Shown here: positions 1 to 64,000 of the stretch, in pieces
Position numbering within the stretch: position 1 is the first letter of the stretch
How the letters are laid out: every line of letters begins with the position of its first letter
From: a virus
IMG/VR virus record: IMGVR_UViG_3300025759_000063
Location: 48,202 to 112,201 of that record
Direction: 5' to 3' (one strand)
Length of the DNA: 64,000 bases
Notes under the pieces: generated by a model
The model's input: only the letters and a program-made list of their open reading frames with translations
Database searches by the model: none
What the model was told of the DNA's origin: nothing
Position numbers and translations under genes: made by a program

Positions 1-543
1 AGTATCAATTCCTCTATTTTCTAATATGAATCTTTGATTTAAATTATTTGCGTCTACTGTAAAGTTAGTTTTAAAAACAGTTCCTTCTATAACTTCAATT
101 GAATCAAAAACTGCAGTTCCATCTATTACTGGTACAGTAATATTATCTAAAATTGAAAATGTAAATACCAAATCTCCAAAATTTTCACTTCTACAAACAT
201 TTCCACTTTTTAATGTCACAAATTTTATAGTAGGATTGCTAATTGCTACTGAGAATGTAATGTTTGCTTTTGAGGATCTTCTTGACCTAGGAACATATCC
301 AATATTTCTTGCAAGAGAAACTATATTTTCCCTTAAAGTCGCACTATCAATAAAAACCTCATTACTTACCATATTAGCATTGTAAGAGGCAATATATGTA
401 TTATATGCTAACGTATCAATAATAATTGATAGATTTGAACCTTCAAAATCATAGTCAGTAAAATTTGAATTCGATTTTAGATAATCTCGAATTGATGTTT
501 TTATTTGATCGAAATCTAAATTTGTAAAGTTAACTAATGACAT
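1..543 (-). CDS. gp6: Baseplate wedge subunit gp6, 5' part (runs off the window)
   Basis: Manual translation from ATG at 543: MSLVNFTNLDFDQIKTSIRDYLKSNSNFTDYDFEGSNLSIIIDTLAYNTYIASYNANM...SATLRENIVSLARNIGYVPRS, a typical T4 gp6 N-terminus; overlaps the gp25 stop (TAATG). Confidence 0.9.
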   Translation of the reverse strand, partial: MSLVNFTNLDFDQIKTSIRDYLKSNSNFTDYDFEGSNLSIIIDTLAYNTYIASYNANMVSNEVFIDSATLRENIVSLARNIGYVPRSRRSSKANITFSVAISNPTIKFVTLKSGNVCRSENFGDLVFTFSILDNITVPVIDGTAVFDSIEVIEGTVFKTNFTVDANNLNQRFILENRGIDT

Positions 544-950
544 TATCGTACTGACTGTAGTGCAAAAGTAAGTTGTTGTGGTAACGCATCTATTCCAATA
601 ATATAATATCTAATAGTTACATTTAATTCATTTGCATCAATTTCTGAGGAGTTTATATCAACATTTATTAATTTTACTCTTGGTTCATAATTATTAATTG
701 TATTGGTAATTTCATCACGTAGTTCTAATTCAGTTATACTGCTAAGATTTTCAAAAAGACTTTTTGATAGATTAGAACCAAGATTTTGATTAAAAAATCT
801 TTCTCCACGTAAAGTCAATACTAGATTACGAATAGAGCGAGCAATAGATGTCTCGTTTCTAATATCAATGATATCAAATGTTATTGGATTCACCTGAAAA
901 GTCAGACTAATATCTTTAAATTGTTTACTGACTCGCTCTACTGGCATCAA
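543..950 (-). CDS. gp25: Baseplate wedge subunit gp25
   Basis: SIRNLVLTLRGERFF...LGS..LFE...ITNTINNYEPRVKL motif of the GPW/gp25 family; directly upstream of gp6. Confidence 0.92.
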   Translation of the reverse strand: MMPVERVSKQFKDISLTFQVNPITFDIIDIRNETSIARSIRNLVLTLRGERFFNQNLGSNLSKSLFENLSSITELELRDEITNTINNYEPRVKLINVDINSSEIDANELNVTIRYYIIGIDALPQQLTFALQSVR

Positions 951-974
951 TAGACTCTAATTCTATCTTATTTA

Positions 975-1226
975 TCACCCAAAAATAGGTTCTGTACCGT
1001 ATTCCCAGTCATCATAATCATTATCATTGCGAATTTTTTCATGAATTTCTTTCTGAACAGCAAAATCATGCTTTTTTGGTGTCATATTGTCATTATTAAT
1101 CTCACGAAGCATTTGTTTTTTTAAATCTCCAGGTGTTTTGCTCCAATAATCTGCAATTAATCCACTTGTACCCCACATTTCTCTCATATAACTTGAATCG
1201 CGGTCTGGATTGGGGTGAATTGCCAT
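975..1226 (-). CDS. Hypothetical cyanophage protein
   Basis: 83-aa ORF with AAGGAG RBS, co-oriented with neighbours. Confidence 0.7.
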   Translation of the reverse strand: MAIHPNPDRDSSYMREMWGTSGLIADYWSKTPGDLKKQMLREINNDNMTPKKHDFAVQKEIHEKIRNDNDYDDWEYGTEPIFG

Positions 1227-1285
1227 CTGTTTTCTCCTTTTATAGGTTGAACAGAACTTTTTAAGGGGTTGCTATCCCTTATTTT

Positions 1286-1942
1286 TTATTTATTTTCACG
1301 CTCTTGTGCTGTCTTCCAATGATATTCGTCTTCATTACCCATTCCAAGGCGCTCATAACTATTTTCAACTTGGTAATATTGTGTTGAAACCTTAAAATCA
1401 GGTATTTTTGGTTCTGTAGGTGTCAGACTGTTGTCAAAAATACGCAATCTGTTGTTTGGATAGAGTGCAAATTGACCATTATTCAGTTCAATGAGGTTAT
1501 GAGATTTGTGTTCAGCAGGATTTTCACTCGTAGCCCAATCAACATAGTCTGGATCATGATGATAATTATCGATTGTGCAAATATAAGTACCTTTTTGAAT
1601 GCCATAATCGCGAGTATAGCATTCAAAATCCATACTTCCAATAAATTTTTTATCAATACTCACTACACCATAATCCATACAATTCCAAAATTGTAAATTT
1701 GGTAGGTTTAAGTCTGGATCTGGAGTTTCTGGACGAGACAAAAAGGCACTAATTGGCAATTTGTCATACATTGCGGCATATTCTGGTAAATATGTCTCAA
1801 AATAAAAAGCGCGTCCAGGAATCGACTTTGCCGAAACCCAAACGCCCTTTACAAATTCACCGTGCCCACTCTGATGGTCTGTAAGATATTCTTTACGAAC
1901 CCATATTTCTTTTGATGGGAGGTTAGTGATAAGACAACTCAT
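1286..1942 (-). CDS. Conserved hypothetical phage protein
   Basis: 218-aa ORF, compact packing with neighbours. Confidence 0.75.
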   Translation of the reverse strand: MSCLITNLPSKEIWVRKEYLTDHQSGHGEFVKGVWVSAKSIPGRAFYFETYLPEYAAMYDKLPISAFLSRPETPDPDLNLPNLQFWNCMDYGVVSIDKKFIGSMDFECYTRDYGIQKGTYICTIDNYHHDPDYVDWATSENPAEHKSHNLIELNNGQFALYPNNRLRIFDNSLTPTEPKIPDFKVSTQYYQVENSYERLGMGNEDEYHWKTAQERENK

Positions 1943-1964
1943 TTTTTTTTAATGAATGTTTTAT

Positions 1965-2099
1965 TTAACCCCTACCCTGTCCGCGATACTTTTTCCTCTT
2001 TCCATTACGAGATGTTGCTGAAAGCAATGTGCGAGAAGAACGTCCTTGGCGAGTCTTTTTAGGTGCTCCTGGAACAAATGTAGTCTTATTATAAGCCAT
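1965..2099 (-). CDS. Small basic protein (44 aa, MAYNKTTFVPGAPKKTRQGRSS...KKYRGQGRG)
   Basis: Not in the ORF track; manual translation; fills the gap exactly, GGAG RBS upstream, Lys/Arg-rich. Confidence 0.7.
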   Translation of the reverse strand: MAYNKTTFVPGAPKKTRQGRSSRTLLSATSRNGKRKKYRGQGRG

Positions 2100-2115
2100 A
2101 AATTAAAATCTCCTA

Positions 2116-2892
2116 TCAAATTACACGAGTCTTTTCATGCCCAACACGAATTCGAGGATCGCACCAAATCTCAAATCCTTCTTCCTTTGCATCAAGACAG
2201 AATGAAACATCCTCTCCACACATATCTTGAACTGCACCAGATTCAAAGACTTGCATCTTAGGTGCAAACCATGGATACTCAAGATTCTCAAATACCCCGT
2301 TCTTAATTAATACCCAACCAAATCCTGTATAATCAACAGTAAATGGTTTACGACGCTTTGAAATACTCTCTACTGTTTCATGATTCATTACTCCACCATT
2401 GTTACGGAAATCTTCTTCCTCCAACCAATGTGCGACAGATGTTGTGCGTCCATCTTCTGTGGCATACCATCCAGCAGTAATTTCATGCTCTGTTCCATCC
2501 TCAGAAAGTGCAAGATCGCACAATTGCCAGAACTTGTTAGTGTCAAAGACAATATCCGAGTCAATCCAAAGTTGATAATCATATTTCAACTTTCCATCCC
2601 ATGGTACTTGCTTTGGACCTCTCAATACATTTGCTCCAAGACACTTGCAACGAGCAAAATTAACCATCGATGAATAATCTTGACTAATCTGAATACTCAT
2701 TCCATTCTGTACCATGTCAAAACATAATTGTACAAATGCTTTCAGAAAAATAAATGAACATCCACGACCAGGAAGACAGAATACAATTGACTTGCCTCGC
2801 ATCCGCTCCTTGATTGCTGTATAATCCCACTCCTCTCCTTCTGGTTTACTGGTAGTGGGTGCTTTTGCTTTTACTGTAAATCCTTTTGCCAT
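2116..2892 (-). CDS. GT-A fold glycosyltransferase-like protein
   Basis: LWIDSDIVF (DxD), VDYTGFGWVLIK, GEDVSFC, IRVGHEK motifs. Confidence 0.8.
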   Translation of the reverse strand: MAKGFTVKAKAPTTSKPEGEEWDYTAIKERMRGKSIVFCLPGRGCSFIFLKAFVQLCFDMVQNGMSIQISQDYSSMVNFARCKCLGANVLRGPKQVPWDGKLKYDYQLWIDSDIVFDTNKFWQLCDLALSEDGTEHEITAGWYATEDGRTTSVAHWLEEEDFRNNGGVMNHETVESISKRRKPFTVDYTGFGWVLIKNGVFENLEYPWFAPKMQVFESGAVQDMCGEDVSFCLDAKEEGFEIWCDPRIRVGHEKTRVI

Positions 2893-2915
2893 AATTGAAA
2901 TTAACTTTCAGTTCA

Positions 2916-2944
2916 ATTTTACTCCCTATTTAGGGTCTTGTCAA
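2916..2944 (-). promoter_or_regulatory. sigma70-type promoter TTGACA-17-TAAAAT with embedded late motif CTAAATA
   Basis: Consensus -35, 17-bp spacer, just upstream of the 2892 start. Confidence 0.7.
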
Positions 2945-3177
2945 TGTGACGAATTTAATTCTGCCATACGATTGACTGTGAGTTCCTCATATGATAGGTC
3001 ATCTACACAATACTCAGTCTTGAGTAGGCCTACCATATTATTCAGTGTCTTCCATGTAACACTGAACTCATCCTCACTGATAGAATGAAATATACACCTA
3101 TCCTTTGCATATATGTGATATACCTTGACTTGCTGGTTCATAAAAAATACCTGAAAATTTTTTTCTTTCAGTCTCAT
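2941..3177 (-). CDS. Hypothetical protein (true start may be the internal Met of MNQQVK)
   Basis: ORF track; co-oriented. Confidence 0.6.
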   Translation of the reverse strand: MRLKEKNFQVFFMNQQVKVYHIYAKDRCIFHSISEDEFSVTWKTLNNMVGLLKTEYCVDDLSYEELTVNRMAELNSSH

Positions 3178-3359
3178 TTCGATACTGCATTATATATCAC
3201 AATAATACAAAGTCCCAGTGCCGTAAACAAAGGAAATCGAAATACCTCGAAGAATCTCCCCGGATACCTTATTAACCACCCCGCAAAGATTACCTTCCAG
3301 AAATTCCAATACGGTCGGGGTTTTCTCATGTTTTTTTTCTCCGCGAAATTTTTTTTCAT
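3174..3359 (-). CDS. Small putative membrane protein
   Basis: Basic N-terminus plus hydrophobic C-terminal helix. Confidence 0.55.
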   Translation of the reverse strand: MKKNFAEKKNMRKPRPYWNFWKVIFAGWLIRYPGRFFEVFRFPLFTALGLCIIVIYNAVSK

Positions 3360-3524
3360 TCTTTATATCTCTCTCGCGTTTTGTCACCTCTGTAGGTTAG
3401 GGTAGTGAGGGGTTTTTATAACGGCAGGGCGCCGCGGCGGTATAAACGACCCGGCATAATAACTGCCGAATACGCATACGAATAAGACTGCCCTAAGTAT
3501 CAACGAAGGGCAGTACAGTAAGCA

Positions 3525-3776
3525 TCAGTAATCGAACACGTCTGTGTCTAGTTCGATAGCGTTCACTGCGGGGTCAGCATACCTTACCCCATCAGGAGTT
3601 GCTACAGTGTTTAACTCTTTGAGTACACTCAGAAAATCCTCATAAGAATCGCATTTCTGAGCGAGATTATAAAGAAACTCATCATTCTGTATCCAGAGAG
3701 AAACATTCCAGGTTTCGTAGTTAGTCCAACCGTTGTAGGTGGTATCTGTGAGATTAGTTTGGAAAGTAGCAGTCAT
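3525..3776 (-). CDS. Conserved phage hypothetical protein (YNGWTNYETWNVSLWI motif)
   Basis: Motif recurrent in phage early genes; downstream of motif copy 3819-3848. Confidence 0.75.
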   Translation of the reverse strand: MTATFQTNLTDTTYNGWTNYETWNVSLWIQNDEFLYNLAQKCDSYEDFLSVLKELNTVATPDGVRYADPAVNAIELDTDVFDY

Positions 3777-3825
3777 TTAGGAACGAATGAGAGGTTAATT
3801 TAGTGGGGTTGTGCCCCTTACACTA

Positions 3826-4026
3826 CTAGAACACTTTAAGGGGCTCAGTAACTGTTACCACTTCGGGGAACGTCCAACGGAACTCATAAAGTAGCTGCTC
3901 ATCACTAACACCTTCCAGATTTTCACGCATATAATCAGACAGTGCACATTCAAGGTCCGAAGGTGTCATTCCGTCGATAGTTGCCTCGACGAGAGCATCA
4001 ATCAAAATTTGACGATTAGCAAGCAT
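3826..4026 (-). CDS. Hypothetical early protein
   Basis: 66-aa acidic ORF; 3' end runs through a motif copy. Confidence 0.6.
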   Translation of the reverse strand: MLANRQILIDALVEATIDGMTPSDLECALSDYMRENLEGVSDEQLLYEFRWTFPEVVTVTEPLKVF

Positions 4027-4089
4027 TTGAGTTACTTAAGGGGAAACGATTTAAGACTGTGAGAGGCACCTAGAAGCGCCTCTAAGGTA

Positions 4090-4242
4090 TCAGAACTCCA
4101 CGGGGAGTAGGGTAGGACCATCGGCGGCATAATTACCCGATTCGCTACCCTCACCGTCGCTCACAAGTGCATTCAGAATCTCAAGAATTTGAGTGCCAGT
4201 GTTACCTTGACGCAGGGCGGAGAGCATCAGTGTCTTGGACAT
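4090..4242 (-). CDS. Hypothetical early protein (50 aa, MSKTLMLSALRQGNTGTQILEILNAL...)
   Basis: Manual translation; directly downstream of motif copy 4259-4288. Confidence 0.65.
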   Translation of the reverse strand: MSKTLMLSALRQGNTGTQILEILNALVSDGEGSESGNYAADGPTLLPVEF

Positions 4243-4298
4243 GTTTGAGTCGGTTGCTTACACTACTGCTACACTTTATGTGGCTCAGTAACTGTTAC

Positions 4299-4472
4299 TC
4301 ACCAACGGTCGGGTGTACTCAAGTCCTCAACATATGCCTCACACTTTTCCGCAGGTTCAAGCTTGAAGAGTTTCTCCCAATCAAGTTGATGAGGGTTAAA
4401 GTCTGCAAGTGCTTCAATCTCCAGAGTGATACGATAACGATGCTTCTGGGCCTGAAGATAACTGAGAGACAT
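4299..4472 (-). CDS. Hypothetical protein (57 aa, MSLSYLQAQKHRYRITLEIEALADFNPHQLDWEKLF...)
   Basis: Manual translation; AAGGAG RBS and sigma70 promoter upstream. Confidence 0.75.
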   Translation of the reverse strand: MSLSYLQAQKHRYRITLEIEALADFNPHQLDWEKLFKLEPAEKCEAYVEDLSTPDRW

Positions 4473-4499
4473 GATTCGCTCCTTTGTTGTGACTTGAGT

Positions 4500-4528
4500 A
4501 TTCTAGGATATCGGCGCCGAAATGTCAA
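4500..4528 (-). promoter_or_regulatory. sigma70 promoter TTGACA-17-TAGAAT
   Basis: Near-consensus hexamers with 17-bp spacer upstream of ORF 4299-4472. Confidence 0.8.
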
Positions 4529-4600
4529 GAATCGTCGGAGTATTTATCTGGCACGGTGACAATTTGCGGACCTTATGTGTGGGATTTTTGACCTTGTGGG

Positions 4601-4629
4601 TTGACAAAGTGCGGTCCTTATGTTATGCT
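4601..4629 (+). promoter_or_regulatory. Plus-strand sigma70 promoter TTGACA-17-TATGCT with extended -10 TG
   Basis: TTGACA 4601-4606, TATGCT 4624-4629; points into the non-coding repeats, no plus-strand ORF downstream. Confidence 0.7.
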
Positions 4630-4638
4630 CGCTAAGAT

Positions 4639-4775
4639 CACAAGGTCCTGAGGGCTTTATACACAAGACTTGGAGGGCTTTATACTCAAGGGCCCACAAG
4701 GTCCTGAGGGCTTTATACACAAGACTTGGAGGGCTTTATACTCAAGGGCCCACAAGGTCCTGAGGGCTTTATACA
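4639..4775. repeat. Exact 56-bp tandem repeat (~2.4 copies) containing five GAGGGCTTTATAC sub-repeats
   Basis: Units start at 4639, 4695 and 4751 (partial). Confidence 0.92.
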
Positions 4776-4800
4776 AGATTTCAAGAGCTTTTCAATGAGT

Positions 4801-4841
4801 TTTTCCACAATTATCAACACTTTTCCACAAGATGTGGAAAA
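4801..4841. promoter_or_regulatory. Cluster of DnaA-box-like 9-mers
   Basis: TTTTCCACA 4801-4809, TTATCAACA 4811-4819, TTTTCCACA 4821-4829, inverted TGTGGAAAA 4833-4841; followed by an AT-rich tract. Confidence 0.6.
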
Positions 4842-4891
4842 CTATAAAACTCTTAGCTATATTTTTTTAACCATTTATTAAATTAAAAACA

Positions 4892-4924
4892 TAAAAAAAA
4901 AAAAAAACACCCCTTGAGGGTGTT
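4892..4924 (-). terminator. Rho-independent terminator
   Basis: AACACCC-TCAAG-GGGTGTT hairpin followed by a long T run on the minus strand. Confidence 0.75.
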
Positions 4925-5075
4925 ACTTAGGTCTTATAATCTCCGAGGTAGTGTATAGTACATCAGAGAGAAATTGTCTCGTTGGTGGTGACTTTGCAAT
5001 CAACACAGAGACTAGAATAAGAATCAAAATCTTCACTTGGTTAGCATAGAAGTTTGCAGATCTTGTCTTATTCAT
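4923..5075 (-). CDS. Small putative membrane protein (50 aa)
   Basis: Manual translation MNKTRSANFYANQVKILILILVSVLIAKSPP...; hydrophobic stretch. Confidence 0.55.
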   Translation of the reverse strand: MNKTRSANFYANQVKILILILVSVLIAKSPPTRQFLSDVLYTTSEIIRPK

Positions 5076-5077
5076 TC

Positions 5078-5410
5078 TCAACCCAGACGCATCGAAGAGA
5101 AGAAAGGAACGGTAGTTAGTCCTTGAACAGTGTTCATCTTAAGAAACCATTCTCCTGCTTTTTGGAATACACGATCACCACATTCTCCGTGTGCTTGAAG
5201 AATAGCATTCAGGCGAGACTTAGTGGTATTGGATTGCCAACCACCATCAAATAAGCGAAGAAAAGTCTCACCAATCTCTGCAATCTTTTTACCATGAAGG
5301 AATACAATAGAGAGATCATTTTGCTCATCATAGGTAACAACAGTATTGGCACTTTTCCAATTCTCGTTGTTAGTGATGGCATCATTCATTTGCTTTTCGA
5401 TCTTACGCAT
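5078..5410 (-). CDS. Conserved phage hypothetical protein
   Basis: VFLHGKKIAEI...DGGWQSNTTKSRLNAIL motif; follows motif copy 5439-5468. Confidence 0.75.
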   Translation of the reverse strand: MRKIEKQMNDAITNNENWKSANTVVTYDEQNDLSIVFLHGKKIAEIGETFLRLFDGGWQSNTTKSRLNAILQAHGECGDRVFQKAGEWFLKMNTVQGLTTVPFFSSMRLG

Positions 5411-5474
5411 TTGGTTTTTTTGTTTGAGGTTTCTGTCTTACACTACTAGGACACTTTAAGTGGCTCAGTGAGCA

Positions 5475-5720
5475 TTAGGAAATCAAATCTTCTAGAATCT
5501 CATCACCATAGCAATCGACAATTTCTTCCTTTAATTGTTGCTCATCATAGTCATTCAGATTCTCCATGATAACATCATAGGCCATAATCATCAGAGTTTT
5601 AGTATCCATATCATCAACAATCATCTGGGCATAATTATCACGGAGATTGGAGAGTTGATCAGGAGTAAGAGGCATGATTTCAGATTTGAGGATTTCGGTG
5701 TAAAGATTAGAGTCAGACAT
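5475..5720 (-). CDS. Hypothetical acidic early protein
   Basis: ORF track; weakly resembles 3826-4026 (IVDDMD/TIDGMT...ENL..Y/V.DEQL). Confidence 0.6.
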   Translation of the reverse strand: MSDSNLYTEILKSEIMPLTPDQLSNLRDNYAQMIVDDMDTKTLMIMAYDVIMENLNDYDEQQLKEEIVDCYGDEILEDLIS

Positions 5721-5904
5721 TGGTCAGATCATTGATAGTGAGGACATGAACATCAGGAACAGATTCATCAAAATGTTCGGACCATTCTTGATACGATGCA
5801 ACAGCATCATCAAGACGATTCTCATCTGTCAGTTTCATCACTTGTGCATGAATATCATCAAGAATGAGTGCCAACATCTTGTCTTTTTGATTGTTGTTCA
5901 TCAT
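5713..5904 (-). CDS. Hypothetical protein
   Basis: ORF track; tight packing. Confidence 0.6.
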   Translation of the reverse strand: MMNNNQKDKMLALILDDIHAQVMKLTDENRLDDAVASYQEWSEHFDESVPDVHVLTINDLTNV

Positions 5905-5910
5905 CAGAAA

Positions 5911-6069
5911 TTAGAGAACTTGAAAGTCAGTGAAAATCTTAAGTTGTGTTGCAGTGAAGATTCTATCATCACTACATTTTGAATACTTTTCGCGTTCTAG
6001 ATCAACATAGGTTTCGAGTGCACTTTGTATTGCGCGATACTCATCATTTGACAATTCCAATTTCAGCAT
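5911..6069 (-). CDS. Hypothetical protein (likely start MLKLELS)
   Basis: Internal ATG avoids overlap with 6071-6298. Confidence 0.5.
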   Translation of the reverse strand: MLKLELSNDEYRAIQSALETYVDLEREKYSKCSDDRIFTATQLKIFTDFQVL

Positions 6070-6070
6070 A

Positions 6071-6298
6071 TCAATCAAAACGGGATGAAACATCTTTTCC
6101 TGGGTTTTCATAGAATGAAACAGTCTCTGTAATCTGCGAAACATCATATGTGAATTGAACCATCTTTCCATCCTTCAGAATACGATACTGAGTCAATTCT
6201 TTCCAGAATGGTTGACCATTATCATCCCAACTCTGACGCTTTTCTTTGACAGGAACAATCTCATAATCCTGATTCGTTTTTAATGAGGTGTAAATCAT
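6071..6298 (-). CDS. Hypothetical early protein
   Basis: Follows motif copy 6316-6345. Confidence 0.65.
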   Translation of the reverse strand: MIYTSLKTNQDYEIVPVKEKRQSWDDNGQPFWKELTQYRILKDGKMVQFTYDVSQITETVSFYENPGKDVSSRFD

Positions 6299-6341
6299 CT
6301 TTTTCGTTTGAACGTCTCACTACTAGGACACTTTAAGGGGC

Positions 6342-6683
6342 TCAGTAACCCTTACTCATCATGGAAAGTGCAGCATCCTGAGTGGTGCTATCTTGTGGCA
6401 GTTGTACTTTGCGAGCACAATCAATTGCATCAGCAAAGTTATCGAAACTACCGAAGTTCTTTTGATTGCCAACCCAGCAACCTTTGTACTCATAGATCAT
6501 TGCTTCGACAGAGAATACATCGACTTTGGTATCACGATTCACACCGTGCTTAATATAAACTTTTCCATCATTTCGAGTGTACTTATCAAAGGTGTTAGAC
6601 TTGAAAGTACGGGAGAAATCAGTCACAAACTCAGAGGTGAGATCAGTATTCTGAGCGAAGAGATTAGCAAAGTGAATTGTCAT
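6342..6683 (-). CDS. Hypothetical early protein
   Basis: Bracketed by two motif copies; its stop TGA lies inside the downstream copy. Confidence 0.7.
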   Translation of the reverse strand: MTIHFANLFAQNTDLTSEFVTDFSRTFKSNTFDKYTRNDGKVYIKHGVNRDTKVDVFSVEAMIYEYKGCWVGNQKNFGSFDNFADAIDCARKVQLPQDSTTQDAALSMMSKGY

Positions 6684-6740
6684 TTTTGAATTTCGTTTGA
6701 ACCTTACACTACTGGTACACTTTAAGTGGCTCAGTAGACA

Positions 6741-6983
6741 TTAGAGAGTGAACGTTTGCTCTACAATCACATCAAAATCTTCCGTCATTTTGACATAATT
6801 CCACTCACCAATATCCTCTCCTTCTTGATAACAATGAATCAGATCATTTGCATCAGTCTTGACATAACAACCATCATCAAAGTTATCCTCATCGAGAACA
6901 TAACCAGATGCAATCAGTGCTTCAGTAAAAGTCATTTTGTTGTGAAGATAAGTCTTAATCAGTGACATTTTTTCGTTATTCAT
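6741..6983 (-). CDS. Hypothetical protein (likely start MTFTEAL)
   Basis: ORF track. Confidence 0.6.
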   Translation of the reverse strand: MNNEKMSLIKTYLHNKMTFTEALIASGYVLDEDNFDDGCYVKTDANDLIHCYQEGEDIGEWNYVKMTEDFDVIVEQTFTL

Positions 6984-7375
6984 CGGAGATAAAGAAACCC
7001 ACCGTATTGATCACAAATAGTGGGATTCTCAGTGAGTTGCTCAACATAGAATCGAATACCCTTTGCAGGTGCTTTTACACTGGCAGGTTTGTAACATGCA
7101 CCAGTGTTATTCTCCACAAACATATATGCAGAGCGTCCATGTTTACGTTCACCACCAGAGACCAAATAAGTCATCAGTTTGATGTACTTACGACCGAAAT
7201 CTGCTTCGACTTGGTAATAAGTATCATGACCAGATTCGATGGCATTAACTTTCCATTGGTCATTCAATTGCTCAATCAGAGTATCAACAAGGAACTCAGA
7301 TTTGGTTTGATTCAGAATAGCAGACATTTTCTTTTGATTATAATTTAAGTGTTGAATTGTGCAATCAGCAGGCAC
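6980..7375 (-). CDS. Conserved phage hypothetical protein (likely start MSAILNQ)
   Basis: GRKYIKL...FVENNTGACYKPASVKAPAKGIRF motif common in phage early genes. Confidence 0.75.
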   Translation of the reverse strand: MPADCTIQHLNYNQKKMSAILNQTKSEFLVDTLIEQLNDQWKVNAIESGHDTYYQVEADFGRKYIKLMTYLVSGGERKHGRSAYMFVENNTGACYKPASVKAPAKGIRFYVEQLTENPTICDQYGGFLYLR

Positions 7376-7616
7376 AGGTAAGTGCAGAATTGAACAGTTG
7401 CGGTTCGGTGTGCATATCAGTCACAATGTAACCATAACCCTCAACACGGGAATCTACCTCATACTGGAAATCTTTCTTGGTAATGTAGCGAATAGATTGC
7501 TTGCAGTTAGAGAAAGTCAGAATCTTGAGAATATGACGATTGGAGATAGTTCCATCCGCATACTTTACGGGATAGAAATCAACAATCATGTTAGCATCTT
7601 TGGAAGTGAGTTGCAT
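7365..7616 (-). CDS. Hypothetical early protein
   Basis: AAGGAG RBS; follows motif copy 7640-7669. Confidence 0.7.
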   Translation of the reverse strand: MQLTSKDANMIVDFYPVKYADGTISNRHILKILTFSNCKQSIRYITKKDFQYEVDSRVEGYGYIVTDMHTEPQLFNSALTCAC

Positions 7617-7675
7617 TTTTCTCCTTTGGGTTTCTGTCTTACACTACTGGAACACTTTAAGGGGCTCAGTGAGCA

Positions 7676-7819
7676 CTACTTGAAAACTGCTGTGCATCCT
7701 ACAATCTTTGCCTTAGGATTACGTGCTAATGCAGTCTCACGCGCATCCTGATAGTTTACAGCTTCCACAATCTCTGAGAATACCTTACCTGCAACATACA
7801 AATCAACTTTAACTCTCAT
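7676..7819 (-). CDS. Small hypothetical protein (47 aa, MRVKVDLYVAGKVFSEIVEAVNYQDARETALARNP...)
   Basis: Manual translation; fills the gap. Confidence 0.65.
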   Translation of the reverse strand: MRVKVDLYVAGKVFSEIVEAVNYQDARETALARNPKAKIVGCTAVFK

Positions 7820-7828
7820 GTGCTTAAA

Positions 7829-8026
7829 TTATAGAGTTTGCCATGATTGTGCTTCCTTGACATCAGAATCATAATACTTCTGCATTATGCTGTCAATGAT
7901 AGGATACCACTCTTCATTAGAACTTGGATACCCACATTCTCTTGCTTCACGAAGAAACCTTAAAATGCAAGTTTCCTCATTAGGAGTAAGGTCAACGCGG
8001 TTCAAACTGTAAGTCCAGATGTTCAT
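7829..8026 (-). CDS. Hypothetical protein
   Basis: ORF track. Confidence 0.6.
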   Translation of the reverse strand: MNIWTYSLNRVDLTPNEETCILRFLREARECGYPSSNEEWYPIIDSIMQKYYDSDVKEAQSWQTL

Positions 8027-8029
8027 GAT

Positions 8030-8272
8030 TTAGACAGAAGGAGTAACAGAAACTTCTTTAATGTTTAGTCCACAGAGTTGATTGTAGACACGATTATTGA
8101 TAAGGTCACAAGCACGTTTTGCACTCGATTTCTCATACCAAACGGTCACACATCCGTCGTTGGTCTCAACTCGAACTCGATAGTTTTTCATACTTTTGGA
8201 ATTGAATGTGCTTTGTTGATGATTGTAACCCATTCGGTTGGGGGTGATAGTTTGTTGGAAACTTTCACCCAC
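8030..8272 (-). CDS. Hypothetical protein (likely start MKNYRVRV)
   Basis: ORF track. Confidence 0.55.
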   Translation of the reverse strand: MGESFQQTITPNRMGYNHQQSTFNSKSMKNYRVRVETNDGCVTVWYEKSSAKRACDLINNRVYNQLCGLNIKEVSVTPSV

Positions 8273-8307
8273 CGACCCTTAAACTTAACGATTGTGTATT
8301 TCATAAA

Positions 8308-8499
8308 TCACCACTCAGTTTGATGTGAACGATAATTCATCAGATAAGTTAGACAATCGTCTGCCTTTTTGAGTTCCTTTTCTTTCTGATACCTATCAGA
8401 GTGATATACACTCAAGCGGTCAACTTCTTTGAGAAGATTGAGTCGAAAGAAAGTGAACTCATCATCAGCAAAAAGTGTGCGGGGGTCTTGTGCTTTCAT
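8308..8499 (-). CDS. Hypothetical early protein
   Basis: Follows motif copy 8516-8545. Confidence 0.6.
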   Translation of the reverse strand: MKAQDPRTLFADDEFTFFRLNLLKEVDRLSVYHSDRYQKEKELKKADDCLTYLMNYRSHQTEW

Positions 8500-8551
8500 G
8501 TTTGAGTATGCTTCTTACACTACTGGGACACTTTAAGGGGCTCAGTAACTA

Positions 8552-8770
8552 TCAGGCAACTGCATCCTCATCACTCACAAGAGAAAGATCTGGCAGGTTA
8601 TTTACACGCGACTTCATACGGTTGTGCTTAGAAATTGTCCATCCGTTAGCATCAGCATCGTGCAGAACTCCATCTAGTTGACGACGCTCAGATTCGGTGT
8701 GAAAATGCCTTTCTTGGTTCATGATTTCAAATCTCAAGAGAACATAAAGATTGTACCAGATTTTATTCAC
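8552..8770 (-). CDS. Hypothetical protein (likely start MNQERHF)
   Basis: ORF track. Confidence 0.5.
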   Translation of the reverse strand: MNKIWYNLYVLLRFEIMNQERHFHTESERRQLDGVLHDADANGWTISKHNRMKSRVNNLPDLSLVSDEDAVA

Positions 8771-8787
8771 TCTGGCAATGGTAGCTT

Positions 8788-9063
8788 TTACCTACCGCAA
8801 GGCACCTCTTCGTACCACGTTCTGACATAACCAGGACGCCATCTGTTGCCAGGAACATATTCTTCTCTGCGAATACGTTTGATACAATATCTGTGATAGA
8901 AGTGGTCTCTGTAATTATCACGCTTTCTTTCATGGCGATGATCACTATCCTCATGAACAAATGGCTCCCAGAACTGTTGCCAGGTGATAGCATTTGCAGG
9001 GATGGGAGAGAGTGCTAAGAGCACAGCAGTTAGTAACAGTTTCATGGTTAAAATAGACTCCAT
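8788..9063 (-). CDS. Putative exported protein with signal peptide
   Basis: MKLLLTAVLLALSPIPANA signal-like N-terminus; REEYVPG..W.PGYV..WYEEVPC C-terminus. Confidence 0.65.
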   Translation of the reverse strand: MESILTMKLLLTAVLLALSPIPANAITWQQFWEPFVHEDSDHRHERKRDNYRDHFYHRYCIKRIRREEYVPGNRWRPGYVRTWYEEVPCGR

Positions 9064-9067
9064 TTAT

Positions 9068-9973
9068 TTAACTCCAAACCTTTTCCATGTTGAAGTTTGC
9101 ATAACTAAACTCTTCACGGTCAACAACCTTGAAAGTCCCATAATTGTTAGAGATAACATAACCTTCATGGCAAACAAACGTATTACCAATCATACAAGCA
9201 ATGTCATCGGTTTCTTTAATGAACAAGAACAAATCATCCTTCATAGATGCAACCAACTTCCAAAGCCGTAGCAGGTTGATGTCACATTCACATTTTTCTG
9301 CAATTTCATCCTCAACAATGGGTTGACCCTCACGGATGCAGGCATTGATTGCTTTTTTGATTTGTGTTGCCTTGCGAGCACTTACAAAATCACATAGAGT
9401 GGACATTTGACGGGCAAATGCTGCAACATCTGCCAAATCTTCACGGTATGGGTTTAACTCAACCTCGGGTTGAATAAACAGACAATTTTGGGTGCTGGGA
9501 AGGTCAAGAACCAAAGGATAAGCATCAACCTCACGCAAATCATTCCCACCACTATAAACAGTGTGTGGGGCTACAATTATATCTTGAGAGATAAACTCTG
9601 GGAAGACATATGTCAAAGTGTTGGGGCGATAGGTATCAGAACCACCGACACCAATCCAATCACCTTGGACAATAGTTTTGGTGCGAGGAAGATACTTAAA
9701 GCAAAGATGCAGAATATCTGCAACTCTACCCTCATAGAACTTATCAATCTCCCGATGAGAATGTGCAATCTTGATTTTTACTTTGTTAAAGGCACTTTTT
9801 GTAGCCACAAACCATTTCCCATTTGCAGGATTTGTTCCCCAAACCAAGCTAGGACTCCCATCAATTTTTGTGCTGATGATAGAATCAGGGTCCGAGAACC
9901 AATCAAGAACCGAAAGGTCACCCGTTAGGATAGAATCTTCTACGTGTTCAAGGTGGATATTTTGTGCCATCAA
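9068..9973 (-). CDS. Conserved T4-like phage protein with ligase/nucleotidyltransferase-like KxDG motif (DUF6267-like)
   Basis: HLEHVED...STKIDGSPSLVWG...FVATKSAFNK...QGD...HEGYV...KVVDREEFS. Confidence 0.65.
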   Translation of the reverse strand: MMAQNIHLEHVEDSILTGDLSVLDWFSDPDSIISTKIDGSPSLVWGTNPANGKWFVATKSAFNKVKIKIAHSHREIDKFYEGRVADILHLCFKYLPRTKTIVQGDWIGVGGSDTYRPNTLTYVFPEFISQDIIVAPHTVYSGGNDLREVDAYPLVLDLPSTQNCLFIQPEVELNPYREDLADVAAFARQMSTLCDFVSARKATQIKKAINACIREGQPIVEDEIAEKCECDINLLRLWKLVASMKDDLFLFIKETDDIACMIGNTFVCHEGYVISNNYGTFKVVDREEFSYANFNMEKVWS

Positions 9974-10010
9974 TTTACCATCGCTACACTACTAGGACAC
10001 TTTAAGGGGC

Positions 10011-10478
10011 TCAGATAGAAACAATCTCTTTAATGTAATAGGTGGAAGAATTGTAGCATTCATATTGCTTTTCTTTCTTATACTTTGTCCGATGAACTAT
10101 TGCTTTAATATTACTATATGTGTGACCCTTATTGCGTGCCCAAGTTGATAACTGCTTTACAATTTCTTCTGTCCCATCTCTAAAAATTATCTTATAAGTC
10201 TTTGCGTTAGGATTATTTTCTTTTAGTTGTTTTAGGTTTGCCTTTTTACCCTCTTCACTATGAACATTCACCCGTCCTCTATACCAACCATCTGGGATTT
10301 CATCACATTTGACCATCTTATTATCTGTTCCATTTGTTATCCAAATCTTACCTTTATTTGGAGGTGGTATATTCATTTCTTGTGGTGACAATAGCTCATA
10401 ATCATCTTCCATCAAGATGAAATCTTTTCCAGATACGTTGAAACATTCGTTCAACGATTGAACGCTTACTTTATTCAT
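10011..10478 (-). CDS. NUMOD-type DNA-binding protein / homing-endonuclease-related
   Basis: KGKIWITNGTDNKMV..EIPDGWYRGR...HSEE motif; no GIY-YIG or HNH motif seen; late promoter and hairpin upstream. Confidence 0.55.
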   Translation of the reverse strand: MNKVSVQSLNECFNVSGKDFILMEDDYELLSPQEMNIPPPNKGKIWITNGTDNKMVKCDEIPDGWYRGRVNVHSEEGKKANLKQLKENNPNAKTYKIIFRDGTEEIVKQLSTWARNKGHTYSNIKAIVHRTKYKKEKQYECYNSSTYYIKEIVSI

Positions 10479-10480
10479 TC

Positions 10481-10576
10481 TGCTTTATGTGTCGCAGTAT
10501 TATTTATACAAGAAAAGGGGCATTTCTGCCCCCATTCTCTTTGCTTAGTTGCGACACATAAGCATCATTATTTATA
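10481..10576 (-). promoter_or_regulatory. Two late promoters, a terminator and a long inverted repeat covering the translation start region
   Basis: TATAAATA at 10501-10508 and 10569-10576; arms 10485-10496/10550-10561; inner GGGGCA/TGCCCC hairpin 10517-10532. Confidence 0.7.
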
Positions 10577-10870
10577 TCACTCAACAATGTCGTTGTAAGT
10601 ATTTTGAACTTTACCAACAAACTCTTGACGCTGTTCGGGAGTCAGAAGATTGTTGCGAACAAAATTAATCAAAGTGAAAAGTCCAACAAGTTGCATTATA
10701 CCATTGAACACAGGAATTGCATCCACAACCATCACAACCTCATGAATTATCAGTTGTGCAACAATTACAACAAAGAGAATAGTTGCGGAGATTCCAACTT
10801 TTTTGAGAACATCGTTGGTAACATTCTCATTGACGAAGGTCTTGATTTGTGCGATTTTGTCGTTCATCAT
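10577..10870 (-). CDS. CAAD-domain (CurT/CURT1-like) thylakoid membrane protein
   Basis: Two TM helices and AIPVFNGIMQLVGL...FVRNNLLTPEQRQEF pattern matching the CAAD consensus (IPll..llELVGl...Fv.ryLl...Rqel). Confidence 0.7.
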   Translation of the reverse strand: MMNDKIAQIKTFVNENVTNDVLKKVGISATILFVVIVAQLIIHEVVMVVDAIPVFNGIMQLVGLFTLINFVRNNLLTPEQRQEFVGKVQNTYNDIVE

Positions 10871-10936
10871 TTCAAAAGTTTAATAGTTTTTGTGGGAGCA
10901 GTGTGCTCCTCACACTACTGGAACACTTTAAGGGGC

Positions 10937-11755
10937 TCAGTAGACAGCAATCAATTCATTTGCTTTCTTTCTACTTCCACCATTTGCTGCAATAGTTCTA
11001 GACACTTGAATTGGATAGATTGTGGCATTTTTGTATAGTTCTCTGGTGATGGAAACGTCATTATTAGATACAATCACTTTAATACCCTTTGCAGCAAGAG
11101 ATTCTGCAAGTTGTGCTAGTTTAACCTGCTGGTCTGATGTAAACCCATCAGTCGCATAGCTTGTGAAGTTTGATGTATCAGATGCAGGAACATATGGTGG
11201 GTCAAAATAGACAACATCACCTGCTTCCAAATCTTCATAAAGAGATAAATCTTCAAATGAAAGTGATGTGAACCGCACCAATTGTTTGGTGAGGAAATAC
11301 ATCCTAAATTTCATCATCTCTTCAGATGGACAAGTTGGTTTTTCATATTTACCAAAAGGAACATTAAATCCACCATTTTTATTGTATCTTGACAGTCCAT
11401 TAAAGCAGTGGCGATTCAAATAGATGAATAGTCTTGCCCTTTCTTTAGAATCTGTTGATTGATTGAAGTGTTCTCTCAAATCAAGATATGACTCTTTAGT
11501 ATTATTCTCTGGAATGAACAGTTCTTTACAATACTGAATAAAACTATCCTCATTTGGATCTAACAAATTCTGATAAATTGCCACCAAATCTTTATTCACA
11601 TCATTGAGAATATACTGCTCTGCTGATGTGTTCAGTGCAACAGCAAGGCTCCCACCAAAGGGTTCACAATAACGCTTTGGACTACCAATATGGGGAGTAA
11701 GATGGGGAAGGACTCTATATTTGTTTCCTGCCCACTTTAGAAAGGGTTTATGCAT
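10937..11755 (-). CDS. dam: DNA adenine methyltransferase (Dam family)
   Basis: FLKWAGNK, EPFGGS, LNRHCFNGLSRYN..GGFNVPFGKY, VYFDPPY motifs. Confidence 0.93.
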   Translation of the reverse strand: MHKPFLKWAGNKYRVLPHLTPHIGSPKRYCEPFGGSLAVALNTSAEQYILNDVNKDLVAIYQNLLDPNEDSFIQYCKELFIPENNTKESYLDLREHFNQSTDSKERARLFIYLNRHCFNGLSRYNKNGGFNVPFGKYEKPTCPSEEMMKFRMYFLTKQLVRFTSLSFEDLSLYEDLEAGDVVYFDPPYVPASDTSNFTSYATDGFTSDQQVKLAQLAESLAAKGIKVIVSNNDVSITRELYKNATIYPIQVSRTIAANGGSRKKANELIAVY

Positions 11756-13151
11756 ACAAATAATTTTTTAGAATAACACGGAGTGTAGTATGTGTTCCTG
11801 TTTTCTTGATACTACCAAGTTTAATAAGATCACTAGCAGAAGAAAGATAACAATTTCTTGGATACTCAAACTCATTAGTATTATCGCACCATTCATTCAA
11901 ATCTTCAAGTGTAAAAGATTTTTTAAGTCCATTCTGCATAGCATAAATGAACACCAGACGCAGGAAATTCAGTTCCTTATACATGTGCTCATTTCTATTT
12001 TTAGAGCCCAAAATGTTAGCACCACCATTAACATAGATGTTATGGTCACAGACATCTGCATTTTTACCAGCATCTCTTTCAATGTAAAAGAGTTCCCACA
12101 AAATCCAATCAATGGCAGTCAATCGTAGTTTCCAAACATCTGCGGCACGATTACGAATCCAGGAAGAAAAATTCTTTTCTCCTTGCCAGTTGATTGTAGA
12201 ACCATTGCGAACTTTGTTTCTACCAAACAATTTGTCTTGCCAATAATCTTCAACATTACTATCTTTGATGATTTTAATCTCAGAAATAAGTTGATTCAAA
12301 AACTGATTAAAATATGGTGCCTTACCATTCATATATGCTGCTGTCATGTCAACACAGAGAGCACGATAGATTTTGCTATACGTTGACCCGTTGTTGATAA
12401 TTTGAGAAGTTATTGCAGGTACATTTTCAAAAACAGGTAGATATGGTTTCACGACATCTGTCATTGTATCTACATCTTTAGGAACAGTATTATTGTCAAT
12501 CAAACTGATAGGTCCGTCCATGTCATTTAGCAACCATGGAGTTAAATTTGATTGTCCAGTTGTTGCATTTAAGTAACCGAAACCATTCAGAACAGAGGTA
12601 TAGTTATCGTTCTTAGATTTACCAGATGCAGTATGATCAATGGTACGATAAATTCGATTATATTCATCGTTGCTAGAAATTAGAACAATTTCATATCGAA
12701 GTGTTGATTCTGCCTCAGGAACACAATCTGAGAGAAGATAATCCTTTGGAATATCTAACTCACCATTAAGAAGTTTGCATAGGGTAACAATAAGAGTGTT
12801 ACCATTCATCTGCTTAGGTGTCCATGCTTTAAAAGTATTGCCAAAATTATCTACAAAATCAGTGGTTGAAACCACTATCATATTTTCACGATTTGCTGTG
12901 TCATGATTATAAAGAACATATCTTCCATTCTCATCTTTCTGTAAGAAGTAAGTTCGATAAACATCACCTTCTGCCCTGTCTTCGCTATTTCTTTGAAGTG
13001 AAACTGGGTCTAAAACTTTGCTGTAAGAAGTGCCTCTTTTCTCAACCAATCCATTATAGAAAGGGAGATTTACATGGTTAGAGGATTCTCCATTTTCGTG
13101 TATTTGTTTTGCGAGCAGCACAATTTGCTCGATAAGAGTTTGAGTCAACAT
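11748..13151 (-). CDS. Hypothetical 467-aa protein, possible divergent ParB-like domain
   Basis: Long ORF with its own sigma70 promoter; MNGNTL...IYRTID segment loosely resembles ParB-like DG[NQ]xR families; overlaps the dam start. Confidence 0.6.
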   Translation of the reverse strand: MLTQTLIEQIVLLAKQIHENGESSNHVNLPFYNGLVEKRGTSYSKVLDPVSLQRNSEDRAEGDVYRTYFLQKDENGRYVLYNHDTANRENMIVVSTTDFVDNFGNTFKAWTPKQMNGNTLIVTLCKLLNGELDIPKDYLLSDCVPEAESTLRYEIVLISSNDEYNRIYRTIDHTASGKSKNDNYTSVLNGFGYLNATTGQSNLTPWLLNDMDGPISLIDNNTVPKDVDTMTDVVKPYLPVFENVPAITSQIINNGSTYSKIYRALCVDMTAAYMNGKAPYFNQFLNQLISEIKIIKDSNVEDYWQDKLFGRNKVRNGSTINWQGEKNFSSWIRNRAADVWKLRLTAIDWILWELFYIERDAGKNADVCDHNIYVNGGANILGSKNRNEHMYKELNFLRLVFIYAMQNGLKKSFTLEDLNEWCDNTNEFEYPRNCYLSSASDLIKLGSIKKTGTHTTLRVILKNYLYA

Positions 13152-13218
13152 AGATTTTCTCCGTGTATAGATTTGGAGTGTCAAAACGGGTATAGATTTG
13201 TTTTGACTGAACTTATTT

Positions 13219-13247
13219 AGTATAAACTATTTTCAGTTAGTTGTCAA
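13219..13247 (-). promoter_or_regulatory. sigma70 promoter TTGACA-17-TATACT with adjacent CTAAATA late motif
   Basis: Near-consensus hexamers. Confidence 0.75.
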
Positions 13248-13250
13248 CTA

Positions 13251-13838
13251 TCAGAAAAGATTGCGTCCAAATTGACCACAAAGATAAAATGCCATTCCCT
13301 TATCCTTAAGAGTCACACCTGCAAATTTCAGAGGAACATAGTGACCGTTGGTTTTAGATGCTTTGGTGCGAATCTGAAGCAATCCGTTAGGGCCAGTGAT
13401 GGTATTCAATTCACTTTCCTCATCAAATGCCGTGCGAATATGGTTACAAATGAATTCGTAATCCTCTTTCAGTTCCCGATAGTGCTCAGAATGAGTTTCT
13501 GAATTTAGAAGTTCAGTTCCCACATAATCGTTGGTGCGAGTGAAACCAACGTAGATGGTCTGATTGAGTTTCTCAGCAACTTTACTTTCAGCGAAAGGAA
13601 CATTATCCTCAATAATTTCGCTAAGGCAGTGCTTTAACTGTGTCACAGCAATAGATTCACCAACCGTGAACGTCTTAAGTTCACCGTCCACAAGATCTTT
13701 GAGGTTGGAGCTGTTAGGAATGCCCAGAGCAGTTTCAATCAGTTGTCCGCGAGAACCTTTGTTCTTGCCAGGTTTGGCATATGCAGAGAAATCAGTTACT
13801 TTCAATTTAGCAAAAGTTTGAATAGTTGTGAGAGTCAT
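13251..13838 (-). CDS. MutH/Sau3AI-family PD-(D/E)xK endonuclease
   Basis: NKGSRGQLIETALGI....KDLVDGELKT matches the MutH KG..G.L.E..LG....D....ELKT motif; LQIRTKASK and AFYL in the C-terminal half. Confidence 0.75.
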   Translation of the reverse strand: MTLTTIQTFAKLKVTDFSAYAKPGKNKGSRGQLIETALGIPNSSNLKDLVDGELKTFTVGESIAVTQLKHCLSEIIEDNVPFAESKVAEKLNQTIYVGFTRTNDYVGTELLNSETHSEHYRELKEDYEFICNHIRTAFDEESELNTITGPNGLLQIRTKASKTNGHYVPLKFAGVTLKDKGMAFYLCGQFGRNLF

Positions 13839-13888
13839 TGCAAGTTTGTTCCTTGTACTACTACAACACTTTAAGTGGCTCAGTATCA

Positions 13889-14107
13889 TCAATCAATCGG
13901 AAGTTTAGCAACACTCTTACCTCTACGATGTTTTTGAATAAACTTGCGGGCAGATTCCTCCGTTGTGCACACTTTAAGCTGCTTGCCATTGTGAATGATC
14001 ATCAATCGGTTACAGTAAGGAACTGCTGCATAGATTCCACCATCAACAATAAATCCATTTTGGGGTGGGTTTGAGTCAAGAATGCTTGAATTAGTTGGTT
14101 GGTTCAT
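13889..14107 (-). CDS. Conserved cyanophage hypothetical protein (start MNQPTNSS)
   Basis: YAAVPY...MIIHNGKQLKVC motif; upstream extension overlaps the HNH gene and is rejected. Confidence 0.65.
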   Translation of the reverse strand: MNQPTNSSILDSNPPQNGFIVDGGIYAAVPYCNRLMIIHNGKQLKVCTTEESARKFIQKHRRGKSVAKLPID

Positions 14108-14225
14108 GATACTTTCAAAAAAATCGTGATTTTTGTTGGGGCGGATGCCCCATAGGGTCTGTGCAGTGAAATTGCAAAAAAATCGGGGTTTTACCCCTGA
14201 TGGCCACTTGAGTCTTGGGTGAGAC

Positions 14226-14666
14226 TCACCGCCTGTAGATGATGGTGATGGTTTTTCCATCATCCACTATACTCTCTAGAGTGCATTCTTTCAAGAGTTC
14301 TGCATTGTCGTGATTTGCTCTGGTTTTGATACGATGACACTCCTTGCAGAGTAATTGGCATTTCTCAACTTCTGGAATAATTCTAGACATATCCCAGTCG
14401 ATGATTTTTCCAATAGTGTATGCTTTGTCTGCTCGGTTGATGTGGTCAAACTGAAGGTTTTCTGTCGTTCTACACCCTACACAGACTCCACCCAGATGCT
14501 CAACAAGTTGCTGCCTCTTTTTCTTGCGAAGTTCTCTGAGTTTTTCTGTCTTGTAAGCTCTATTTTTCTTTGCCCATTCACTGTTCCTTTCAAGTTTTTC
14601 CTCCCTGTAAGTTTCATCATTTTGGTATTTGTTTCGGTGCCAATCTGCACCAGTGTTCTTACTCAT
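14226..14666 (-). CDS. HNH endonuclease (free-standing homing endonuclease)
   Basis: CVGC..TENLQFDHIN...KCQLLCKECHRIKT. Confidence 0.88.
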   Translation of the reverse strand: MSKNTGADWHRNKYQNDETYREEKLERNSEWAKKNRAYKTEKLRELRKKKRQQLVEHLGGVCVGCRTTENLQFDHINRADKAYTIGKIIDWDMSRIIPEVEKCQLLCKECHRIKTRANHDNAELLKECTLESIVDDGKTITIIYRR

Positions 14667-14669
14667 AAG

Positions 14670-14706
14670 AATGACACAACTGATTTATTTATATAGTTGT
14701 GTCATT
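14670..14706 (-). promoter_or_regulatory. 12-bp perfect hairpin with late promoter TATAAATA in the loop
   Basis: Arms 14670-14681/14695-14706; 3' arm ends just upstream of the HNH ATG. Confidence 0.75.
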
Positions 14707-14710
14707 TCAA

Positions 14711-15901
14711 TCACCTCCGCACAACAGAATCCAACATCTCACCTTTATGAAATACGGTATCAACAACGTTCTGCAATGCTCGCTCGGTGCTGATACCAAC
14801 CTGGGAATACACAGGTACAACACAAAGACCAAACTTCTTGGTATCGCTACCCAAACGCAGGACACGGCCGATGGTTTGAACCATTTCGATGGTGTCCATA
14901 TTGCGAAGGAAAACAACAGTCTCCAATTCGCTCACGTTGATACCCTCAGAGAGAATAGAACGGTGAAGAACAACAAACTTCTTGCTAGGATCTTTACCCC
15001 AAGCATTGAGAGTGTTGAAGAACTCCTCTCGGTTAGCTTTCTTGCCGTCAATTACAGCACCAGTCTTGCTAGTGATGTAGAGATAAGAGTAACCACGTTG
15101 TTGTAATTCAGAAGCAAAATCAGTGAATCCCATCAGGTTCATCAGTTGCTTGCTAGTCTTAACACAAACAAGAATCTTCTTGGTGTCAGTGTCATCAATC
15201 GTGTCCAAAACATTGGCACAATCAATGTTAGGATTGATTTGTTTTGCCTTGTGAATGTCAAACTTCTTTGCCTGAATCTTAGGAGGAATGATGTAACCAC
15301 CCTCCACCAGTTCAGGTGCAGAAACGCGACAAATAATGTCACCATAAACCTCAACATCGTTCATACCAGGTTTGTTGATAGTGACAGAAGTCTTGCGGGT
15401 TGCAGTAAAGAAGTAGCAACGTTCTGCATCGCCAGAGAAGAACTCTGTAGGAGCAAAGAAGTTACGCTTTACAGAATTGTGTGCCTCATCAAAGTAAATG
15501 GTGTTCACTTCGATGTCTGCTTGACGCAAACGATCAAGAGAATTGTAGGTCGTGAAGATAATGCAAGCATCACCAGCCGTGCGGGCAACATTAGCAAACA
15601 TATGAATTTGCTTGGGGTTGGTGCTGCTGAAGTGAGAAGTTTCACCACTGTGAGCGTGCATTACGTGCACATTCTTGGTGTCGATAACCTCAAGAAATTC
15701 GCTACAGAGTTGCTCTGCAAGCAAAATACGAGGGCAAACAACAACAATGGTGGTGGCACCAATGTTGTCAATCTGTGCCTTAGCATCAGTAATCATTGTG
15801 AGAGTCTTGCCTGCACCAGTAGGCATAATCAACTGCCCCTTCATATGGGCAACCATTGCATCAACACCGCGTTGCTGATGTGGGCGAAGAAGTGGAATCA
15901 T
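14711..15901 (-). CDS. Superfamily 2 DExH helicase (type III restriction Res-like)
   Basis: LRPHQQ, PTGAGKT, DEAH, FTAT, LSEGINV, QTIGRVLR. Confidence 0.9.
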   Translation of the reverse strand: MIPLLRPHQQRGVDAMVAHMKGQLIMPTGAGKTLTMITDAKAQIDNIGATTIVVVCPRILLAEQLCSEFLEVIDTKNVHVMHAHSGETSHFSSTNPKQIHMFANVARTAGDACIIFTTYNSLDRLRQADIEVNTIYFDEAHNSVKRNFFAPTEFFSGDAERCYFFTATRKTSVTINKPGMNDVEVYGDIICRVSAPELVEGGYIIPPKIQAKKFDIHKAKQINPNIDCANVLDTIDDTDTKKILVCVKTSKQLMNLMGFTDFASELQQRGYSYLYITSKTGAVIDGKKANREEFFNTLNAWGKDPSKKFVVLHRSILSEGINVSELETVVFLRNMDTIEMVQTIGRVLRLGSDTKKFGLCVVPVYSQVGISTERALQNVVDTVFHKGEMLDSVVRR

Positions 15902-16032
15902 TTAATCAATCGCTTATACTATAGGGACACTTTAAGTGGCTCAGTAATCCTAACACACCCAATTAAATGTGTAAATGTAGGATGAGTCCTAAAATATGAA
16001 AGGAAGGCATTGTAGCGCCTTCCAGATGACTC

Positions 16033-16452
16033 TCAAACAGCAAGTGCGCTGCTGGGAATCTCAACAACCTCAGGCAGCGGTTTTCTATCATCAAACTGGT
16101 GCATATCATAACATACCCATTCACCATTGCGGAAGACATATGCAAACTCTTCGCTGTTATCGGGCAGCAAATACTCTGCAAGGTCAGCATCAAGGCGTGG
16201 AGGAGTATCTGATGCCCGTTGAGAATAATACTCAGGAGCATATTGACCCACAGGAAGTTTACCCTCCCAAGTGCGATTAGACCAGCAAGAACTCATATCA
16301 CCACCGTCAATCAGTTCGGATACTTTATCCTTAGTGTTGTAGTGTGTGATGAGAATACGACCCAACCACTCAGGATAACCATCATAGTGGTGATAAGCAG
16401 AAAGAATAGAACCGTCTTTGAGTTCGATACCAATGCGGGAGCGGGTTGCCAT
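16033..16452 (-). CDS. Conserved phage hypothetical protein
   Basis: MATRSRIGI...YHHYDGYPEWLG family motif; follows a motif copy. Confidence 0.75.
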   Translation of the reverse strand: MATRSRIGIELKDGSILSAYHHYDGYPEWLGRILITHYNTKDKVSELIDGGDMSSCWSNRTWEGKLPVGQYAPEYYSQRASDTPPRLDADLAEYLLPDNSEEFAYVFRNGEWVCYDMHQFDDRKPLPEVVEIPSSALAV

Positions 16453-16503
16453 TGTTTTGTGTGTGATTATACTATAAGGACAGTTTAAGTGGCTCAGTTG
16501 TTA

Positions 16504-16734
16504 TCAACCACCGAACAGTTCATCGAAGAGATCGTCGCCCATCTGATCCATTTCCAGTTTGCGATCCATTGCATTTCGCATTTCAATCAGAGCAATCTGC
16601 TTTGCTTTTAGTTTATCCATTTCAACATTCAAGGCGTGCAGTTTGTTGTTAATCTCAATGCGATCCAATCCATCAACAGTGGTAACAGTGATGGGAAATC
16701 CTTGGGAGATGATAGTTTTTTCAGAGATGATCAT
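16504..16734 (-). CDS. Hypothetical coiled-coil early protein
   Basis: Between two motif copies. Confidence 0.65.
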   Translation of the reverse strand: MIISEKTIISQGFPITVTTVDGLDRIEINNKLHALNVEMDKLKAKQIALIEMRNAMDRKLEMDQMGDDLFDELFGG

Positions 16735-16779
16735 TAAGTGTTCCGTATCTACTACTGGGACACTTTAAGTGGCTCAGTT

Positions 16780-17376
16780 TCAGCTCTCGTCGCCAGATGA
16801 TGTGTACTTGTTCTTCAGTTCACTCTCTTTCTTTTTGCCTGTTGATTGAAGAACCAAATCTCTCAGTTTTCTTCTACCTTCTCTCTTAATTCTTCTCTTC
16901 TCATCTCTAGTATATTCACCTTTTGTCATCTTTACCTGCTTCTCTCTTTCAGGAGCTGGTTTCTTCTTAGAAAGGAGTTTACTTCCTTCTTTATCTAAAT
17001 CGCGTGATTTTGGTTTTGAAGAAGTTGATGCAGTTCCTCCAGATGCCTTTTCCGCTGCTCTTTTTCTTGCTGCAGCTCTTCTTTCTGCCTTTACTTTATC
17101 TGCATATGATTGCTTAACCTCAGCAGAACCTCTTTCCTGTGTTGGTTGTTGCTGTCTTTCAGAACTTGATCTTTGGGTTCCAATATCTTTGCGGTCACTA
17201 TATCTTTTTGCTGGTTCCGTTTTACCACCACCAACTCTCTTTCTTCTTCTAGTTTCTGCATCAGACAGTCTCCTGTCAGATCCTACTCTTCCACCTTCCC
17301 CAGTTTTTCTAATTTGGGAAGAACCCATTACATCAGCATCATATGCTTCGGCACAAAATTGAGAGAAGGTCTTCAT
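16780..17376 (-). CDS. Basic protein with T4 capsid-targeting-like N-terminus; putative internal head protein
   Basis: MKTFSQFCAEA resembles the T4 IP capsid-targeting sequence MKTYQEFIAE; late promoter TATAAATA at 17399-17406; Lys/Arg-rich. Confidence 0.6.
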   Translation of the reverse strand: MKTFSQFCAEAYDADVMGSSQIRKTGEGGRVGSDRRLSDAETRRRKRVGGGKTEPAKRYSDRKDIGTQRSSSERQQQPTQERGSAEVKQSYADKVKAERRAAARKRAAEKASGGTASTSSKPKSRDLDKEGSKLLSKKKPAPEREKQVKMTKGEYTRDEKRRIKREGRRKLRDLVLQSTGKKKESELKNKYTSSGDES

Positions 17377-17426
17377 CAGAATAAGAGAGATTTCTTATTA
17401 TTTATAAATCCTAATTCATCACAAGC

Positions 17427-17457
17427 AAAAAAGAGAGGGACTGTGGACAGCCCCTCA
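17427..17457 (-). terminator. Rho-independent terminator
   Basis: GAGGGGCTGT/ACAGTCCCTC hairpin followed by a T tract. Confidence 0.6.
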
Positions 17458-17463
17458 ACTGGT

Positions 17464-17658
17464 TCAATCTTCAGTTTTCTTTTCTTTCCTCGGACTTGCA
17501 ACAAGTCCCTCATCATAAAAATACTTAACTCGTTCACGTCGTGCTACAACAAGCATATCATATTGCTCTTGTTGTTCTTTAGTGTACTTGAAATTTTGTT
17601 TCCTCCAAGCATCACGAAGTTCAAACATGTGAGGCAGAACATTAACAGTGTCGGTCAT
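17464..17658 (-). CDS. Hypothetical early protein
   Basis: Follows motif copy 17673-17702. Confidence 0.65.
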   Translation of the reverse strand: MTDTVNVLPHMFELRDAWRKQNFKYTKEQQEQYDMLVVARRERVKYFYDEGLVASPRKEKKTED

Positions 17659-17698
17659 TGTTGTTTGGTGATTGTAATACTAGAACAGTTTAAGTGGC

Positions 17699-17854
17699 TC
17701 AGTTATCTTCTTTGTTGGTATTCACTCGAACATTGTAAGGACTGCGCCAGTATGAACGGAAGCAAGTAACAACAATGAGAAGCGTTGAAAGAACACCAAC
17801 AAAACCAAGGATGGTGGTAGCATCGCCATTAAAGTTCAGAGTGTCAGGAGTCAT
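17699..17854 (-). CDS. Small single-pass membrane protein (51 aa, MTPDTLNFNGDATTILGFVGVLSTLLIVVTCFRSYWRSP...)
   Basis: Manual translation; stop TGA inside a motif copy. Confidence 0.6.
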   Translation of the reverse strand: MTPDTLNFNGDATTILGFVGVLSTLLIVVTCFRSYWRSPYNVRVNTNKEDN

Positions 17855-17993
17855 TTTGCGTAGATACAGTTAGGGTTAGAAATTTGTTCGGCACAGATTT
17901 TATCATATGCCTCAAGCATTTTACTATCTCGGTTTGCAAGAAAGGCATTATACATCAGAATGCCTATGAATGCAAGAAAGATGTAGGAGGTTT

Positions 17994-18230
17994 TCATTTG
18001 AGTTCGATACGATCAAAGAGAACCATTGCAAGGTCGAAATAGAGATCATCGTCCATTTCACCCATCGTAGCATCAAGTGCCTCACACACTAGTTGTTGCA
18101 TCATAGAGGCATAGGTCTCATTTGCATAGATGTGTTCCAAAACATCATTCTTCAGAGCATCAGCAATGTTAGAAACTGTTTGATTGGAGAGTGGCATTTT
18201 AGTAATCGTAGTTTCCGTTGATGTAATCAT
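17994..18230 (-). CDS. Hypothetical protein
   Basis: ORF track. Confidence 0.6.
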   Translation of the reverse strand: MITSTETTITKMPLSNQTVSNIADALKNDVLEHIYANETYASMMQQLVCEALDATMGEMDDDLYFDLAMVLFDRIELK

Positions 18231-18378
18231 TCAGATTGAAATTGCTAGCATCTTCATAGAGTTCGGCAAAATCATCATCGGAGATGTAATCAAAGTTTTC
18301 AAGCTCTTCAATTTGAATGTCGTCGAAAGGATTCATAGTTTCGTTTGTTCCTTACACTGTTGGTACACTTTAAGTGGC

Positions 18379-18642
18379 TCAGTTTACCTTATCGTAGACT
18401 GATTCCCTAGACTTAACAAATTTTAAGTCTTTCCATGATTGATTGTAACAGAGAATCAGGGTTCTTTCATTTCGATGTAATCCTGAATGTACTAGATCTT
18501 CTTCAGGTTTTGGTTTTACATTGATTTCAATGGTGAGATAATCTTTACATTTGAAGTAAATCCATCCTTCAATGTCAACACCAACACTCTGTTTCCACAG
18601 AACATAGTCATTTACTTTTGGTTCATACATATGCAAGTTCAA
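18379..18642 (-). CDS. Hypothetical protein
   Basis: ORF track; stop TGA inside a motif copy. Confidence 0.65.
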   Translation of the reverse strand: MNLHMYEPKVNDYVLWKQSVGVDIEGWIYFKCKDYLTIEINVKPKPEEDLVHSGLHRNERTLILCYNQSWKDLKFVKSRESVYDKVN

Positions 18643-18943
18643 GTGGAGTTAGTTTTGGTTTCATAGCTGAGTATGGAGAAGTATTCCCAAACTCTACCGA
18701 ATCTCCGCACTTGGAGGAGTTAATAGGGGCGTGATAGGATTCGGTTTTGGTGTTGAAGAATCCCCAAATACTTCGCGCACTAGCACCATCGTTGTAAACA
18801 AATTTATAATGATTGCGAATCCAAATAGCAATGATGTTGCGTTTAAATTCTTCAACTTCATAACTGTAACCCTCTGGTGCTGTGTGTTTGAATGATTCAG
18901 GTAAGGAAAGAATCAACGATTCCGATTTCTTCGTTCGCTTCAT
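18623..18943 (-). CDS. Conserved cyanophage hypothetical protein
   Basis: SIWGFFNTK...APINSSK.G...TSPYSAM motif. Confidence 0.65.
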   Translation of the reverse strand: MKRTKKSESLILSLPESFKHTAPEGYSYEVEEFKRNIIAIWIRNHYKFVYNDGASARSIWGFFNTKTESYHAPINSSKCGDSVEFGNTSPYSAMKPKLTPLELAYV

Positions 18944-19142
18944 TACTTAATTCCAAACGTGTTGCTCGATAAACATTTTCCTGAATCCGATCATCATAAG
19001 AACTCTCACATTCATCACGCCAATCAATCAAAACATCGTGACATTGATTGTCATTCTCAGCAACAACTGCAATCAATCCTCCATACTCAGAACTTGGAAA
19101 AGGAACCCAGTAATTAACAAGATACAAATACTTTTGTGCCAT
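18897..19142 (-). CDS. Conserved cyanophage hypothetical protein
   Basis: YWVPFPSSEYGGL motif. Confidence 0.65.
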   Translation of the reverse strand: MAQKYLYLVNYWVPFPSSEYGGLIAVVAENDNQCHDVLIDWRDECESSYDDRIQENVYRATRLELSNEANEEIGIVDSFLT

Positions 19143-19427
19143 TATCGAATAAAAATTACTTAGTGATTATATCAGAGATTGTAAAATTCTTCAAGATAAT
19201 AGGGTTCAGAGACTTGTAGTTTTGAAGCTTCTTCTTCAATCATTTTCCAAAATTCAATTTCGGAATCTGTCGGTTGTTCTTTGTTCAAATTTTCTTTCAT
19301 CATTTGGTCTAATTTTCTTAAAATAAAAACCTAGGATTAGTGACGTTACTGACACAATTCCTAGGTATATCATGCAAGCAAGAAGAATGCTCATTGAACT
19401 CTACACAATTAGGACACTTTAAGTGGC

Positions 19428-19640
19428 TCAGTCATCATAAACTCTACATTCAAGTGCATCGGGGTTTGCATCACAATAAAGTTCTAATGGAGTTGGATCG
19501 TGGTCATCATTTGGATGATTCTTTTTGTATTCTTTAAGAGCTTCTAATTCCTCTTCAGTATGCCTGCGAGACTGTGCAGAAATCATTGGATTGTCAAGGA
19601 TAGATTGATCCTTTTCAATATGTTTGTCGATGTTTTCCAT
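19428..19640 (-). CDS. cp12: CP12 Calvin-cycle inhibitor (auxiliary metabolic gene)
   Basis: C-terminal PTPLELYCDANPDALECRVYDD signature of CP12. Confidence 0.93.
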   Translation of the reverse strand: MENIDKHIEKDQSILDNPMISAQSRRHTEEELEALKEYKKNHPNDDHDPTPLELYCDANPDALECRVYDD

Positions 19641-19671
19641 TTGTCTTTTTGTTTCTTATATTTATTTTTAA

Positions 19672-19893
19672 TTAACCACCTTTTTCTTTCATACTTCGCA
19701 CCAAATACTCAGTAAACCTTTCCATTCGTGAAGGGCAAACTGCCTGAGGATATTGATTGATTGCATCCTTAAGTGCAACCAATTCATTCCACTCTTCTTC
19801 TGATAATTTTGTTTTGCCGCTAGGAGGAGTAATTGTCATGGTTGTGTCAGAATACCCTAACATTCTATCAGTATTTAATGCAGAACTTAGCAT
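19672..19893 (-). CDS. Hypothetical protein
   Basis: ORF track; start uncertain. Confidence 0.55.
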   Translation of the reverse strand: MLSSALNTDRMLGYSDTTMTITPPSGKTKLSEEEWNELVALKDAINQYPQAVCPSRMERFTEYLVRSMKEKGG

Positions 19894-19927
19894 TCTTAAT
19901 GTTTTCTTTGGGATTGGTTAAAATATC

Positions 19928-20152
19928 TTAATCAGTAAAGAATGGTCCAAAGTTTCCACTGCTGCCTGGTTTTCTGTCTTCAAGCATATCTAAAATGTTT
20001 TCAAACTTTTTCAGTTTTTCAATATCATAAAGAACCTTTGAGATTTGTTGAATCACCAAAGGTTTTTCATTTGTTGCAGCTGATTTGATTGCAGACCTGA
20101 GTGCAGATTCTGCATCAAGTAAATGGTCAAGTGTATTCTTTGAGAGTGTCAT
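19928..20152 (-). CDS. Hypothetical protein
   Basis: ORF track. Confidence 0.6.
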   Translation of the reverse strand: MTLSKNTLDHLLDAESALRSAIKSAATNEKPLVIQQISKVLYDIEKLKKFENILDMLEDRKPGSSGNFGPFFTD

Positions 20153-20329
20153 TAACTTTCAGTTTTCTCTTTGTTTAGTTCTACATTGTGCCAATAGATC
20201 TCAAGTGCTTTCACAGATTCGGGAGTTTCTTCCCATTCCCAAGTGTCACCTTTGGTACTTACATATGTACGTGTTGCCATACTATTCCTCCAAAATTAAA
20301 TTATAAAACAAAATAAGAAAAAAGTCAAA

Positions 20330-22939
20330 TTATACAGTAACTGCATATTTTACAACCTTTATTTCTGCTGATGTTGCATTTGCCATATCAACTTGTAAAA
20401 GTAAATTTGACCCACTTATTGTTGTTGAGAATGTGGCAAGATAGTTATTGGTTGCAACAGATCCACTCTCAACCAAACTTGCAGTAGAATCATTGTGAAT
20501 GACTAACAAATCCGTACATTGATAATCATTTCCTTGTGATATTTGAACTTGGTATCTAGCAGATCTATATGTTGATATTGGGAATGAATCTATTGTGGAT
20601 GTGGTAAGAGTCGATAATTGAGTTACTGCTGTTCCTATTCCAAGAATGTCAGAAAGATTCATAGAACCACCAGCAACGGTGGCATATCCAACATCATCGA
20701 CAAAGGCACTTAACCCCGTTGGTGCATTTGTCAAATCAGTATAGTCACCAGAGAATGTGGATATAGAAACTAAGTTGTTTACATATCCTTCTGTTGCATA
20801 ACCAACCACAATACTAGATGTTACAAATCCTACGTCATTTGAGAAAGAACTTAATGCCGTTGGAGTATTCGTTAAGTCTCCATAGTCTCCCGAGAATGTG
20901 GATATAGAAACTAAGTTGTTTACATATCCTTCTGTTGCATATCCTGTAACTACACTAGAAGTTACAAAACCAACATCATTACTAAATGAACTTAATGAAG
21001 TTGGTGTGTTTACAAGGTCGTTATAGTCACCCGAGAATGTAGATATGGAAACTAAGTTGTTTACATATCCTTCTGTTGCATATCCTACAACAATACTAGA
21101 AGTTACAAATCCTACATCATTACTAAATGAACTTAATCCTACTGGTGTGTTGGTAAGATCGTTGTAGTTTCCGGAGAATGTAGATACTGCAACGTGCTGT
21201 AAAACGTAACCTTCTGTTGCGTGACCAACAAGAGATGCAGCAGTAATAAATCCCAAATCATTTGAGAAAGAACTTAATCCTACTGGTGTGTTGGTAAGAT
21301 CATTGTAGTTTCCAGAGAATGTAGATATGGAAACAAGATTGTTTACATAAGTTTCGGTGACATATCCAACCAAATTGGGTGGAGTGTAAGTGAAAACACC
21401 AGTGGTATCATCATAAGAAAGATTTGCTGTTCCTGGAGAACCTACTGTTACAGAAAAAGCATCAAGATCAGCACCACCGCCTCCACCACCACCTACAACA
21501 GTTTCAAATACAAACTTACGTGAAGGATGATCATATTTCAGAAACTTACCATTATACGCAGATGGATTTGTTGCAATACCAACAACATCATCCAGATATT
21601 TAAGTTGTGTTTCTCCGCCACCACCAAGAGTAGACAACTGATGTTGAATTCTATTGATAAATGTTCTGTAATGTTCTTGAAGTTGTTTAAACGTAACAAA
21701 ATTCTGATCCAATGGGGTCAAAGGATCTTTATTGTCAGTTTGTGGAGGTTCTGTAATAGTTTCTTGAAGATATTCTTTTTGAGACTCATTAAAGTGCTCA
21801 AAGATTTCTTCCAAATGCTTAATCTTATCATTTAAAAGTGCATTACTTTTCTGATAATTTTCATAGAGTTTTTCCAACTCTTTCTTATCAGTTTTCTTTG
21901 CAGAAATTACTTTCTTAGATAGACTATCAAAGTTACTCTTTAATGATTCTATTTCCTCATCATAGCATTTTACCTCAGGCAATACCTGCAGTTCCGGAAT
22001 TGAATTCTTAATCTCAACAATCTTTTGACTGATGATATTAAGTTCTTCATCATAATACTTTGGTTCGGGAAGAAGATTGATAGATTCCTTTAATTCGCCA
22101 ATCTTACTCTCAATCTCAACAATTTGATCATCATAATACCTAACTTCCGGAAACTCAGGAATTGTTGGAATACTTGAGTTTACTTGATCTATCTTCTCAT
22201 GGAGATGAATTATATTTTCATCATAATACTTAATCTCAGGAACTACAGGAATTGAAGCATTAACTTCCGCAAGTCTTTGCTCAATCTTACTAATCTGCTC
22301 ATCATAACACTTTACTTCAGGAAGACTCTCAATCTGATTCTTAATAGAATCAATTGTAGTCAGAAGTTCTTCAAGCTCTCTATCATAATATTTGATTTCA
22401 GGAACTACTGGAATTGAATTCTTAACTTCTACAATTACATTTCTAAGTTGATCTAAATCCTCATCATAAAGGATTGGTTCAGGTATCTTTGGAATTTCAG
22501 ACCTGATACCGTCAATCTCTTCTCTTAAGATAAAAAGATTTTTGTAGATGTAAGTTGCATCAAATTTATCTTCTTTAATTCTATCAATATAAGATTTTAA
22601 TTCATCAATTTTACTATCGTATTTTGCAGTACTTACAATATTTTCTCTTATTTGATCTATGTTACTTGATATATTATAGACCAATTCTTCTATATTTTTC
22701 TTCTCAGGTTCTTCTTTAATATAGTCGTCTTCTAAAACTACTTCTACTTCTTTCGCAATTTTTATATCATTGAATAAAAGTTTTGGACTTAATAATTTTT
22801 TATTATTTGCATTATTATCTTCAATTATTTTTTGGCATTCTAATTCATCCAAAAGATCTAATCTTTTTTCTTCAAATAATTCTTTTGGAGATTTTATTTT
22901 TTTAGACATAAATTCTGCGTCAGATCTTTTTTCCATCAT
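20330..22939 (-). CDS. Large repeat-containing putative virion protein
   Basis: N-terminal coiled coil with repeated PE(V/I)K(Y/C)YD motifs; five ~47-aa STFSG(N/D)YNDL repeats; C-terminal YRSARYQVQI domain shared with 46084-48963; late promoter upstream. Confidence 0.7.
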   Translation of the reverse strand: MMEKRSDAEFMSKKIKSPKELFEEKRLDLLDELECQKIIEDNNANNKKLLSPKLLFNDIKIAKEVEVVLEDDYIKEEPEKKNIEELVYNISSNIDQIRENIVSTAKYDSKIDELKSYIDRIKEDKFDATYIYKNLFILREEIDGIRSEIPKIPEPILYDEDLDQLRNVIVEVKNSIPVVPEIKYYDRELEELLTTIDSIKNQIESLPEVKCYDEQISKIEQRLAEVNASIPVVPEIKYYDENIIHLHEKIDQVNSSIPTIPEFPEVRYYDDQIVEIESKIGELKESINLLPEPKYYDEELNIISQKIVEIKNSIPELQVLPEVKCYDEEIESLKSNFDSLSKKVISAKKTDKKELEKLYENYQKSNALLNDKIKHLEEIFEHFNESQKEYLQETITEPPQTDNKDPLTPLDQNFVTFKQLQEHYRTFINRIQHQLSTLGGGGETQLKYLDDVVGIATNPSAYNGKFLKYDHPSRKFVFETVVGGGGGGGADLDAFSVTVGSPGTANLSYDDTTGVFTYTPPNLVGYVTETYVNNLVSISTFSGNYNDLTNTPVGLSSFSNDLGFITAASLVGHATEGYVLQHVAVSTFSGNYNDLTNTPVGLSSFSNDVGFVTSSIVVGYATEGYVNNLVSISTFSGDYNDLVNTPTSLSSFSNDVGFVTSSVVTGYATEGYVNNLVSISTFSGDYGDLTNTPTALSSFSNDVGFVTSSIVVGYATEGYVNNLVSISTFSGDYTDLTNAPTGLSAFVDDVGYATVAGGSMNLSDILGIGTAVTQLSTLTTSTIDSFPISTYRSARYQVQISQGNDYQCTDLLVIHNDSTASLVESGSVATNNYLATFSTTISGSNLLLQVDMANATSAEIKVVKYAVTV

Positions 22940-22957
22940 TTTGATTTTAAATATTTA

Positions 22958-23296
22958 TTATGAAGGAAGAGTCGCAGATCCATTTACTATTGCATTTCCC
23001 TCAAATCTTTTGGTTCTTTTTCCTGCTGGGGAAATTAAAAATATATCATAATAGTATCTACCAGGATCTAAGTTTTTTGTGACAGAAGATCCCAGAGATA
23101 CTGTTGTAATACCAAGTGTGGTATCTATTGTTGGATTTAAATTGTAAGAAGTAGTAGCACCAGGATGCTTTTTCAGATTCGATTCAACAGTATAAGATGC
23201 AAGACTTGGGATACTATTATCGGGATTCAGAATCTTAAAAGTAGAATCAAAATCCTCTCCCTGCTCAATTACAATATTAACTGCTAAAGTTGACAT
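22958..23296 (-). CDS. Small structural protein (baseplate-upper/Ig-like)
   Basis: NIVIEQGEDF...PGRYYYDI...EG.AIV pattern; CTAAAT late-like motif upstream. Confidence 0.6.
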   Translation of the reverse strand: MSTLAVNIVIEQGEDFDSTFKILNPDNSIPSLASYTVESNLKKHPGATTSYNLNPTIDTTLGITTVSLGSSVTKNLDPGRYYYDIFLISPAGKRTKRFEGNAIVNGSATLPS

Positions 23297-23337
23297 CTCT
23301 CGTAACTACTATCCTAATCATATTTAGTTTATGATTC

Positions 23338-23553
23338 TTACAACTTACCACCAACAGTTCCTTCATGAGTGACTGAATCTCCCCAACCGTCTTGTCGCAT
23401 TTTTAAAAAAAATCTTGTGGCGCTCACGCAGTTTTTCTCAGTAAGTGATGTAAGAATACATTTACCATCTTTGTCATAAGAGTTCCACATTTTCCAACGT
23501 GATTGCTCCACATAGAAAGCACCATCATCATAAAATTGTTTTTCTTCGGGCAT
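23338..23553 (-). CDS. Hypothetical protein
   Basis: ORF track; ends GTVGGKL. Confidence 0.6.
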   Translation of the reverse strand: MPEEKQFYDDGAFYVEQSRWKMWNSYDKDGKCILTSLTEKNCVSATRFFLKMRQDGWGDSVTHEGTVGGKL

Positions 23554-23697
23554 TTTGATAGTTTGAGAGTTGACGTTTAACTTCGACTTCGATACTTACA
23601 AGTTTATTGTGAAGAAATTGTTCGTACTCATTTCCTTCAAATAAATTGCAAAGATTATTCACCTGAACAAGAGCAAGGTGAAGTTTCATTTCATCGG

Positions 23698-24036
23698 TCA
23701 TTTTTTACCCATGCCCTTTCTCTTTCTTCCAGAAGTCTTGTCATTGCTGCTAGTGTTTCGAGTGGAATCCATGCGGGTTCCTCTTTTGCGAACTGGACTT
23801 GAACTTCTGTTACTTTTCGGTTGAGACTTTTGCTCCAGGTTTCTCTTGTGAGTTTTACGTGTGCGATTGGGTTTTCCATTTTTATAATCAAGTTTAATTT
23901 CTTTTGGTTTAAGTTTGTGTCTGTCTATGTATTTGTCAAGATGTTCCTGACATGAAAACCAACAGACTTTACCATCATCTTTGTGCTCCAATCGGAACCC
24001 AAAGGTTTCATAAGGAAACAAATTAACCTCTTTCAT
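23698..24036 (-). CDS. Hypothetical protein (overlapped by an alternative ORF 23691-23879)
   Basis: ORF track. Confidence 0.55.
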   Translation of the reverse strand: MKEVNLFPYETFGFRLEHKDDGKVCWFSCQEHLDKYIDRHKLKPKEIKLDYKNGKPNRTRKTHKRNLEQKSQPKSNRSSSPVRKRGTRMDSTRNTSSNDKTSGRKRKGMGKK

Positions 24037-24509
24037 TTATGCTCCCAAAAATCATCCCAATCTTTCTTGGTAGATGCAATATCAATTTTAGCACGTTGAT
24101 TGTAGTATTCTGCTTCACGCAGATTATAATCACGACACTTTTCTTTTTCCTGATCTGATGCTGCTTTATCGCACATTGCATTCAGTTCTTCTTCTGTATA
24201 ATTTGTATTAAACTGAATAATACTTCTATCAGAAAGACTAAAATCACCAACTGGACTTGGAGTATCTCCAGTAATCAATGACATTGCCAGATTTACCTTT
24301 TCTAATTTCTTGTGATGATACTCCTTCCAGTCTTTCAAAGCATCCATTAGATCTGTGAAGAATGTCACACTCGAATAGTTATCATCATCAAGATACTCTC
24401 CAACTATATCAAAAAGACGACACTTCATGTTTTGATGAAGCAAGTCAACTGTTTTTGAATCAATTTCCTTTGTCATTGAGTTTCTCCTCAAGTTCTTCAA
24501 TTCTAACAT
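24033..24509 (-). CDS. Hypothetical protein
   Basis: ORF track. Confidence 0.6.
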   Translation of the reverse strand: MLELKNLRRNSMTKEIDSKTVDLLHQNMKCRLFDIVGEYLDDDNYSSVTFFTDLMDALKDWKEYHHKKLEKVNLAMSLITGDTPSPVGDFSLSDRSIIQFNTNYTEEELNAMCDKAASDQEKEKCRDYNLREAEYYNQRAKIDIASTKKDWDDFWEHK

Positions 24510-24741
24510 AAAGATCTTCGATTAGTGAAGTGAGATTGTAAAAGTTGACTTTTCCAAACTCATAGTATCCATTGTCTGCTGTAATTTCACCGAAGATTTC
24601 TCTCCATTTATGTGTTCTTTCAGTCATCACAAGTGTCCATAGTTTTGTTGGTAATAAAGGAATCTTTGCATTGATGGTCTAATACCTAAACTCTCACAAC
24701 ATCTCAAATAAGAGATGAATTCATACCAAGGTGCTGTAGGA

Positions 24742-24951
24742 TCAGTGTCCGCCATATCTACACCTCATTGTGTGAAGATACTTAAGAACTTCTTCTCGAA
24801 CTTCCATCAGTTCATTGTAACACTTTTGATTGTGTGCACATTGGCGAAGTGATGAATCTGGTTTGTGAACAGATTCGATAAAGATGTCAAGTCCCCTCAA
24901 CATCTTATCTTCTTTAGATTCACCGTCAGGAATACTGTTCTGGTCTTTCAT
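24742..24951 (-). CDS. Conserved cyanophage hypothetical protein
   Basis: ESVHKPD..LRQCAHNQKCYNELM motif. Confidence 0.65.
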   Translation of the reverse strand: MKDQNSIPDGESKEDKMLRGLDIFIESVHKPDSSLRQCAHNQKCYNELMEVREEVLKYLHTMRCRYGGH

Positions 24952-25130
24952 TTGGATTCTAGTTCAATGGGACAATCTGAGTATTCCTTGAGAGTTTGTA
25001 GAATCTCTTGCTTTTCTGATTGGGTGATAGAATTGTTATCAAACATTCTGTTTGCAATTCTATTGAAATCGGAGCAAGAAAGTTCTAGAGACAGCATTAA
25101 CTCTAACATGGCAATCCTCCAGGATTACAT

Positions 25131-25325
25131 CTATTTAACAACCTCCCAATGGTCATCAGATCCCTCACTCATCCAGAACCAGTATTTGCCACTGATAGAT
25201 GCAAGAAACATCTTCCCATCTTTACGATTCTCCACTCTACATGTATGAAGGCTATTCATCATGTTAGCAAAACGATTTTTTGCCTTTGATGACTTCGGTT
25301 TGACGCAAATTAGATCAGTTTTCAT
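25131..25325 (-). CDS. Conserved hypothetical early protein
   Basis: VKPKSSKAKNRFANMM motif; follows a motif copy. Confidence 0.7.
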   Translation of the reverse strand: MKTDLICVKPKSSKAKNRFANMMNSLHTCRVENRKDGKMFLASISGKYWFWMSEGSDDHWEVVK

Positions 25326-25370
25326 TTGGGTGGTGGAATCTAATACTAGAACAGTTTAAGTGGCTCAGAT

Positions 25371-25393
25371 AAAAAAAGAGACCCGAAAGTCTC
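25371..25393 (-). terminator. Rho-independent terminator
   Basis: GAGACT-TTCG-GGTCTC followed by a T run. Confidence 0.75.
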
Positions 25394-25399
25394 ATTTCT

Positions 25400-26512
25400 T
25401 CACAATTTATCCAGAGGAATCAAACGATTCATAGAGCGAAGTTCTTTGTGCTTCTCATCATCAGCAAACTGGGGAATTGCGCCAATGATAGTGAAAGGAC
25501 GCTCGGAAGGGAGAGCAATTTGAATTCCTGCCAACTGACTATTGATCAATTTAATAGTTTGAGCATAGAACATCTCAAGATCATTGGTAAAGTTCTTTAC
25601 TTCTTCACGCAACTTGTCAGCAGTTTTTTCAGTACAGTAAAGAACAATATGAGTGTGATGACCCTGAGTAGTATTTGCAAGAATTTGGTCAACCCAGCAG
25701 CGCCGAGCATTAGTCTTACCAGTAGAATAAAGAACCAACTGATTCTCATTCAAAGGATTGGGGGTGTCTGGAAGAGAAATTCCCAGAGATTTGACTTCTT
25801 TACAATCTTCAAGGTACTCAATCCACTCAGAACGAGTCTTATCAATAATAATTGGGTCACCATCTGGTGTAGACTCTTTAAGAATACGATTAGAAATCTT
25901 TGTAATTGTACCCGCAATATTACTATAGAAACTTTCAATTCCAACTTCAGTATAAAGCCAGGTATCAATAGATGCCTGATCGCAGTTAAGAAGTCCTTTG
26001 CTAACCATTGCACAACCAGCAGTCACAAAGTCGTTCATATTTGCACGACGAGCAACCAAGTGATTGTTGGCAATCAGACCATTAACAATATCAGATGCTT
26101 CTTCGTTGACTTCTTCATCATATGAGAAGATAGCAACAAGAATATATTTCCAACCCGCAACAAGTGCTGCACGAATACGGGTACGACCATCTTTAATTTT
26201 TCCTTTAGTAGAGACGATTGGTGGGAATGGATTATAATCCCAACCGTGCTCTTCATAACTATATGCAATATCATCAGTAGCATCATCCTTATTCTGCTCA
26301 CTGCGAACTGCAACGTTATTCAATTCATCATCATAAAGTTTGTAACCAGAAATATCAATCTTGGCAAATTTTACAAACTTTCCATATTTTTGCTTGGCAT
26401 TTAGTTGTTCTTTAGACCAACGACCCTCATATTGCTTAGGATCAAGGTCTGCGCAAGTAACCTTACCGAATCCAACTCCAGCAGTAGACATAATAATTTG
26501 CTCCAATAGCAT
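25400..26512 (-). CDS. ParB/Srx-like N-terminal domain protein
   Basis: SYEEHGWDY..FPPIVS..GKIKDGRTRIRAAL. Confidence 0.65.
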   Translation of the reverse strand: MLLEQIIMSTAGVGFGKVTCADLDPKQYEGRWSKEQLNAKQKYGKFVKFAKIDISGYKLYDDELNNVAVRSEQNKDDATDDIAYSYEEHGWDYNPFPPIVSTKGKIKDGRTRIRAALVAGWKYILVAIFSYDEEVNEEASDIVNGLIANNHLVARRANMNDFVTAGCAMVSKGLLNCDQASIDTWLYTEVGIESFYSNIAGTITKISNRILKESTPDGDPIIIDKTRSEWIEYLEDCKEVKSLGISLPDTPNPLNENQLVLYSTGKTNARRCWVDQILANTTQGHHTHIVLYCTEKTADKLREEVKNFTNDLEMFYAQTIKLINSQLAGIQIALPSERPFTIIGAIPQFADDEKHKELRSMNRLIPLDKL

Positions 26513-26595
26513 TTTGTAAAGGATGTAAGAGAGGAAACTGCCAGAGGCATCTCCCTCACATCACTAGAACATTTTAAGGGGCTCAGTGAGATTTG

Positions 26596-27087
26596 TCAAG
26601 CATGTATGATTTCATCTGTTAACAAACGCTCACCTAATACTCTCTTCATTAACTCCAAGGATATTTGTTGAGGACGTTCTTTCCATCCATACCAACGACT
26701 CTTCTTTCCTTGTTCATGTGGTGGTAATTTTCCTACGGAAAAGTACTGCTCCGCAGTACAGTCATAAATTTTATCTCCATTCTGTACCCACCAGTGCTTT
26801 TCTCCTCTATAATCTTCAGCACTCATTGGGTATAGTAAATCAGTATTCATCAGATAAACTAATGCTTGACTTGAATGATAGCAGTGACCATAACAACGAT
26901 TAAACTTTATATCATCAGGATACATTAAAGACTTTCTACCTTTAAGTAAATCTGGTGATAGATTCTTGCGAATCAAACCTATCACCAAACACATATTCTT
27001 TTCGGTATATTCAAAGGGTTCAAAAGTCAATCTTCGAGTCTGAAATATCTCCTTATCTTTATATCTGTGTCTCTCTATAATCTTCAT
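26596..27087 (-). CDS. Hypothetical protein with possible Cys-His-Asp (papain/transglutaminase-like) triad
   Basis: GHCYHSSQAL...HWWV...IYDCTAEQY. Confidence 0.5.
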   Translation of the reverse strand: MKIIERHRYKDKEIFQTRRLTFEPFEYTEKNMCLVIGLIRKNLSPDLLKGRKSLMYPDDIKFNRCYGHCYHSSQALVYLMNTDLLYPMSAEDYRGEKHWWVQNGDKIYDCTAEQYFSVGKLPPHEQGKKSRWYGWKERPQQISLELMKRVLGERLLTDEIIHA

Positions 27088-27126
27088 ATAATCTTAGCTA
27101 TAATTAACCTGAACCCTAACAAAGGT

Positions 27127-27155
27127 ATTCTACAGAGAAATTAGATGCTTGTCAA
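27127..27155 (-). promoter_or_regulatory. sigma70 promoter TTGACA-17-TAGAAT
   Basis: Near-consensus; upstream of the 27087 start. Confidence 0.75.
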
Positions 27156-27284
27156 GCCATTGATTTTGATGTAGAATGTTGTTACGGATTTATCAGGCAG
27201 CAAAGATGTTTACGAATTCTTCTGGAAGATTGTATTATTCTCAATTTAGTAAGAATCTTTGTTTACAATATATTCTATAAAAAT

Positions 27285-27686
27285 TTAAAGAATGTTATGA
27301 ATTTCTGAAATTCCTTCATTTCTTTTTGCTTCTGCTTCAATTCTTTTTGCTTCTGCAGTAGATTCATCTCCAGAAAATTCTGCTTGGAAAGATTCTTCGA
27401 TAAGAGAATCATGCTGATCAAAATAAGTCTTTATACTAGAAAATTGGTCAAATGTAATTTTTTGAACTGCTTTTTTTCCACTATTTCCATCAATGATATC
27501 TGTAATAGTTACATTATCAGGAACTTCGGATAAACAAATATCAATTCCACTAGAGTCCTGTGCCCAAATTTTTACATCTAGACCTGGATATTCTAATACG
27601 GGATGTGTTTTTGCTTTTGCGCTATTTGTTTCGCAAAGGTAGTTTCTAGAATCGCATTCTACCCAGTAGTGCTTAATGTATTGCAT
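27285..27686 (-). CDS. Hypothetical protein (possible fibre-assembly chaperone)
   Basis: Last gene of the propeller cassette; late motif upstream. Confidence 0.55.
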   Translation of the reverse strand: MQYIKHYWVECDSRNYLCETNSAKAKTHPVLEYPGLDVKIWAQDSSGIDICLSEVPDNVTITDIIDGNSGKKAVQKITFDQFSSIKTYFDQHDSLIEESFQAEFSGDESTAEAKRIEAEAKRNEGISEIHNIL

Positions 27687-27710
27687 TTTTTTCCAGTATT
27701 TTTTAAATAT

Positions 27711-28373
27711 TTATATTACATTGATTCCATATTTATGCGACAATTCCTTGTTTATATCATCCATAGAAACAAAACCCTTTATCGTAGACCAAGTTACTAT
27801 AGAATATCTTTTTCCTCTCGTAACTGGTTCTACTCCATGAACGTAAAAATGATTTGATGGGAAACATACCATCATTCCCGGTTCGGGTCTTATTCTAATT
27901 TTTAATTCCGGAAACACAAAATCTCCACCTTCAAAATTGTCATTTAGGAAAAATACGGTAGATATATCTCTATCTGTACTTTTTTTCCATATTTTTTCTC
28001 CTGTGGGGGATACCCAAATACTTTCACCATCCACATGAGGTTTATAATGTCCACCAATACCATATGAAAGTATTTGAGGAAATTCACTAGAATCAATCTC
28101 AATATCATAGAATGGATTTATAATTTGACTTACGCACTTTTTCAGTAGGTCTTCAATTTTTAGATACAAATTTCCTATTGGAACAATTTGAGTATCTCTG
28201 GTATTTTTATTTACGGACCAAGATATTTTTCCTGTTCTATTTGTTTCATGTGGATCAAAAATAGAAAGATCTTCTGATGCTGAAGATTCTATGTGTTGTA
28301 TAAGTTCTTGTAGTCCTTCTTTGTTAATCGCATTTGGTCTAATAAGAACATAAGATAAAGGATTTTCAATCAT
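27711..28373 (-). CDS. 2OG-Fe(II) oxygenase, prolyl-4-hydroxylase-like
   Basis: YGIGGHYKPHVD...FLNDNFEGG...FPS..HGVEPVTRGKRYSIV (HxD...H...RxS). Confidence 0.9.
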   Translation of the reverse strand: MIENPLSYVLIRPNAINKEGLQELIQHIESSASEDLSIFDPHETNRTGKISWSVNKNTRDTQIVPIGNLYLKIEDLLKKCVSQIINPFYDIEIDSSEFPQILSYGIGGHYKPHVDGESIWVSPTGEKIWKKSTDRDISTVFFLNDNFEGGDFVFPELKIRIRPEPGMMVCFPSNHFYVHGVEPVTRGKRYSIVTWSTIKGFVSMDDINKELSHKYGINVI

Positions 28374-28424
28374 ATTTTTTTTTGTTGTTGCATTATTTAG
28401 ATTATGTAATTGAGATTGATGATA

Positions 28425-31247
28425 TTACAAATAAACTGGTGTTGGTGAAATTGTTGTTGACGGAAGACTAGCACTTGATGCAGCAAGATAATATCGTCCT
28501 ATACTTAAATCTGCACCAGGAGCTGCTGCTGTGGTATCAGTGGAATAAGTGACCTTATCCATTGTTGCTCTGGGAGCAGGGACTCTACCACCACCAAAGT
28601 AACCATTAGTATTATTACCTGTTGCAGCAAGAGCACGCCGTGCTAAACTTAAATCTGCACCAGGAACTGCTGCTGCGGTATCAGTGGAATAAGTGACCTT
28701 ATCCATTGTTGCTACTGGACCAGGATTACCACCACCAAAGTAACCATTAGTACTATTACCTGTTGCAGCAAGAAAATAACGTCCTGAACGTAAATTCGCA
28801 CCAGGAGCTGCTGCTGTGGTATCAGTGGAATAAGTGACCTTTTCCATTGTTGATCTTGAAGGCTGCCCACCACCAAAGTAACCATTAGTATTATTACCTG
28901 TTGCAGCAAGAGCATATCTTGCTACAGTTAAATTGGCATTAGTGGGTGATGATATTGTATCTGTGGAATAAGTGACCTTATCCATTGTTGACTTTGAACC
29001 AGGATTACCACCACCAAAGTAACCATTAGTACTATTACCTGTTGCAGCAAGCCAATAGCGTGCTACACTTAAATCCGCACCAGGAACTGCTGCTGTGGTA
29101 TCTGTTGAATAAGTGACCTTATCCATTGTTGCTGTGGTAGGATTACCACCACCAAAGTAACCATTAGTAATATTACCTGTTCCAGCAAGACCATATCTTG
29201 CTACACTTAAATTTGCACCAGGAACTGCTGCTGTGGTATCTGTGGAATAAGTGACCTTATCCATTGTTGCTACTGGACCAGTACTACCACCACCAAAGTA
29301 ACCAGTGTTTGGTGCTGGTGAAATAGAGTCAAAAGTAGAAGATGTTGGAGTTGGTGCTGGAGGTTCTATTACAGGAAGTCCATTTGCCCTAGCACTTGAT
29401 GCAGCAAGACGATATCGTGCTGAACTTAAATTGGCATTAGGAACTGCTGCTGTGGTATCAGTGGAATAAGTGACCTTATCCATTGTTGCTGTGAGAGGAA
29501 AACCGCCACCAAAGTAACCATTAGTACTATTGCCTGTTGCGGCAAGAGCATAGCGTGCTGAACTTAAATTGGCACTAGGAGCTGCTGCTGTGGTATCTGT
29601 CGAATAAGTGACCTTATCAATTGTTGCTGTGACAGTAGGGATTCTACCACCACCAAAGTAACCATTGGTACTATTGCCTGTTGCAGCATGACGATATCGT
29701 ACTACACTTAAATCTGCACCAGGAACTGCTGCTGTGGTATCTGTTGAATAAGTGACCTTATCCATTGTTGCTACTGGACCAGGATTACCACCACCAAAGT
29801 AACCATTGGTACTATTGCCTGTTGCAGCAAGACGATATCGTGCTGAACTTAAATTGGCACTAGGAGCTGCTGCTGTGGTATCTGTTGAATAAGTGACCTT
29901 ATCCATTGTTGCTACTGGACCAGGATTACCACCACCAAAGTAACCATTGGTACTATTGCCTGTTGCAGCAAGAGCATAGCGTGCTAAACTTAAATCTGCA
30001 CCAGGAACTGCTGCTGTGGTATCAGTGGAATAAGTGACCTTATCCATTGTTGACTTTGAACCAGGATCACCACCACCAAAGTAACCATTGGTACTATTAC
30101 CTGTTGCAGCAAGAGCACGCCGTGCTACACTTAAATCTGCACCAGGAACTGCTGCTGTGGTATCTGTTGAATAAGTGACCTTATCCATTGTTGCTGTGGT
30201 AGGAGCACCACCACCAAAGTAACCAGTGTTTGGTGTAGGAAGAGTACCATCAGAAAATCTAGTTGCTGGAGGTTCTATTACAGGAAGACCATTTGCCCTA
30301 GCACTTGATGCAGCAAGAGCATATCTTGCTACACTTAAATCTGCACTAGAAGGAAGTGCTCCTGTGGTATCTGTTGAATAAGTGACCTTATCCATTGTTG
30401 CTGTGGTAGGAAAACCGCCACCAAAGTAACCATTGGTACTATTACCTGTTGCAGAAACATAATATCTTGCTACACTTAAATTTGCACTAGAAGGAAGTGC
30501 TCCTGTGGTATCAGTGGAATAAGTGACCTTATCTACTAATTGTGAGCTAGGAATACCACCACCAAAGTAACCGTTGGTACTGTTGCCTGTTGCAGCAAGA
30601 GCATAGTGTGCTACACTTAAATCTGCACCAGGAACTGCTGCTGTGGTATCAGTGGAATAAGTGACCTTATCCATTGTTGCTGTGGTAGGAGTACCACCAC
30701 CAAAGTAACCATTGGTACTGTTACCTGTAGCAGCAAGATATCTACGTGCTGCACTTAAATTGGCATTAGGAACTGCTGCTGTGGTATCAGTGGAATAAGT
30801 GACCTTATCCATTGTTGATACCCCACCAGGACCACCACCACCAAAGTAACCATTGGTACTATTACCTGTTGCAGCAACACCAAAACGTGCTAAACTTAAA
30901 TCTGCACCAGGAACTGCTGCTGTTGTATCGGTGGAATAAGTGACCTTATCCATTGTTGATTTTGGACCAGGATTACCACCACCAAAGTAACCGTTGGTAC
31001 CATTACCTGTTGCAGCAAGAGCTAAACGTGCTAAACTTAAATTGGCACCAGGAACTGCTGCTGTGGTATCTGTTGAATAAGTGACCTTATCCATTATTGA
31101 TGTGGCAGGAACACCACCACCAAAGTAACCAGTGTTTGGAGAACTTGGGGAAGGTACTATCCAAACTTCATCCAGAGGAACCCATTGATTGGAAAATTTA
31201 AATTTAAATGCTTCTTTAAGGGAAAATATTCCTCTGATGTTGGGCAT
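28425..31247 (-). CDS. Kelch-like repeat protein C (3 x 6 blades), putative virion/receptor-binding
   Basis: 18 repeats of ~47 aa, GYFGGG..var..MDKVTYSTDTTAAVPGADLSVAR..var..ATGNSTN. Confidence 0.8.
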   Translation of the reverse strand: MPNIRGIFSLKEAFKFKFSNQWVPLDEVWIVPSPSSPNTGYFGGGVPATSIMDKVTYSTDTTAAVPGANLSLARLALAATGNGTNGYFGGGNPGPKSTMDKVTYSTDTTAAVPGADLSLARFGVAATGNSTNGYFGGGGPGGVSTMDKVTYSTDTTAAVPNANLSAARRYLAATGNSTNGYFGGGTPTTATMDKVTYSTDTTAAVPGADLSVAHYALAATGNSTNGYFGGGIPSSQLVDKVTYSTDTTGALPSSANLSVARYYVSATGNSTNGYFGGGFPTTATMDKVTYSTDTTGALPSSADLSVARYALAASSARANGLPVIEPPATRFSDGTLPTPNTGYFGGGAPTTATMDKVTYSTDTTAAVPGADLSVARRALAATGNSTNGYFGGGDPGSKSTMDKVTYSTDTTAAVPGADLSLARYALAATGNSTNGYFGGGNPGPVATMDKVTYSTDTTAAAPSANLSSARYRLAATGNSTNGYFGGGNPGPVATMDKVTYSTDTTAAVPGADLSVVRYRHAATGNSTNGYFGGGRIPTVTATIDKVTYSTDTTAAAPSANLSSARYALAATGNSTNGYFGGGFPLTATMDKVTYSTDTTAAVPNANLSSARYRLAASSARANGLPVIEPPAPTPTSSTFDSISPAPNTGYFGGGSTGPVATMDKVTYSTDTTAAVPGANLSVARYGLAGTGNITNGYFGGGNPTTATMDKVTYSTDTTAAVPGADLSVARYWLAATGNSTNGYFGGGNPGSKSTMDKVTYSTDTISSPTNANLTVARYALAATGNNTNGYFGGGQPSRSTMEKVTYSTDTTAAAPGANLRSGRYFLAATGNSTNGYFGGGNPGPVATMDKVTYSTDTAAAVPGADLSLARRALAATGNNTNGYFGGGRVPAPRATMDKVTYSTDTTAAAPGADLSIGRYYLAASSASLPSTTISPTPVYL

Positions 31248-31314
31248 GACTTAAAAATATATTTTTTATAATCTTAATATCACTATTTAGATTATGTAAT
31301 TGTGATTTGTGATA

Positions 31315-34191
31315 TTACAAATAAACTGGTGCTGGTGAACTTGTTACTGGAAGACCATTTGCCCTAGCACTTGATGCAGCAAGACCATAACGTGCTAAAC
31401 TTAAATCTGCACCAGGAACTGCTGCTGTGGTATCAGTGGAATAAGTGACCTTATCCATTGTTGCTAATGGGCCAGTAAGACCACCACCAAAGTAACCATT
31501 AGTACTGTTTCCTGTTGCAGCAAAAACCCAACGTGCTACACTTAAATCTGCACCAGGAGCTGCTGCTGTTGTATCAGTGGAATAAGTGACCTTATCCATT
31601 GTTGCTACTGGACCAGGAATACCACCACCAAAGTAACCGTTGGTACTATTGCCTGTTGCAGCAAGATAAAATCTTGCTACACTTAAATTGGCACTAGGAG
31701 CTGCTGCTGTGGTATCAGTGGAATAAGTGACCTTATCCATTATTGCTGTGGTAGGAGAACCACCACCAAAGTAACCGTTGGTACTATTGCCTGTTGCAGC
31801 AAGATAAAATCTTGCTACACTTAAATTGGCACTAGAAGGAAGTGCTCCTGTGGTATCTGTCGAATAAGTGACCTTATCCATTATTGCTGTGTTAGGAGAA
31901 CCACCACCAAAGTAACCATTGGTACTATTACCTGTTGCAGCAAGATAAAAGCGTGCTACACTTAAATCTGCACTAGGAACTGCTGCTGTGGTATCTGTTG
32001 AATAAGTGACCTTATCCATTGTTGCTGTGATAGGAGAAGCACCACCACCAAAGTAACCATTGGTACTATTACCTGTTGCTGCGACGCCATAACGTGCTGC
32101 ACTTAAATTGGCACCAGGAGCTGCTGCTGTTGTATCAGTGGAATAAGTGACCTTATCCATTGTTGCTACTGGACCAGGAACACCACCACCAAAGTAACCA
32201 GTGTTTGGTGATTGAGCAGAAAAAGTAGAAGATGTTGGAGTTGGTGCTGGAGGTTCTATTACAGGAAGTCCATTTGCCCTAGCACTTGATGCGCCAAGAT
32301 TTGCGCGGCCAAGACTTAAATTGGCACTAGAAGGAAGTGCTCCTGTGGTATCTGTTGAATAAGTGACCTTATCCGTTGCTGCTGTGGTAGGCTGCCCACC
32401 ACCAAAGTAACCATTGGTACTGTTACCTGTTGCAGCAGGATAAGAACGTGCTACACTTAAATCTGCACCAGGAACTGCTGCTCTGGTATCAGTGGAATAA
32501 GTGACCTTATCCATTGTTGCTGTGGTAGGAAGACCCCCACCAAAGTAACCATTGGTACTATTACCTGTTGCAGCAAGTACACGACGTGCTACACTTAAAT
32601 CTGCACCAGGAACTGCTGCTGTGGTATCTGTCGAATAAGTGACCTTATCCATTGTTGTTACGTCATTGGAAGAAGACCTACCACCACCAAAGTAACCATT
32701 AGTACTATTACCTGTTGCAGCAACACCAAAACGTGCTACACTTAAATCTGCACCAGGAACTGCTGCTGTGGTATCAGTGGAATAAGTGACCTTATCCATT
32801 GTTGATACTGCAGGAAAATCGCCACCACCAAAGTAACCATTGGTACTGTTTCCTGTTGCAGCAACACCATATTTTGCTCCACTTAAATTGGCACTAGAAG
32901 GAAGTGCTGCTGTGGTATCAGTGGAATAAGTGATTTTTTCGATTGATGAAAAACCACTACCACCACCAAAGTAACCATCAGCACCATTACCTGTTGCAGT
33001 AAGACCATTACGTCCTACACTTAAATATGCATTAGGAACTGCTCCTGTGGTATCGTTGGAATAAGTGATCTTATCCACTGTTGTTTTTGGACCAAAGATA
33101 TCACCACTACCAAAGTAACCAGTGTTTGGAGTTGAAAAAATTCCATCAGAAAATCTATTTGGAGGCAAACTTAAAGGTTCTGAAGAAAATGTTCCTGTTG
33201 GAAGTCCATTTGCCCTAGCACTTGATGCAGCAAGAAAACCGCGTGCTACACTTAAATCTGCACCAGGAACTGCTGCTGTGGTATCTGTTGAATAAGTGAC
33301 CTTATCCATTGTTGCTGTGAGAGGAAAACCACCACCACCAAAGTAACCATTGGTACTGTTGCCTGTTGCGCCATAACCATAACGCTCTAAACTTAAATTT
33401 GCACTAGAAGGAAGTGCTCCTGTGGTATCAGTGGAATAAGTGACCTTATCCATTATTGATGCTGATGGACCAGTACCAGCACCAAAGTAACCATTAGTAC
33501 TATTACCTGTTGCAGCAAGACTATGTCGTGCTAGACTTAAATCTGCACCAGGAACTGCTGCTGTGGTATCTGTTGAATAAGTGACCTTATCCATTGTTGA
33601 CCTTGAACCCGGAAGACCACCACCAAAGTAACCATTAGTACTATTACCTGTTGCAGCAAGATTAAAACGTGCCAAACTTAAATCTGCACCAGGAACTGCT
33701 GCTGTGGTATCAGTGGAATAAGTGACCTTATCCATTGTTGCTGTGGTAGAAGGGAGTCTACCACCACCAAAGTAACCATTGGTACTATTACCTGTTGCGC
33801 CATGACTAAAACGTACTGCAGTTAAATTTGCACTAGGTGATCTTAATGTGGTCTCTGTCACATAATTTACCTTATCCATTATTGATACCGCAGAAGGAGT
33901 GCCACCCCCACCAAAGTAACCATTATTATTATTTCCTGTAGCGGCAATATATCTACGACCACCAGTTAAATTTGCACCAGGAACTGCTACTGTGGTATCT
34001 GTTGAATAAGTGACCTTATCCATTGTTGCAGTTACGGCGGGAGTAATACCACCACCAAAATAACCAGTGTTTGGAGTAGAAGTCAAAAATGGTGAGGGTG
34101 ATATCCAAACCTCATCCAGAGGAATACCATTATCAGTAACTTTTAAATTATATATTTTTTTAAATGTAAATATCCCTCTGGTATCAGGCAT
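31315..34191 (-). CDS. Kelch-like repeat protein B (3 x 6 blades)
   Basis: Same architecture, 18 repeats; MPDTRGIF N-terminus, PVYL C-terminus. Confidence 0.8.
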   Translation of the reverse strand: MPDTRGIFTFKKIYNLKVTDNGIPLDEVWISPSPFLTSTPNTGYFGGGITPAVTATMDKVTYSTDTTVAVPGANLTGGRRYIAATGNNNNGYFGGGGTPSAVSIMDKVNYVTETTLRSPSANLTAVRFSHGATGNSTNGYFGGGRLPSTTATMDKVTYSTDTTAAVPGADLSLARFNLAATGNSTNGYFGGGLPGSRSTMDKVTYSTDTTAAVPGADLSLARHSLAATGNSTNGYFGAGTGPSASIMDKVTYSTDTTGALPSSANLSLERYGYGATGNSTNGYFGGGGFPLTATMDKVTYSTDTTAAVPGADLSVARGFLAASSARANGLPTGTFSSEPLSLPPNRFSDGIFSTPNTGYFGSGDIFGPKTTVDKITYSNDTTGAVPNAYLSVGRNGLTATGNGADGYFGGGSGFSSIEKITYSTDTTAALPSSANLSGAKYGVAATGNSTNGYFGGGDFPAVSTMDKVTYSTDTTAAVPGADLSVARFGVAATGNSTNGYFGGGRSSSNDVTTMDKVTYSTDTTAAVPGADLSVARRVLAATGNSTNGYFGGGLPTTATMDKVTYSTDTRAAVPGADLSVARSYPAATGNSTNGYFGGGQPTTAATDKVTYSTDTTGALPSSANLSLGRANLGASSARANGLPVIEPPAPTPTSSTFSAQSPNTGYFGGGVPGPVATMDKVTYSTDTTAAAPGANLSAARYGVAATGNSTNGYFGGGASPITATMDKVTYSTDTTAAVPSADLSVARFYLAATGNSTNGYFGGGSPNTAIMDKVTYSTDTTGALPSSANLSVARFYLAATGNSTNGYFGGGSPTTAIMDKVTYSTDTTAAAPSANLSVARFYLAATGNSTNGYFGGGIPGPVATMDKVTYSTDTTAAAPGADLSVARWVFAATGNSTNGYFGGGLTGPLATMDKVTYSTDTTAAVPGADLSLARYGLAASSARANGLPVTSSPAPVYL

Positions 34192-34255
34192 GATTTATTG
34201 ATATTTTTTGATACTTAATATTATTATTTAGATTATGTAATTGTGATTTGTGATA

Positions 34256-37096
34256 TTACAAATAAACTGGTGCTGCTAATGGAAGTCCATTTGCCCTAGC
34301 ACTTGATGCGGTAACATACCTACGTTCCACGGTTAAATATGCACCAGGAACGTCTGCTGTGGTATCAGTAGAATAAGTGACCTTATCCATTGTTGATAAT
34401 ACTGGACTAGTTCTACCACCACCAAAGTAACCGCTGGTACTATTACCTGTTGCCCCAAGACCATTACGTGCTAAAGTTAAATTCGCACCAGGAACTGCTG
34501 CTGTGGTATCAGTGGAATAAGTGACCTTATCCATTGTTGACTTTGAACCAGGAGTACCACCACCAAAGTAACCATTGGTACTGTTACCTGTTGCAGCAGT
34601 AACCCAACGTGCTACACTTAAATTTGCACTAGAAGGAAGTGTTGATGTTGTATCGTTAGAATAAGTGACCTTATCAATTGTTACTAAGATAGGAACTCCC
34701 CCACCACCAAAATAACCATTGGTAGTGTTGCCTGTTGCAGAAATTCTATTAAATTCATTAATTAAATTGGCACTAGGAGCTGCTGCTGTGGTATCAGTGG
34801 AATAAGTGACCTTATCCATTGTTGATACTTTACCGGGAGATGAACCACCACCAAAGTAACCATTAGTACTATTACCTGTTGCGCCATGACCATATCTTGC
34901 TACACTTAAATCTGCACCAGGAACTGCTGCTGTGGTATCAGTGGAATAAGTGACCTTATCCATTGTTGCTACTGGACCAGGAAACCCACCACCAAAGTAA
35001 CCATTGGTGCCGTTACCTGTAGCAGTAGTGTAACGTGCTGCACTTAAATTGGCACTAGGAGCTGCTGCTGTGGTATCTGTTGAATAAGTGACCTTATCCA
35101 TTATTGCTGTAGTACCGGGAAGAAGTTCACCACCACCAAAGTAACCAGTGTTTGGTAATTGAGCAGAAACAGTAGAAGATGTTGGAGTTGGTGCTGGAGG
35201 TTCTATTGCAGGAAGTCCATTTTCCCTAGCACTTGATGCAGCAAGAGCACGCCGTGCTACACTTAAATCTGCACCAGGAACTGCTGCTGTTGTATCAGTA
35301 GAATAAGTGACCTTATCCATTGTTGATACTGGAACAGAATTACCACCACCAAAGTAACCATTGGTACTATTACCTGTTGCAGCAACATAAAATCTTGCTA
35401 CACTTAAATTGGCACTAGGAGCTGCTGCTGTTGTATCAGTGGAATAAGTGACCTTATCCATTATTGCTGTACTAGGATTACCACCACCAAAGTAACCGTT
35501 GGTACTATTACCTGTTGCAGCAAGACCATAACGTGCTACACTTAAATCTGCACCAGGAACTGCTGCTGTGGTATCAGTGGAATAAGTGACCTTATCCATT
35601 GTTGCGAATGGACCAGGCTGCCCACCACCAAAGTAACCATTGGTACTGTTACCTGTTGCAGCAATAAAACCGCGTGCTACACTTAAATCTGCACTAGAAG
35701 GAAGTGCTGCTGTGGTATCAGTGGAATAAGTGACCTTATCCATTGTTGCTGTGGTATCAGGGATTCTACCACCACCAAAGTAACCATTGGTACTATTGCC
35801 TGTTGCAGCATGAACATAGCGTGCTACACTTAAATCTGCACTAGGAGCTGCTGCTGTGGTATCTGTTGAATAAGTGACCTTATCCATTGTTGCTGTGATA
35901 GGAGTACCACCACCAAAGTAACCATTAGTACTATTACCTGTTGCAGCAGGATAAGCACGTGCTACACTTAAATTGGCATTAGGAACTGCTGCTGTGGTAT
36001 CAGTAGAATAAGTGACCTTATCCATTGTTGCTGTGTTAGGAGCACCACCACCAAAGTAACCAGTGTTTGGTGTCGGAAGAGCACCATCAGAAAATCTAGT
36101 TGCTAGAGGTTCTATTACAGGAAGTCCATTTGCCCTAGCACTTGATGCGCCACGATATCTTTTTGCTGCACTTAATGGAGATGATGTGAGTTCTGATACG
36201 GTCTCTGTCGAGTAATTAATCTTATCTAGAGTTGCTTTGCTAGGACTACCACCAGCAAAGTATCCGTCTGTTGAGTTTCCAGATCCAGTTATTCCATCCC
36301 CGGTATCACTTAAATAGACGCTAGGAACTGCTACTGTAGTATCAGTGGAATAAGTGATCTTATCTATTGTTGATACTGTACCAGGAATATTACCACCAGC
36401 AAAGTATCCGTGTGTTGAGTTTCCTGCTGCACCAAGTCCGCGACGTGCTGAACTTACATTGCCACTAGAAGGAAGTGCTCCTGTGGTATCAGTAGAATAA
36501 GTGACCTTATCCATTGTTGCTACATAGGGGCCGGGAAGATTGTCACCACCACCAAAGTAACCGTTGGTACTATTGCCTGTTGCAGCAAGAAAATATCTTC
36601 CTTGCGTTAAATCTGCACCAGGAACTGCTGCTGTGGTATCTGTAGAATAAGTGATCTTATCCATTGTTGATTTTTGTAAACGTCCCCCACCAAAGTAACC
36701 GTTGGTACTATTGCCTGTTGCAGCAAGACCATAACGTGCTGCACTTAAATTGGCACTAGGAGCTGCTACTGTGGTATCAGTGGAATAAGTGACCTTATCC
36801 ATTGTTGCTGCGGTAGGACTACCACCACCAAAGTAACCGTTGGTACCATTACCTGTTGCAGCAAGACCATAACGTGCTACACTTAAATCTGCACCAGGAA
36901 CTGCTCCTGTAGTATCTGTTGAATAAGTGACCTTATCCATTGTTGATACTGTAGGAAAACCGCCACCACCAAAGTAACCAGTGTTTGGAGAACTTGGGGG
37001 AGGTACTATCCAAACTTCATCCAGAGGAACCCATTGATTGGAAAGTTTAAATTCGGATATATCTTGAAAAGAAAATATTCCTCTGGTATCAGGCAT
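34256..37096 (-). CDS. Kelch-like repeat protein A (3 x 6 blades)
   Basis: Same architecture, 18 repeats. Confidence 0.8.
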   Translation of the reverse strand: MPDTRGIFSFQDISEFKLSNQWVPLDEVWIVPPPSSPNTGYFGGGGFPTVSTMDKVTYSTDTTGAVPGADLSVARYGLAATGNGTNGYFGGGSPTAATMDKVTYSTDTTVAAPSANLSAARYGLAATGNSTNGYFGGGRLQKSTMDKITYSTDTTAAVPGADLTQGRYFLAATGNSTNGYFGGGDNLPGPYVATMDKVTYSTDTTGALPSSGNVSSARRGLGAAGNSTHGYFAGGNIPGTVSTIDKITYSTDTTVAVPSVYLSDTGDGITGSGNSTDGYFAGGSPSKATLDKINYSTETVSELTSSPLSAAKRYRGASSARANGLPVIEPLATRFSDGALPTPNTGYFGGGAPNTATMDKVTYSTDTTAAVPNANLSVARAYPAATGNSTNGYFGGGTPITATMDKVTYSTDTTAAAPSADLSVARYVHAATGNSTNGYFGGGRIPDTTATMDKVTYSTDTTAALPSSADLSVARGFIAATGNSTNGYFGGGQPGPFATMDKVTYSTDTTAAVPGADLSVARYGLAATGNSTNGYFGGGNPSTAIMDKVTYSTDTTAAAPSANLSVARFYVAATGNSTNGYFGGGNSVPVSTMDKVTYSTDTTAAVPGADLSVARRALAASSARENGLPAIEPPAPTPTSSTVSAQLPNTGYFGGGELLPGTTAIMDKVTYSTDTTAAAPSANLSAARYTTATGNGTNGYFGGGFPGPVATMDKVTYSTDTTAAVPGADLSVARYGHGATGNSTNGYFGGGSSPGKVSTMDKVTYSTDTTAAAPSANLINEFNRISATGNTTNGYFGGGGVPILVTIDKVTYSNDTTSTLPSSANLSVARWVTAATGNSTNGYFGGGTPGSKSTMDKVTYSTDTTAAVPGANLTLARNGLGATGNSTSGYFGGGRTSPVLSTMDKVTYSTDTTADVPGAYLTVERRYVTASSARANGLPLAAPVYL

Positions 37097-37589
37097 GATT
37101 TATTAATATTTTTTGATACTTAATATTATTATTTAGATTGTATGAATGCCAAATATTGCCTTTAAATATAACCATGCGATTATATCTTGCAGGAATGCAA
37201 CCATACTCTTTCCACAATTCTGGATCAGAACTAAAAATATTTTTTAAACAATCTTCTTTAATCTGAAGATATTTAATTTCCTCTTGAGAAGGAAATACCT
37301 CCAAACCAGTTTGTTTATGTGAATAAAATTTAATTCCCAACTCTCCAAATGCTTCTAGGGGTAATGACATATAAATTACGGCAATCCAATCACATTTAAG
37401 ATGTGCCACAACCCCAGAATTTGTGTTTTTTTCGTTTGTTGCTTCTATGACACTAATTGGACCACCTAAAATTTGAGATATTTTACCAACAGTCTCATGA
37501 GTAAGTACACATTCGTTCTCAAAAAAACCTCTATGATAGTGATATGGAATATCATAGAAGTCATCAACCACAATTATTCTTTCATTCAT
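37089..37589 (-). CDS. Degenerate 2OG-Fe(II) oxygenase-like protein (DUF6445-like)
   Basis: IIVVDDFY...WIAVIYM...YNRMVIF...WHS; paralogous to 41524-42138 but HxD is replaced by HLK. Confidence 0.6.
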   Translation of the reverse strand: MNERIIVVDDFYDIPYHYHRGFFENECVLTHETVGKISQILGGPISVIEATNEKNTNSGVVAHLKCDWIAVIYMSLPLEAFGELGIKFYSHKQTGLEVFPSQEEIKYLQIKEDCLKNIFSSDPELWKEYGCIPARYNRMVIFKGNIWHSYNLNNNIKYQKILINHA

Positions 37590-37591
37590 TC

Positions 37592-40039
37592 TTATTTAAA
37601 TCCTTGTCCAAAGATTTTTTTATTTTCTTCCGCTGGTTTAATTGCTGCACCGTATCCCAAGTCAGTTCCGGTTAGTTTCTCATAACCTTTCAACACCTTA
37701 CTTTGTAAGTCTCCAATGAATTCCATACGTCCTCTTTGATCCATAAGTTTATCCATTGGGAGATAACCTTCTTTGAGATTATTTCTTTGATCGATTATTG
37801 ATGGTGCAGAAGCACGACGCATTGCTTGAATATTTGCGCCAGAAATTCCAGTTTGTGCTGCCATCAAATCATCCAATGCTTGCTCTGCAAGACGGGTATC
37901 CCAATAATTTTGATTCTCCTCTAAGAATTGCTCTCTATTTGGAGGATTGCCTCCATTTTGTGCAACAAGTTTTTCGAGAATTTTATCTAAATGTTCCATT
38001 TGATAAAGTCTATCGCGAATTTCAATTTCACTTCCTTTTAAGTAATGAGTCAGTTCTAATTCATCCAAATCATACCAACAAAGTTTCTTTCCTCCACCAC
38101 CAGGTCCACTAACTTCCCACATAAGAGGTTGGGACTTGTCCTCATGATTTTTCCACTTATATTCAAATTCGCGAACTTTTTCTTTCATTTCAATAAGCTT
38201 AAACATATATCCTGTTGCCATTATGCGACGTTCTTTTAGAATGTGTTCAAAAGAAACAGAGATATTATGAGTGTCGAGACCAATAAACTTTTCTATTTGG
38301 AAGTTAGTTCGACCCTGTGCCATTTCTTTGTCACTTTCTTCCCACTTAAGAACATTTTCAGATGCTTGACGAAGATATTCTTCATCATTCACCGCCTTTT
38401 TAGAATCTATGGGATTATAAGTCAACGCGGAAGAGTTTTCAGTAGACATAGTTTTTTCTTTCATTTTTGATTGACGTGTTGCAAAAAATATTCCTGTTTT
38501 ATAAGGCGTATTTTCTATATTATGTATAATGAAATTTTTACTTTCCAAAAATTGAATTAAATCCTTTATGGTTTTTCCTTCAATATCAAAATTTGTATGG
38601 CAAGAAGATAATTCATGATATTCACCAACAATATTCTCAATTTTCTCAATAAGACTTGAATTCATTAGTATTTCATACTCAGAACCTTCAGCATCAATTT
38701 TGAGTAGACTCACTTTCTCAAAATCTTTCAGTATGTAGTCAAGAGAAACTGTTTTTACATTTACTTCTTCAATTTTTTCTGGAAAGTCTATGGATTGTGG
38801 ATGTTTGTAAAAAGAATTTACGCCTGTGTTATAGCAATTATGGTTATAAAATATAACATTTTCTGAGTTTTCTTTCCAAACTGCTATATTATTTGCTTTC
38901 CACCCTTCATAATTCTTGAGATTTTTTAGGAGATATTCGTAGTTATTCTTATTTGCCTCATAACATGTAATATTTTTACATCCTTTATCTAAACATAACT
39001 TGGCAAAATATCCACGATGGGAACCAATATCAATAACAATATCATTTTCTGAAAATTCTTTTATTTTATATTCATTCTTTAAATATACTTCTTTATAAAT
39101 TTCAGAATCGAAACTATCTGGTTGAAAGTAAACTTGAGTAATTTGAACAATTAGATTCCTCCACTGCTCTGCAATATCTTTCCAATTGTACTTTTCTACA
39201 ACATGATCTGATATAATCTTTGAAACTTCTTTATAAAATTTAGGTTGATGATCATAATAATCAAGTGCTTTACAGCAAGCATTTGTAAAATCTATGATAA
39301 ATTTATCAGTAATTTTCCACCCACTTGAAGTGTTCTCGCCATCAATGGGAACAACTGTTGCATTTCTTTCTCCAGCAACCTCAGAAAGTGCTCCAATATT
39401 TGTAATTATTGGATAAGAACCGCAACGCATTGCTTCTCCCATTGAAACTCCAAATGTCTCCTCCCAAATACAAGGGTGGATAAAAAATGCAGATTCTTGA
39501 TATTGCTTTACTAGGTCTTCCCTATCAACTGCTTCAGAATATTCAACATTTGGTATTTTTTTTAGATGATCATAAATGCTTAAAAAATTATCTGGTCCAG
39601 GTCCATATAATGACATTGATGAAAAGATTTTAAACTTTACATCAGGATGTTGTTCTTGAATTCTTGGAATGACTTTTGCCAACACTTCCAAACCTTTATA
39701 TGGTACAGAAGTATAGATCATTGTTTTTGTTTTTTTATCTGAATAAGAAAACATATCTGCAACACCATTTGGTATTACACTGATCTTGTCTTCTGGAACA
39801 TTGTGGTGTATAATAAACTGTTCCTTATTCCATTGAGACGGAGAAACAATGTGATTTACAATATTGTGATCAAAATCTAAAAATAATGGTTGGTCATAAG
39901 CATGATGTGCCCATAAAATTTTGTATTCTTGATTTGATTTTTTTATTTCTTGTGGAATATGAGAAACAAATACATTCTCCGGAAATGAATAATGCTCTTG
40001 TAGATAAAAATAAGATGTTTCAGTTGCTCCAGATTTCAT
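37592..40039 (-). CDS. Fusion: GT4-like glycosyltransferase + FkbM methyltransferase + helical C-terminal domain
   Basis: IYTSVPYKGL...EETFGVSMGEAM..G (GT-B); VIDIGSHRG...LLKIDAEGSEYEIL (FkbM); C-terminal ~280 aa helical. Confidence 0.85.
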   Translation of the reverse strand: MKSGATETSYFYLQEHYSFPENVFVSHIPQEIKKSNQEYKILWAHHAYDQPLFLDFDHNIVNHIVSPSQWNKEQFIIHHNVPEDKISVIPNGVADMFSYSDKKTKTMIYTSVPYKGLEVLAKVIPRIQEQHPDVKFKIFSSMSLYGPGPDNFLSIYDHLKKIPNVEYSEAVDREDLVKQYQESAFFIHPCIWEETFGVSMGEAMRCGSYPIITNIGALSEVAGERNATVVPIDGENTSSGWKITDKFIIDFTNACCKALDYYDHQPKFYKEVSKIISDHVVEKYNWKDIAEQWRNLIVQITQVYFQPDSFDSEIYKEVYLKNEYKIKEFSENDIVIDIGSHRGYFAKLCLDKGCKNITCYEANKNNYEYLLKNLKNYEGWKANNIAVWKENSENVIFYNHNCYNTGVNSFYKHPQSIDFPEKIEEVNVKTVSLDYILKDFEKVSLLKIDAEGSEYEILMNSSLIEKIENIVGEYHELSSCHTNFDIEGKTIKDLIQFLESKNFIIHNIENTPYKTGIFFATRQSKMKEKTMSTENSSALTYNPIDSKKAVNDEEYLRQASENVLKWEESDKEMAQGRTNFQIEKFIGLDTHNISVSFEHILKERRIMATGYMFKLIEMKEKVREFEYKWKNHEDKSQPLMWEVSGPGGGGKKLCWYDLDELELTHYLKGSEIEIRDRLYQMEHLDKILEKLVAQNGGNPPNREQFLEENQNYWDTRLAEQALDDLMAAQTGISGANIQAMRRASAPSIIDQRNNLKEGYLPMDKLMDQRGRMEFIGDLQSKVLKGYEKLTGTDLGYGAAIKPAEENKKIFGQGFK

Positions 40040-40043
40040 AATA

Positions 40044-40697
40044 CTACCCCTGATAAATGTGATAACCTGTGTGATTTAAATGAATACTTGTGTCTAACCA
40101 AATATCATATCCTACTTGCGAAGCTCTGTAAAAAAAACTTTTGTCCTCCGACATAAACCCATTTTTGGACTTATGTTCAGCAAAATAATGATATGAGTTT
40201 CTAATTTCTCCACATGTGTGTGGAGTATCTGAATGATAGTCCGAAGGAATATATTTTAGATCTGGATATTTTCTTGCAATTTCTAAGAATACCTGGCGAT
40301 GAATGAGAACAAATCCCATTCCATTTCCATTTATTTTAAGTAAATTACCATCTCTTCTTTCTGGTTGAGATACTTCTACACAATATCTTTCCGGGATTAC
40401 CTTCATTGGATAAGCACCAGATACTATTGGAACTTGATGTGAAAGTAGTTTAATTACATCTTCAGATTCGAATCCAATATCACTATCCAAGAAGAGAAGA
40501 TAATCATGTTCTGTATTGTTAATAAAAAAATTTGCTATCTTTGACCTTGCCTGAGTAATCAAAGATGAGTTGGAAAGGGTTAACAACCCATGATTTATAT
40601 CATTTCTAATTAATGTTTTTCCTAAATTAAACAATCCAACAGTTGTCTTTTCACTTACAACCCCACCTCCGCAGGGTAATCCTATCATTATACCCAT
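40044..40697 (-). CDS. GT-A glycosyltransferase-like protein
   Basis: SLITQARS...LLFLDSDIGF...GMGFVLIHR...SEDKSFF...LNHTG. Confidence 0.8.
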   Translation of the reverse strand: MGIMIGLPCGGGVVSEKTTVGLFNLGKTLIRNDINHGLLTLSNSSLITQARSKIANFFINNTEHDYLLFLDSDIGFESEDVIKLLSHQVPIVSGAYPMKVIPERYCVEVSQPERRDGNLLKINGNGMGFVLIHRQVFLEIARKYPDLKYIPSDYHSDTPHTCGEIRNSYHYFAEHKSKNGFMSEDKSFFYRASQVGYDIWLDTSIHLNHTGYHIYQG

Positions 40698-40699
40698 AA

Positions 40700-41530
40700 T
40701 TAATAATACCTATGATTATAATTTTTCCAGTATTCTAAGTTGCTGTAGGTATTTATGATCTCTTGGGATAAAACATCTTGAGGTGATTTTGATTTTTTTT
40801 CAAGTCTTTTTCTTACATGATGCATGTCCTTGAGATACCATTGGTCATCAATCTCTCTATGAGTATTCTCAATATTGTTAAAATTGTGAGAATAGTAATC
40901 CAACTCTAAGAAATTGTAGATATCTGCCAATGTTTTTTCTGGGAAATTAATCAAATCTTCATATTCTACCATGTGTAGATATTTTTTACCATCACCCCTT
41001 ATAAAAGCTTGAGATTGAGCCCACAATGCTTGTTCGACAATCCCATCTTTACTCATCAAATAATGGCAACGATTGTCATTGTTGATTGGTAAATTATGTT
41101 CAATAAGATATTGGTCTACGAATGATACCTGATCTGAATTACGATTTATTAATTCAATGAAAGATGTCAATATTTCTGTAATATTTCTTACTGGACAGAT
41201 AATTTTGGGAAAGGGAGTGATAAAAGTTTTTATCATTTCAATGTTGTTACTCCAGGCCCGACAATGATCTATAATTATTGGTTTTTCTACTTCCACATAA
41301 TAATTGTTAATAATACTTGAAATGACTTTATGTGCGGACTTTGGTTTTGGGTATCCCAGATATTGTTCACTATCCTTAAAATACTCATTGTTATAATGAG
41401 TTAGTTCTAAAACTGGACTAACGGGTTCTGTATGGAGTATTGGATTTTGATTAAGAATACTCTTTAATAAAGTGCTTCCTGATCTTGGAAGACCCGCCAT
41501 AAAATAATATTTTTTGTTCATGTTCACCAA
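40700..41530 (-). CDS. Sulfotransferase family protein
   Basis: MAGLPRSGSTLL 5'-PAPS-binding loop; KIICPVRN...ILTS; VEYEDL. Confidence 0.85.
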   Translation of the reverse strand: MVNMNKKYYFMAGLPRSGSTLLKSILNQNPILHTEPVSPVLELTHYNNEYFKDSEQYLGYPKPKSAHKVISSIINNYYVEVEKPIIIDHCRAWSNNIEMIKTFITPFPKIICPVRNITEILTSFIELINRNSDQVSFVDQYLIEHNLPINNDNRCHYLMSKDGIVEQALWAQSQAFIRGDGKKYLHMVEYEDLINFPEKTLADIYNFLELDYYSHNFNNIENTHREIDDQWYLKDMHHVRKRLEKKSKSPQDVLSQEIINTYSNLEYWKNYNHRYY

Positions 41531-42138
41531 CCAGTGGGATTAAAAAAGAATAATTGAACTAATCGACCATTTTCTAGAGAATTGCCAAAATTATAATTAT
41601 GAGAATGCCATAAGTCAGCTCTGAATATTACAATACGATTGTAATTCATTGGGGACAATAAGTATCTAGTCCATTTTGATCTATCTAGTCCTTCTCCATA
41701 AACAGTTGTATTCCATGCTTCTTTTGATGAGAAATAACCATAATGATTTGCTTCTTTGTCTGTTTGTGGACACCTTTCCATTTTAGTTTTATTATGCATC
41801 CAAAATGAGGTCCCACCTTCATCAATAGATTGTTCTGGTGGATTGAGATAACAAACAGCACCAAATTCCCATGTCGGATCTACATGAACATCTTGGCGAT
41901 AAGAGTCTGACTCCAACGACAATCTAAAGTATCCGTTGGGTTGTGCTGGAATGAGTTTGCGATTGAGAATTGACTCAAATCTATTGTGAAGTTCTGGGGG
42001 ATAGTAGTTGTCTTGTGAATTTTTTCCTGGATATGTGTACTGATCACTGGGATCGGGATATGGTGAGTTTAATGCTATTTTTCTTATCTTATCTGGTTCA
42101 GAATAAAAACCATCAAGTATAATAATACTACGTCTCAT
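41524..42138 (-). CDS. 2OG-Fe(II) oxygenase-like protein (DUF6445-like)
   Basis: DVHVD...AVCYLNP...GGTSFW...YNRIVIF...WHS...RLVQLFF. Confidence 0.8.
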   Translation of the reverse strand: MRRSIIILDGFYSEPDKIRKIALNSPYPDPSDQYTYPGKNSQDNYYPPELHNRFESILNRKLIPAQPNGYFRLSLESDSYRQDVHVDPTWEFGAVCYLNPPEQSIDEGGTSFWMHNKTKMERCPQTDKEANHYGYFSSKEAWNTTVYGEGLDRSKWTRYLLSPMNYNRIVIFRADLWHSHNYNFGNSLENGRLVQLFFFNPTGW

Positions 42139-42178
42139 TATAAATGAATTTTATGTCATTTTATTTATGAAGAGTTTA

Positions 42179-45100
42179 TTATACTATTTGTTTTCCAGAT
42201 ACTTGTACATCTATTGTTGATGTTTGATCTACCTGAACATTTAATATATCATTAAGATTTAACCTCTTAGGGCTGCTATCTATTATTTCAACACTACCAT
42301 ATTTTGGTATTATTAGATTGTCTACTATTCTTATAGTACTTACTCCATTTGCAATACTTAAACTTATTGGATATGCGCCAGTATCTGTACGATTGGTAAG
42401 TCTTATAGATTGTATCACACTGGGATAAGTTGAAGATGTATAAATTCCAATTGGATCAGTAACTCCAATTCCAACAGTACCAAATCCAACGCCAAAATAC
42501 TCCGTGCTTGTCTTTTCTTGGTATGATACGTGTACCTCAACTACACTATCAGCACCATTTCTATCATAATCCAAACCTCTCATTGCAATTTGGTCTGAAG
42601 GATTTAATATTTGAGGCTGAATCAGAAGATCTATTCCAGTACCTGTAGGAATTGGTACGCTGTATGCAAAGTAAGATCTTTCTCCACCATTAAAATCAAA
42701 GGAACCAGTTACATTAACTTCAGTATTTCCTGCAGCAACATTTGCTGCATGTATTGAATATACTATGTATTGTTTTCCTGCTGTAGAAGGGAAGGTTATT
42801 ATTGAACCACCAATTCCAGTTAAAACTGCGGAAAAACTGCTTGTAATTCCTGTATTAAATTGATAAGAATCTACAGATTCTGCGGAAACTCCAGTTAGAT
42901 TTGAACCGTCACCATAATAAGTAACAACACCAGAAGTTGCAGTGATGATACCCGATGAAATTTGAACTGTTCCTAATGTAGAAACCCCAGAAATTTTAAT
43001 ATCACCAATGACATCTAGTTTTGATTGTGGATTTGTCGTTCCAATACCGACATTCTCAGTGCTTCCAAAAGGTGCTAACTGAATAGTTCCATCAGCATTT
43101 ACATCAATACTTGGAATACCAGAAACATCATTGACTGAGAAGATAGAACCTGATGTGAGATTATTGGTAACAGAGAACAGTTGACCAGCAGATCCCTGAA
43201 CATCAATTGCAGTAGTTCCAGTTCCAACATCAATTGTCAGTTTTGCTGTTGGAGTTGTTGTTCCAATGGAAAGTGAATCACGAACAGTTGCTGTTCCATT
43301 TACGTCAAGTGTTTGAGTTGGAATTGTGGTTCCGATACCAACTTTTCCATCAGAGATTATTCTAGCCCTTTCTGTTCCATTTGTCGCAAATGCAATTCCA
43401 TCATCAGACGCTCTAAAAATTCCAGTATTTTGATCTAACTTAAATGAAATTGATGGACTTGACTCAGTACCATCAGCAAATAATACATTATTGTTAAAGG
43501 TTGATATTCCAGTTACTGTTACACCTTGACCTACGATTAAAGTATCTTTAACGTCAACATTATTGTTAAAGGTTGATATTCCAGTTACAGTAACACCTTG
43601 ACCTACGATTAAAGTATCTTTAACGTCAACATTATTGTTAAAGGTTGATATTCCAGTTACTGTTACACCTTGACCAACTGTTAAGGTGTTATTAATGTTG
43701 ACATTATCATTAAAGGTTGATATTCCAGTTACAGTAACACCTTGACCTACGATTAAAGTATCTTTAACGTCAACATTATTGTTAAAGGTTGATATTCCAG
43801 TTACTGTTAATCCACTTCCAACAATTAAAGTATCTTTAACGTCAACATTATTGTTAAAGGTTGATATTCCAGTTACAGTAACACCTTGACCAACAGTTAA
43901 AGTGTCTCTAATATCTAAATTTGCACCTACATCAACATTAGAATTGAACGTAGAAATACCAGTTATAGTAACTCCTTGACCAACTGTTAAAGTGTTTTGG
44001 ATATCTACGGATGCATCAATATCCAAATTAGATGCAAAGGTAGAAACACCTGTTACTGTTAATCCACCACCAACAGTTAAAGTGTCTCTAATATCTACAT
44101 TTGCATTTATATCAACATTAGAATTAAAAGTAGAAATACCAGTTACGGTAACACCTTGACCAACTGTTAAAGTCTCTTGGATATCTACATTTGCATTTAT
44201 ATCCAAATTAGATGCAAAGGTAGAAACACCTGTTACTGTTAATCCACCACCAACTACTAAACTATCTTGTATATCTACATTTGCATTTATATCAACATTG
44301 GAATTGAATGTAGAGATACCTGTTACAGTAACTCCTTGACCAACAGTTAAAGTGTTTTGGATATCTACATTTGCATTTATATCAACATTATCATTAAAAG
44401 TAGAAATACCTGTTACAGTAACTCCTTGACCAACAGTTAAAGTGTTTTGGATATCTAAATTGGCATCAACATCAACAAAATCTTGGAAAGTTGTGATTCC
44501 AGTTTTTGTGTCATTTTCGTCGGACCTTAAAAACTGAGTAGAATCTACACCATCTAATGATGATGCATCTCCTGCCGACATAGAGGTAGTATCTGCCCAG
44601 GTTGCTCCAGCACCAGTTGAAACTAAAACTTGACTTGCTTGTCCTGGTTTATTTAATGCATCATAAAATTCCCCACGAATTCTGATACTTCCAGCAATAT
44701 CAAGAAGTGCTGTCGGATTAGTGGTTCCAATACCAACAGATTGAGTTGCAATTCCAGTTACACGAAGTCTTTCTTGTCCGCCAGTTTCGATGGTAAATGT
44801 GTCATCACTTGGAAATCTGATTGCAGTGTCAGTATCTCCGGTATGAACAATCTTATCTGCAACAGAAACTTCACCAGAAACGCTGAGTGTTGTGAGAGTT
44901 CCAAGACCCGTCAGTGAAGAAGCAGTTACACCAGAACCTAATGTTGTTGCAGAAAGGACTTCTGTATTGTTAATCTTATAAACTTTACCAGATTCTAAAT
45001 CTAAACTTTGAGAAAGAGTTCCAAGACCCGTCAGTGAAGAAGCAGTTACACCAGAACCTAATGTTGTTGCAGAAAGGACTTCTGTATTGTTAATCTTATA

Positions 45101-46015
45101 AACTTTACCAGACTCAATATCTAAGTCTTCAATAAGAGTTCCTAATGATGTAAGAGAAGAATTAGTAACTCCTGATCCTAATGTTGTAGAAGATAAAACT
45201 TCGGTATTGTTAATCTTATAAACTTTACCAGACTCAATATCTAAGTCTTCAATAAGAGTTCCTAATGATGTAAGAGAAGAATTAGTAACTCCTGATCCTA
45301 ATGTTGTTGCAGAAAGGACTTCTGTCTGATCGATTTGATATGCTTTGCCAGATGCTACGTTAAGATTTTCACTAGATTTTAATGAAGGATTTGTTCCTCC
45401 ATTATATTCGTAAAGGAAAGTATTATCTGGTCCTATTTTGATACCTGCACCATCGGCAAGCATATCGGATGTCGCCGTAGAGGCAATACCGACAATAAAG
45501 TCTGCAAGCTCAATTGTGGTAGAATTGATTATAGTTTCTGTTCCATCAACATATAAGTCACCCTTAATTCTAACTACGCCACTAGTAGTTCCAACACCAA
45601 CAGGCATTGGGTCAATAATTAAATTTGCAGGACCTTGAATAGTCGCAGTATCTGATGTTCCATTGAAAATAGATACACCAACCCCTGTGGTTTCAAATTT
45701 CTTAGATCCATCATTATAAAGTTCTACACTTCCACCATCATTAAATTTACCAATTGGATTTCCGTTTAAAGAACTAGAAATATTGACATCGTTACTAAAT
45801 GTAGAAACACCAGATACCCTCAGAGTCCCATTTACATCAAAATCCGATTTTGGAGAAGTTGTTCCAATTCCTATACTGTTTCCAATATAAAGATTTTGGG
45901 AAATCGTAGCATTTCCTGCAACATCCAAAGACTCCTTGGGATCTGCTGTTCCAATACCAATTCGTTGATCTTTTAAGATAAAGTCGTCAGAAAATACTAT
46001 GCGATTTTTCGCCAT
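42179..46015 (-). CDS. Tail fibre protein with internal tandem repeats
   Basis: Multiple (V/I)GIGTT.P...LDV.G motifs; beta-strand shaft repeats; late promoter upstream. Confidence 0.8.
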   Translation of the reverse strand: MAKNRIVFSDDFILKDQRIGIGTADPKESLDVAGNATISQNLYIGNSIGIGTTSPKSDFDVNGTLRVSGVSTFSNDVNISSSLNGNPIGKFNDGGSVELYNDGSKKFETTGVGVSIFNGTSDTATIQGPANLIIDPMPVGVGTTSGVVRIKGDLYVDGTETIINSTTIELADFIVGIASTATSDMLADGAGIKIGPDNTFLYEYNGGTNPSLKSSENLNVASGKAYQIDQTEVLSATTLGSGVTNSSLTSLGTLIEDLDIESGKVYKINNTEVLSSTTLGSGVTNSSLTSLGTLIEDLDIESGKVYKINNTEVLSATTLGSGVTASSLTGLGTLSQSLDLESGKVYKINNTEVLSATTLGSGVTASSLTGLGTLTTLSVSGEVSVADKIVHTGDTDTAIRFPSDDTFTIETGGQERLRVTGIATQSVGIGTTNPTALLDIAGSIRIRGEFYDALNKPGQASQVLVSTGAGATWADTTSMSAGDASSLDGVDSTQFLRSDENDTKTGITTFQDFVDVDANLDIQNTLTVGQGVTVTGISTFNDNVDINANVDIQNTLTVGQGVTVTGISTFNSNVDINANVDIQDSLVVGGGLTVTGVSTFASNLDINANVDIQETLTVGQGVTVTGISTFNSNVDINANVDIRDTLTVGGGLTVTGVSTFASNLDIDASVDIQNTLTVGQGVTITGISTFNSNVDVGANLDIRDTLTVGQGVTVTGISTFNNNVDVKDTLIVGSGLTVTGISTFNNNVDVKDTLIVGQGVTVTGISTFNDNVNINNTLTVGQGVTVTGISTFNNNVDVKDTLIVGQGVTVTGISTFNNNVDVKDTLIVGQGVTVTGISTFNNNVLFADGTESSPSISFKLDQNTGIFRASDDGIAFATNGTERARIISDGKVGIGTTIPTQTLDVNGTATVRDSLSIGTTTPTAKLTIDVGTGTTAIDVQGSAGQLFSVTNNLTSGSIFSVNDVSGIPSIDVNADGTIQLAPFGSTENVGIGTTNPQSKLDVIGDIKISGVSTLGTVQISSGIITATSGVVTYYGDGSNLTGVSAESVDSYQFNTGITSSFSAVLTGIGGSIITFPSTAGKQYIVYSIHAANVAAGNTEVNVTGSFDFNGGERSYFAYSVPIPTGTGIDLLIQPQILNPSDQIAMRGLDYDRNGADSVVEVHVSYQEKTSTEYFGVGFGTVGIGVTDPIGIYTSSTYPSVIQSIRLTNRTDTGAYPISLSIANGVSTIRIVDNLIIPKYGSVEIIDSSPKRLNLNDILNVQVDQTSTIDVQVSGKQIV
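43490..44460 (-). repeat. 24-aa and 30-aa coding repeats (TLTVGQGVTVTGISTFNxNVD)
   Basis: Near-identical 72/90-bp units inside the tail fibre gene. Confidence 0.85.
44895..45330 (-). repeat. 40-aa coding repeat x~4 (EVLSATTLGSGVTxSSLTxLGTL)
   Basis: 120-bp periodicity visible in the DNA. Confidence 0.85.
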
Positions 46016-46083
46016 TTTTAATTCTACCCTTCTATAATAGTATTTAGATTGTTATTTTTTGCAAATTGGTATTGATAAAATTA

Positions 46084-48963
46084 TTATACTCTTGTTGGGA
46101 ATTTATTATAAACTAATGTATTATTTGCATAATTTGGTGTCACATTCAATCTTACATTTATTCCACTTAAATCAGCACTATATTCTACAAGATTTTCGGT
46201 ATCAGAAATTCCAGCATATTCTACGATAGAAACGCTGGTGGTTGCAGAACCAACCGATTGTAAAAGTAATATATCAGAAATTTGGAAACTCTCCACCAAA
46301 TTAGAAACAGTAAAACTAAATCCTGTTCCAACAACTTCACTAAACGATGAATAAAGATTATTATTGTTTACTGATAGAACTTCTCCAATTTGGAATCCAG
46401 ATCCCTGTTTCTGTATGTCTACATTTGTAACTATCCCATCAATGTAAACATTTGGATTTGCAGAAACATCATAACCTAATGTTACATAATCAGTTCCTGC
46501 AAAGTCCTTAGTAATTCTAAATGTATTGTTATCAATAGGATCAATATAATAATATGTTGTTCCTCCATATCCAGGACCAGGAAGAATATCATACTGAGAA
46601 TCATATCCAAGAACAGGAGTTAATACTGCTTCTGTAAATGGAGAAATTGTGGGACTATCTGTGGTTATTCCTGGAACTTCTGTATATCCCAATCCAGTAG
46701 TTGCCCTTACAGAATAAATTCCCAATCCAACTGTTGAAAATCCAACTGGTTGAACTAATCCAGGAGAATCAATAGAAACTGTTACTGGAATATCAGCAGA
46801 TGTATATCCATATCCTGGATTTGTTAAATTAATTCCAGTCAAAACAATATCATCAACTTGAGCAGTAGCATTAGTTCCTCCCCCACCACTTAAACTCACA
46901 CCTGGTTTTGATGTTTGGAAACCTGCTCCGGGTGAAATTACGTCAATGTTAGAAACAATCAGTTCCGTAATAGTGATAGCAGCACCAACTCCAGTTCCAT
47001 TAACTACTATTGTTGGTGGAGTTGTGTATCCAGTTCCGGGATTTATCACATTAACAGACAGAATTGTTCCACCTATAGATATAGATCCAACTGAAATGAG
47101 TGCATCATTCCCTATTCCATTTACACCATTGACAGTAAGTGTTACGGTATTATCATAACCTGATCCTCCTGTAATTAATATATTTGTATCAGATAATCCA
47201 AGACCAACTGAAACAACTGGGGATTCTGTTGGAGTTTGATTGTAAGATACTGTTGGTGGGGAAGTATAAGCAGATCCTACGCCAGTAATTGTGAATGTCG
47301 ATATGCCAAATCCAACAATTCCTTCTGCGGTTACTCCTGATCCTACTGGAGTATCGAAAGTTACTGTTGGAATGGTGTTTGTAGATATCCCTGAGGAATT
47401 AAGAATTACGTTAGTAACCTTCATGGAAACTTCTGTAACTAATGCAGTAGATCCAATTCCAACTCCAAGAACTGGATTGCCCGATATAATTGGGGAATCA
47501 ATAATTATATTTGGGATACTTGTGAATCCTGCTCCAGAATTTGCTACTTGTATCTCAGTTATTCTAGATTCTTCATAAGTATTTGGATTAAGGGTAGTAT
47601 CAAATGCCACAAGAGTTGCTGTAGGTATTCCTGCAATACTATCAGTAGTGGTAAAAATGCCACCAGTTAGTGTAGTGGAAGAAATTTGAGTTGATACTTT
47701 TGGACTTACAGTTATATTTGCTGTTGCTTGTTCTCCGGTTAATCCAGAAATTAGAGAAACATTTTGATAAGTTCCTGGAGAATAATTGGAACCTGATGTT
47801 AATCCGGAAATACTATAATTTGATAATCTTCCGGTTGTTGTAGTTTGTACTGAATATCTTGCACTTCTAAACTGACCACTGTCAAAAGAATCTAAAACTG
47901 CTGTTGAAGTTGAAGTTGTAGTCAAAATTCCAGGGAATGATGACATCACATCAACAATAATCTCCTCAGCTCTTATTGTTCCATTTACATCAAGAGCATA
48001 TTGTGGATTTGTTCCAATTCCAAGTTTTACTTTATCTGGATTGTAAATAAGAGAGTCTGAATCAACAAATAATTGAGAATATGAATTTGTATTTGATGAA
48101 AATCCTATGTAGAATGATCTATCTTCGGAAGATTCGGTAGTTTTTAAGGAATCTGATTTTTCCGCCGGAACTGCACTTGCAAGTGCAGCCCACTCTGGTG
48201 GTCTTCCATCTCCCTTTGAAATTAAAACATCATTATCATTTCCGGGTCTTCCTCTTCCATCATATACTAAACTAGACAGTCCTACAGGATTTGAAAATTC
48301 GAATGAATATTTGGGGGTTTGAGTTCCAATTCCAATATTTCCATTATAAGTTTTTAATACTGTTGCACCAGATCCAATGTTTAAATCAAGTGTATGTATA
48401 GTCGTAAATCCTACTTCACCATAAACATCCAGAATTTTTGTAGGAATAGTGGATCCAATACCTACTTTTCCATTTCTATATACAAATCCAGATGCACCAT
48501 CTTCCTTTCCAGTTGATGGGTTATTATATGCAACTTCATAAGCATCACCGATTCCTTGAACGTCGGTAATTTGAATTCTTACTGTTGCTACACCAGTTTG
48601 ATCTTCAAAATTTGGACCAACAAAGTCTACAGTAACTCCAGTTCCTACAAAATTAAATTTGTTGAAACTATTTGCAATTCCGACTTGAACGCTATTATTA
48701 AAAACTGTAAATGATCCGGGAGTTGTTCCAGGTGGTACAAGTGAGGTTGATGGAATCCAGTATCTTTCTCCAGTTTGTCCCCCAACATTAATAAGAACAT
48801 ATTGACTTCCTGGAGGAAATGGTTTTGCTCCAGTAGAAGATGGTCCAATTATGGGATCTCCTAAATCGGGTTCGGCCTGATCTAAACCCAAAAATTCGTA
48901 ACGATCAGAAGTAATTCCTGATTGTGGAGTCTTCTTAACTCTTCCGGATAGTAGTCTTGCCAT
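46084..48963 (-). CDS. Virion structural / tail-fibre-like protein
   Basis: GIGT motifs; repeated G.GYT..P.V Ig-like modules. Confidence 0.75.
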   Translation of the reverse strand: MARLLSGRVKKTPQSGITSDRYEFLGLDQAEPDLGDPIIGPSSTGAKPFPPGSQYVLINVGGQTGERYWIPSTSLVPPGTTPGSFTVFNNSVQVGIANSFNKFNFVGTGVTVDFVGPNFEDQTGVATVRIQITDVQGIGDAYEVAYNNPSTGKEDGASGFVYRNGKVGIGSTIPTKILDVYGEVGFTTIHTLDLNIGSGATVLKTYNGNIGIGTQTPKYSFEFSNPVGLSSLVYDGRGRPGNDNDVLISKGDGRPPEWAALASAVPAEKSDSLKTTESSEDRSFYIGFSSNTNSYSQLFVDSDSLIYNPDKVKLGIGTNPQYALDVNGTIRAEEIIVDVMSSFPGILTTTSTSTAVLDSFDSGQFRSARYSVQTTTTGRLSNYSISGLTSGSNYSPGTYQNVSLISGLTGEQATANITVSPKVSTQISSTTLTGGIFTTTDSIAGIPTATLVAFDTTLNPNTYEESRITEIQVANSGAGFTSIPNIIIDSPIISGNPVLGVGIGSTALVTEVSMKVTNVILNSSGISTNTIPTVTFDTPVGSGVTAEGIVGFGISTFTITGVGSAYTSPPTVSYNQTPTESPVVSVGLGLSDTNILITGGSGYDNTVTLTVNGVNGIGNDALISVGSISIGGTILSVNVINPGTGYTTPPTIVVNGTGVGAAITITELIVSNIDVISPGAGFQTSKPGVSLSGGGGTNATAQVDDIVLTGINLTNPGYGYTSADIPVTVSIDSPGLVQPVGFSTVGLGIYSVRATTGLGYTEVPGITTDSPTISPFTEAVLTPVLGYDSQYDILPGPGYGGTTYYYIDPIDNNTFRITKDFAGTDYVTLGYDVSANPNVYIDGIVTNVDIQKQGSGFQIGEVLSVNNNNLYSSFSEVVGTGFSFTVSNLVESFQISDILLLQSVGSATTSVSIVEYAGISDTENLVEYSADLSGINVRLNVTPNYANNTLVYNKFPTRV

Positions 48964-48967
48964 TTAC

Positions 48968-49318
48968 TTATTGTTTTGCGGTTTCAAGAATGCTTAATAC
49001 AATATTTAATTCATTATTGGCGCTTGCCTGGACTTTAATCACATCATTTGTTTCAAGCGCCAATCTTCCGTCTGGAACTAAATTTATACTATCATTTGGG
49101 GGGACAAATGAATTATTTGCAAATTTGTAGTCTGCTGGAATTTCTCCAGGACGAGAATGAATTGCTGTAATTTGAGAAGTTGTGTCTGATGTAAGGTTAG
49201 TAACCTGAGCCAAAATAACAATTGCAGCAACTCCAACAGGACAAGTATAAATTCCAACAGAACTTGTTGTTAGTTCTTTTCTGATTGTTTTAAAACTATT
49301 AAGTGCTACTGCTGCCAT
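48968..49318 (-). CDS. Small virion structural protein
   Basis: IYTCP...V.N...LALETND.I.V...L.IVLSILE pattern; similar to the C-terminal domains of 42179-46015. Confidence 0.7.
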   Translation of the reverse strand: MAAVALNSFKTIRKELTTSSVGIYTCPVGVAAIVILAQVTNLTSDTTSQITAIHSRPGEIPADYKFANNSFVPPNDSINLVPDGRLALETNDVIKVQASANNELNIVLSILETAKQ

Positions 49319-49319
49319 T

Positions 49320-52300
49320 TTAGTTACCTAATGCGATGATAAGTGGGGTTACGGTGTTTAACAAACTTTGACTAAATGATCTTCCAGAAATAGTTCCGGT
49401 TAATTGATTTACGACTACTCCATCACCAATTTTGAAATTACCTGCCTGATCGGTTGAAGTATATACAACTTCACCACCATTTAATTTAACAACTTCATTT
49501 TCTGGAACAACAACGCCACCAAGAGCAGGTTTTGCAGTATTAATATTATTTCCAGAACCAACCCATTCAAAGGAATGAGACGAAGTGATTTGGAGACTCA
49601 ATCTAGTAAAATAGACTGTGGTTCCAGTACTTACTGTATTATTTAGATTATTATTTAAAACTATCGTAGAATTTCCTTCGGATGGTAAAGAAGCACTTTC
49701 AATTGTGTAATAAATTGGATACAGTTTTAATCTTGCTGTTGCAGTTGTTCCTGCACCAGGAGAAGCAATTGATATTTGAGGAAGATCACTTAATCTATAT
49801 TGAGATCCACTGCTAAGAATATCAATACTAGAAACTCTTCCAAATTGATCTATATTTGAAGATGCTTCTGCTCTAATTCCATTTGGTCCAGTTGGAAAAT
49901 CAATTGCAACTCGGGGGGGTTGGGTATACCCAAAACCAGAATCAAGAATTTCTATACTTTCTACTTCATAAAAAAGTTCGCCAAAATAAATTGCTTGACC
50001 ATCATAAGGTCTCAAATTACCAACTCCAGAAACCTCAACAATTGATTGCTCTAATACTGCTTCTGTTCTTGCAACTCCCGTGTAGTGATAAATTGATTTT
50101 GTAGTTTCATCTCCAACACCATCAGAAACGAGTCCAAAAGTTCCAAAGGAAGAGTTGGAGTTTGTAATGTCGCATTGACCACCTGATGCAGTAAAGATTG
50201 CAGTCTGATCACAGATCGTAAATATAGAAACTAATTGTGAGTATGCTCCATTGGTAATTGAAACTCCAATACCACCTTGATTATATTGAGTGTAAGAGTC
50301 AACACTCATGGTTCCTGTAACACCAATGTCATCAAGTTTTCCTGGTTCTGCATCAAATCCATCAACTTTCATTCCAATTGATTTTGGAATAAAGTTTGTG
50401 CAGTTTCTAATATAAGGACCTTGTGTGATAGGACCAACACCAGGAGAATAAGGTGGGAACACAACTCCACCACCTTCATATGTGTGAGGAATTGTAGAAA
50501 CACCAGTGTTTACTACAAATGTAGTTCCAGATCCAATAACCTCATTGACTCTAAACTCAAATCCAAGATTACCAGTTGGATATAATGTTGTTGTTCCTGC
50601 ACCACTTGTGCATGAGAATTCTAAGTTTTGAAGTTTTACAAATTGACCGACTTTTACAATTGCTCCTGGAGCAGTTACTGTTGTAATCCCAGTTACATTA
50701 TCGTAAGAAGCAGTAGTAATTCCTATTGCACGATCTACGACAAAACCACCACCAACATAATTATGGGAAATTGTAGAAACTCCAGTATTGACTGTAAATG
50801 ATTGATCTGTTCCAACTCCAGTAACATCAAAAAGATATCCATATTTTCCTGAAGGGAATTTTTGAGTTCCTATACCTCCACCAGAATCGCACTCAAATGA
50901 TAGATTTCTAATTTCTACAATATCTCCAACTTTTACATTTAGATTTGGTGCAGTTATTCTTGTTTCTCCAGTTAGATTATCATAGGTTGCTGTGGTAACA
51001 CCAACTAATGTAGTATATCCAATTCCAGCATTTCCTGGATAAGTTGTTCTAATTCCAGAATTTGCTCCCAAAGCAAGAATGGTTGTAACAACTCCAACAC
51101 AAGATTTCAGTGCAGAAACAACATTGGCACATCCATTTACTGCATGATTAAATCCGGTGTCTGGATCTGGTTGTATTGCAATATCTTTAACTTGCGTAAA
51201 CTCATTTTGGAAGTTTACATATTTCTGAACTGTTCCGCTAGGACCATTATAAGTATGTGGAAGTGTTGATTGCCCTACAATTACACTGAAAGTGTTTGTA
51301 TCAATAACAGATTCTACATTAAATATATTTCCAAATTTACCACTAGGATATGTTACAATTCCTGGACCTGATGGACAAGTAAATTCCAATCCAGAAACTT
51401 TAACAGCATCTTTTTCTGATAATCCATGACCATTTGCAGTAATTGTAACAATTCCAGTTACATTATCATAAAGTGCTCCTGTAACCGCAGAAGCAACTCC
51501 TACTGACAGACCTCCCCATGTCGAATTATTAATAACTGCTCTTGCAACTTCAAAAGAATAATCAAGAGTTGAAATGGTTTGATCAACTTCTCCTGGATTT
51601 TTGAGAATTTGTGGTATCAAATTAAAGTCTGCATCAAAATAAGACTTGCCAGCACCTACACAACTAGAATTACCACCTCTGGTAATGTCATGAATTACGC
51701 ACTTCCAAATATCCTTAACGTCATCGGCACAGTCTGCACTCTCTAATGTAACGCCAAATCTAATGCTAGGAAGACCACTTGTATTTCCTGCTCCAATTGC
51801 AGAAGTGACAATTCCGACCAGTTGCTGTATTGTTGTACCTACTGCAACACAACCACCTGGAACTGCAATGACCGAAGGATTAAATGTTTGAGTAACAGAA
51901 CCAACGCCAGACTGATATGAAATTGGAGGTGCTACATTATCAATAACCGATTTTGCAATTCCTGCTGCATAATCTAAGGTAGAAATAGTTGCTGTTGATA
52001 CTCCTGGACCTGTAATGTGAACAAGAGCACCAGAATCATTAAAGTATGAAAGCGCTGCCCCAACTGACTTACGGTTGCTATTTGCCTTTAAGTCATAAGA
52101 AACTGAACGGAAAATATCTCTAACATCATCAGCACAATCCGCCGTTGTTCCGGGTCCAGGGACAACAAAGTTTAATCCTGTTGGTGAAGTCAAGAATCCA
52201 ACTGCTTCTGCTGCAATATAATCAATATTAGAATCAATCAGTCTTGCAGCATCTTGTTCTCTGTGATTTCCAGCAAAACCACTAAATCCACTTGTTAAGA

Positions 52301-54623
52301 ATCCTACTGACTCTTTTGCAATATAATCGAGATTAAAACGAATTAATCTTGCGGCGTCAAAATATCTATCTGCTGATACACCAAGAAGAGGTTGGAATGC
52401 AACAACCGCTGCACCATGGACCATATCCTCAGTATCAATAAAACTTAAATCAGTTACATGACAACTGTTGTTTACATGGAAAATATCTCTGTCTTTATAT
52501 CTTGGAGTTACAACACAGTTTCTAAGTTCTGTTCCTTCAACAGCAACTCTTGTTCCAAGAACAATTGGGTTATTCTCAACATAAACTCCTGGATAAACTT
52601 TAATTGTATCTCCTGGGAAAGCAACAGCAGCAGCTGCCTTGATAGTTCTCTTGGAATCACTTTCAGTCAAACCACTATTGGCATCATTTCCATTCTGAGT
52701 TACAAATATAGTTTTTCCAATTGGGAAATATGAGTCAATATTTATAAGACCCTTTCCTGGAAGTTCAGTGGCACTTAAATTTATACCCTTTCCAGCATTT
52801 ATTTGTGTTACAATACCAGTAAGATTTGCTCCATTTCCAAGATAAGTTAAAGCACTGACTGTGTTGGAAGTGATTGATTCTGCAACACCAATATTTTGTG
52901 CTGTCAGGAATCCTACCGTAGCAGTCTCAGCAACAGATACATTAGTTGCTGTAAGGAATCCAATGGTTGCAGTGTTTGCAACTGAAATATTTGGTGCTGT
53001 AAGGAATCCTACTGTGATTGTTCCCGAAACTCCAACATTTCCTAAAACATCTAATCTTTCAGTTGGAATTGTTGAACCAATACCAACATTGCCTGGATCT
53101 GGTATAAAGACAAATTCTGATTGAGCAATTCCCGTTTGTTGTCTTCCGAGACCTTGTACAATTGTTGGGTAATATGTGGTTGTTGTATTAATACTAACGA
53201 CGGTAGAGTCCTCTGAAGAAGACCAGTTTGGAGATAAACCTGGACCTCTGGAAACTAAAACTTCTCCACTTCTTCCTGAATAGAAATTTCTTTGTATTGT
53301 AAATTCACGACTTTGTGGAATTCCAATTCTGTTGTGATCGGGAGTAATACTAACACTATTAATTCCAATAGAAGTTATAACTGTTCCTGGAACAATGTCA
53401 ATTCCAGAAATAGAATCTAATATATTCAGTCCATCAGTGTTTATTCCACTAATATATTTTTGATATGCTGGTACTGAAATAACTACTATAGGATCTGTGT
53501 TTAATATTTCTCTTCCGGAAACAATTCCAGATCTTGTATCAACTATTCCATTAGTAACATAAAGAGGACCACCTAAAAGAGTTTCTCCTCTGACTTCTAA
53601 ATCATAATATGCTATTGTTGTTCCAATACCGACTTTACCTTTTTCTGGAGTTAGTAAAGTATCACCAGTATCTAAATTAACGACGAGTGCATTATAAGAA
53701 TCAGATTGAGAATCTCCGATAGATACTCCCTTTACAGCAAATGAATTAGAGTCTCCAAATGCACCAGATGTTCTTGTATCAATTCTAACTATGCCACCAA
53801 CTCTAGAAGTAGTTGCAATACCTACTTGCTCTCTGTTTATTCCTAAACTTATAAGTTCTCCGTCGTGTTCAGTGAAAAGTCCTGAATTTACATCACTTGC
53901 AAGTCCAGTAAACTGAATTCCAAAATCTGTGCTTGATAATTTATTTGGAATATCACCTATTAAAATATTACTATTTTCTGAAGTTAAAATATCAATATTT
54001 GCTTGTGGTTGCGTAGTTCCAAATCCAATACTATTTGATGTTGGAACATATGTTAAATTTGTTGAAAAGTTTATAAATGTACTTGCAACACCAGGAGTGA
54101 AGTTAATAAATTGTGTATTTGAAGAATTATTATCTAGAATAACGCCTAAAGTTGGATCTCCCCAAATTGCCGGTTGACCAAATCCGCCAGATACTAAAAC
54201 ATCTCCGGGATTACCTGAAAAACTGAATCTTGAAAATGTAAATGATGTAGTTGCAATACCTGATGTTTTTGTATGGTTTGGGGAAATTTCTAATGTACCT
54301 TGACCAATTGATAATATTTCCGTATCAATTGTTATAAAGTCTCCAGATACAATATCTCCCACTAAAATATTGCTTGTATCAATTCCAACAATTCTTGTTA
54401 AATCTGTCGAAGATACGATACCAACAGTAGAACCTACTGAAGTTTCTCCTTCTTTTAAGGGAAAATATAATTCTCCAGTAACTAGAACATTACCCTCTAC
54501 ATGAAGGTCTTTTTTTGGTGTTGAAGTCCCTATTCCAACCTTTCGAGTACTTCCATCTGCATAGACAAGATTATCTGATACATCAAGTCCGTTTCTGACA
54601 ATGAAATTCTTATTAGTTGCCAT
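49320..54623 (-). CDS. Large tail fibre / beta-helix virion protein
   Basis: FVTQNGNDANSG...KRTIKAAA...GDTIKVYPGVYVE..P beta-helix start; SPY/GPYIRNCT; YTSTDQAGNFKIG. Confidence 0.8.
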   Translation of the reverse strand: MATNKNFIVRNGLDVSDNLVYADGSTRKVGIGTSTPKKDLHVEGNVLVTGELYFPLKEGETSVGSTVGIVSSTDLTRIVGIDTSNILVGDIVSGDFITIDTEILSIGQGTLEISPNHTKTSGIATTSFTFSRFSFSGNPGDVLVSGGFGQPAIWGDPTLGVILDNNSSNTQFINFTPGVASTFINFSTNLTYVPTSNSIGFGTTQPQANIDILTSENSNILIGDIPNKLSSTDFGIQFTGLASDVNSGLFTEHDGELISLGINREQVGIATTSRVGGIVRIDTRTSGAFGDSNSFAVKGVSIGDSQSDSYNALVVNLDTGDTLLTPEKGKVGIGTTIAYYDLEVRGETLLGGPLYVTNGIVDTRSGIVSGREILNTDPIVVISVPAYQKYISGINTDGLNILDSISGIDIVPGTVITSIGINSVSITPDHNRIGIPQSREFTIQRNFYSGRSGEVLVSRGPGLSPNWSSSEDSTVVSINTTTTYYPTIVQGLGRQQTGIAQSEFVFIPDPGNVGIGSTIPTERLDVLGNVGVSGTITVGFLTAPNISVANTATIGFLTATNVSVAETATVGFLTAQNIGVAESITSNTVSALTYLGNGANLTGIVTQINAGKGINLSATELPGKGLINIDSYFPIGKTIFVTQNGNDANSGLTESDSKRTIKAAAAVAFPGDTIKVYPGVYVENNPIVLGTRVAVEGTELRNCVVTPRYKDRDIFHVNNSCHVTDLSFIDTEDMVHGAAVVAFQPLLGVSADRYFDAARLIRFNLDYIAKESVGFLTSGFSGFAGNHREQDAARLIDSNIDYIAAEAVGFLTSPTGLNFVVPGPGTTADCADDVRDIFRSVSYDLKANSNRKSVGAALSYFNDSGALVHITGPGVSTATISTLDYAAGIAKSVIDNVAPPISYQSGVGSVTQTFNPSVIAVPGGCVAVGTTIQQLVGIVTSAIGAGNTSGLPSIRFGVTLESADCADDVKDIWKCVIHDITRGGNSSCVGAGKSYFDADFNLIPQILKNPGEVDQTISTLDYSFEVARAVINNSTWGGLSVGVASAVTGALYDNVTGIVTITANGHGLSEKDAVKVSGLEFTCPSGPGIVTYPSGKFGNIFNVESVIDTNTFSVIVGQSTLPHTYNGPSGTVQKYVNFQNEFTQVKDIAIQPDPDTGFNHAVNGCANVVSALKSCVGVVTTILALGANSGIRTTYPGNAGIGYTTLVGVTTATYDNLTGETRITAPNLNVKVGDIVEIRNLSFECDSGGGIGTQKFPSGKYGYLFDVTGVGTDQSFTVNTGVSTISHNYVGGGFVVDRAIGITTASYDNVTGITTVTAPGAIVKVGQFVKLQNLEFSCTSGAGTTTLYPTGNLGFEFRVNEVIGSGTTFVVNTGVSTIPHTYEGGGVVFPPYSPGVGPITQGPYIRNCTNFIPKSIGMKVDGFDAEPGKLDDIGVTGTMSVDSYTQYNQGGIGVSITNGAYSQLVSIFTICDQTAIFTASGGQCDITNSNSSFGTFGLVSDGVGDETTKSIYHYTGVARTEAVLEQSIVEVSGVGNLRPYDGQAIYFGELFYEVESIEILDSGFGYTQPPRVAIDFPTGPNGIRAEASSNIDQFGRVSSIDILSSGSQYRLSDLPQISIASPGAGTTATARLKLYPIYYTIESASLPSEGNSTIVLNNNLNNTVSTGTTVYFTRLSLQITSSHSFEWVGSGNNINTAKPALGGVVVPENEVVKLNGGEVVYTSTDQAGNFKIGDGVVVNQLTGTISGRSFSQSLLNTVTPLIIALGN

Positions 54624-54670
54624 TTGTTCTACTCGAAAGGTTCACTATCCCCTTGTTATTTATTTATAAA

Positions 54671-56350
54671 TTATGGAGCTGCAGCAGCAACAGTAGTGAG
54701 TCTCCATTCAGTACTGGTATTACCAACTTTAATAGTGGCAAGATTTATAGTTAAGTTTTGAGTGCCAGTTTTAGTTCTTAATGAAATAAAGTCATCATTT
54801 CTAACTAAAATATTCGTTTTGTCAGCATCATAATTACTAAGTATTTCTCCGTTTCTATACACTTGGTATGCAGATTGTTGATTTAGTGCACTTGTTGTCA
54901 ATACTGCACTTGTTTGAAGTCCTACGTTCAATCCAGTAATTTTGAGTGCTTCTGTTGTGACTCCAACTAAAGCATCTCCTGTGAAGAATGTTGAATCTAA
55001 TGCAACATTGGCAATAGGTGTAAAAGCTACTCTTGTATTTGTAAAGTCCTCAAAAACTAAAAATGATGGAGTTAAATCTAGTGGTTCTGTTTCTACACTC
55101 CAAATTGAGGTAAATCCTGAAGGTGAAGGACCCAACCATCTATAACTAAATGGATAGTTTTCTAAAGTAATGTTTAGAGTATTTTCATATCCAACCGATG
55201 GAAGTCCTGTCGATTGTTTTCGTTCAACAAAATCTTCATTTTTTGCTGTAAGAGAAATTAAACTTCCATTTTCCCATATTGCATATGTACTTGATGCAAT
55301 ATCATTTGGATTATTAAAAGGATTATCAGGACTAATAGAGGCAGAACTAAATTCAGTTCCATCTATAATAATTCCACCATAATCTTCAAATGGAGTTGGA
55401 TTGCCATCAACCCAAGTATCAGCACCAAGTCTGTTTGTATATCCTCCAGGAATAAAGTATGAATTTTCTAATCCTCTAATTGAAATTTCATTTGATACAA
55501 TATCACCATCATTTTCATCAATACCTCTGTTTGGATCGCTGTAGTAATAAATTACATGGTTACTTACAGGATTAAATGCAAAAGTTACATCTGGTTCAAC
55601 ATCAGGCCATCTAACACTTACGTTCCAATCCGAGGAAAAACCTCCTATTGAAAGAGTTGAGTTAAATTCATATCCCCAAATAATCGGCCTATCTCCAGGT
55701 GAAGTAGTTACTGGTACAGGTAAAACTCTACCATCGGTTAGATAAACATTATTATTTGCAGAAATATCTTCTAAAATTTTTGATTTTTTATTTTGACTAA
55801 ATTTTGACAATATAGAATCAAAAGTTTCATCTAAAGAAAAGTCCAAAGAATCAAATTGATCTTCCTCTGGTATTGCCAATTTGATGACAAAGGTTCCACT
55901 TGGTTTTATTCTTGAATCATTTGCACTAAATCTATCTGCGATGGGTAAATCATCTGCAAAACTATAAAATGGAATACTTCCAAAATCATCAGCAAATGAT
56001 GCACTAAATCTATTATCATTAGCAAAAACTGAGGCAAATGTAGAATACTCTACAGTATATCCAATACCAGTTAGAGAATTTAGAAGATTTGTATCTGCAA
56101 TTTCAGTTCTTGATAATGCTAAAGTATCAGAATACCATCTTCTATTAATAGTTGTTGATAATTTAATTGGAACTGATGTTGTTAAACATTCAACTACTTG
56201 GAAAAATGTTCCACCAATTCCTGTAGAATAATATGTAGTATTTGGATTTATCTCTAATAAATCCAAAAAACTATATGGGCAAGGCCGAAATTCTGCATTG
56301 CTTCTATAGGCATATTCGGATATATTTCCTATTCCACCAAGAATTGGCAT
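54671..56350 (-). CDS. Putative virion structural protein
   Basis: Beta-rich ORF within the structural block. Confidence 0.6.
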   Translation of the reverse strand: MPILGGIGNISEYAYRSNAEFRPCPYSFLDLLEINPNTTYYSTGIGGTFFQVVECLTTSVPIKLSTTINRRWYSDTLALSRTEIADTNLLNSLTGIGYTVEYSTFASVFANDNRFSASFADDFGSIPFYSFADDLPIADRFSANDSRIKPSGTFVIKLAIPEEDQFDSLDFSLDETFDSILSKFSQNKKSKILEDISANNNVYLTDGRVLPVPVTTSPGDRPIIWGYEFNSTLSIGGFSSDWNVSVRWPDVEPDVTFAFNPVSNHVIYYYSDPNRGIDENDGDIVSNEISIRGLENSYFIPGGYTNRLGADTWVDGNPTPFEDYGGIIIDGTEFSSASISPDNPFNNPNDIASSTYAIWENGSLISLTAKNEDFVERKQSTGLPSVGYENTLNITLENYPFSYRWLGPSPSGFTSIWSVETEPLDLTPSFLVFEDFTNTRVAFTPIANVALDSTFFTGDALVGVTTEALKITGLNVGLQTSAVLTTSALNQQSAYQVYRNGEILSNYDADKTNILVRNDDFISLRTKTGTQNLTINLATIKVGNTSTEWRLTTVAAAAP

Positions 56351-56360
56351 TTTACTTTAC

Positions 56361-59300
56361 CTATGAATTTCCGTAAGTTGATTGTGAAGTGAATACTCTA
56401 TAATCATTTATTACATTCCCACTATCACCAATCCTTATTATAATGTATGTATATACATCGGTATTGCCTGGATTTCCACCAGTATATGCACTTCCACCAT
56501 AGTATTGAATATTTGTTATAGAAGTTCCATCAATAAAAACTTCATTATTATATGCAGCATTTCCTCCAATTGTTGCTAAGAATGCAACGGTTATTGACTT
56601 ACCAACATCTAATATTTCACCTAAAGTTTGAGTAGTTGTTCCTGTAAAATTGACTCCCCAATCACTTGAGGCTGCAGAAGTATAATAGTATACATTATCG
56701 TCACCCAGATACAATGAAACTCTATCTGCGGATGGCTGCTCCGGTGGTGCAAAAGCAGGCCAAGATGAGTTGACAATAGTGGCATTTTCAATAATTTCCG
56801 TAACATTTAAAAGACCGTTAATAAAGGTCTTACCTTCAACTCTTAATTTAATATTACTTTGAATACTTGAAGTTCCGATACCAACACCACCTTTATTATA
56901 ATATGCTAAACTAGTCCCTGTTCCAATAATTTTTTCTCTCCAAATGGAATCTAATCCGGCAACTGTCCCGATTGTACCATTGATTGTGCCATTGAAAACG
57001 CCTGTCCATTCTCCCGCAGCATTCTGTATAGGTGCAAATTTTCTCCATTCACTATTTGTTGTATAAACCCATCCAAGATAACCACCATCACTTGGTTGGG
57101 AGAAGTATGTAACATCTCCCGAAGTTGCTGATGATGTTGGTGTAATGATTCCGACAGTATATTTTCTTGATACTGTTGCATTTCCTTGAATGAAAATGTT
57201 TTGTGCTTCAATTCCTTTTTCGGAATTTGAAGTAATCTTCTTATTGAAAATTACTGGTCCATTAAATTCTGAAATAATATTTTCATTTTTTCCACCATCA
57301 ACTCTGATTGAATCGTTTACAGTTAGTGATTGAACCTCATAGATATTTGCAGATGCAGTGTTTCCTGTATCTGATACAATCTCCTCCCCTCTTACTGAAG
57401 GGACTGGAGAATCAAATACATTTTCTTGACCCGTTGCCGAACTTACTCTCTTGTTTCCAATATAAAAATCACCATCATTATTGGTTCCTGTATAGACGTT
57501 AATGCCACCATCAAGTTTTAGTGCCTGAGTTAGAAGTTCTTCTTGCTCACTTAATTCTCTATCTTGGCGGTCTGGGAAAGCAGTGGAATAGTTTCCGGGT
57601 CCAAATCCAACATATTCAAAAGTATGTCCTGATGCTCTTAAAATTGAATACCTTCTAAATTCTATAGGATATACTGTTATTTTTTTAATGACGCTTGAGT
57701 TTGGATGCTCCGAAGTTCTTGTTCCTAAAACACCTCTCAGCACACTTACAGTATTTGAAGTAATTGTTTTGTTTATTCTGACAACTTCTTCGTCTATTTG
57801 TAAATAATCTCCAATCTTCAGACCAATGTCGGATGCATTTGATATATTAATTGTTCCCGAATTAGCCGATGCTGAAGAAGCAGTAAACCCGGTAATACCA
57901 CCATAATTTACAGATACTCTCGATTCATTTCTAAATGAGTTACTTCCACCTTTAGAAGAATAACCGAAACGATTTGCTGAAATTGTTCCAGTTGTTGCTG
58001 GAATATTGGTAGAAACTCCAACATTAATATTGATTGTGTTTATACCAACAATTCTAGAAACAATGAAGTCACCATTATAAAGTGAACTATCTGCACCAGA
58101 AACTTTGATTTTGTCATAGACTAAAAGTCCATGGCCATTTGTAAATGTAATCGTTGTAATTCCGGTTAGGTTGTTGTAATTTAATGAGGAAACTGAAAGT
58201 TTCTTTCCAGTTAAATCGCAATATGCATTGCTCAATTTAGACAATTCTATTCCCGAAGTTTCTGGGGAAGATATGACACCTGCAGAATTTACTTCAATAG
58301 ATTTACTGTTTGGTATTGCAGTAATACTGTAAAGAGTATTGTATTGACTATAATAATCAGCAATTCCATCAATCTGAATGGTGTCCCCAACAGAATTGTT
58401 AATCGCATTAACAGTGTAAGTTGTAGGAGTCGTATATCCTAAAGTAGTTGCAATACCAACAACAGATACTACGTCTCCAATTTGATATCCACTTCCTGGG
58501 TCCATTATTTCAATATTGATCAATGCACCTGTAGTTCCATTAGTCCTTACAACTGCAGTAGCTCCTTCACCAGAACCTCCTATTAAATCTGCATTGTAAA
58601 GATCTTGTTGAGTTAAATCAAAACCATACCCTACATTATTTGCAGAAATTGATAATCCAGTAATTCCATTTAATCCATGATCAGTTTTTGTATATAAGGT
58701 ATGAGCAATGCCTGCAATATTGCTAACAACTTGAGTTAAAGCAATCCCAACGTTATTATCGGATAAGAATTTGTCTAAAGTTTCTTTTGTTAGACTCTTC
58801 TGTTTATCATTTAAGTATGAATAACCAATTAGTTCGCTAGAAGCAAAAGTTTTTGATGATTGTGGATCTGATTCTACATTATCTCTATCAATTTGTGGAT
58901 AAAAATATTGAATTGGTTGAGAAACTCTCACATCAGAGAATGTAGTTACTCCGGGAGAATTTGAACTATTGGTAACAGAAATATGATAAATTCCATCCTG
59001 TTCATCTTTAACATAATCTTGAATTGGGTCATTTTTATAGGATACATATGTTCCCGAAAGTTTTGTGCGATTGAAGTAGGGTAATGATGTTGTCCTATTT
59101 GAAGTTGTATCAGTAAAAGTTCCGGGATCTGTAGCAAGAGTATATGTAAACTCTTTTCTGCTTATAATTGAATTTACGGTATAATATCCATTAAATCCAG
59201 AAGTTGAAACTCCTAATGTATTATTAGAACTTACTACATTAAATATTGAAACTTCTGAACCAACAGATAACTTATGAGGAATTTCTGTTTTAATTGTTGC

Positions 59301-61844
59301 AACATTTCCTGCCCAAGATGCACCAGAAATAAATCTTGTATTCCTAAGAGATGATATATTGCTTAAAGTTTTTTGAGTACCATCTGGAGAATACTTCTGT
59401 TGAATTTCTGCAGAAGTTTCTGATTTTGATGTTGATTCTTGAATTACAAATCCATCCAAAGGAGGTCTTGCTTTTACTGAAGAATTCTTAGGAATTACAT
59501 ATCTAAACTTATAGACAGTATCTTCAGAACTTCTATTATCAGGTTTTCTTGTAATATATGTTCTTGGGCTTGTTGAACTATACGAACCACCAACTTGATA
59601 TATCTCACTATTTGCATTCGTTTTAATATACCAATGATTTTGAGTATCGTCCCATTGAATTGGGTGTCCAATATCTCCAGAAATTTTATCAGATACTCTA
59701 CTTACTACTTTCAGATTTGCATTTCTTGAATTGTTTATGGTAGCAGCAGAGGATGCTTGATTTCCATTTTCCGCATCATTTAAAGTAAATGCAAGTTTTA
59801 TCTGAGTGTTTCCTAATCCAACTGCTGTTGTGTTTGTGATTGCATAATATACAGTATCAAATTGAATTCCATCAGGAAGTTCTCCCGTTTCACTTACAAC
59901 TCTTATTTTTTCTCCATTAATAAAGTCGTGAGTTGAAGTTAAGGTAATAATATTATTTGAAATGTTATTAACAGTTCCAGTGCTCTTTGCAACATCATAT
60001 TCTTTTTGATATGTCGATTCGGATGTTCCATCCATAACGACAGTTGCAGAATATGTTGTAGATATACCACCAGATGAAAGAATTACTTTTAATTGTTCAT
60101 CTTTCTTTGCTCCAATTCTATATCCTTCTATTACACTTTCAGGAGCAACATTCTCATTATTTTGATCTGCCAAGTATAATCTTGAATTATTTCCAACAAA
60201 ATTAGTTACTGGAAAATCGATTGAATTAAATTCTAAACTTACATCTTTACTGTCAATCTGTTTTGGTGGAATAATTCCTGCAAAGTAACCTTGGTCATCT
60301 CTAGGAAACTTGTCTGGTCTAAATCCTTTCGATAATAATGCTCTAGCTCCAAAGTTTGAGTTTGAGTTTGTAATTGAAATATCGCCACCACTTTCAGATA
60401 TGAAATGATTTGAATATCCAATCGCAAAAATCGAAACTGCTTGAATAAATGCGTTATTGGATGCTTTGATATGATATGATTCGTAGTCTGGTTTGTATAT
60501 TGCTTTAGAATCTATAGAAATATTAGTTACAGATTGCTTGTCAATATAAGTTCCTGTATTTTTATCATACTTGACAAATGCATTTTCGTCTTTTTGAAGT
60601 GATATTCCAGTAAATTGTGCAACAACAACACTCTTAAATCCAGATACCGAATTTCCATCAGCATTTATTCCACAAAGACCAAATACGGAACGAAGAGAAC
60701 AATTGAAAATATATGGAGATGCTGAAGTTACTGTATCAACAATAATGTTTACTGAACCTTCCGGCGATAGAATTTCGTTTGTTGTTGGAGCTACAGGAAC
60801 TTGATACAATATCTCAGTATCGCTAATTACCTCCTTTACGACAAATTGACCACTGTATACTGGATCTCCAATAGAAACTCGAATAGGTGTATCTACATCA
60901 AACCCATCAGTAGTTCCGGCAAGAGTAACTGTAATATTAGTCCTAATTCCTCCACCAAGTCCATCACCGGCAATAATTCTTGTTACACCAATTTCTTGAC
61001 CACGAGATCCAACAATTCTGTACTCATCAATTTTTGTCTGAATGTCTAGATCTGAACTTGGGAAGTCATTATCAATCTTTCTTCCACTATTTACCCCATA
61101 TGCAAGTCCAATTTTTTCATAATACATATCAAGATCTGTTCTATCAAAATCTTGAGTGATAAAAATATCATTAATAGAGACATTATTTGCACCATCTGCA
61201 TACTCAAAAGATGTAAGTTTATGATGCGAAAAATTGGGAACAGTTTTGTTTGATGTATAATCTCTAAAACATAATCCATTTGGATTTGCATCAAATATTG
61301 ATAATTGCCAAATGTAGCAAGCACCAGTTAATCTAAAGATTGCAGATCTTTTAATATTATCATTTTCAGGATTTGGAACGTATTTTGGTCTAATTTTAGT
61401 TTTTCTTAAATCATAACCAACAATGGAAGTTCCTCTGGGGACAATTACACCACCATGAATGGAATTGAATTTATATAATTCATTATTATCTGCGTTGATA
61501 TCAAAATTTGTCTGAATATCAAATTCTCTAAAATCTGTTGACTGAGTTCCATCTCTTTTTAAAAAGTTGGAGCTAGTAAGAGGAATCCATCCAGGACGAT
61601 TGTCAATTAAATAATCGCCGGGATACAAAAGAATTGTTGTATTGCCAAATTTATCATTATCAAGTCCAGGTAAATATGAAAATCTTGCCGCTTCAATTAA
61701 TGCGCGTTGGAGAGTTTTAAATGGCCTTGCTGCACTAGTTCCATCATTTTCAATGGAATCTGTAGAGTCTAGTGCATTTGGATCAACGTATATAATGTTT
61801 CCGCGCAGTGAACGCAAAAAGTTGTCTAATCTAGAAAGACCCAT
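56361..61844 (-). CDS. Large virion structural protein (beta-helix tail-associated)
   Basis: MGLSRLDNFL...IYVDPN..D.TDSIEN.G....RPFKTLQRAL; SPYIFNCSLRS; late promoter ATAAATA upstream. Confidence 0.82.
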   Translation of the reverse strand: MGLSRLDNFLRSLRGNIIYVDPNALDSTDSIENDGTSAARPFKTLQRALIEAARFSYLPGLDNDKFGNTTILLYPGDYLIDNRPGWIPLTSSNFLKRDGTQSTDFREFDIQTNFDINADNNELYKFNSIHGGVIVPRGTSIVGYDLRKTKIRPKYVPNPENDNIKRSAIFRLTGACYIWQLSIFDANPNGLCFRDYTSNKTVPNFSHHKLTSFEYADGANNVSINDIFITQDFDRTDLDMYYEKIGLAYGVNSGRKIDNDFPSSDLDIQTKIDEYRIVGSRGQEIGVTRIIAGDGLGGGIRTNITVTLAGTTDGFDVDTPIRVSIGDPVYSGQFVVKEVISDTEILYQVPVAPTTNEILSPEGSVNIIVDTVTSASPYIFNCSLRSVFGLCGINADGNSVSGFKSVVVAQFTGISLQKDENAFVKYDKNTGTYIDKQSVTNISIDSKAIYKPDYESYHIKASNNAFIQAVSIFAIGYSNHFISESGGDISITNSNSNFGARALLSKGFRPDKFPRDDQGYFAGIIPPKQIDSKDVSLEFNSIDFPVTNFVGNNSRLYLADQNNENVAPESVIEGYRIGAKKDEQLKVILSSGGISTTYSATVVMDGTSESTYQKEYDVAKSTGTVNNISNNIITLTSTHDFINGEKIRVVSETGELPDGIQFDTVYYAITNTTAVGLGNTQIKLAFTLNDAENGNQASSAATINNSRNANLKVVSRVSDKISGDIGHPIQWDDTQNHWYIKTNANSEIYQVGGSYSSTSPRTYITRKPDNRSSEDTVYKFRYVIPKNSSVKARPPLDGFVIQESTSKSETSAEIQQKYSPDGTQKTLSNISSLRNTRFISGASWAGNVATIKTEIPHKLSVGSEVSIFNVVSSNNTLGVSTSGFNGYYTVNSIISRKEFTYTLATDPGTFTDTTSNRTTSLPYFNRTKLSGTYVSYKNDPIQDYVKDEQDGIYHISVTNSSNSPGVTTFSDVRVSQPIQYFYPQIDRDNVESDPQSSKTFASSELIGYSYLNDKQKSLTKETLDKFLSDNNVGIALTQVVSNIAGIAHTLYTKTDHGLNGITGLSISANNVGYGFDLTQQDLYNADLIGGSGEGATAVVRTNGTTGALINIEIMDPGSGYQIGDVVSVVGIATTLGYTTPTTYTVNAINNSVGDTIQIDGIADYYSQYNTLYSITAIPNSKSIEVNSAGVISSPETSGIELSKLSNAYCDLTGKKLSVSSLNYNNLTGITTITFTNGHGLLVYDKIKVSGADSSLYNGDFIVSRIVGINTININVGVSTNIPATTGTISANRFGYSSKGGSNSFRNESRVSVNYGGITGFTASSASANSGTINISNASDIGLKIGDYLQIDEEVVRINKTITSNTVSVLRGVLGTRTSEHPNSSVIKKITVYPIEFRRYSILRASGHTFEYVGFGPGNYSTAFPDRQDRELSEQEELLTQALKLDGGINVYTGTNNDGDFYIGNKRVSSATGQENVFDSPVPSVRGEEIVSDTGNTASANIYEVQSLTVNDSIRVDGGKNENIISEFNGPVIFNKKITSNSEKGIEAQNIFIQGNATVSRKYTVGIITPTSSATSGDVTYFSQPSDGGYLGWVYTTNSEWRKFAPIQNAAGEWTGVFNGTINGTIGTVAGLDSIWREKIIGTGTSLAYYNKGGVGIGTSSIQSNIKLRVEGKTFINGLLNVTEIIENATIVNSSWPAFAPPEQPSADRVSLYLGDDNVYYYTSAASSDWGVNFTGTTTQTLGEILDVGKSITVAFLATIGGNAAYNNEVFIDGTSITNIQYYGGSAYTGGNPGNTDVYTYIIIRIGDSGNVINDYRVFTSQSTYGNS

Positions 61845-61901
61845 TTTATTGCTACTTATAGTTTCCGTTATAAGTTATTTATCACATAAAAAAAACCTCC
61901 C

Positions 61902-62327
61902 TCATCGTTTTTTATTTCCCCAAGTTTTTGTTTGACTATGACAGTTTGGGCACAAAAATCTCAAGTTTTCTTTTCTATTATCGTTATTGATACCATTGAT
62001 ATGGTCTAGTTGCAGAGATATTGGTGCATTATTCCATTCGGTTATACCGCAAGAAGAGCAAGAATATGATAAAATCTCCTCTTTAATTATTCTATTGCGA
62101 AGAGTAGTTTTGTCATATGTAGAGTTCTCGCAATATATCTCTTCATTCAAATATGGCACAGTGCTACGGGATCGCGGAGAAAATAGAGGTTTTATGCTGT
62201 AATACTCCATTTCGCGCCGTAGAGTATTATATGTTTTACTACTTTTATTTAAACCTAATTTTCGGCATACTTCTGCCATACTACGAGCACCATCTATTGC
62301 ATCTACTAATTCCTGTTTATTTCTCAT
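61902..62327 (-). CDS. HNH endonuclease
   Basis: CSSCG...LQLDHINGINNDNRKENLRFLCPNCHSQT. Confidence 0.9.
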   Translation of the reverse strand: MRNKQELVDAIDGARSMAEVCRKLGLNKSSKTYNTLRREMEYYSIKPLFSPRSRSTVPYLNEEIYCENSTYDKTTLRNRIIKEEILSYSCSSCGITEWNNAPISLQLDHINGINNDNRKENLRFLCPNCHSQTKTWGNKKR

Positions 62328-62339
62328 TTACATAAAAAT

Positions 62340-62366
62340 GGACACTTCCTATTTAGGGAAGTGTCC
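62340..62366 (-). promoter_or_regulatory. 10-bp hairpin with late promoter CTAAATA as the loop
   Basis: GGACACTTCC-CTAAATA-GGAAGTGTCC upstream of the HNH gene. Confidence 0.75.
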
Positions 62367-62408
62367 TATTCAGCACAGAGTGCCACTGTTCACACGGAAG
62401 GAAGTTAT

Positions 62409-62437
62409 ATTATAATACAATTATTCTTTTGTGTCAA
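62409..62437 (-). promoter_or_regulatory. Consensus sigma70 promoter TTGACA-17-TATAAT
   Basis: ttgacacaaaagaataattgtattataat on the minus strand. Confidence 0.85.
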
Positions 62438-62544
62438 GTTTTTTTATGATGGAAATAATACTCCAAGTAAAAAACAGAGTGACTGCTACGGCACCCATTG
62501 TGGTTATTGCAACTACACCCTATCTATAAAAAAACTAAGTATTT

Positions 62545-62718
62545 TTACCTAGTTTGTGTTGATTCTAAGATATATTCTACGGTGCTAGCAATATCATTCA
62601 TAGCAACACGAAGATCATGTTGTTGTCCTGATTCTTGACGACATATTGGACGACGATTGTCTGTAAGGGTCCAACGCCAAAGACTCATATCAGCACAATA
62701 CCAAAGATTAATTCTCAT
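62545..62718 (-). CDS. Hypothetical protein (start MRINLWYC)
   Basis: Internal ATG of the track ORF; overlaps the stop of 62708-62863. Confidence 0.6.
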   Translation of the reverse strand: MRINLWYCADMSLWRWTLTDNRRPICRQESGQQHDLRVAMNDIASTVEYILESTQTR

Positions 62719-62863
62719 TTTTGCTATGCTCCAACTTGACCCAGTTAAGAAGTGCATTGATTTCTGCTCTTTTTTCTTCCCCAAAGTCTTGCCCCTTGCT
62801 AAACATGTAGAAGTCTAATGCCTCGATGACATTCTTACGGTCTTTTTGAGATAATAGTGACAT
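62708..62863 (-). CDS. Hypothetical protein (51 aa, MSLLSQKDRKNVIEALDFYMF...)
   Basis: Manual translation. Confidence 0.6.
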   Translation of the reverse strand: MSLLSQKDRKNVIEALDFYMFSKGQDFGEEKRAEINALLNWVKLEHSKNEN

Positions 62864-62882
62864 TTGGAGTTTAATGAACTCA

Positions 62883-62967
62883 AGCTGGAGACAGGATTTG
62901 AACCTGCGGTGTCCTTTCGGAGCGGCATTACAAGTGCCGTGCGTTCGACCTCTACGCTAACTCCAGC
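62883..62967 (-). tRNA. tRNA-Thr(UGU), atypical with long variable arm
   Basis: Acceptor GCTGGAG/CTCCAGC; anticodon arm CGGCA-CTTGTAA-TGCCG; variable stem TCC-GAAA-GGA; T arm GCAGG-TTCAAAT-CCTGT. Confidence 0.8.
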
Positions 62968-62970
62968 AAA

Positions 62971-63240
62971 TTAATCAACAGGCAACATTTCTGGATTTTC
63001 CAGATCTAATTCGAATAAGAGTGGATGGCATTGCTCTTCAATCAAATATGAAGAACATTTGTACATGTCATCAACTTCATACCGCCTTTCTTTGTCTGCG
63101 ATTTTAATTAACTCCTCATCGAATATAGATTCGTCGGGGAGGTCATCGAAAGTAAAGGGAACACCACTTATGAAGTACATAAGCACTATTTGCTTACCTT
63201 CATTGTACCATACATATCTGGCATCAATTCGGTATTTCAT
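62971..63240 (-). CDS. Hypothetical protein between tRNAs
   Basis: ORF track; CTAAATA late motif upstream. Confidence 0.65.
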   Translation of the reverse strand: MKYRIDARYVWYNEGKQIVLMYFISGVPFTFDDLPDESIFDEELIKIADKERRYEVDDMYKCSSYLIEEQCHPLLFELDLENPEMLPVD

Positions 63241-63281
63241 AAGTAGTTCTCTACTTTTGAATATTTAGGGATAAACCCTAA

Positions 63282-63355
63282 TACCCGTGGGCGGATTCGA
63301 ACCGCCGACTGCTCGATTTTAAGTCGAGAACCTCATTCCGCTGGGTCACACGGGC
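63282..63355 (-). tRNA. tRNA-Leu(UAA), short variable loop
   Basis: GCCCGTG/CACGGGT acceptor; CTCGA-CTTAAAA-TCGAG; GGCGG-TTCGAAT-CCGCC; A73. Confidence 0.88.
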
Positions 63356-63377
63356 ATTTGTTGGCGATAAACGCCAA

Positions 63378-63449
63378 TGGTTCTGGAGAGAATTGAACTC
63401 TCTTCTTACACTTATAAGGTGTAGGCTTTAACCAATAAGCAACAGAACC
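63378..63449 (-). tRNA. tRNA-Ile(UAU)
   Basis: GGTTCTG/CAGAACC acceptor; TACAC-CTTATAA-GTGTA; GAGAG-TTCAATT-CTCTC. Confidence 0.85.
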
Positions 63450-63486
63450 GATTATATGACTATTATAGCATTAAAAGAAATAATAG

Positions 63487-63903
63487 TCAACTTTCATTTA
63501 ATTGTCTTCTTTTTTTGTGAAACCCAACTTTTTTATTTAAAGTTTTGTAAGTATCAGTTAAAGAATGGCAATTGGGACACAAAACTCGTAAGTTTTCTTT
63601 GTATCCATTTTCTCTTGAACCGTCTATGTGGTCTATTTCAAGATAAACAACACCATTTACTGGATTTGCTTTCCCCCAACCACATTCAGAACATTTGTGT
63701 CCTGATTCCTCAAGCATATACTTTCTAACAAAATCGCTTGGTCTTCCATCTCTAACCTGTCCGGTTATTTTTTTGGACAACCAATCGCTTATGTTTTGTT
63801 GATAATAATCTTCTTGTTGGCATTTGTTGGAACAATAAAGTCCTTTTCCTTGAGATGGGAAATAATTAAATTGTTTTTTACAATTTTTACAACTTCCTAT
63901 CAT
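63487..63903 (-). CDS. HNH endonuclease with N-terminal Zn-finger
   Basis: CKNC...YCSNKC; CSECG...LEIDHIDG....ENLRVLCPNCHSLT. Confidence 0.9.
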   Translation of the reverse strand: MIGSCKNCKKQFNYFPSQGKGLYCSNKCQQEDYYQQNISDWLSKKITGQVRDGRPSDFVRKYMLEESGHKCSECGWGKANPVNGVVYLEIDHIDGSRENGYKENLRVLCPNCHSLTDTYKTLNKKVGFHKKRRQLNES

Positions 63904-63946
63904 ATTACTTAGAGCAGTGTTTATTTTTATTTATGCTCTAAGTAAT
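63904..63946 (-). promoter_or_regulatory. 13-bp hairpin enclosing late promoter ATAAATA, abutting the HNH start codon
   Basis: Arms ATTACTTAGAGCA 63904-63916 / TGCTCTAAGTAAT 63934-63946. Confidence 0.75.
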
Positions 63947-64000
63947 TTAGGCACTTAACAATTATAAGGCATAAACCTCAGATTGTCAAGTGCTTGTATC

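What the first reader, a model, noticed from the sequence alone, without database searches (positions are those of the whole stretch)
28425..37096. 54-blade hypervariable beta-propeller array: a candidate recombination-shuffled binding repertoire on the virion
Seen: three tandem paralogues, each built of exactly three domains of six ~47-aa repeats. Each domain opens with PNTGYFG and closes with ASSA. The framework is nearly invariant even at synonymous sites (e.g. AATAAGTGACCTTATCCATTGTTG recurs throughout). Variation concentrates in two spots per repeat: the loop after GYFGGG (VPAT, NPGP, RIPT, QPS, DNLPGPY, ELLPG, RLQK...) and the residues after LSxAR (YAL, FGV, RYL, YWL, WVF, SYP, GFI...). 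The same loop alleles recur in different blades and different genes (FPLTATM in B and C; PGSKSTM in A and C; GGGQP and PGPVATM in all three). Established: Kelch repeats form six-bladed propellers closed by a C-terminal strand, and these two loop positions form the ligand-binding face. Inference: the locus is a combinatorial library of nine binding surfaces reshuffled by homologous recombination or gene conversion between blades, an RT-independent analogue of DGR/VLR diversification, probably for host-surface recognition.
Basis: partly seen in the sequence, partly recalled or inferred. Interest (0 to 1): 0.85.

Follow-up and report, generated by a model that had tools for sequence, protein, structure and literature searches.

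The report
Hypervariable Kelch-propeller genes in a cyanophage
A T4-like virus of marine cyanobacteria carries three neighbouring genes that each encode three six-bladed Kelch propellers with a constant scaffold and fast-changing loops on one face, and near-identical viruses from other samples carry swapped blades and whole propellers here, so this is a recombining hot spot that probably encodes host-binding parts.

Summary
Three tandem minus-strand genes each hold 18 repeats of about 47 residues, in three groups of six (54 in all). A profile of the domain matches solved Kelch domains. A confident model (pLDDT 95.8) superposes on KEAP1 and KLHL propellers (TM 0.83-0.90).

Variation sits in the B-C loop and at the end of the D-A loop, which by propeller topology lie on one face. 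dN/dS there is 2.5-4.5, against 0.26 in the framework. Linkage between polymorphisms inside a blade is almost nil, so simple serial duplication is excluded.

Three independent metagenome contigs have flanks at least 99% identical to the window. They carry replaced blades, a replaced propeller, sub-blade mosaics and an in-frame loss of one propeller.

No reverse transcriptase, template copy, silent cassette or recombinase was found. Only about a fifth of the strain differences have an exact donor in the arrays seen. The best reading is therefore ordinary homologous recombination plus diversifying selection on likely late-expressed adhesins, not a programmed generator. Virion location and ligand are untested.

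This scan found the same family in at least four other genomes, with similar readings. The strain comparison is what this report adds.

The parts
34256..37096 (-). Gene A: 946 aa. N-terminal module of about 37 aa, three six-bladed Kelch propellers (36119-36994, 35210-36076, 34280-35161), C-terminal P-V-Y-L tail.
   Evidence: Identical in two independent contigs, L064 and L065.
31315..34191 (-). Gene B: 958 aa, three propellers (33199-34080, 32263-33135, 31348-32214). The most polymorphic gene between strains.
28425..31247 (-). Gene C: 940 aa, three propellers (30282-31145, 29373-30239, 28452-29318). Domain 2 was modelled. Domain 1 is absent in strain contig L065.
37130..37136 (-). CTAAATA motif (T4-type late-promoter variant) 34 nt upstream of the gene A start.
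34225..34231 (-). CTAAATA motif 34 nt upstream of the gene B start, in an intergenic spacer nearly identical to the B-C spacer.
31284..31290 (-). CTAAATA motif 37 nt upstream of the gene C start.
37089..37589 (-). DUF6445 protein (166 aa) whose stop overlaps the gene A start. This pairing is conserved in nearly all related contigs.
27711..28373 (-). 2OG-Fe(II) oxygenase (PF13640) directly downstream of the array. The same position is seen in S-SKS1 and many related contigs.
37592..42138 (-). Conserved tailoring-enzyme block: GT1 glycosyltransferase fused to an FkbM methyltransferase (37592-40039), an unknown 217-aa protein (40044-40697), a sulfotransferase (40700-41530) and a second DUF6445 protein (41524-42138). 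At least 99% identical between strains.
42179..61844 (-). Upstream co-directional tail-fibre and structural genes (1278, 959, 116, 1767, 559 and 1827 aa). The 1278-aa gene is a second strain-variable stretch (82-91% identity to L064).

Best explanation
The three genes encode strings of three six-bladed Kelch propellers. In each blade the B-C loop and the last residues of the D-A loop are hypervariable. Together these loops form one face of the propeller, the face that Kelch domains use to bind partners.

Shown here: the locus is a recombination hot spot within a natural population of a T4-like cyanomyovirus.

Inferred mechanism: the nucleotide-identical framework tracts of 65-78 nt between the variable patches act as homology for the phage's general recombination machinery. 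Exchange takes place between blades, between paralogues and between co-infecting strains. It swaps sub-blade tracts, blades and whole propellers, and it keeps the framework homogenised. Diversifying selection keeps the new loops. No dedicated diversity generator is needed.

Inferred function: the genes are expressed late. The proteins are virion-attached adhesins or accessory host-recognition parts, and may be decorated by the adjacent hydroxylase, glycosyltransferase and sulfotransferase genes.
For: Fold.
- The domain profile matches solved Kelch domains over its full length: SAKe6FR E 1.9e-11, KLHL12 E 1e-7.
- The AlphaFold model has pLDDT 95.8 and pTM 0.93, with 24 strands.
- Foldseek gives TM 0.83-0.90 to KEAP1, KLHL3, KLHL12 and the designed SAKe6 proteins.

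Selection.
- dN/dS is 4.5 at columns 41-43, 2.5 in the B-C loop core and 0.26 in the framework.

Mosaicism.
- Of 820 pairs among 41 polymorphic sites, 88% show all four gametes. r2 falls from 0.118 to about 0.03 beyond 15 nt.
- Shared loop sub-alleles are nucleotide-identical but sit beside different neighbouring alleles.
- The longest exact repeat is 107 nt; most are 65-78 nt.

Concerted evolution or recent expansion.
- All nine domains form one clade (support 99/93) apart from those of three related phages.
- Framework pS is 0.20 within this array. It is 0.48-0.49 in two relatives that each show only a single array gene in the DNA held.

Population.
- In contigs L064, L065 and L066 the flanks differ from the window by 0.3-0.9%, while individual array genes are either identical or 7-10% different.
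- Differences are block-like with sharp borders, and incompatible site patterns are interleaved in gene B.
- There is a whole-propeller replacement, a one-propeller in-frame deletion and sub-blade tract swaps.
- One variant propeller is 100% identical in two independent samples.

Context.
- The array lies directly downstream of tail-fibre genes on the same strand.
- A CTAAATA late-promoter-like motif sits 34-37 nt before each start. All 11 copies in the window are on the coding strand, and the motif is described for phage Aeh1 in PMC1524935.
- A Kelch-domain protein was found in the virion of phage CBB by mass spectrometry (PMC5259590). The nearest viral models include jumbo-phage proteins annotated as virion structural proteins.
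Against: - No proteomic, structural or binding datum places these proteins on the particle or names a ligand.
- The face assignment rests on topology and on a model, not on measured coordinates.
- About 78% of multi-difference tracts between strains have no exact donor in the arrays seen. Replaced blades are at best 86-95% identical to any blade of the window. Intragenomic shuffling is therefore not the main visible source. Import from unseen strains and point mutation cannot be told apart.
- Metagenome assemblies of repeats can be chimeric. The window's gene B and domain 1 of gene C have no independent confirmation.
- dN/dS on short, partly saturated and indel-rich loops is rough.
- The record is only about 52% complete.
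Confidence: 0.55

Rival explanations
1. The propellers are not virion parts. They are intracellular binders made during infection, such as adaptors or decoys that capture host proteins or defence factors, as poxvirus Kelch proteins do. The loop variation would then reflect an arms race with host intracellular targets.
For: Kelch propellers are classic protein-protein adaptors, and the best fold matches are KEAP1 and KLHL substrate receptors. Poxvirus Kelch proteins are among the viral matches. The proteins have no recognisable tail-fibre, collar or Ig-like domain.
Against: There is no BTB or other effector domain. The genes follow the tail-fibre genes on the same strand, each with a late-promoter-like motif. 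A family-wide conserved N-terminal module of about 35 aa and a hydrophobic C-terminal tail look like docking pieces. The genes are linked to glycosyl-, methyl- and sulfotransferases, which fits an exposed surface product.
Confidence: 0.2
2. Neutral repeat dynamics. The array is a recently amplified repeat in which surface loops are simply unconstrained. Recombination and strain differences are by-products of repetitiveness, possibly inflated by chimeric assembly, with no selected binding repertoire.
For: Low framework dS within the array, against 0.48-0.49 in relatives that each show only a single array gene in the DNA held, points to recent expansion. Kelch repeats are under-recovered and fragmented in short-read viromes (PMC9238414). 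Most variant tracts have no donor.
Against: dN/dS is well above 1 in both patches and 0.26 in the framework. All 54 loop combinations are unique. The same two patches are the variable ones across 116 domains from many phages. Variant haplotypes recur exactly in independent samples. All reading frames are intact in all strains, and the deletion is in frame.
Confidence: 0.15
3. A programmed diversifier acts on the array. This could be a diversity-generating retroelement or another targeted mutator or site-specific recombinase encoded in the missing half of the genome.
For: The variable codons mostly keep their third base fixed (NNT or NNA), a pattern also seen in DGR targets. The record is only about 52% complete.
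Against: There is no reverse transcriptase in the 112 kb held. There is no extra template-like copy outside the three genes, and all copies are in direct orientation. The variable positions take all four bases and include length changes. Strain differences are block replacements, not scattered point changes. No recombinase lies near the array.
Confidence: 0.04

Closest known systems
Kelch-repeat six-bladed beta-propellers (KEAP1, KLHL3, KLHL12, designed SAKe6 proteins)
   Same: Repeats of about 47 residues with a GG doublet after strand B and a conserved Arg before strand A. Six four-stranded blades. Closure by a C-terminal strand. TM 0.83-0.90.
   Different: Pfam Kelch models miss these proteins. 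The Kelch Trp is replaced by small residues. There is no BTB/BACK part. Three propellers are strung in one chain, in three tandem genes. The loops are hypervariable.
gp38 adhesins of T-even phages: glycine-rich motifs flanking hypervariable segments, reshuffled by recombination at the conserved motifs (Trojet et al. 2011, PMC3157838; Tetart et al. 1998, as cited there)
   Same: A phage of the T4 superfamily. Conserved Gly-rich scaffold motifs alternate with hypervariable segments. Exchange occurs within or next to the conserved motifs. Specificity elements are drawn from a population-wide pool.
   Different: The fold is unrelated and there is no sequence similarity. gp38 has 4 variable segments against 108 variable patches here. 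The tail-tip location and receptor are proven for gp38 and unknown here.
Kelch-domain virion proteins of large phages (CBB_552 of vB_PcaM_CBB; proteins of PhiPA3, Phabio and Noxifer annotated as virion structural proteins; BcepSaruman Kelch-motif protein)
   Same: Phage-encoded Kelch propellers, one of them shown in particles by mass spectrometry (PMC5259590). They are structural matches to the model.
   Different: They are single propellers with sequence identity of 13-29%. No hypervariable loops or tandem arrays have been reported for them.
Diversity-generating retroelements acting on phage receptor-binding proteins (Mtd, tentaclins; PMC10743442)
   Same: Diversity is focused on a ligand-binding surface of a stable scaffold in a phage host-recognition locus.
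   Different: There is no reverse transcriptase, no template repeat and no adenine-specific pattern here. The diversity appears on the population time-scale, through recombination.
Llyrvirus S-SKS1 and related uncultured T4-like cyanophages, and the same family reported by this scan in other genomes
   Same: The same protein family, with the same order DUF6445 - Kelch array - 2OG oxygenase and the same enzyme set.
   Different: The number of genes (1-3) and of propellers per gene (2-5) differs. In the S-SKS1 record the array is not annotated.

Membership tests
Kelch-repeat beta-propeller superfamily | Tandem repeats of 44-56 residues with a GG doublet, a conserved aromatic residue in the next strand and a conserved Arg before the first strand | tested here: met
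   There are 54 units of 46-51 aa. GYFGGG, the Y of VTYS and the R of SVAR are near-invariant. The usual Trp is replaced by Ala or Val.
Kelch-repeat beta-propeller superfamily | Pfam Kelch models reach their thresholds | tested here: not met
   No Kelch family hits any of the three proteins even at E <= 1. A few distant homologues carry PF24681, PF13964 or PF01344.
Kelch-repeat beta-propeller superfamily | Significant profile-level sequence similarity to solved Kelch domains over the whole domain | tested here: met
   The profile of 116 domains gives SAKe6FR E 1.9e-11 (positions 10-282 of 296) and KLHL12 E 1.1e-7.
Kelch-repeat beta-propeller superfamily | Six four-stranded antiparallel blades closed by a strand from the other end of the chain | tested here: met
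   Predicted only. pLDDT is 95.8 with 24 strands, and the last strand (LAAS) completes the blade begun by the first three. TM is 0.83-0.90 to KEAP1 and KLHL domains.
Diversity-generating retroelement target | A reverse transcriptase encoded nearby | tested here: not met
   PF00078 finds nothing in the 112 kb held, while the control genomes gave hits. The record is about 52% complete, so absence from the whole genome is not proven.
Diversity-generating retroelement target | A template repeat paired with the variable repeat, with differences confined to template adenines | tested here: not met
   There is no copy outside the three genes. Variable codons use all four bases in positions 1 and 2, and loops differ in length.
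Cassette-based antigenic variation (VLR or pilin type) | Silent donor cassettes outside the expressed gene | tested here: not met
   All 18 matches in the record lie inside the three intact genes. About 78% of strain-variant tracts have no donor in the arrays seen.
Shufflon or invertible tail-fibre segment | Inverted repeats plus a site-specific recombinase | tested here: not met
   All repeat copies are on one strand. None of the 22 flanking ORFs that were scanned (26596-62327) matches a recombinase family; the nearest nuclease is an HNH endonuclease 25 kb away.
gp38-type modular adhesin (functional analogy, not homology) | Conserved motifs alternate with hypervariable segments, and exchanges fall in the conserved motifs | tested here: met
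   Framework tracts of 65-78 nt are identical between blades. Linkage is lost across each variable patch. Strain breakpoints fall at a linker and in the framework.
gp38-type modular adhesin (functional analogy, not homology) | Location at the tail-fibre tip and receptor binding | not testable with these tools
   Only gene context is available: the array lies downstream of tail-fibre genes and carries late-promoter-like motifs.

The most novel reading that the evidence does not exclude
The array is a standing, reverse-transcriptase-independent diversity generator. Selection keeps the framework nucleotide-identical so that the T4-type recombination machinery reshuffles loop tracts among 54 blades, and among co-infecting genomes, at high frequency within single infections. 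Each burst would then hold a spectrum of nine-propeller binding repertoires, a recombinational counterpart of DGRs and VLRs.
Probability: 0.15. Interest if true: 0.85.

Novelty: new variant of a known kind. Interest (0 to 1): 0.62.

Why it matters
Host-recognition genes are the fastest-moving part of marine phage genomes, yet for cyanophages the proteins that carry the variation are largely unknown.

This family has more than 880 members in marine metagenomes. It matches no Pfam family, its only strong PHROG match is a family of unknown function, and it is not annotated in the S-SKS1 reference genome. It offers a defined scaffold whose variable face can be read from sequence. It also shows micro-diversity between strains that are otherwise at least 99% identical.

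If the proteins bind the host surface, they give a direct handle on phage-Synechococcus co-evolution and on the islands of phage genomes that recruit few metagenomic reads. They would also be a natural library of engineerable propeller binders. If the shuffling proves fast, this would be a second route to focused protein diversification in phages, independent of reverse transcription.

Tried and rejected
- A first fold from the nine own domains alone failed (pLDDT 39.5). It worked only after I built a 116-domain alignment from related loci.
- Megablast of the array and of the tail-fibre block against deposited phages found nothing. tblastn found only five records at under 40% identity.
I therefore found strain variants through the neighbouring DUF6445 protein in metagenome contigs.
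- The same approach from the other flank in IMG/VR gave no relative closer than 84%.
- DGR, silent-cassette and invertase readings were tested and rejected.
- The canonical T4 late promoter TATAAATA does not precede the three genes. The variant CTAAATA does.
- I looked for whole-blade donors of the strain-specific blades in the window's array and found none that are exact.
- I asked whether replaced propellers came from more distant phage lineages. They did not: their nearest relatives are domains of this same lineage at 84-86%.
- I asked whether the synonymous conservation of the framework is a universal nucleotide constraint. It is not: two relatives have pS of 0.48-0.49.
- Coordinates of the model are not available to scripts, so the variable residues were not mapped in 3D. 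The face assignment is topological.
Full report
WHAT IS THERE

The window is the second half of a 112-kb IMG/VR virus record that CheckV estimates to be about 52% complete. Three tandem minus-strand genes lie at:
- A: 34256-37096 (946 aa)
- B: 31315-34191 (958 aa)
- C: 28425-31247 (940 aa)

Each gene splits into 18 units of 46-51 residues. The consensus unit runs GYFGGG, a variable loop, MDKVTYSTDTT, AAVPGADLSVAR, three variable residues, then AATGNSTN. Every sixth unit ends in ASSA and is followed by a Pro/Ser/Thr-rich linker. Every group of six opens with PNTGYFG. The description is therefore correct: 3 genes x 3 domains x 6 blades = 54.

FOLD

Pfam finds no family for these proteins, and the only strong PHROG match is family 19111, of unknown function.

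A model built from the nine own domains failed (pLDDT 39.5). I then collected related IMG/VR loci, cut out 107 further domains with an HMM and aligned them with the nine own domains, 116 in all (A2).
- The profile of A2 matches solved Kelch domains over its whole length: designed SAKe6FR at E 1.9e-11 and KLHL12 at E 1.1e-7.
- With A2, domain 2 of gene C folds with pLDDT 95.8 and pTM 0.93, into 24 strands.
- Foldseek places the model on KEAP1, KLHL3, KLHL12, KLHL17 and SAKe6 at TM 0.83-0.90.
- Among viral models it matches S-SKS1, a BcepSaruman Kelch-motif protein, jumbo-phage proteins annotated as virion structural proteins, and poxvirus Kelch proteins.

In the model each blade reads:
- strand A (LAAT)
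- turn (GNST)
- strand B (NGYFG)
- B-C loop, which is variable patch 1
- strand C (MDKVT)
- turn
- strand D (TTAA)
- D-A loop (VPGADLSVAR), followed by variable patch 2

The last strand of the domain (LAAS) completes the blade that the first three strands begin, so the propeller is closed by its C-terminal strand. In a four-stranded antiparallel blade the B-C and D-A connections emerge on the same face. Both variable patches therefore lie on one face, and from general knowledge of Kelch domains this is the face they use for partners. This step is topological. I could not measure it on coordinates.

HOW THE 54 BLADES RELATE

- Uniqueness. 52 of 54 B-C loops, 37 D-A triplets and all 54 combinations are unique.
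- Selection. Nei-Gojobori estimates among units give dN/dS of 4.5 for columns 41-43, 2.5 for the B-C loop core and 0.26 for the framework, whose dS is 0.24. Many framework codons are fixed, and fixed by position: Tyr is TAC in GYF but TAT in TYS. This is identity by descent, not codon bias. A dozen third positions are nevertheless polymorphic.
- Mosaicism. Among 41 sites with a minor allele in at least 6 units, 88% of site pairs show all four gametes. Mean r2 drops from 0.118 within 15 nt to about 0.03 beyond.
- Shared sub-alleles. Recurring loop sub-alleles (PGPVAT, PGSKST, FPLTAT, PTTAT) are nucleotide-identical in different blades and genes, yet sit beside different first loop residues, different mid-segment alleles and different D-A triplets.
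- Repeat length. The longest exact repeat is 107 nt. The typical one is a 65-78-nt framework tract bounded by the variable patches.

A tree-like history of serial duplication is thus excluded. The blades are fine-scale mosaics.

COMPARISON WITH OTHER PHAGES

The family is large. More than 881 proteins reached E <= 0.001 among the candidates scored, nearly all from marine metagenomes. Their lengths cluster near 650, 980, 1290 and 1620 residues, which corresponds to two to five propellers.

In a domain tree all nine domains of the window form one clade (support 99/93), apart from those of three related phages. In two of those phages the domains group by position within the protein instead.

Framework synonymous diversity differs between lineages:
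- 0.20 within this array
- 0.14-0.17 in two other arrays
- 0.48-0.49 in two relatives that each show only a single array gene in the DNA held

The neighbouring gene has dS of 0.84-1.23 against all of these relatives. Homogeneity is therefore lineage-specific. It reflects recent expansion and/or gene conversion, not a universal nucleotide constraint.

POPULATION VARIANTS (THE NEW EVIDENCE)

The 166-aa DUF6445 protein just upstream of gene A retrieved three metagenome contigs with a 99-100% identical copy: L064, L065 and L066. Their flanks differ from the window by 0.3-0.9%. Differences pile up in the array, where individual genes are either identical or 7-10% different.
- Gene A has the same blade sequences in L064 and, apart from blade 2, in L065 (one or two further residue differences lie in the N-terminal module and a linker; 1-6 nucleotide differences in 2.8 kb). 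In L066 its whole second propeller is replaced, starting sharply at the domain 1/2 linker. Blades 13 and 14 of L066 carry swapped mid-segment tracts only.
- Gene B differs in all three contigs. Incompatible site patterns (abba, abbb, aaab, aabb) are interleaved within 250-nt bins.
- Gene C of L065 lacks its first propeller through an in-frame junction.
- The B domain 1 allele of L064 and L065 is 100% identical over 855 nt in the two samples, so the variants are reproducible haplotypes.

Between-strain differences are several times denser in the loops than in the framework. However, replaced blades are only 86-95% identical to the best blade of the window. Only about 22% of multi-difference tracts have an exact copy elsewhere in the arrays seen. 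Replaced propellers are nearest to domains of this same lineage (84-86%), not to other phage lineages. The population therefore holds a repertoire larger than any one genome. Exchange between strains and conversion between blades both seem to contribute, and their shares cannot be separated with three partial haplotypes.

MECHANISM CANDIDATES EXCLUDED

- No reverse transcriptase is present in the 112 kb held.
- No template or silent copy lies outside the three genes, and all copies are on one strand.
- Variable codons use all four bases, and loops vary in length.
- No recombinase was found among the flanking ORFs that were scanned.

CONTEXT AND LIKELY ROLE

The phage is a T4-like cyanomyovirus. 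Its UvsW-type helicase is 62-63% identical to those of S-SKS1, S-B43, S-B05 and Bellamy, and all 419 matching records are cyanophages or marine viruses. The host is presumably Synechococcus, but this is an inference.

The array follows a run of tail-fibre and structural genes on the same strand. It is embedded in a conserved set of genes: DUF6445, a GT1 glycosyltransferase fused to an FkbM methyltransferase, a sulfotransferase, a second DUF6445 and a 2OG-Fe(II) oxygenase. The order DUF6445 - array - oxygenase recurs in S-SKS1 and in dozens of uncultured contigs, with one to three array genes.

Each of the three genes is preceded, at 34-37 nt, by CTAAATA. All 11 copies of this heptamer in the window are on the coding strand and lie just upstream of starts. 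The same variant was identified as the late promoter of the T4-like phage Aeh1 (PMC1524935).

All family members share an N-terminal module of about 35 residues (T-R-G-x-F ... D-V-W-I-x-P-S-P) and a short hydrophobic C-terminal tail (P-V-Y-L or P-V-I-V). These may be docking pieces.

A Kelch-domain protein is a proven virion component in phage CBB (PMC5259590). All of this fits a late, particle-attached, possibly decorated adhesin, but none of it shows that.

COMPARISON WITH WHAT IS KNOWN

By fold and by profile these proteins belong to the Kelch superfamily, although Pfam's models miss them.

By mode of variation the closest described case is the gp38 adhesin of T-even phages. There, conserved glycine-rich motifs alternate with hypervariable segments, and recombination at the conserved motifs swaps specificity from a population-wide pool (PMC3157838). 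The principle here is the same, on an unrelated scaffold and at 54-blade scale.

I found no paper that describes this family or its variability. One genomics paper lists a Kelch-repeat protein unique to cyanophage P-HM2 (PMC3037559). A long-read study notes that Kelch-repeat proteins are nine times under-recovered in short-read viral assemblies (PMC9238414).

This scan has met the same family in at least four other genomes (five counting this one). Follow-up readings there match mine: tandem Kelch propellers behind tail-fibre genes, ordinary recombination rather than a programmed generator, and linked tailoring enzymes.

VERDICT

The fold, the one-face variable patches, the mosaicism and the population polymorphism hold. 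Virion location, host binding and a DGR/VLR-like programmed mechanism are not shown, and the last is unlikely.

I rate this a new variant of a known kind, with interest 0.62.

Noticed in passing
L099:11784-13159 (NC_020851.1 201783-203158): The S-SKS1 reference genome has an unannotated gap between a hypothetical gene next to the 2OG oxygenase and the genes before the sulfotransferase. It encodes at least nine Kelch blades of this family in one open frame, whose 5' end runs into stops. The array was missed, or broken, in the deposited record.
   Followed up: partly
window 2927-63268, minus strand: All 11 copies of CTAAATA in the window are on the coding strand and lie about 20-40 nt upstream of gene starts, including the three Kelch genes, the 2OG oxygenase and the 1278-aa structural gene. 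The total count is not above chance, but the strand and position bias suggests that this is the phage's late-promoter variant.
   Followed up: partly
window 27711-28373 and 37089-42138: The array is bracketed by a 2OG-Fe(II) oxygenase, two DUF6445 proteins, a GT1 glycosyltransferase fused to an FkbM methyltransferase, and a sulfotransferase. The propellers have Pro/Ser/Thr-rich linkers and an N-S-T motif in nearly every A-B turn, on the face opposite the variable loops. They are plausible substrates for hydroxylation, glycosylation and sulfation.
   Followed up: no
window 43048-46642: The 1278-aa tail-fibre-like gene is a second strain-variable stretch. It is 82-91% identical to contig L064, while the adjacent 37.1-43.0 kb enzyme block is at least 99% identical.
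   Followed up: partly
window 36986-37096, 34081-34191, 31146-31247 and the gene 3' ends: A conserved N-terminal module (M-x-x-T-R-G-I/V-F ... L-D-E-V-W-I-x-P-S-P) and a conserved hydrophobic C-terminal tail (P-V-Y-L here, P-V-I-V or similar elsewhere) are shared across the whole family, even by members whose propeller domains are under 50% identical to the window's. They may be assembly or docking signals.
   Followed up: partly
window 31248-31314 and 34192-34255: The two intergenic spacers inside the array are nearly identical to each other (about 65 nt, with the same CTAAATA context). The duplication or conversion unit therefore includes the promoter region, not only the coding repeats.
   Followed up: no
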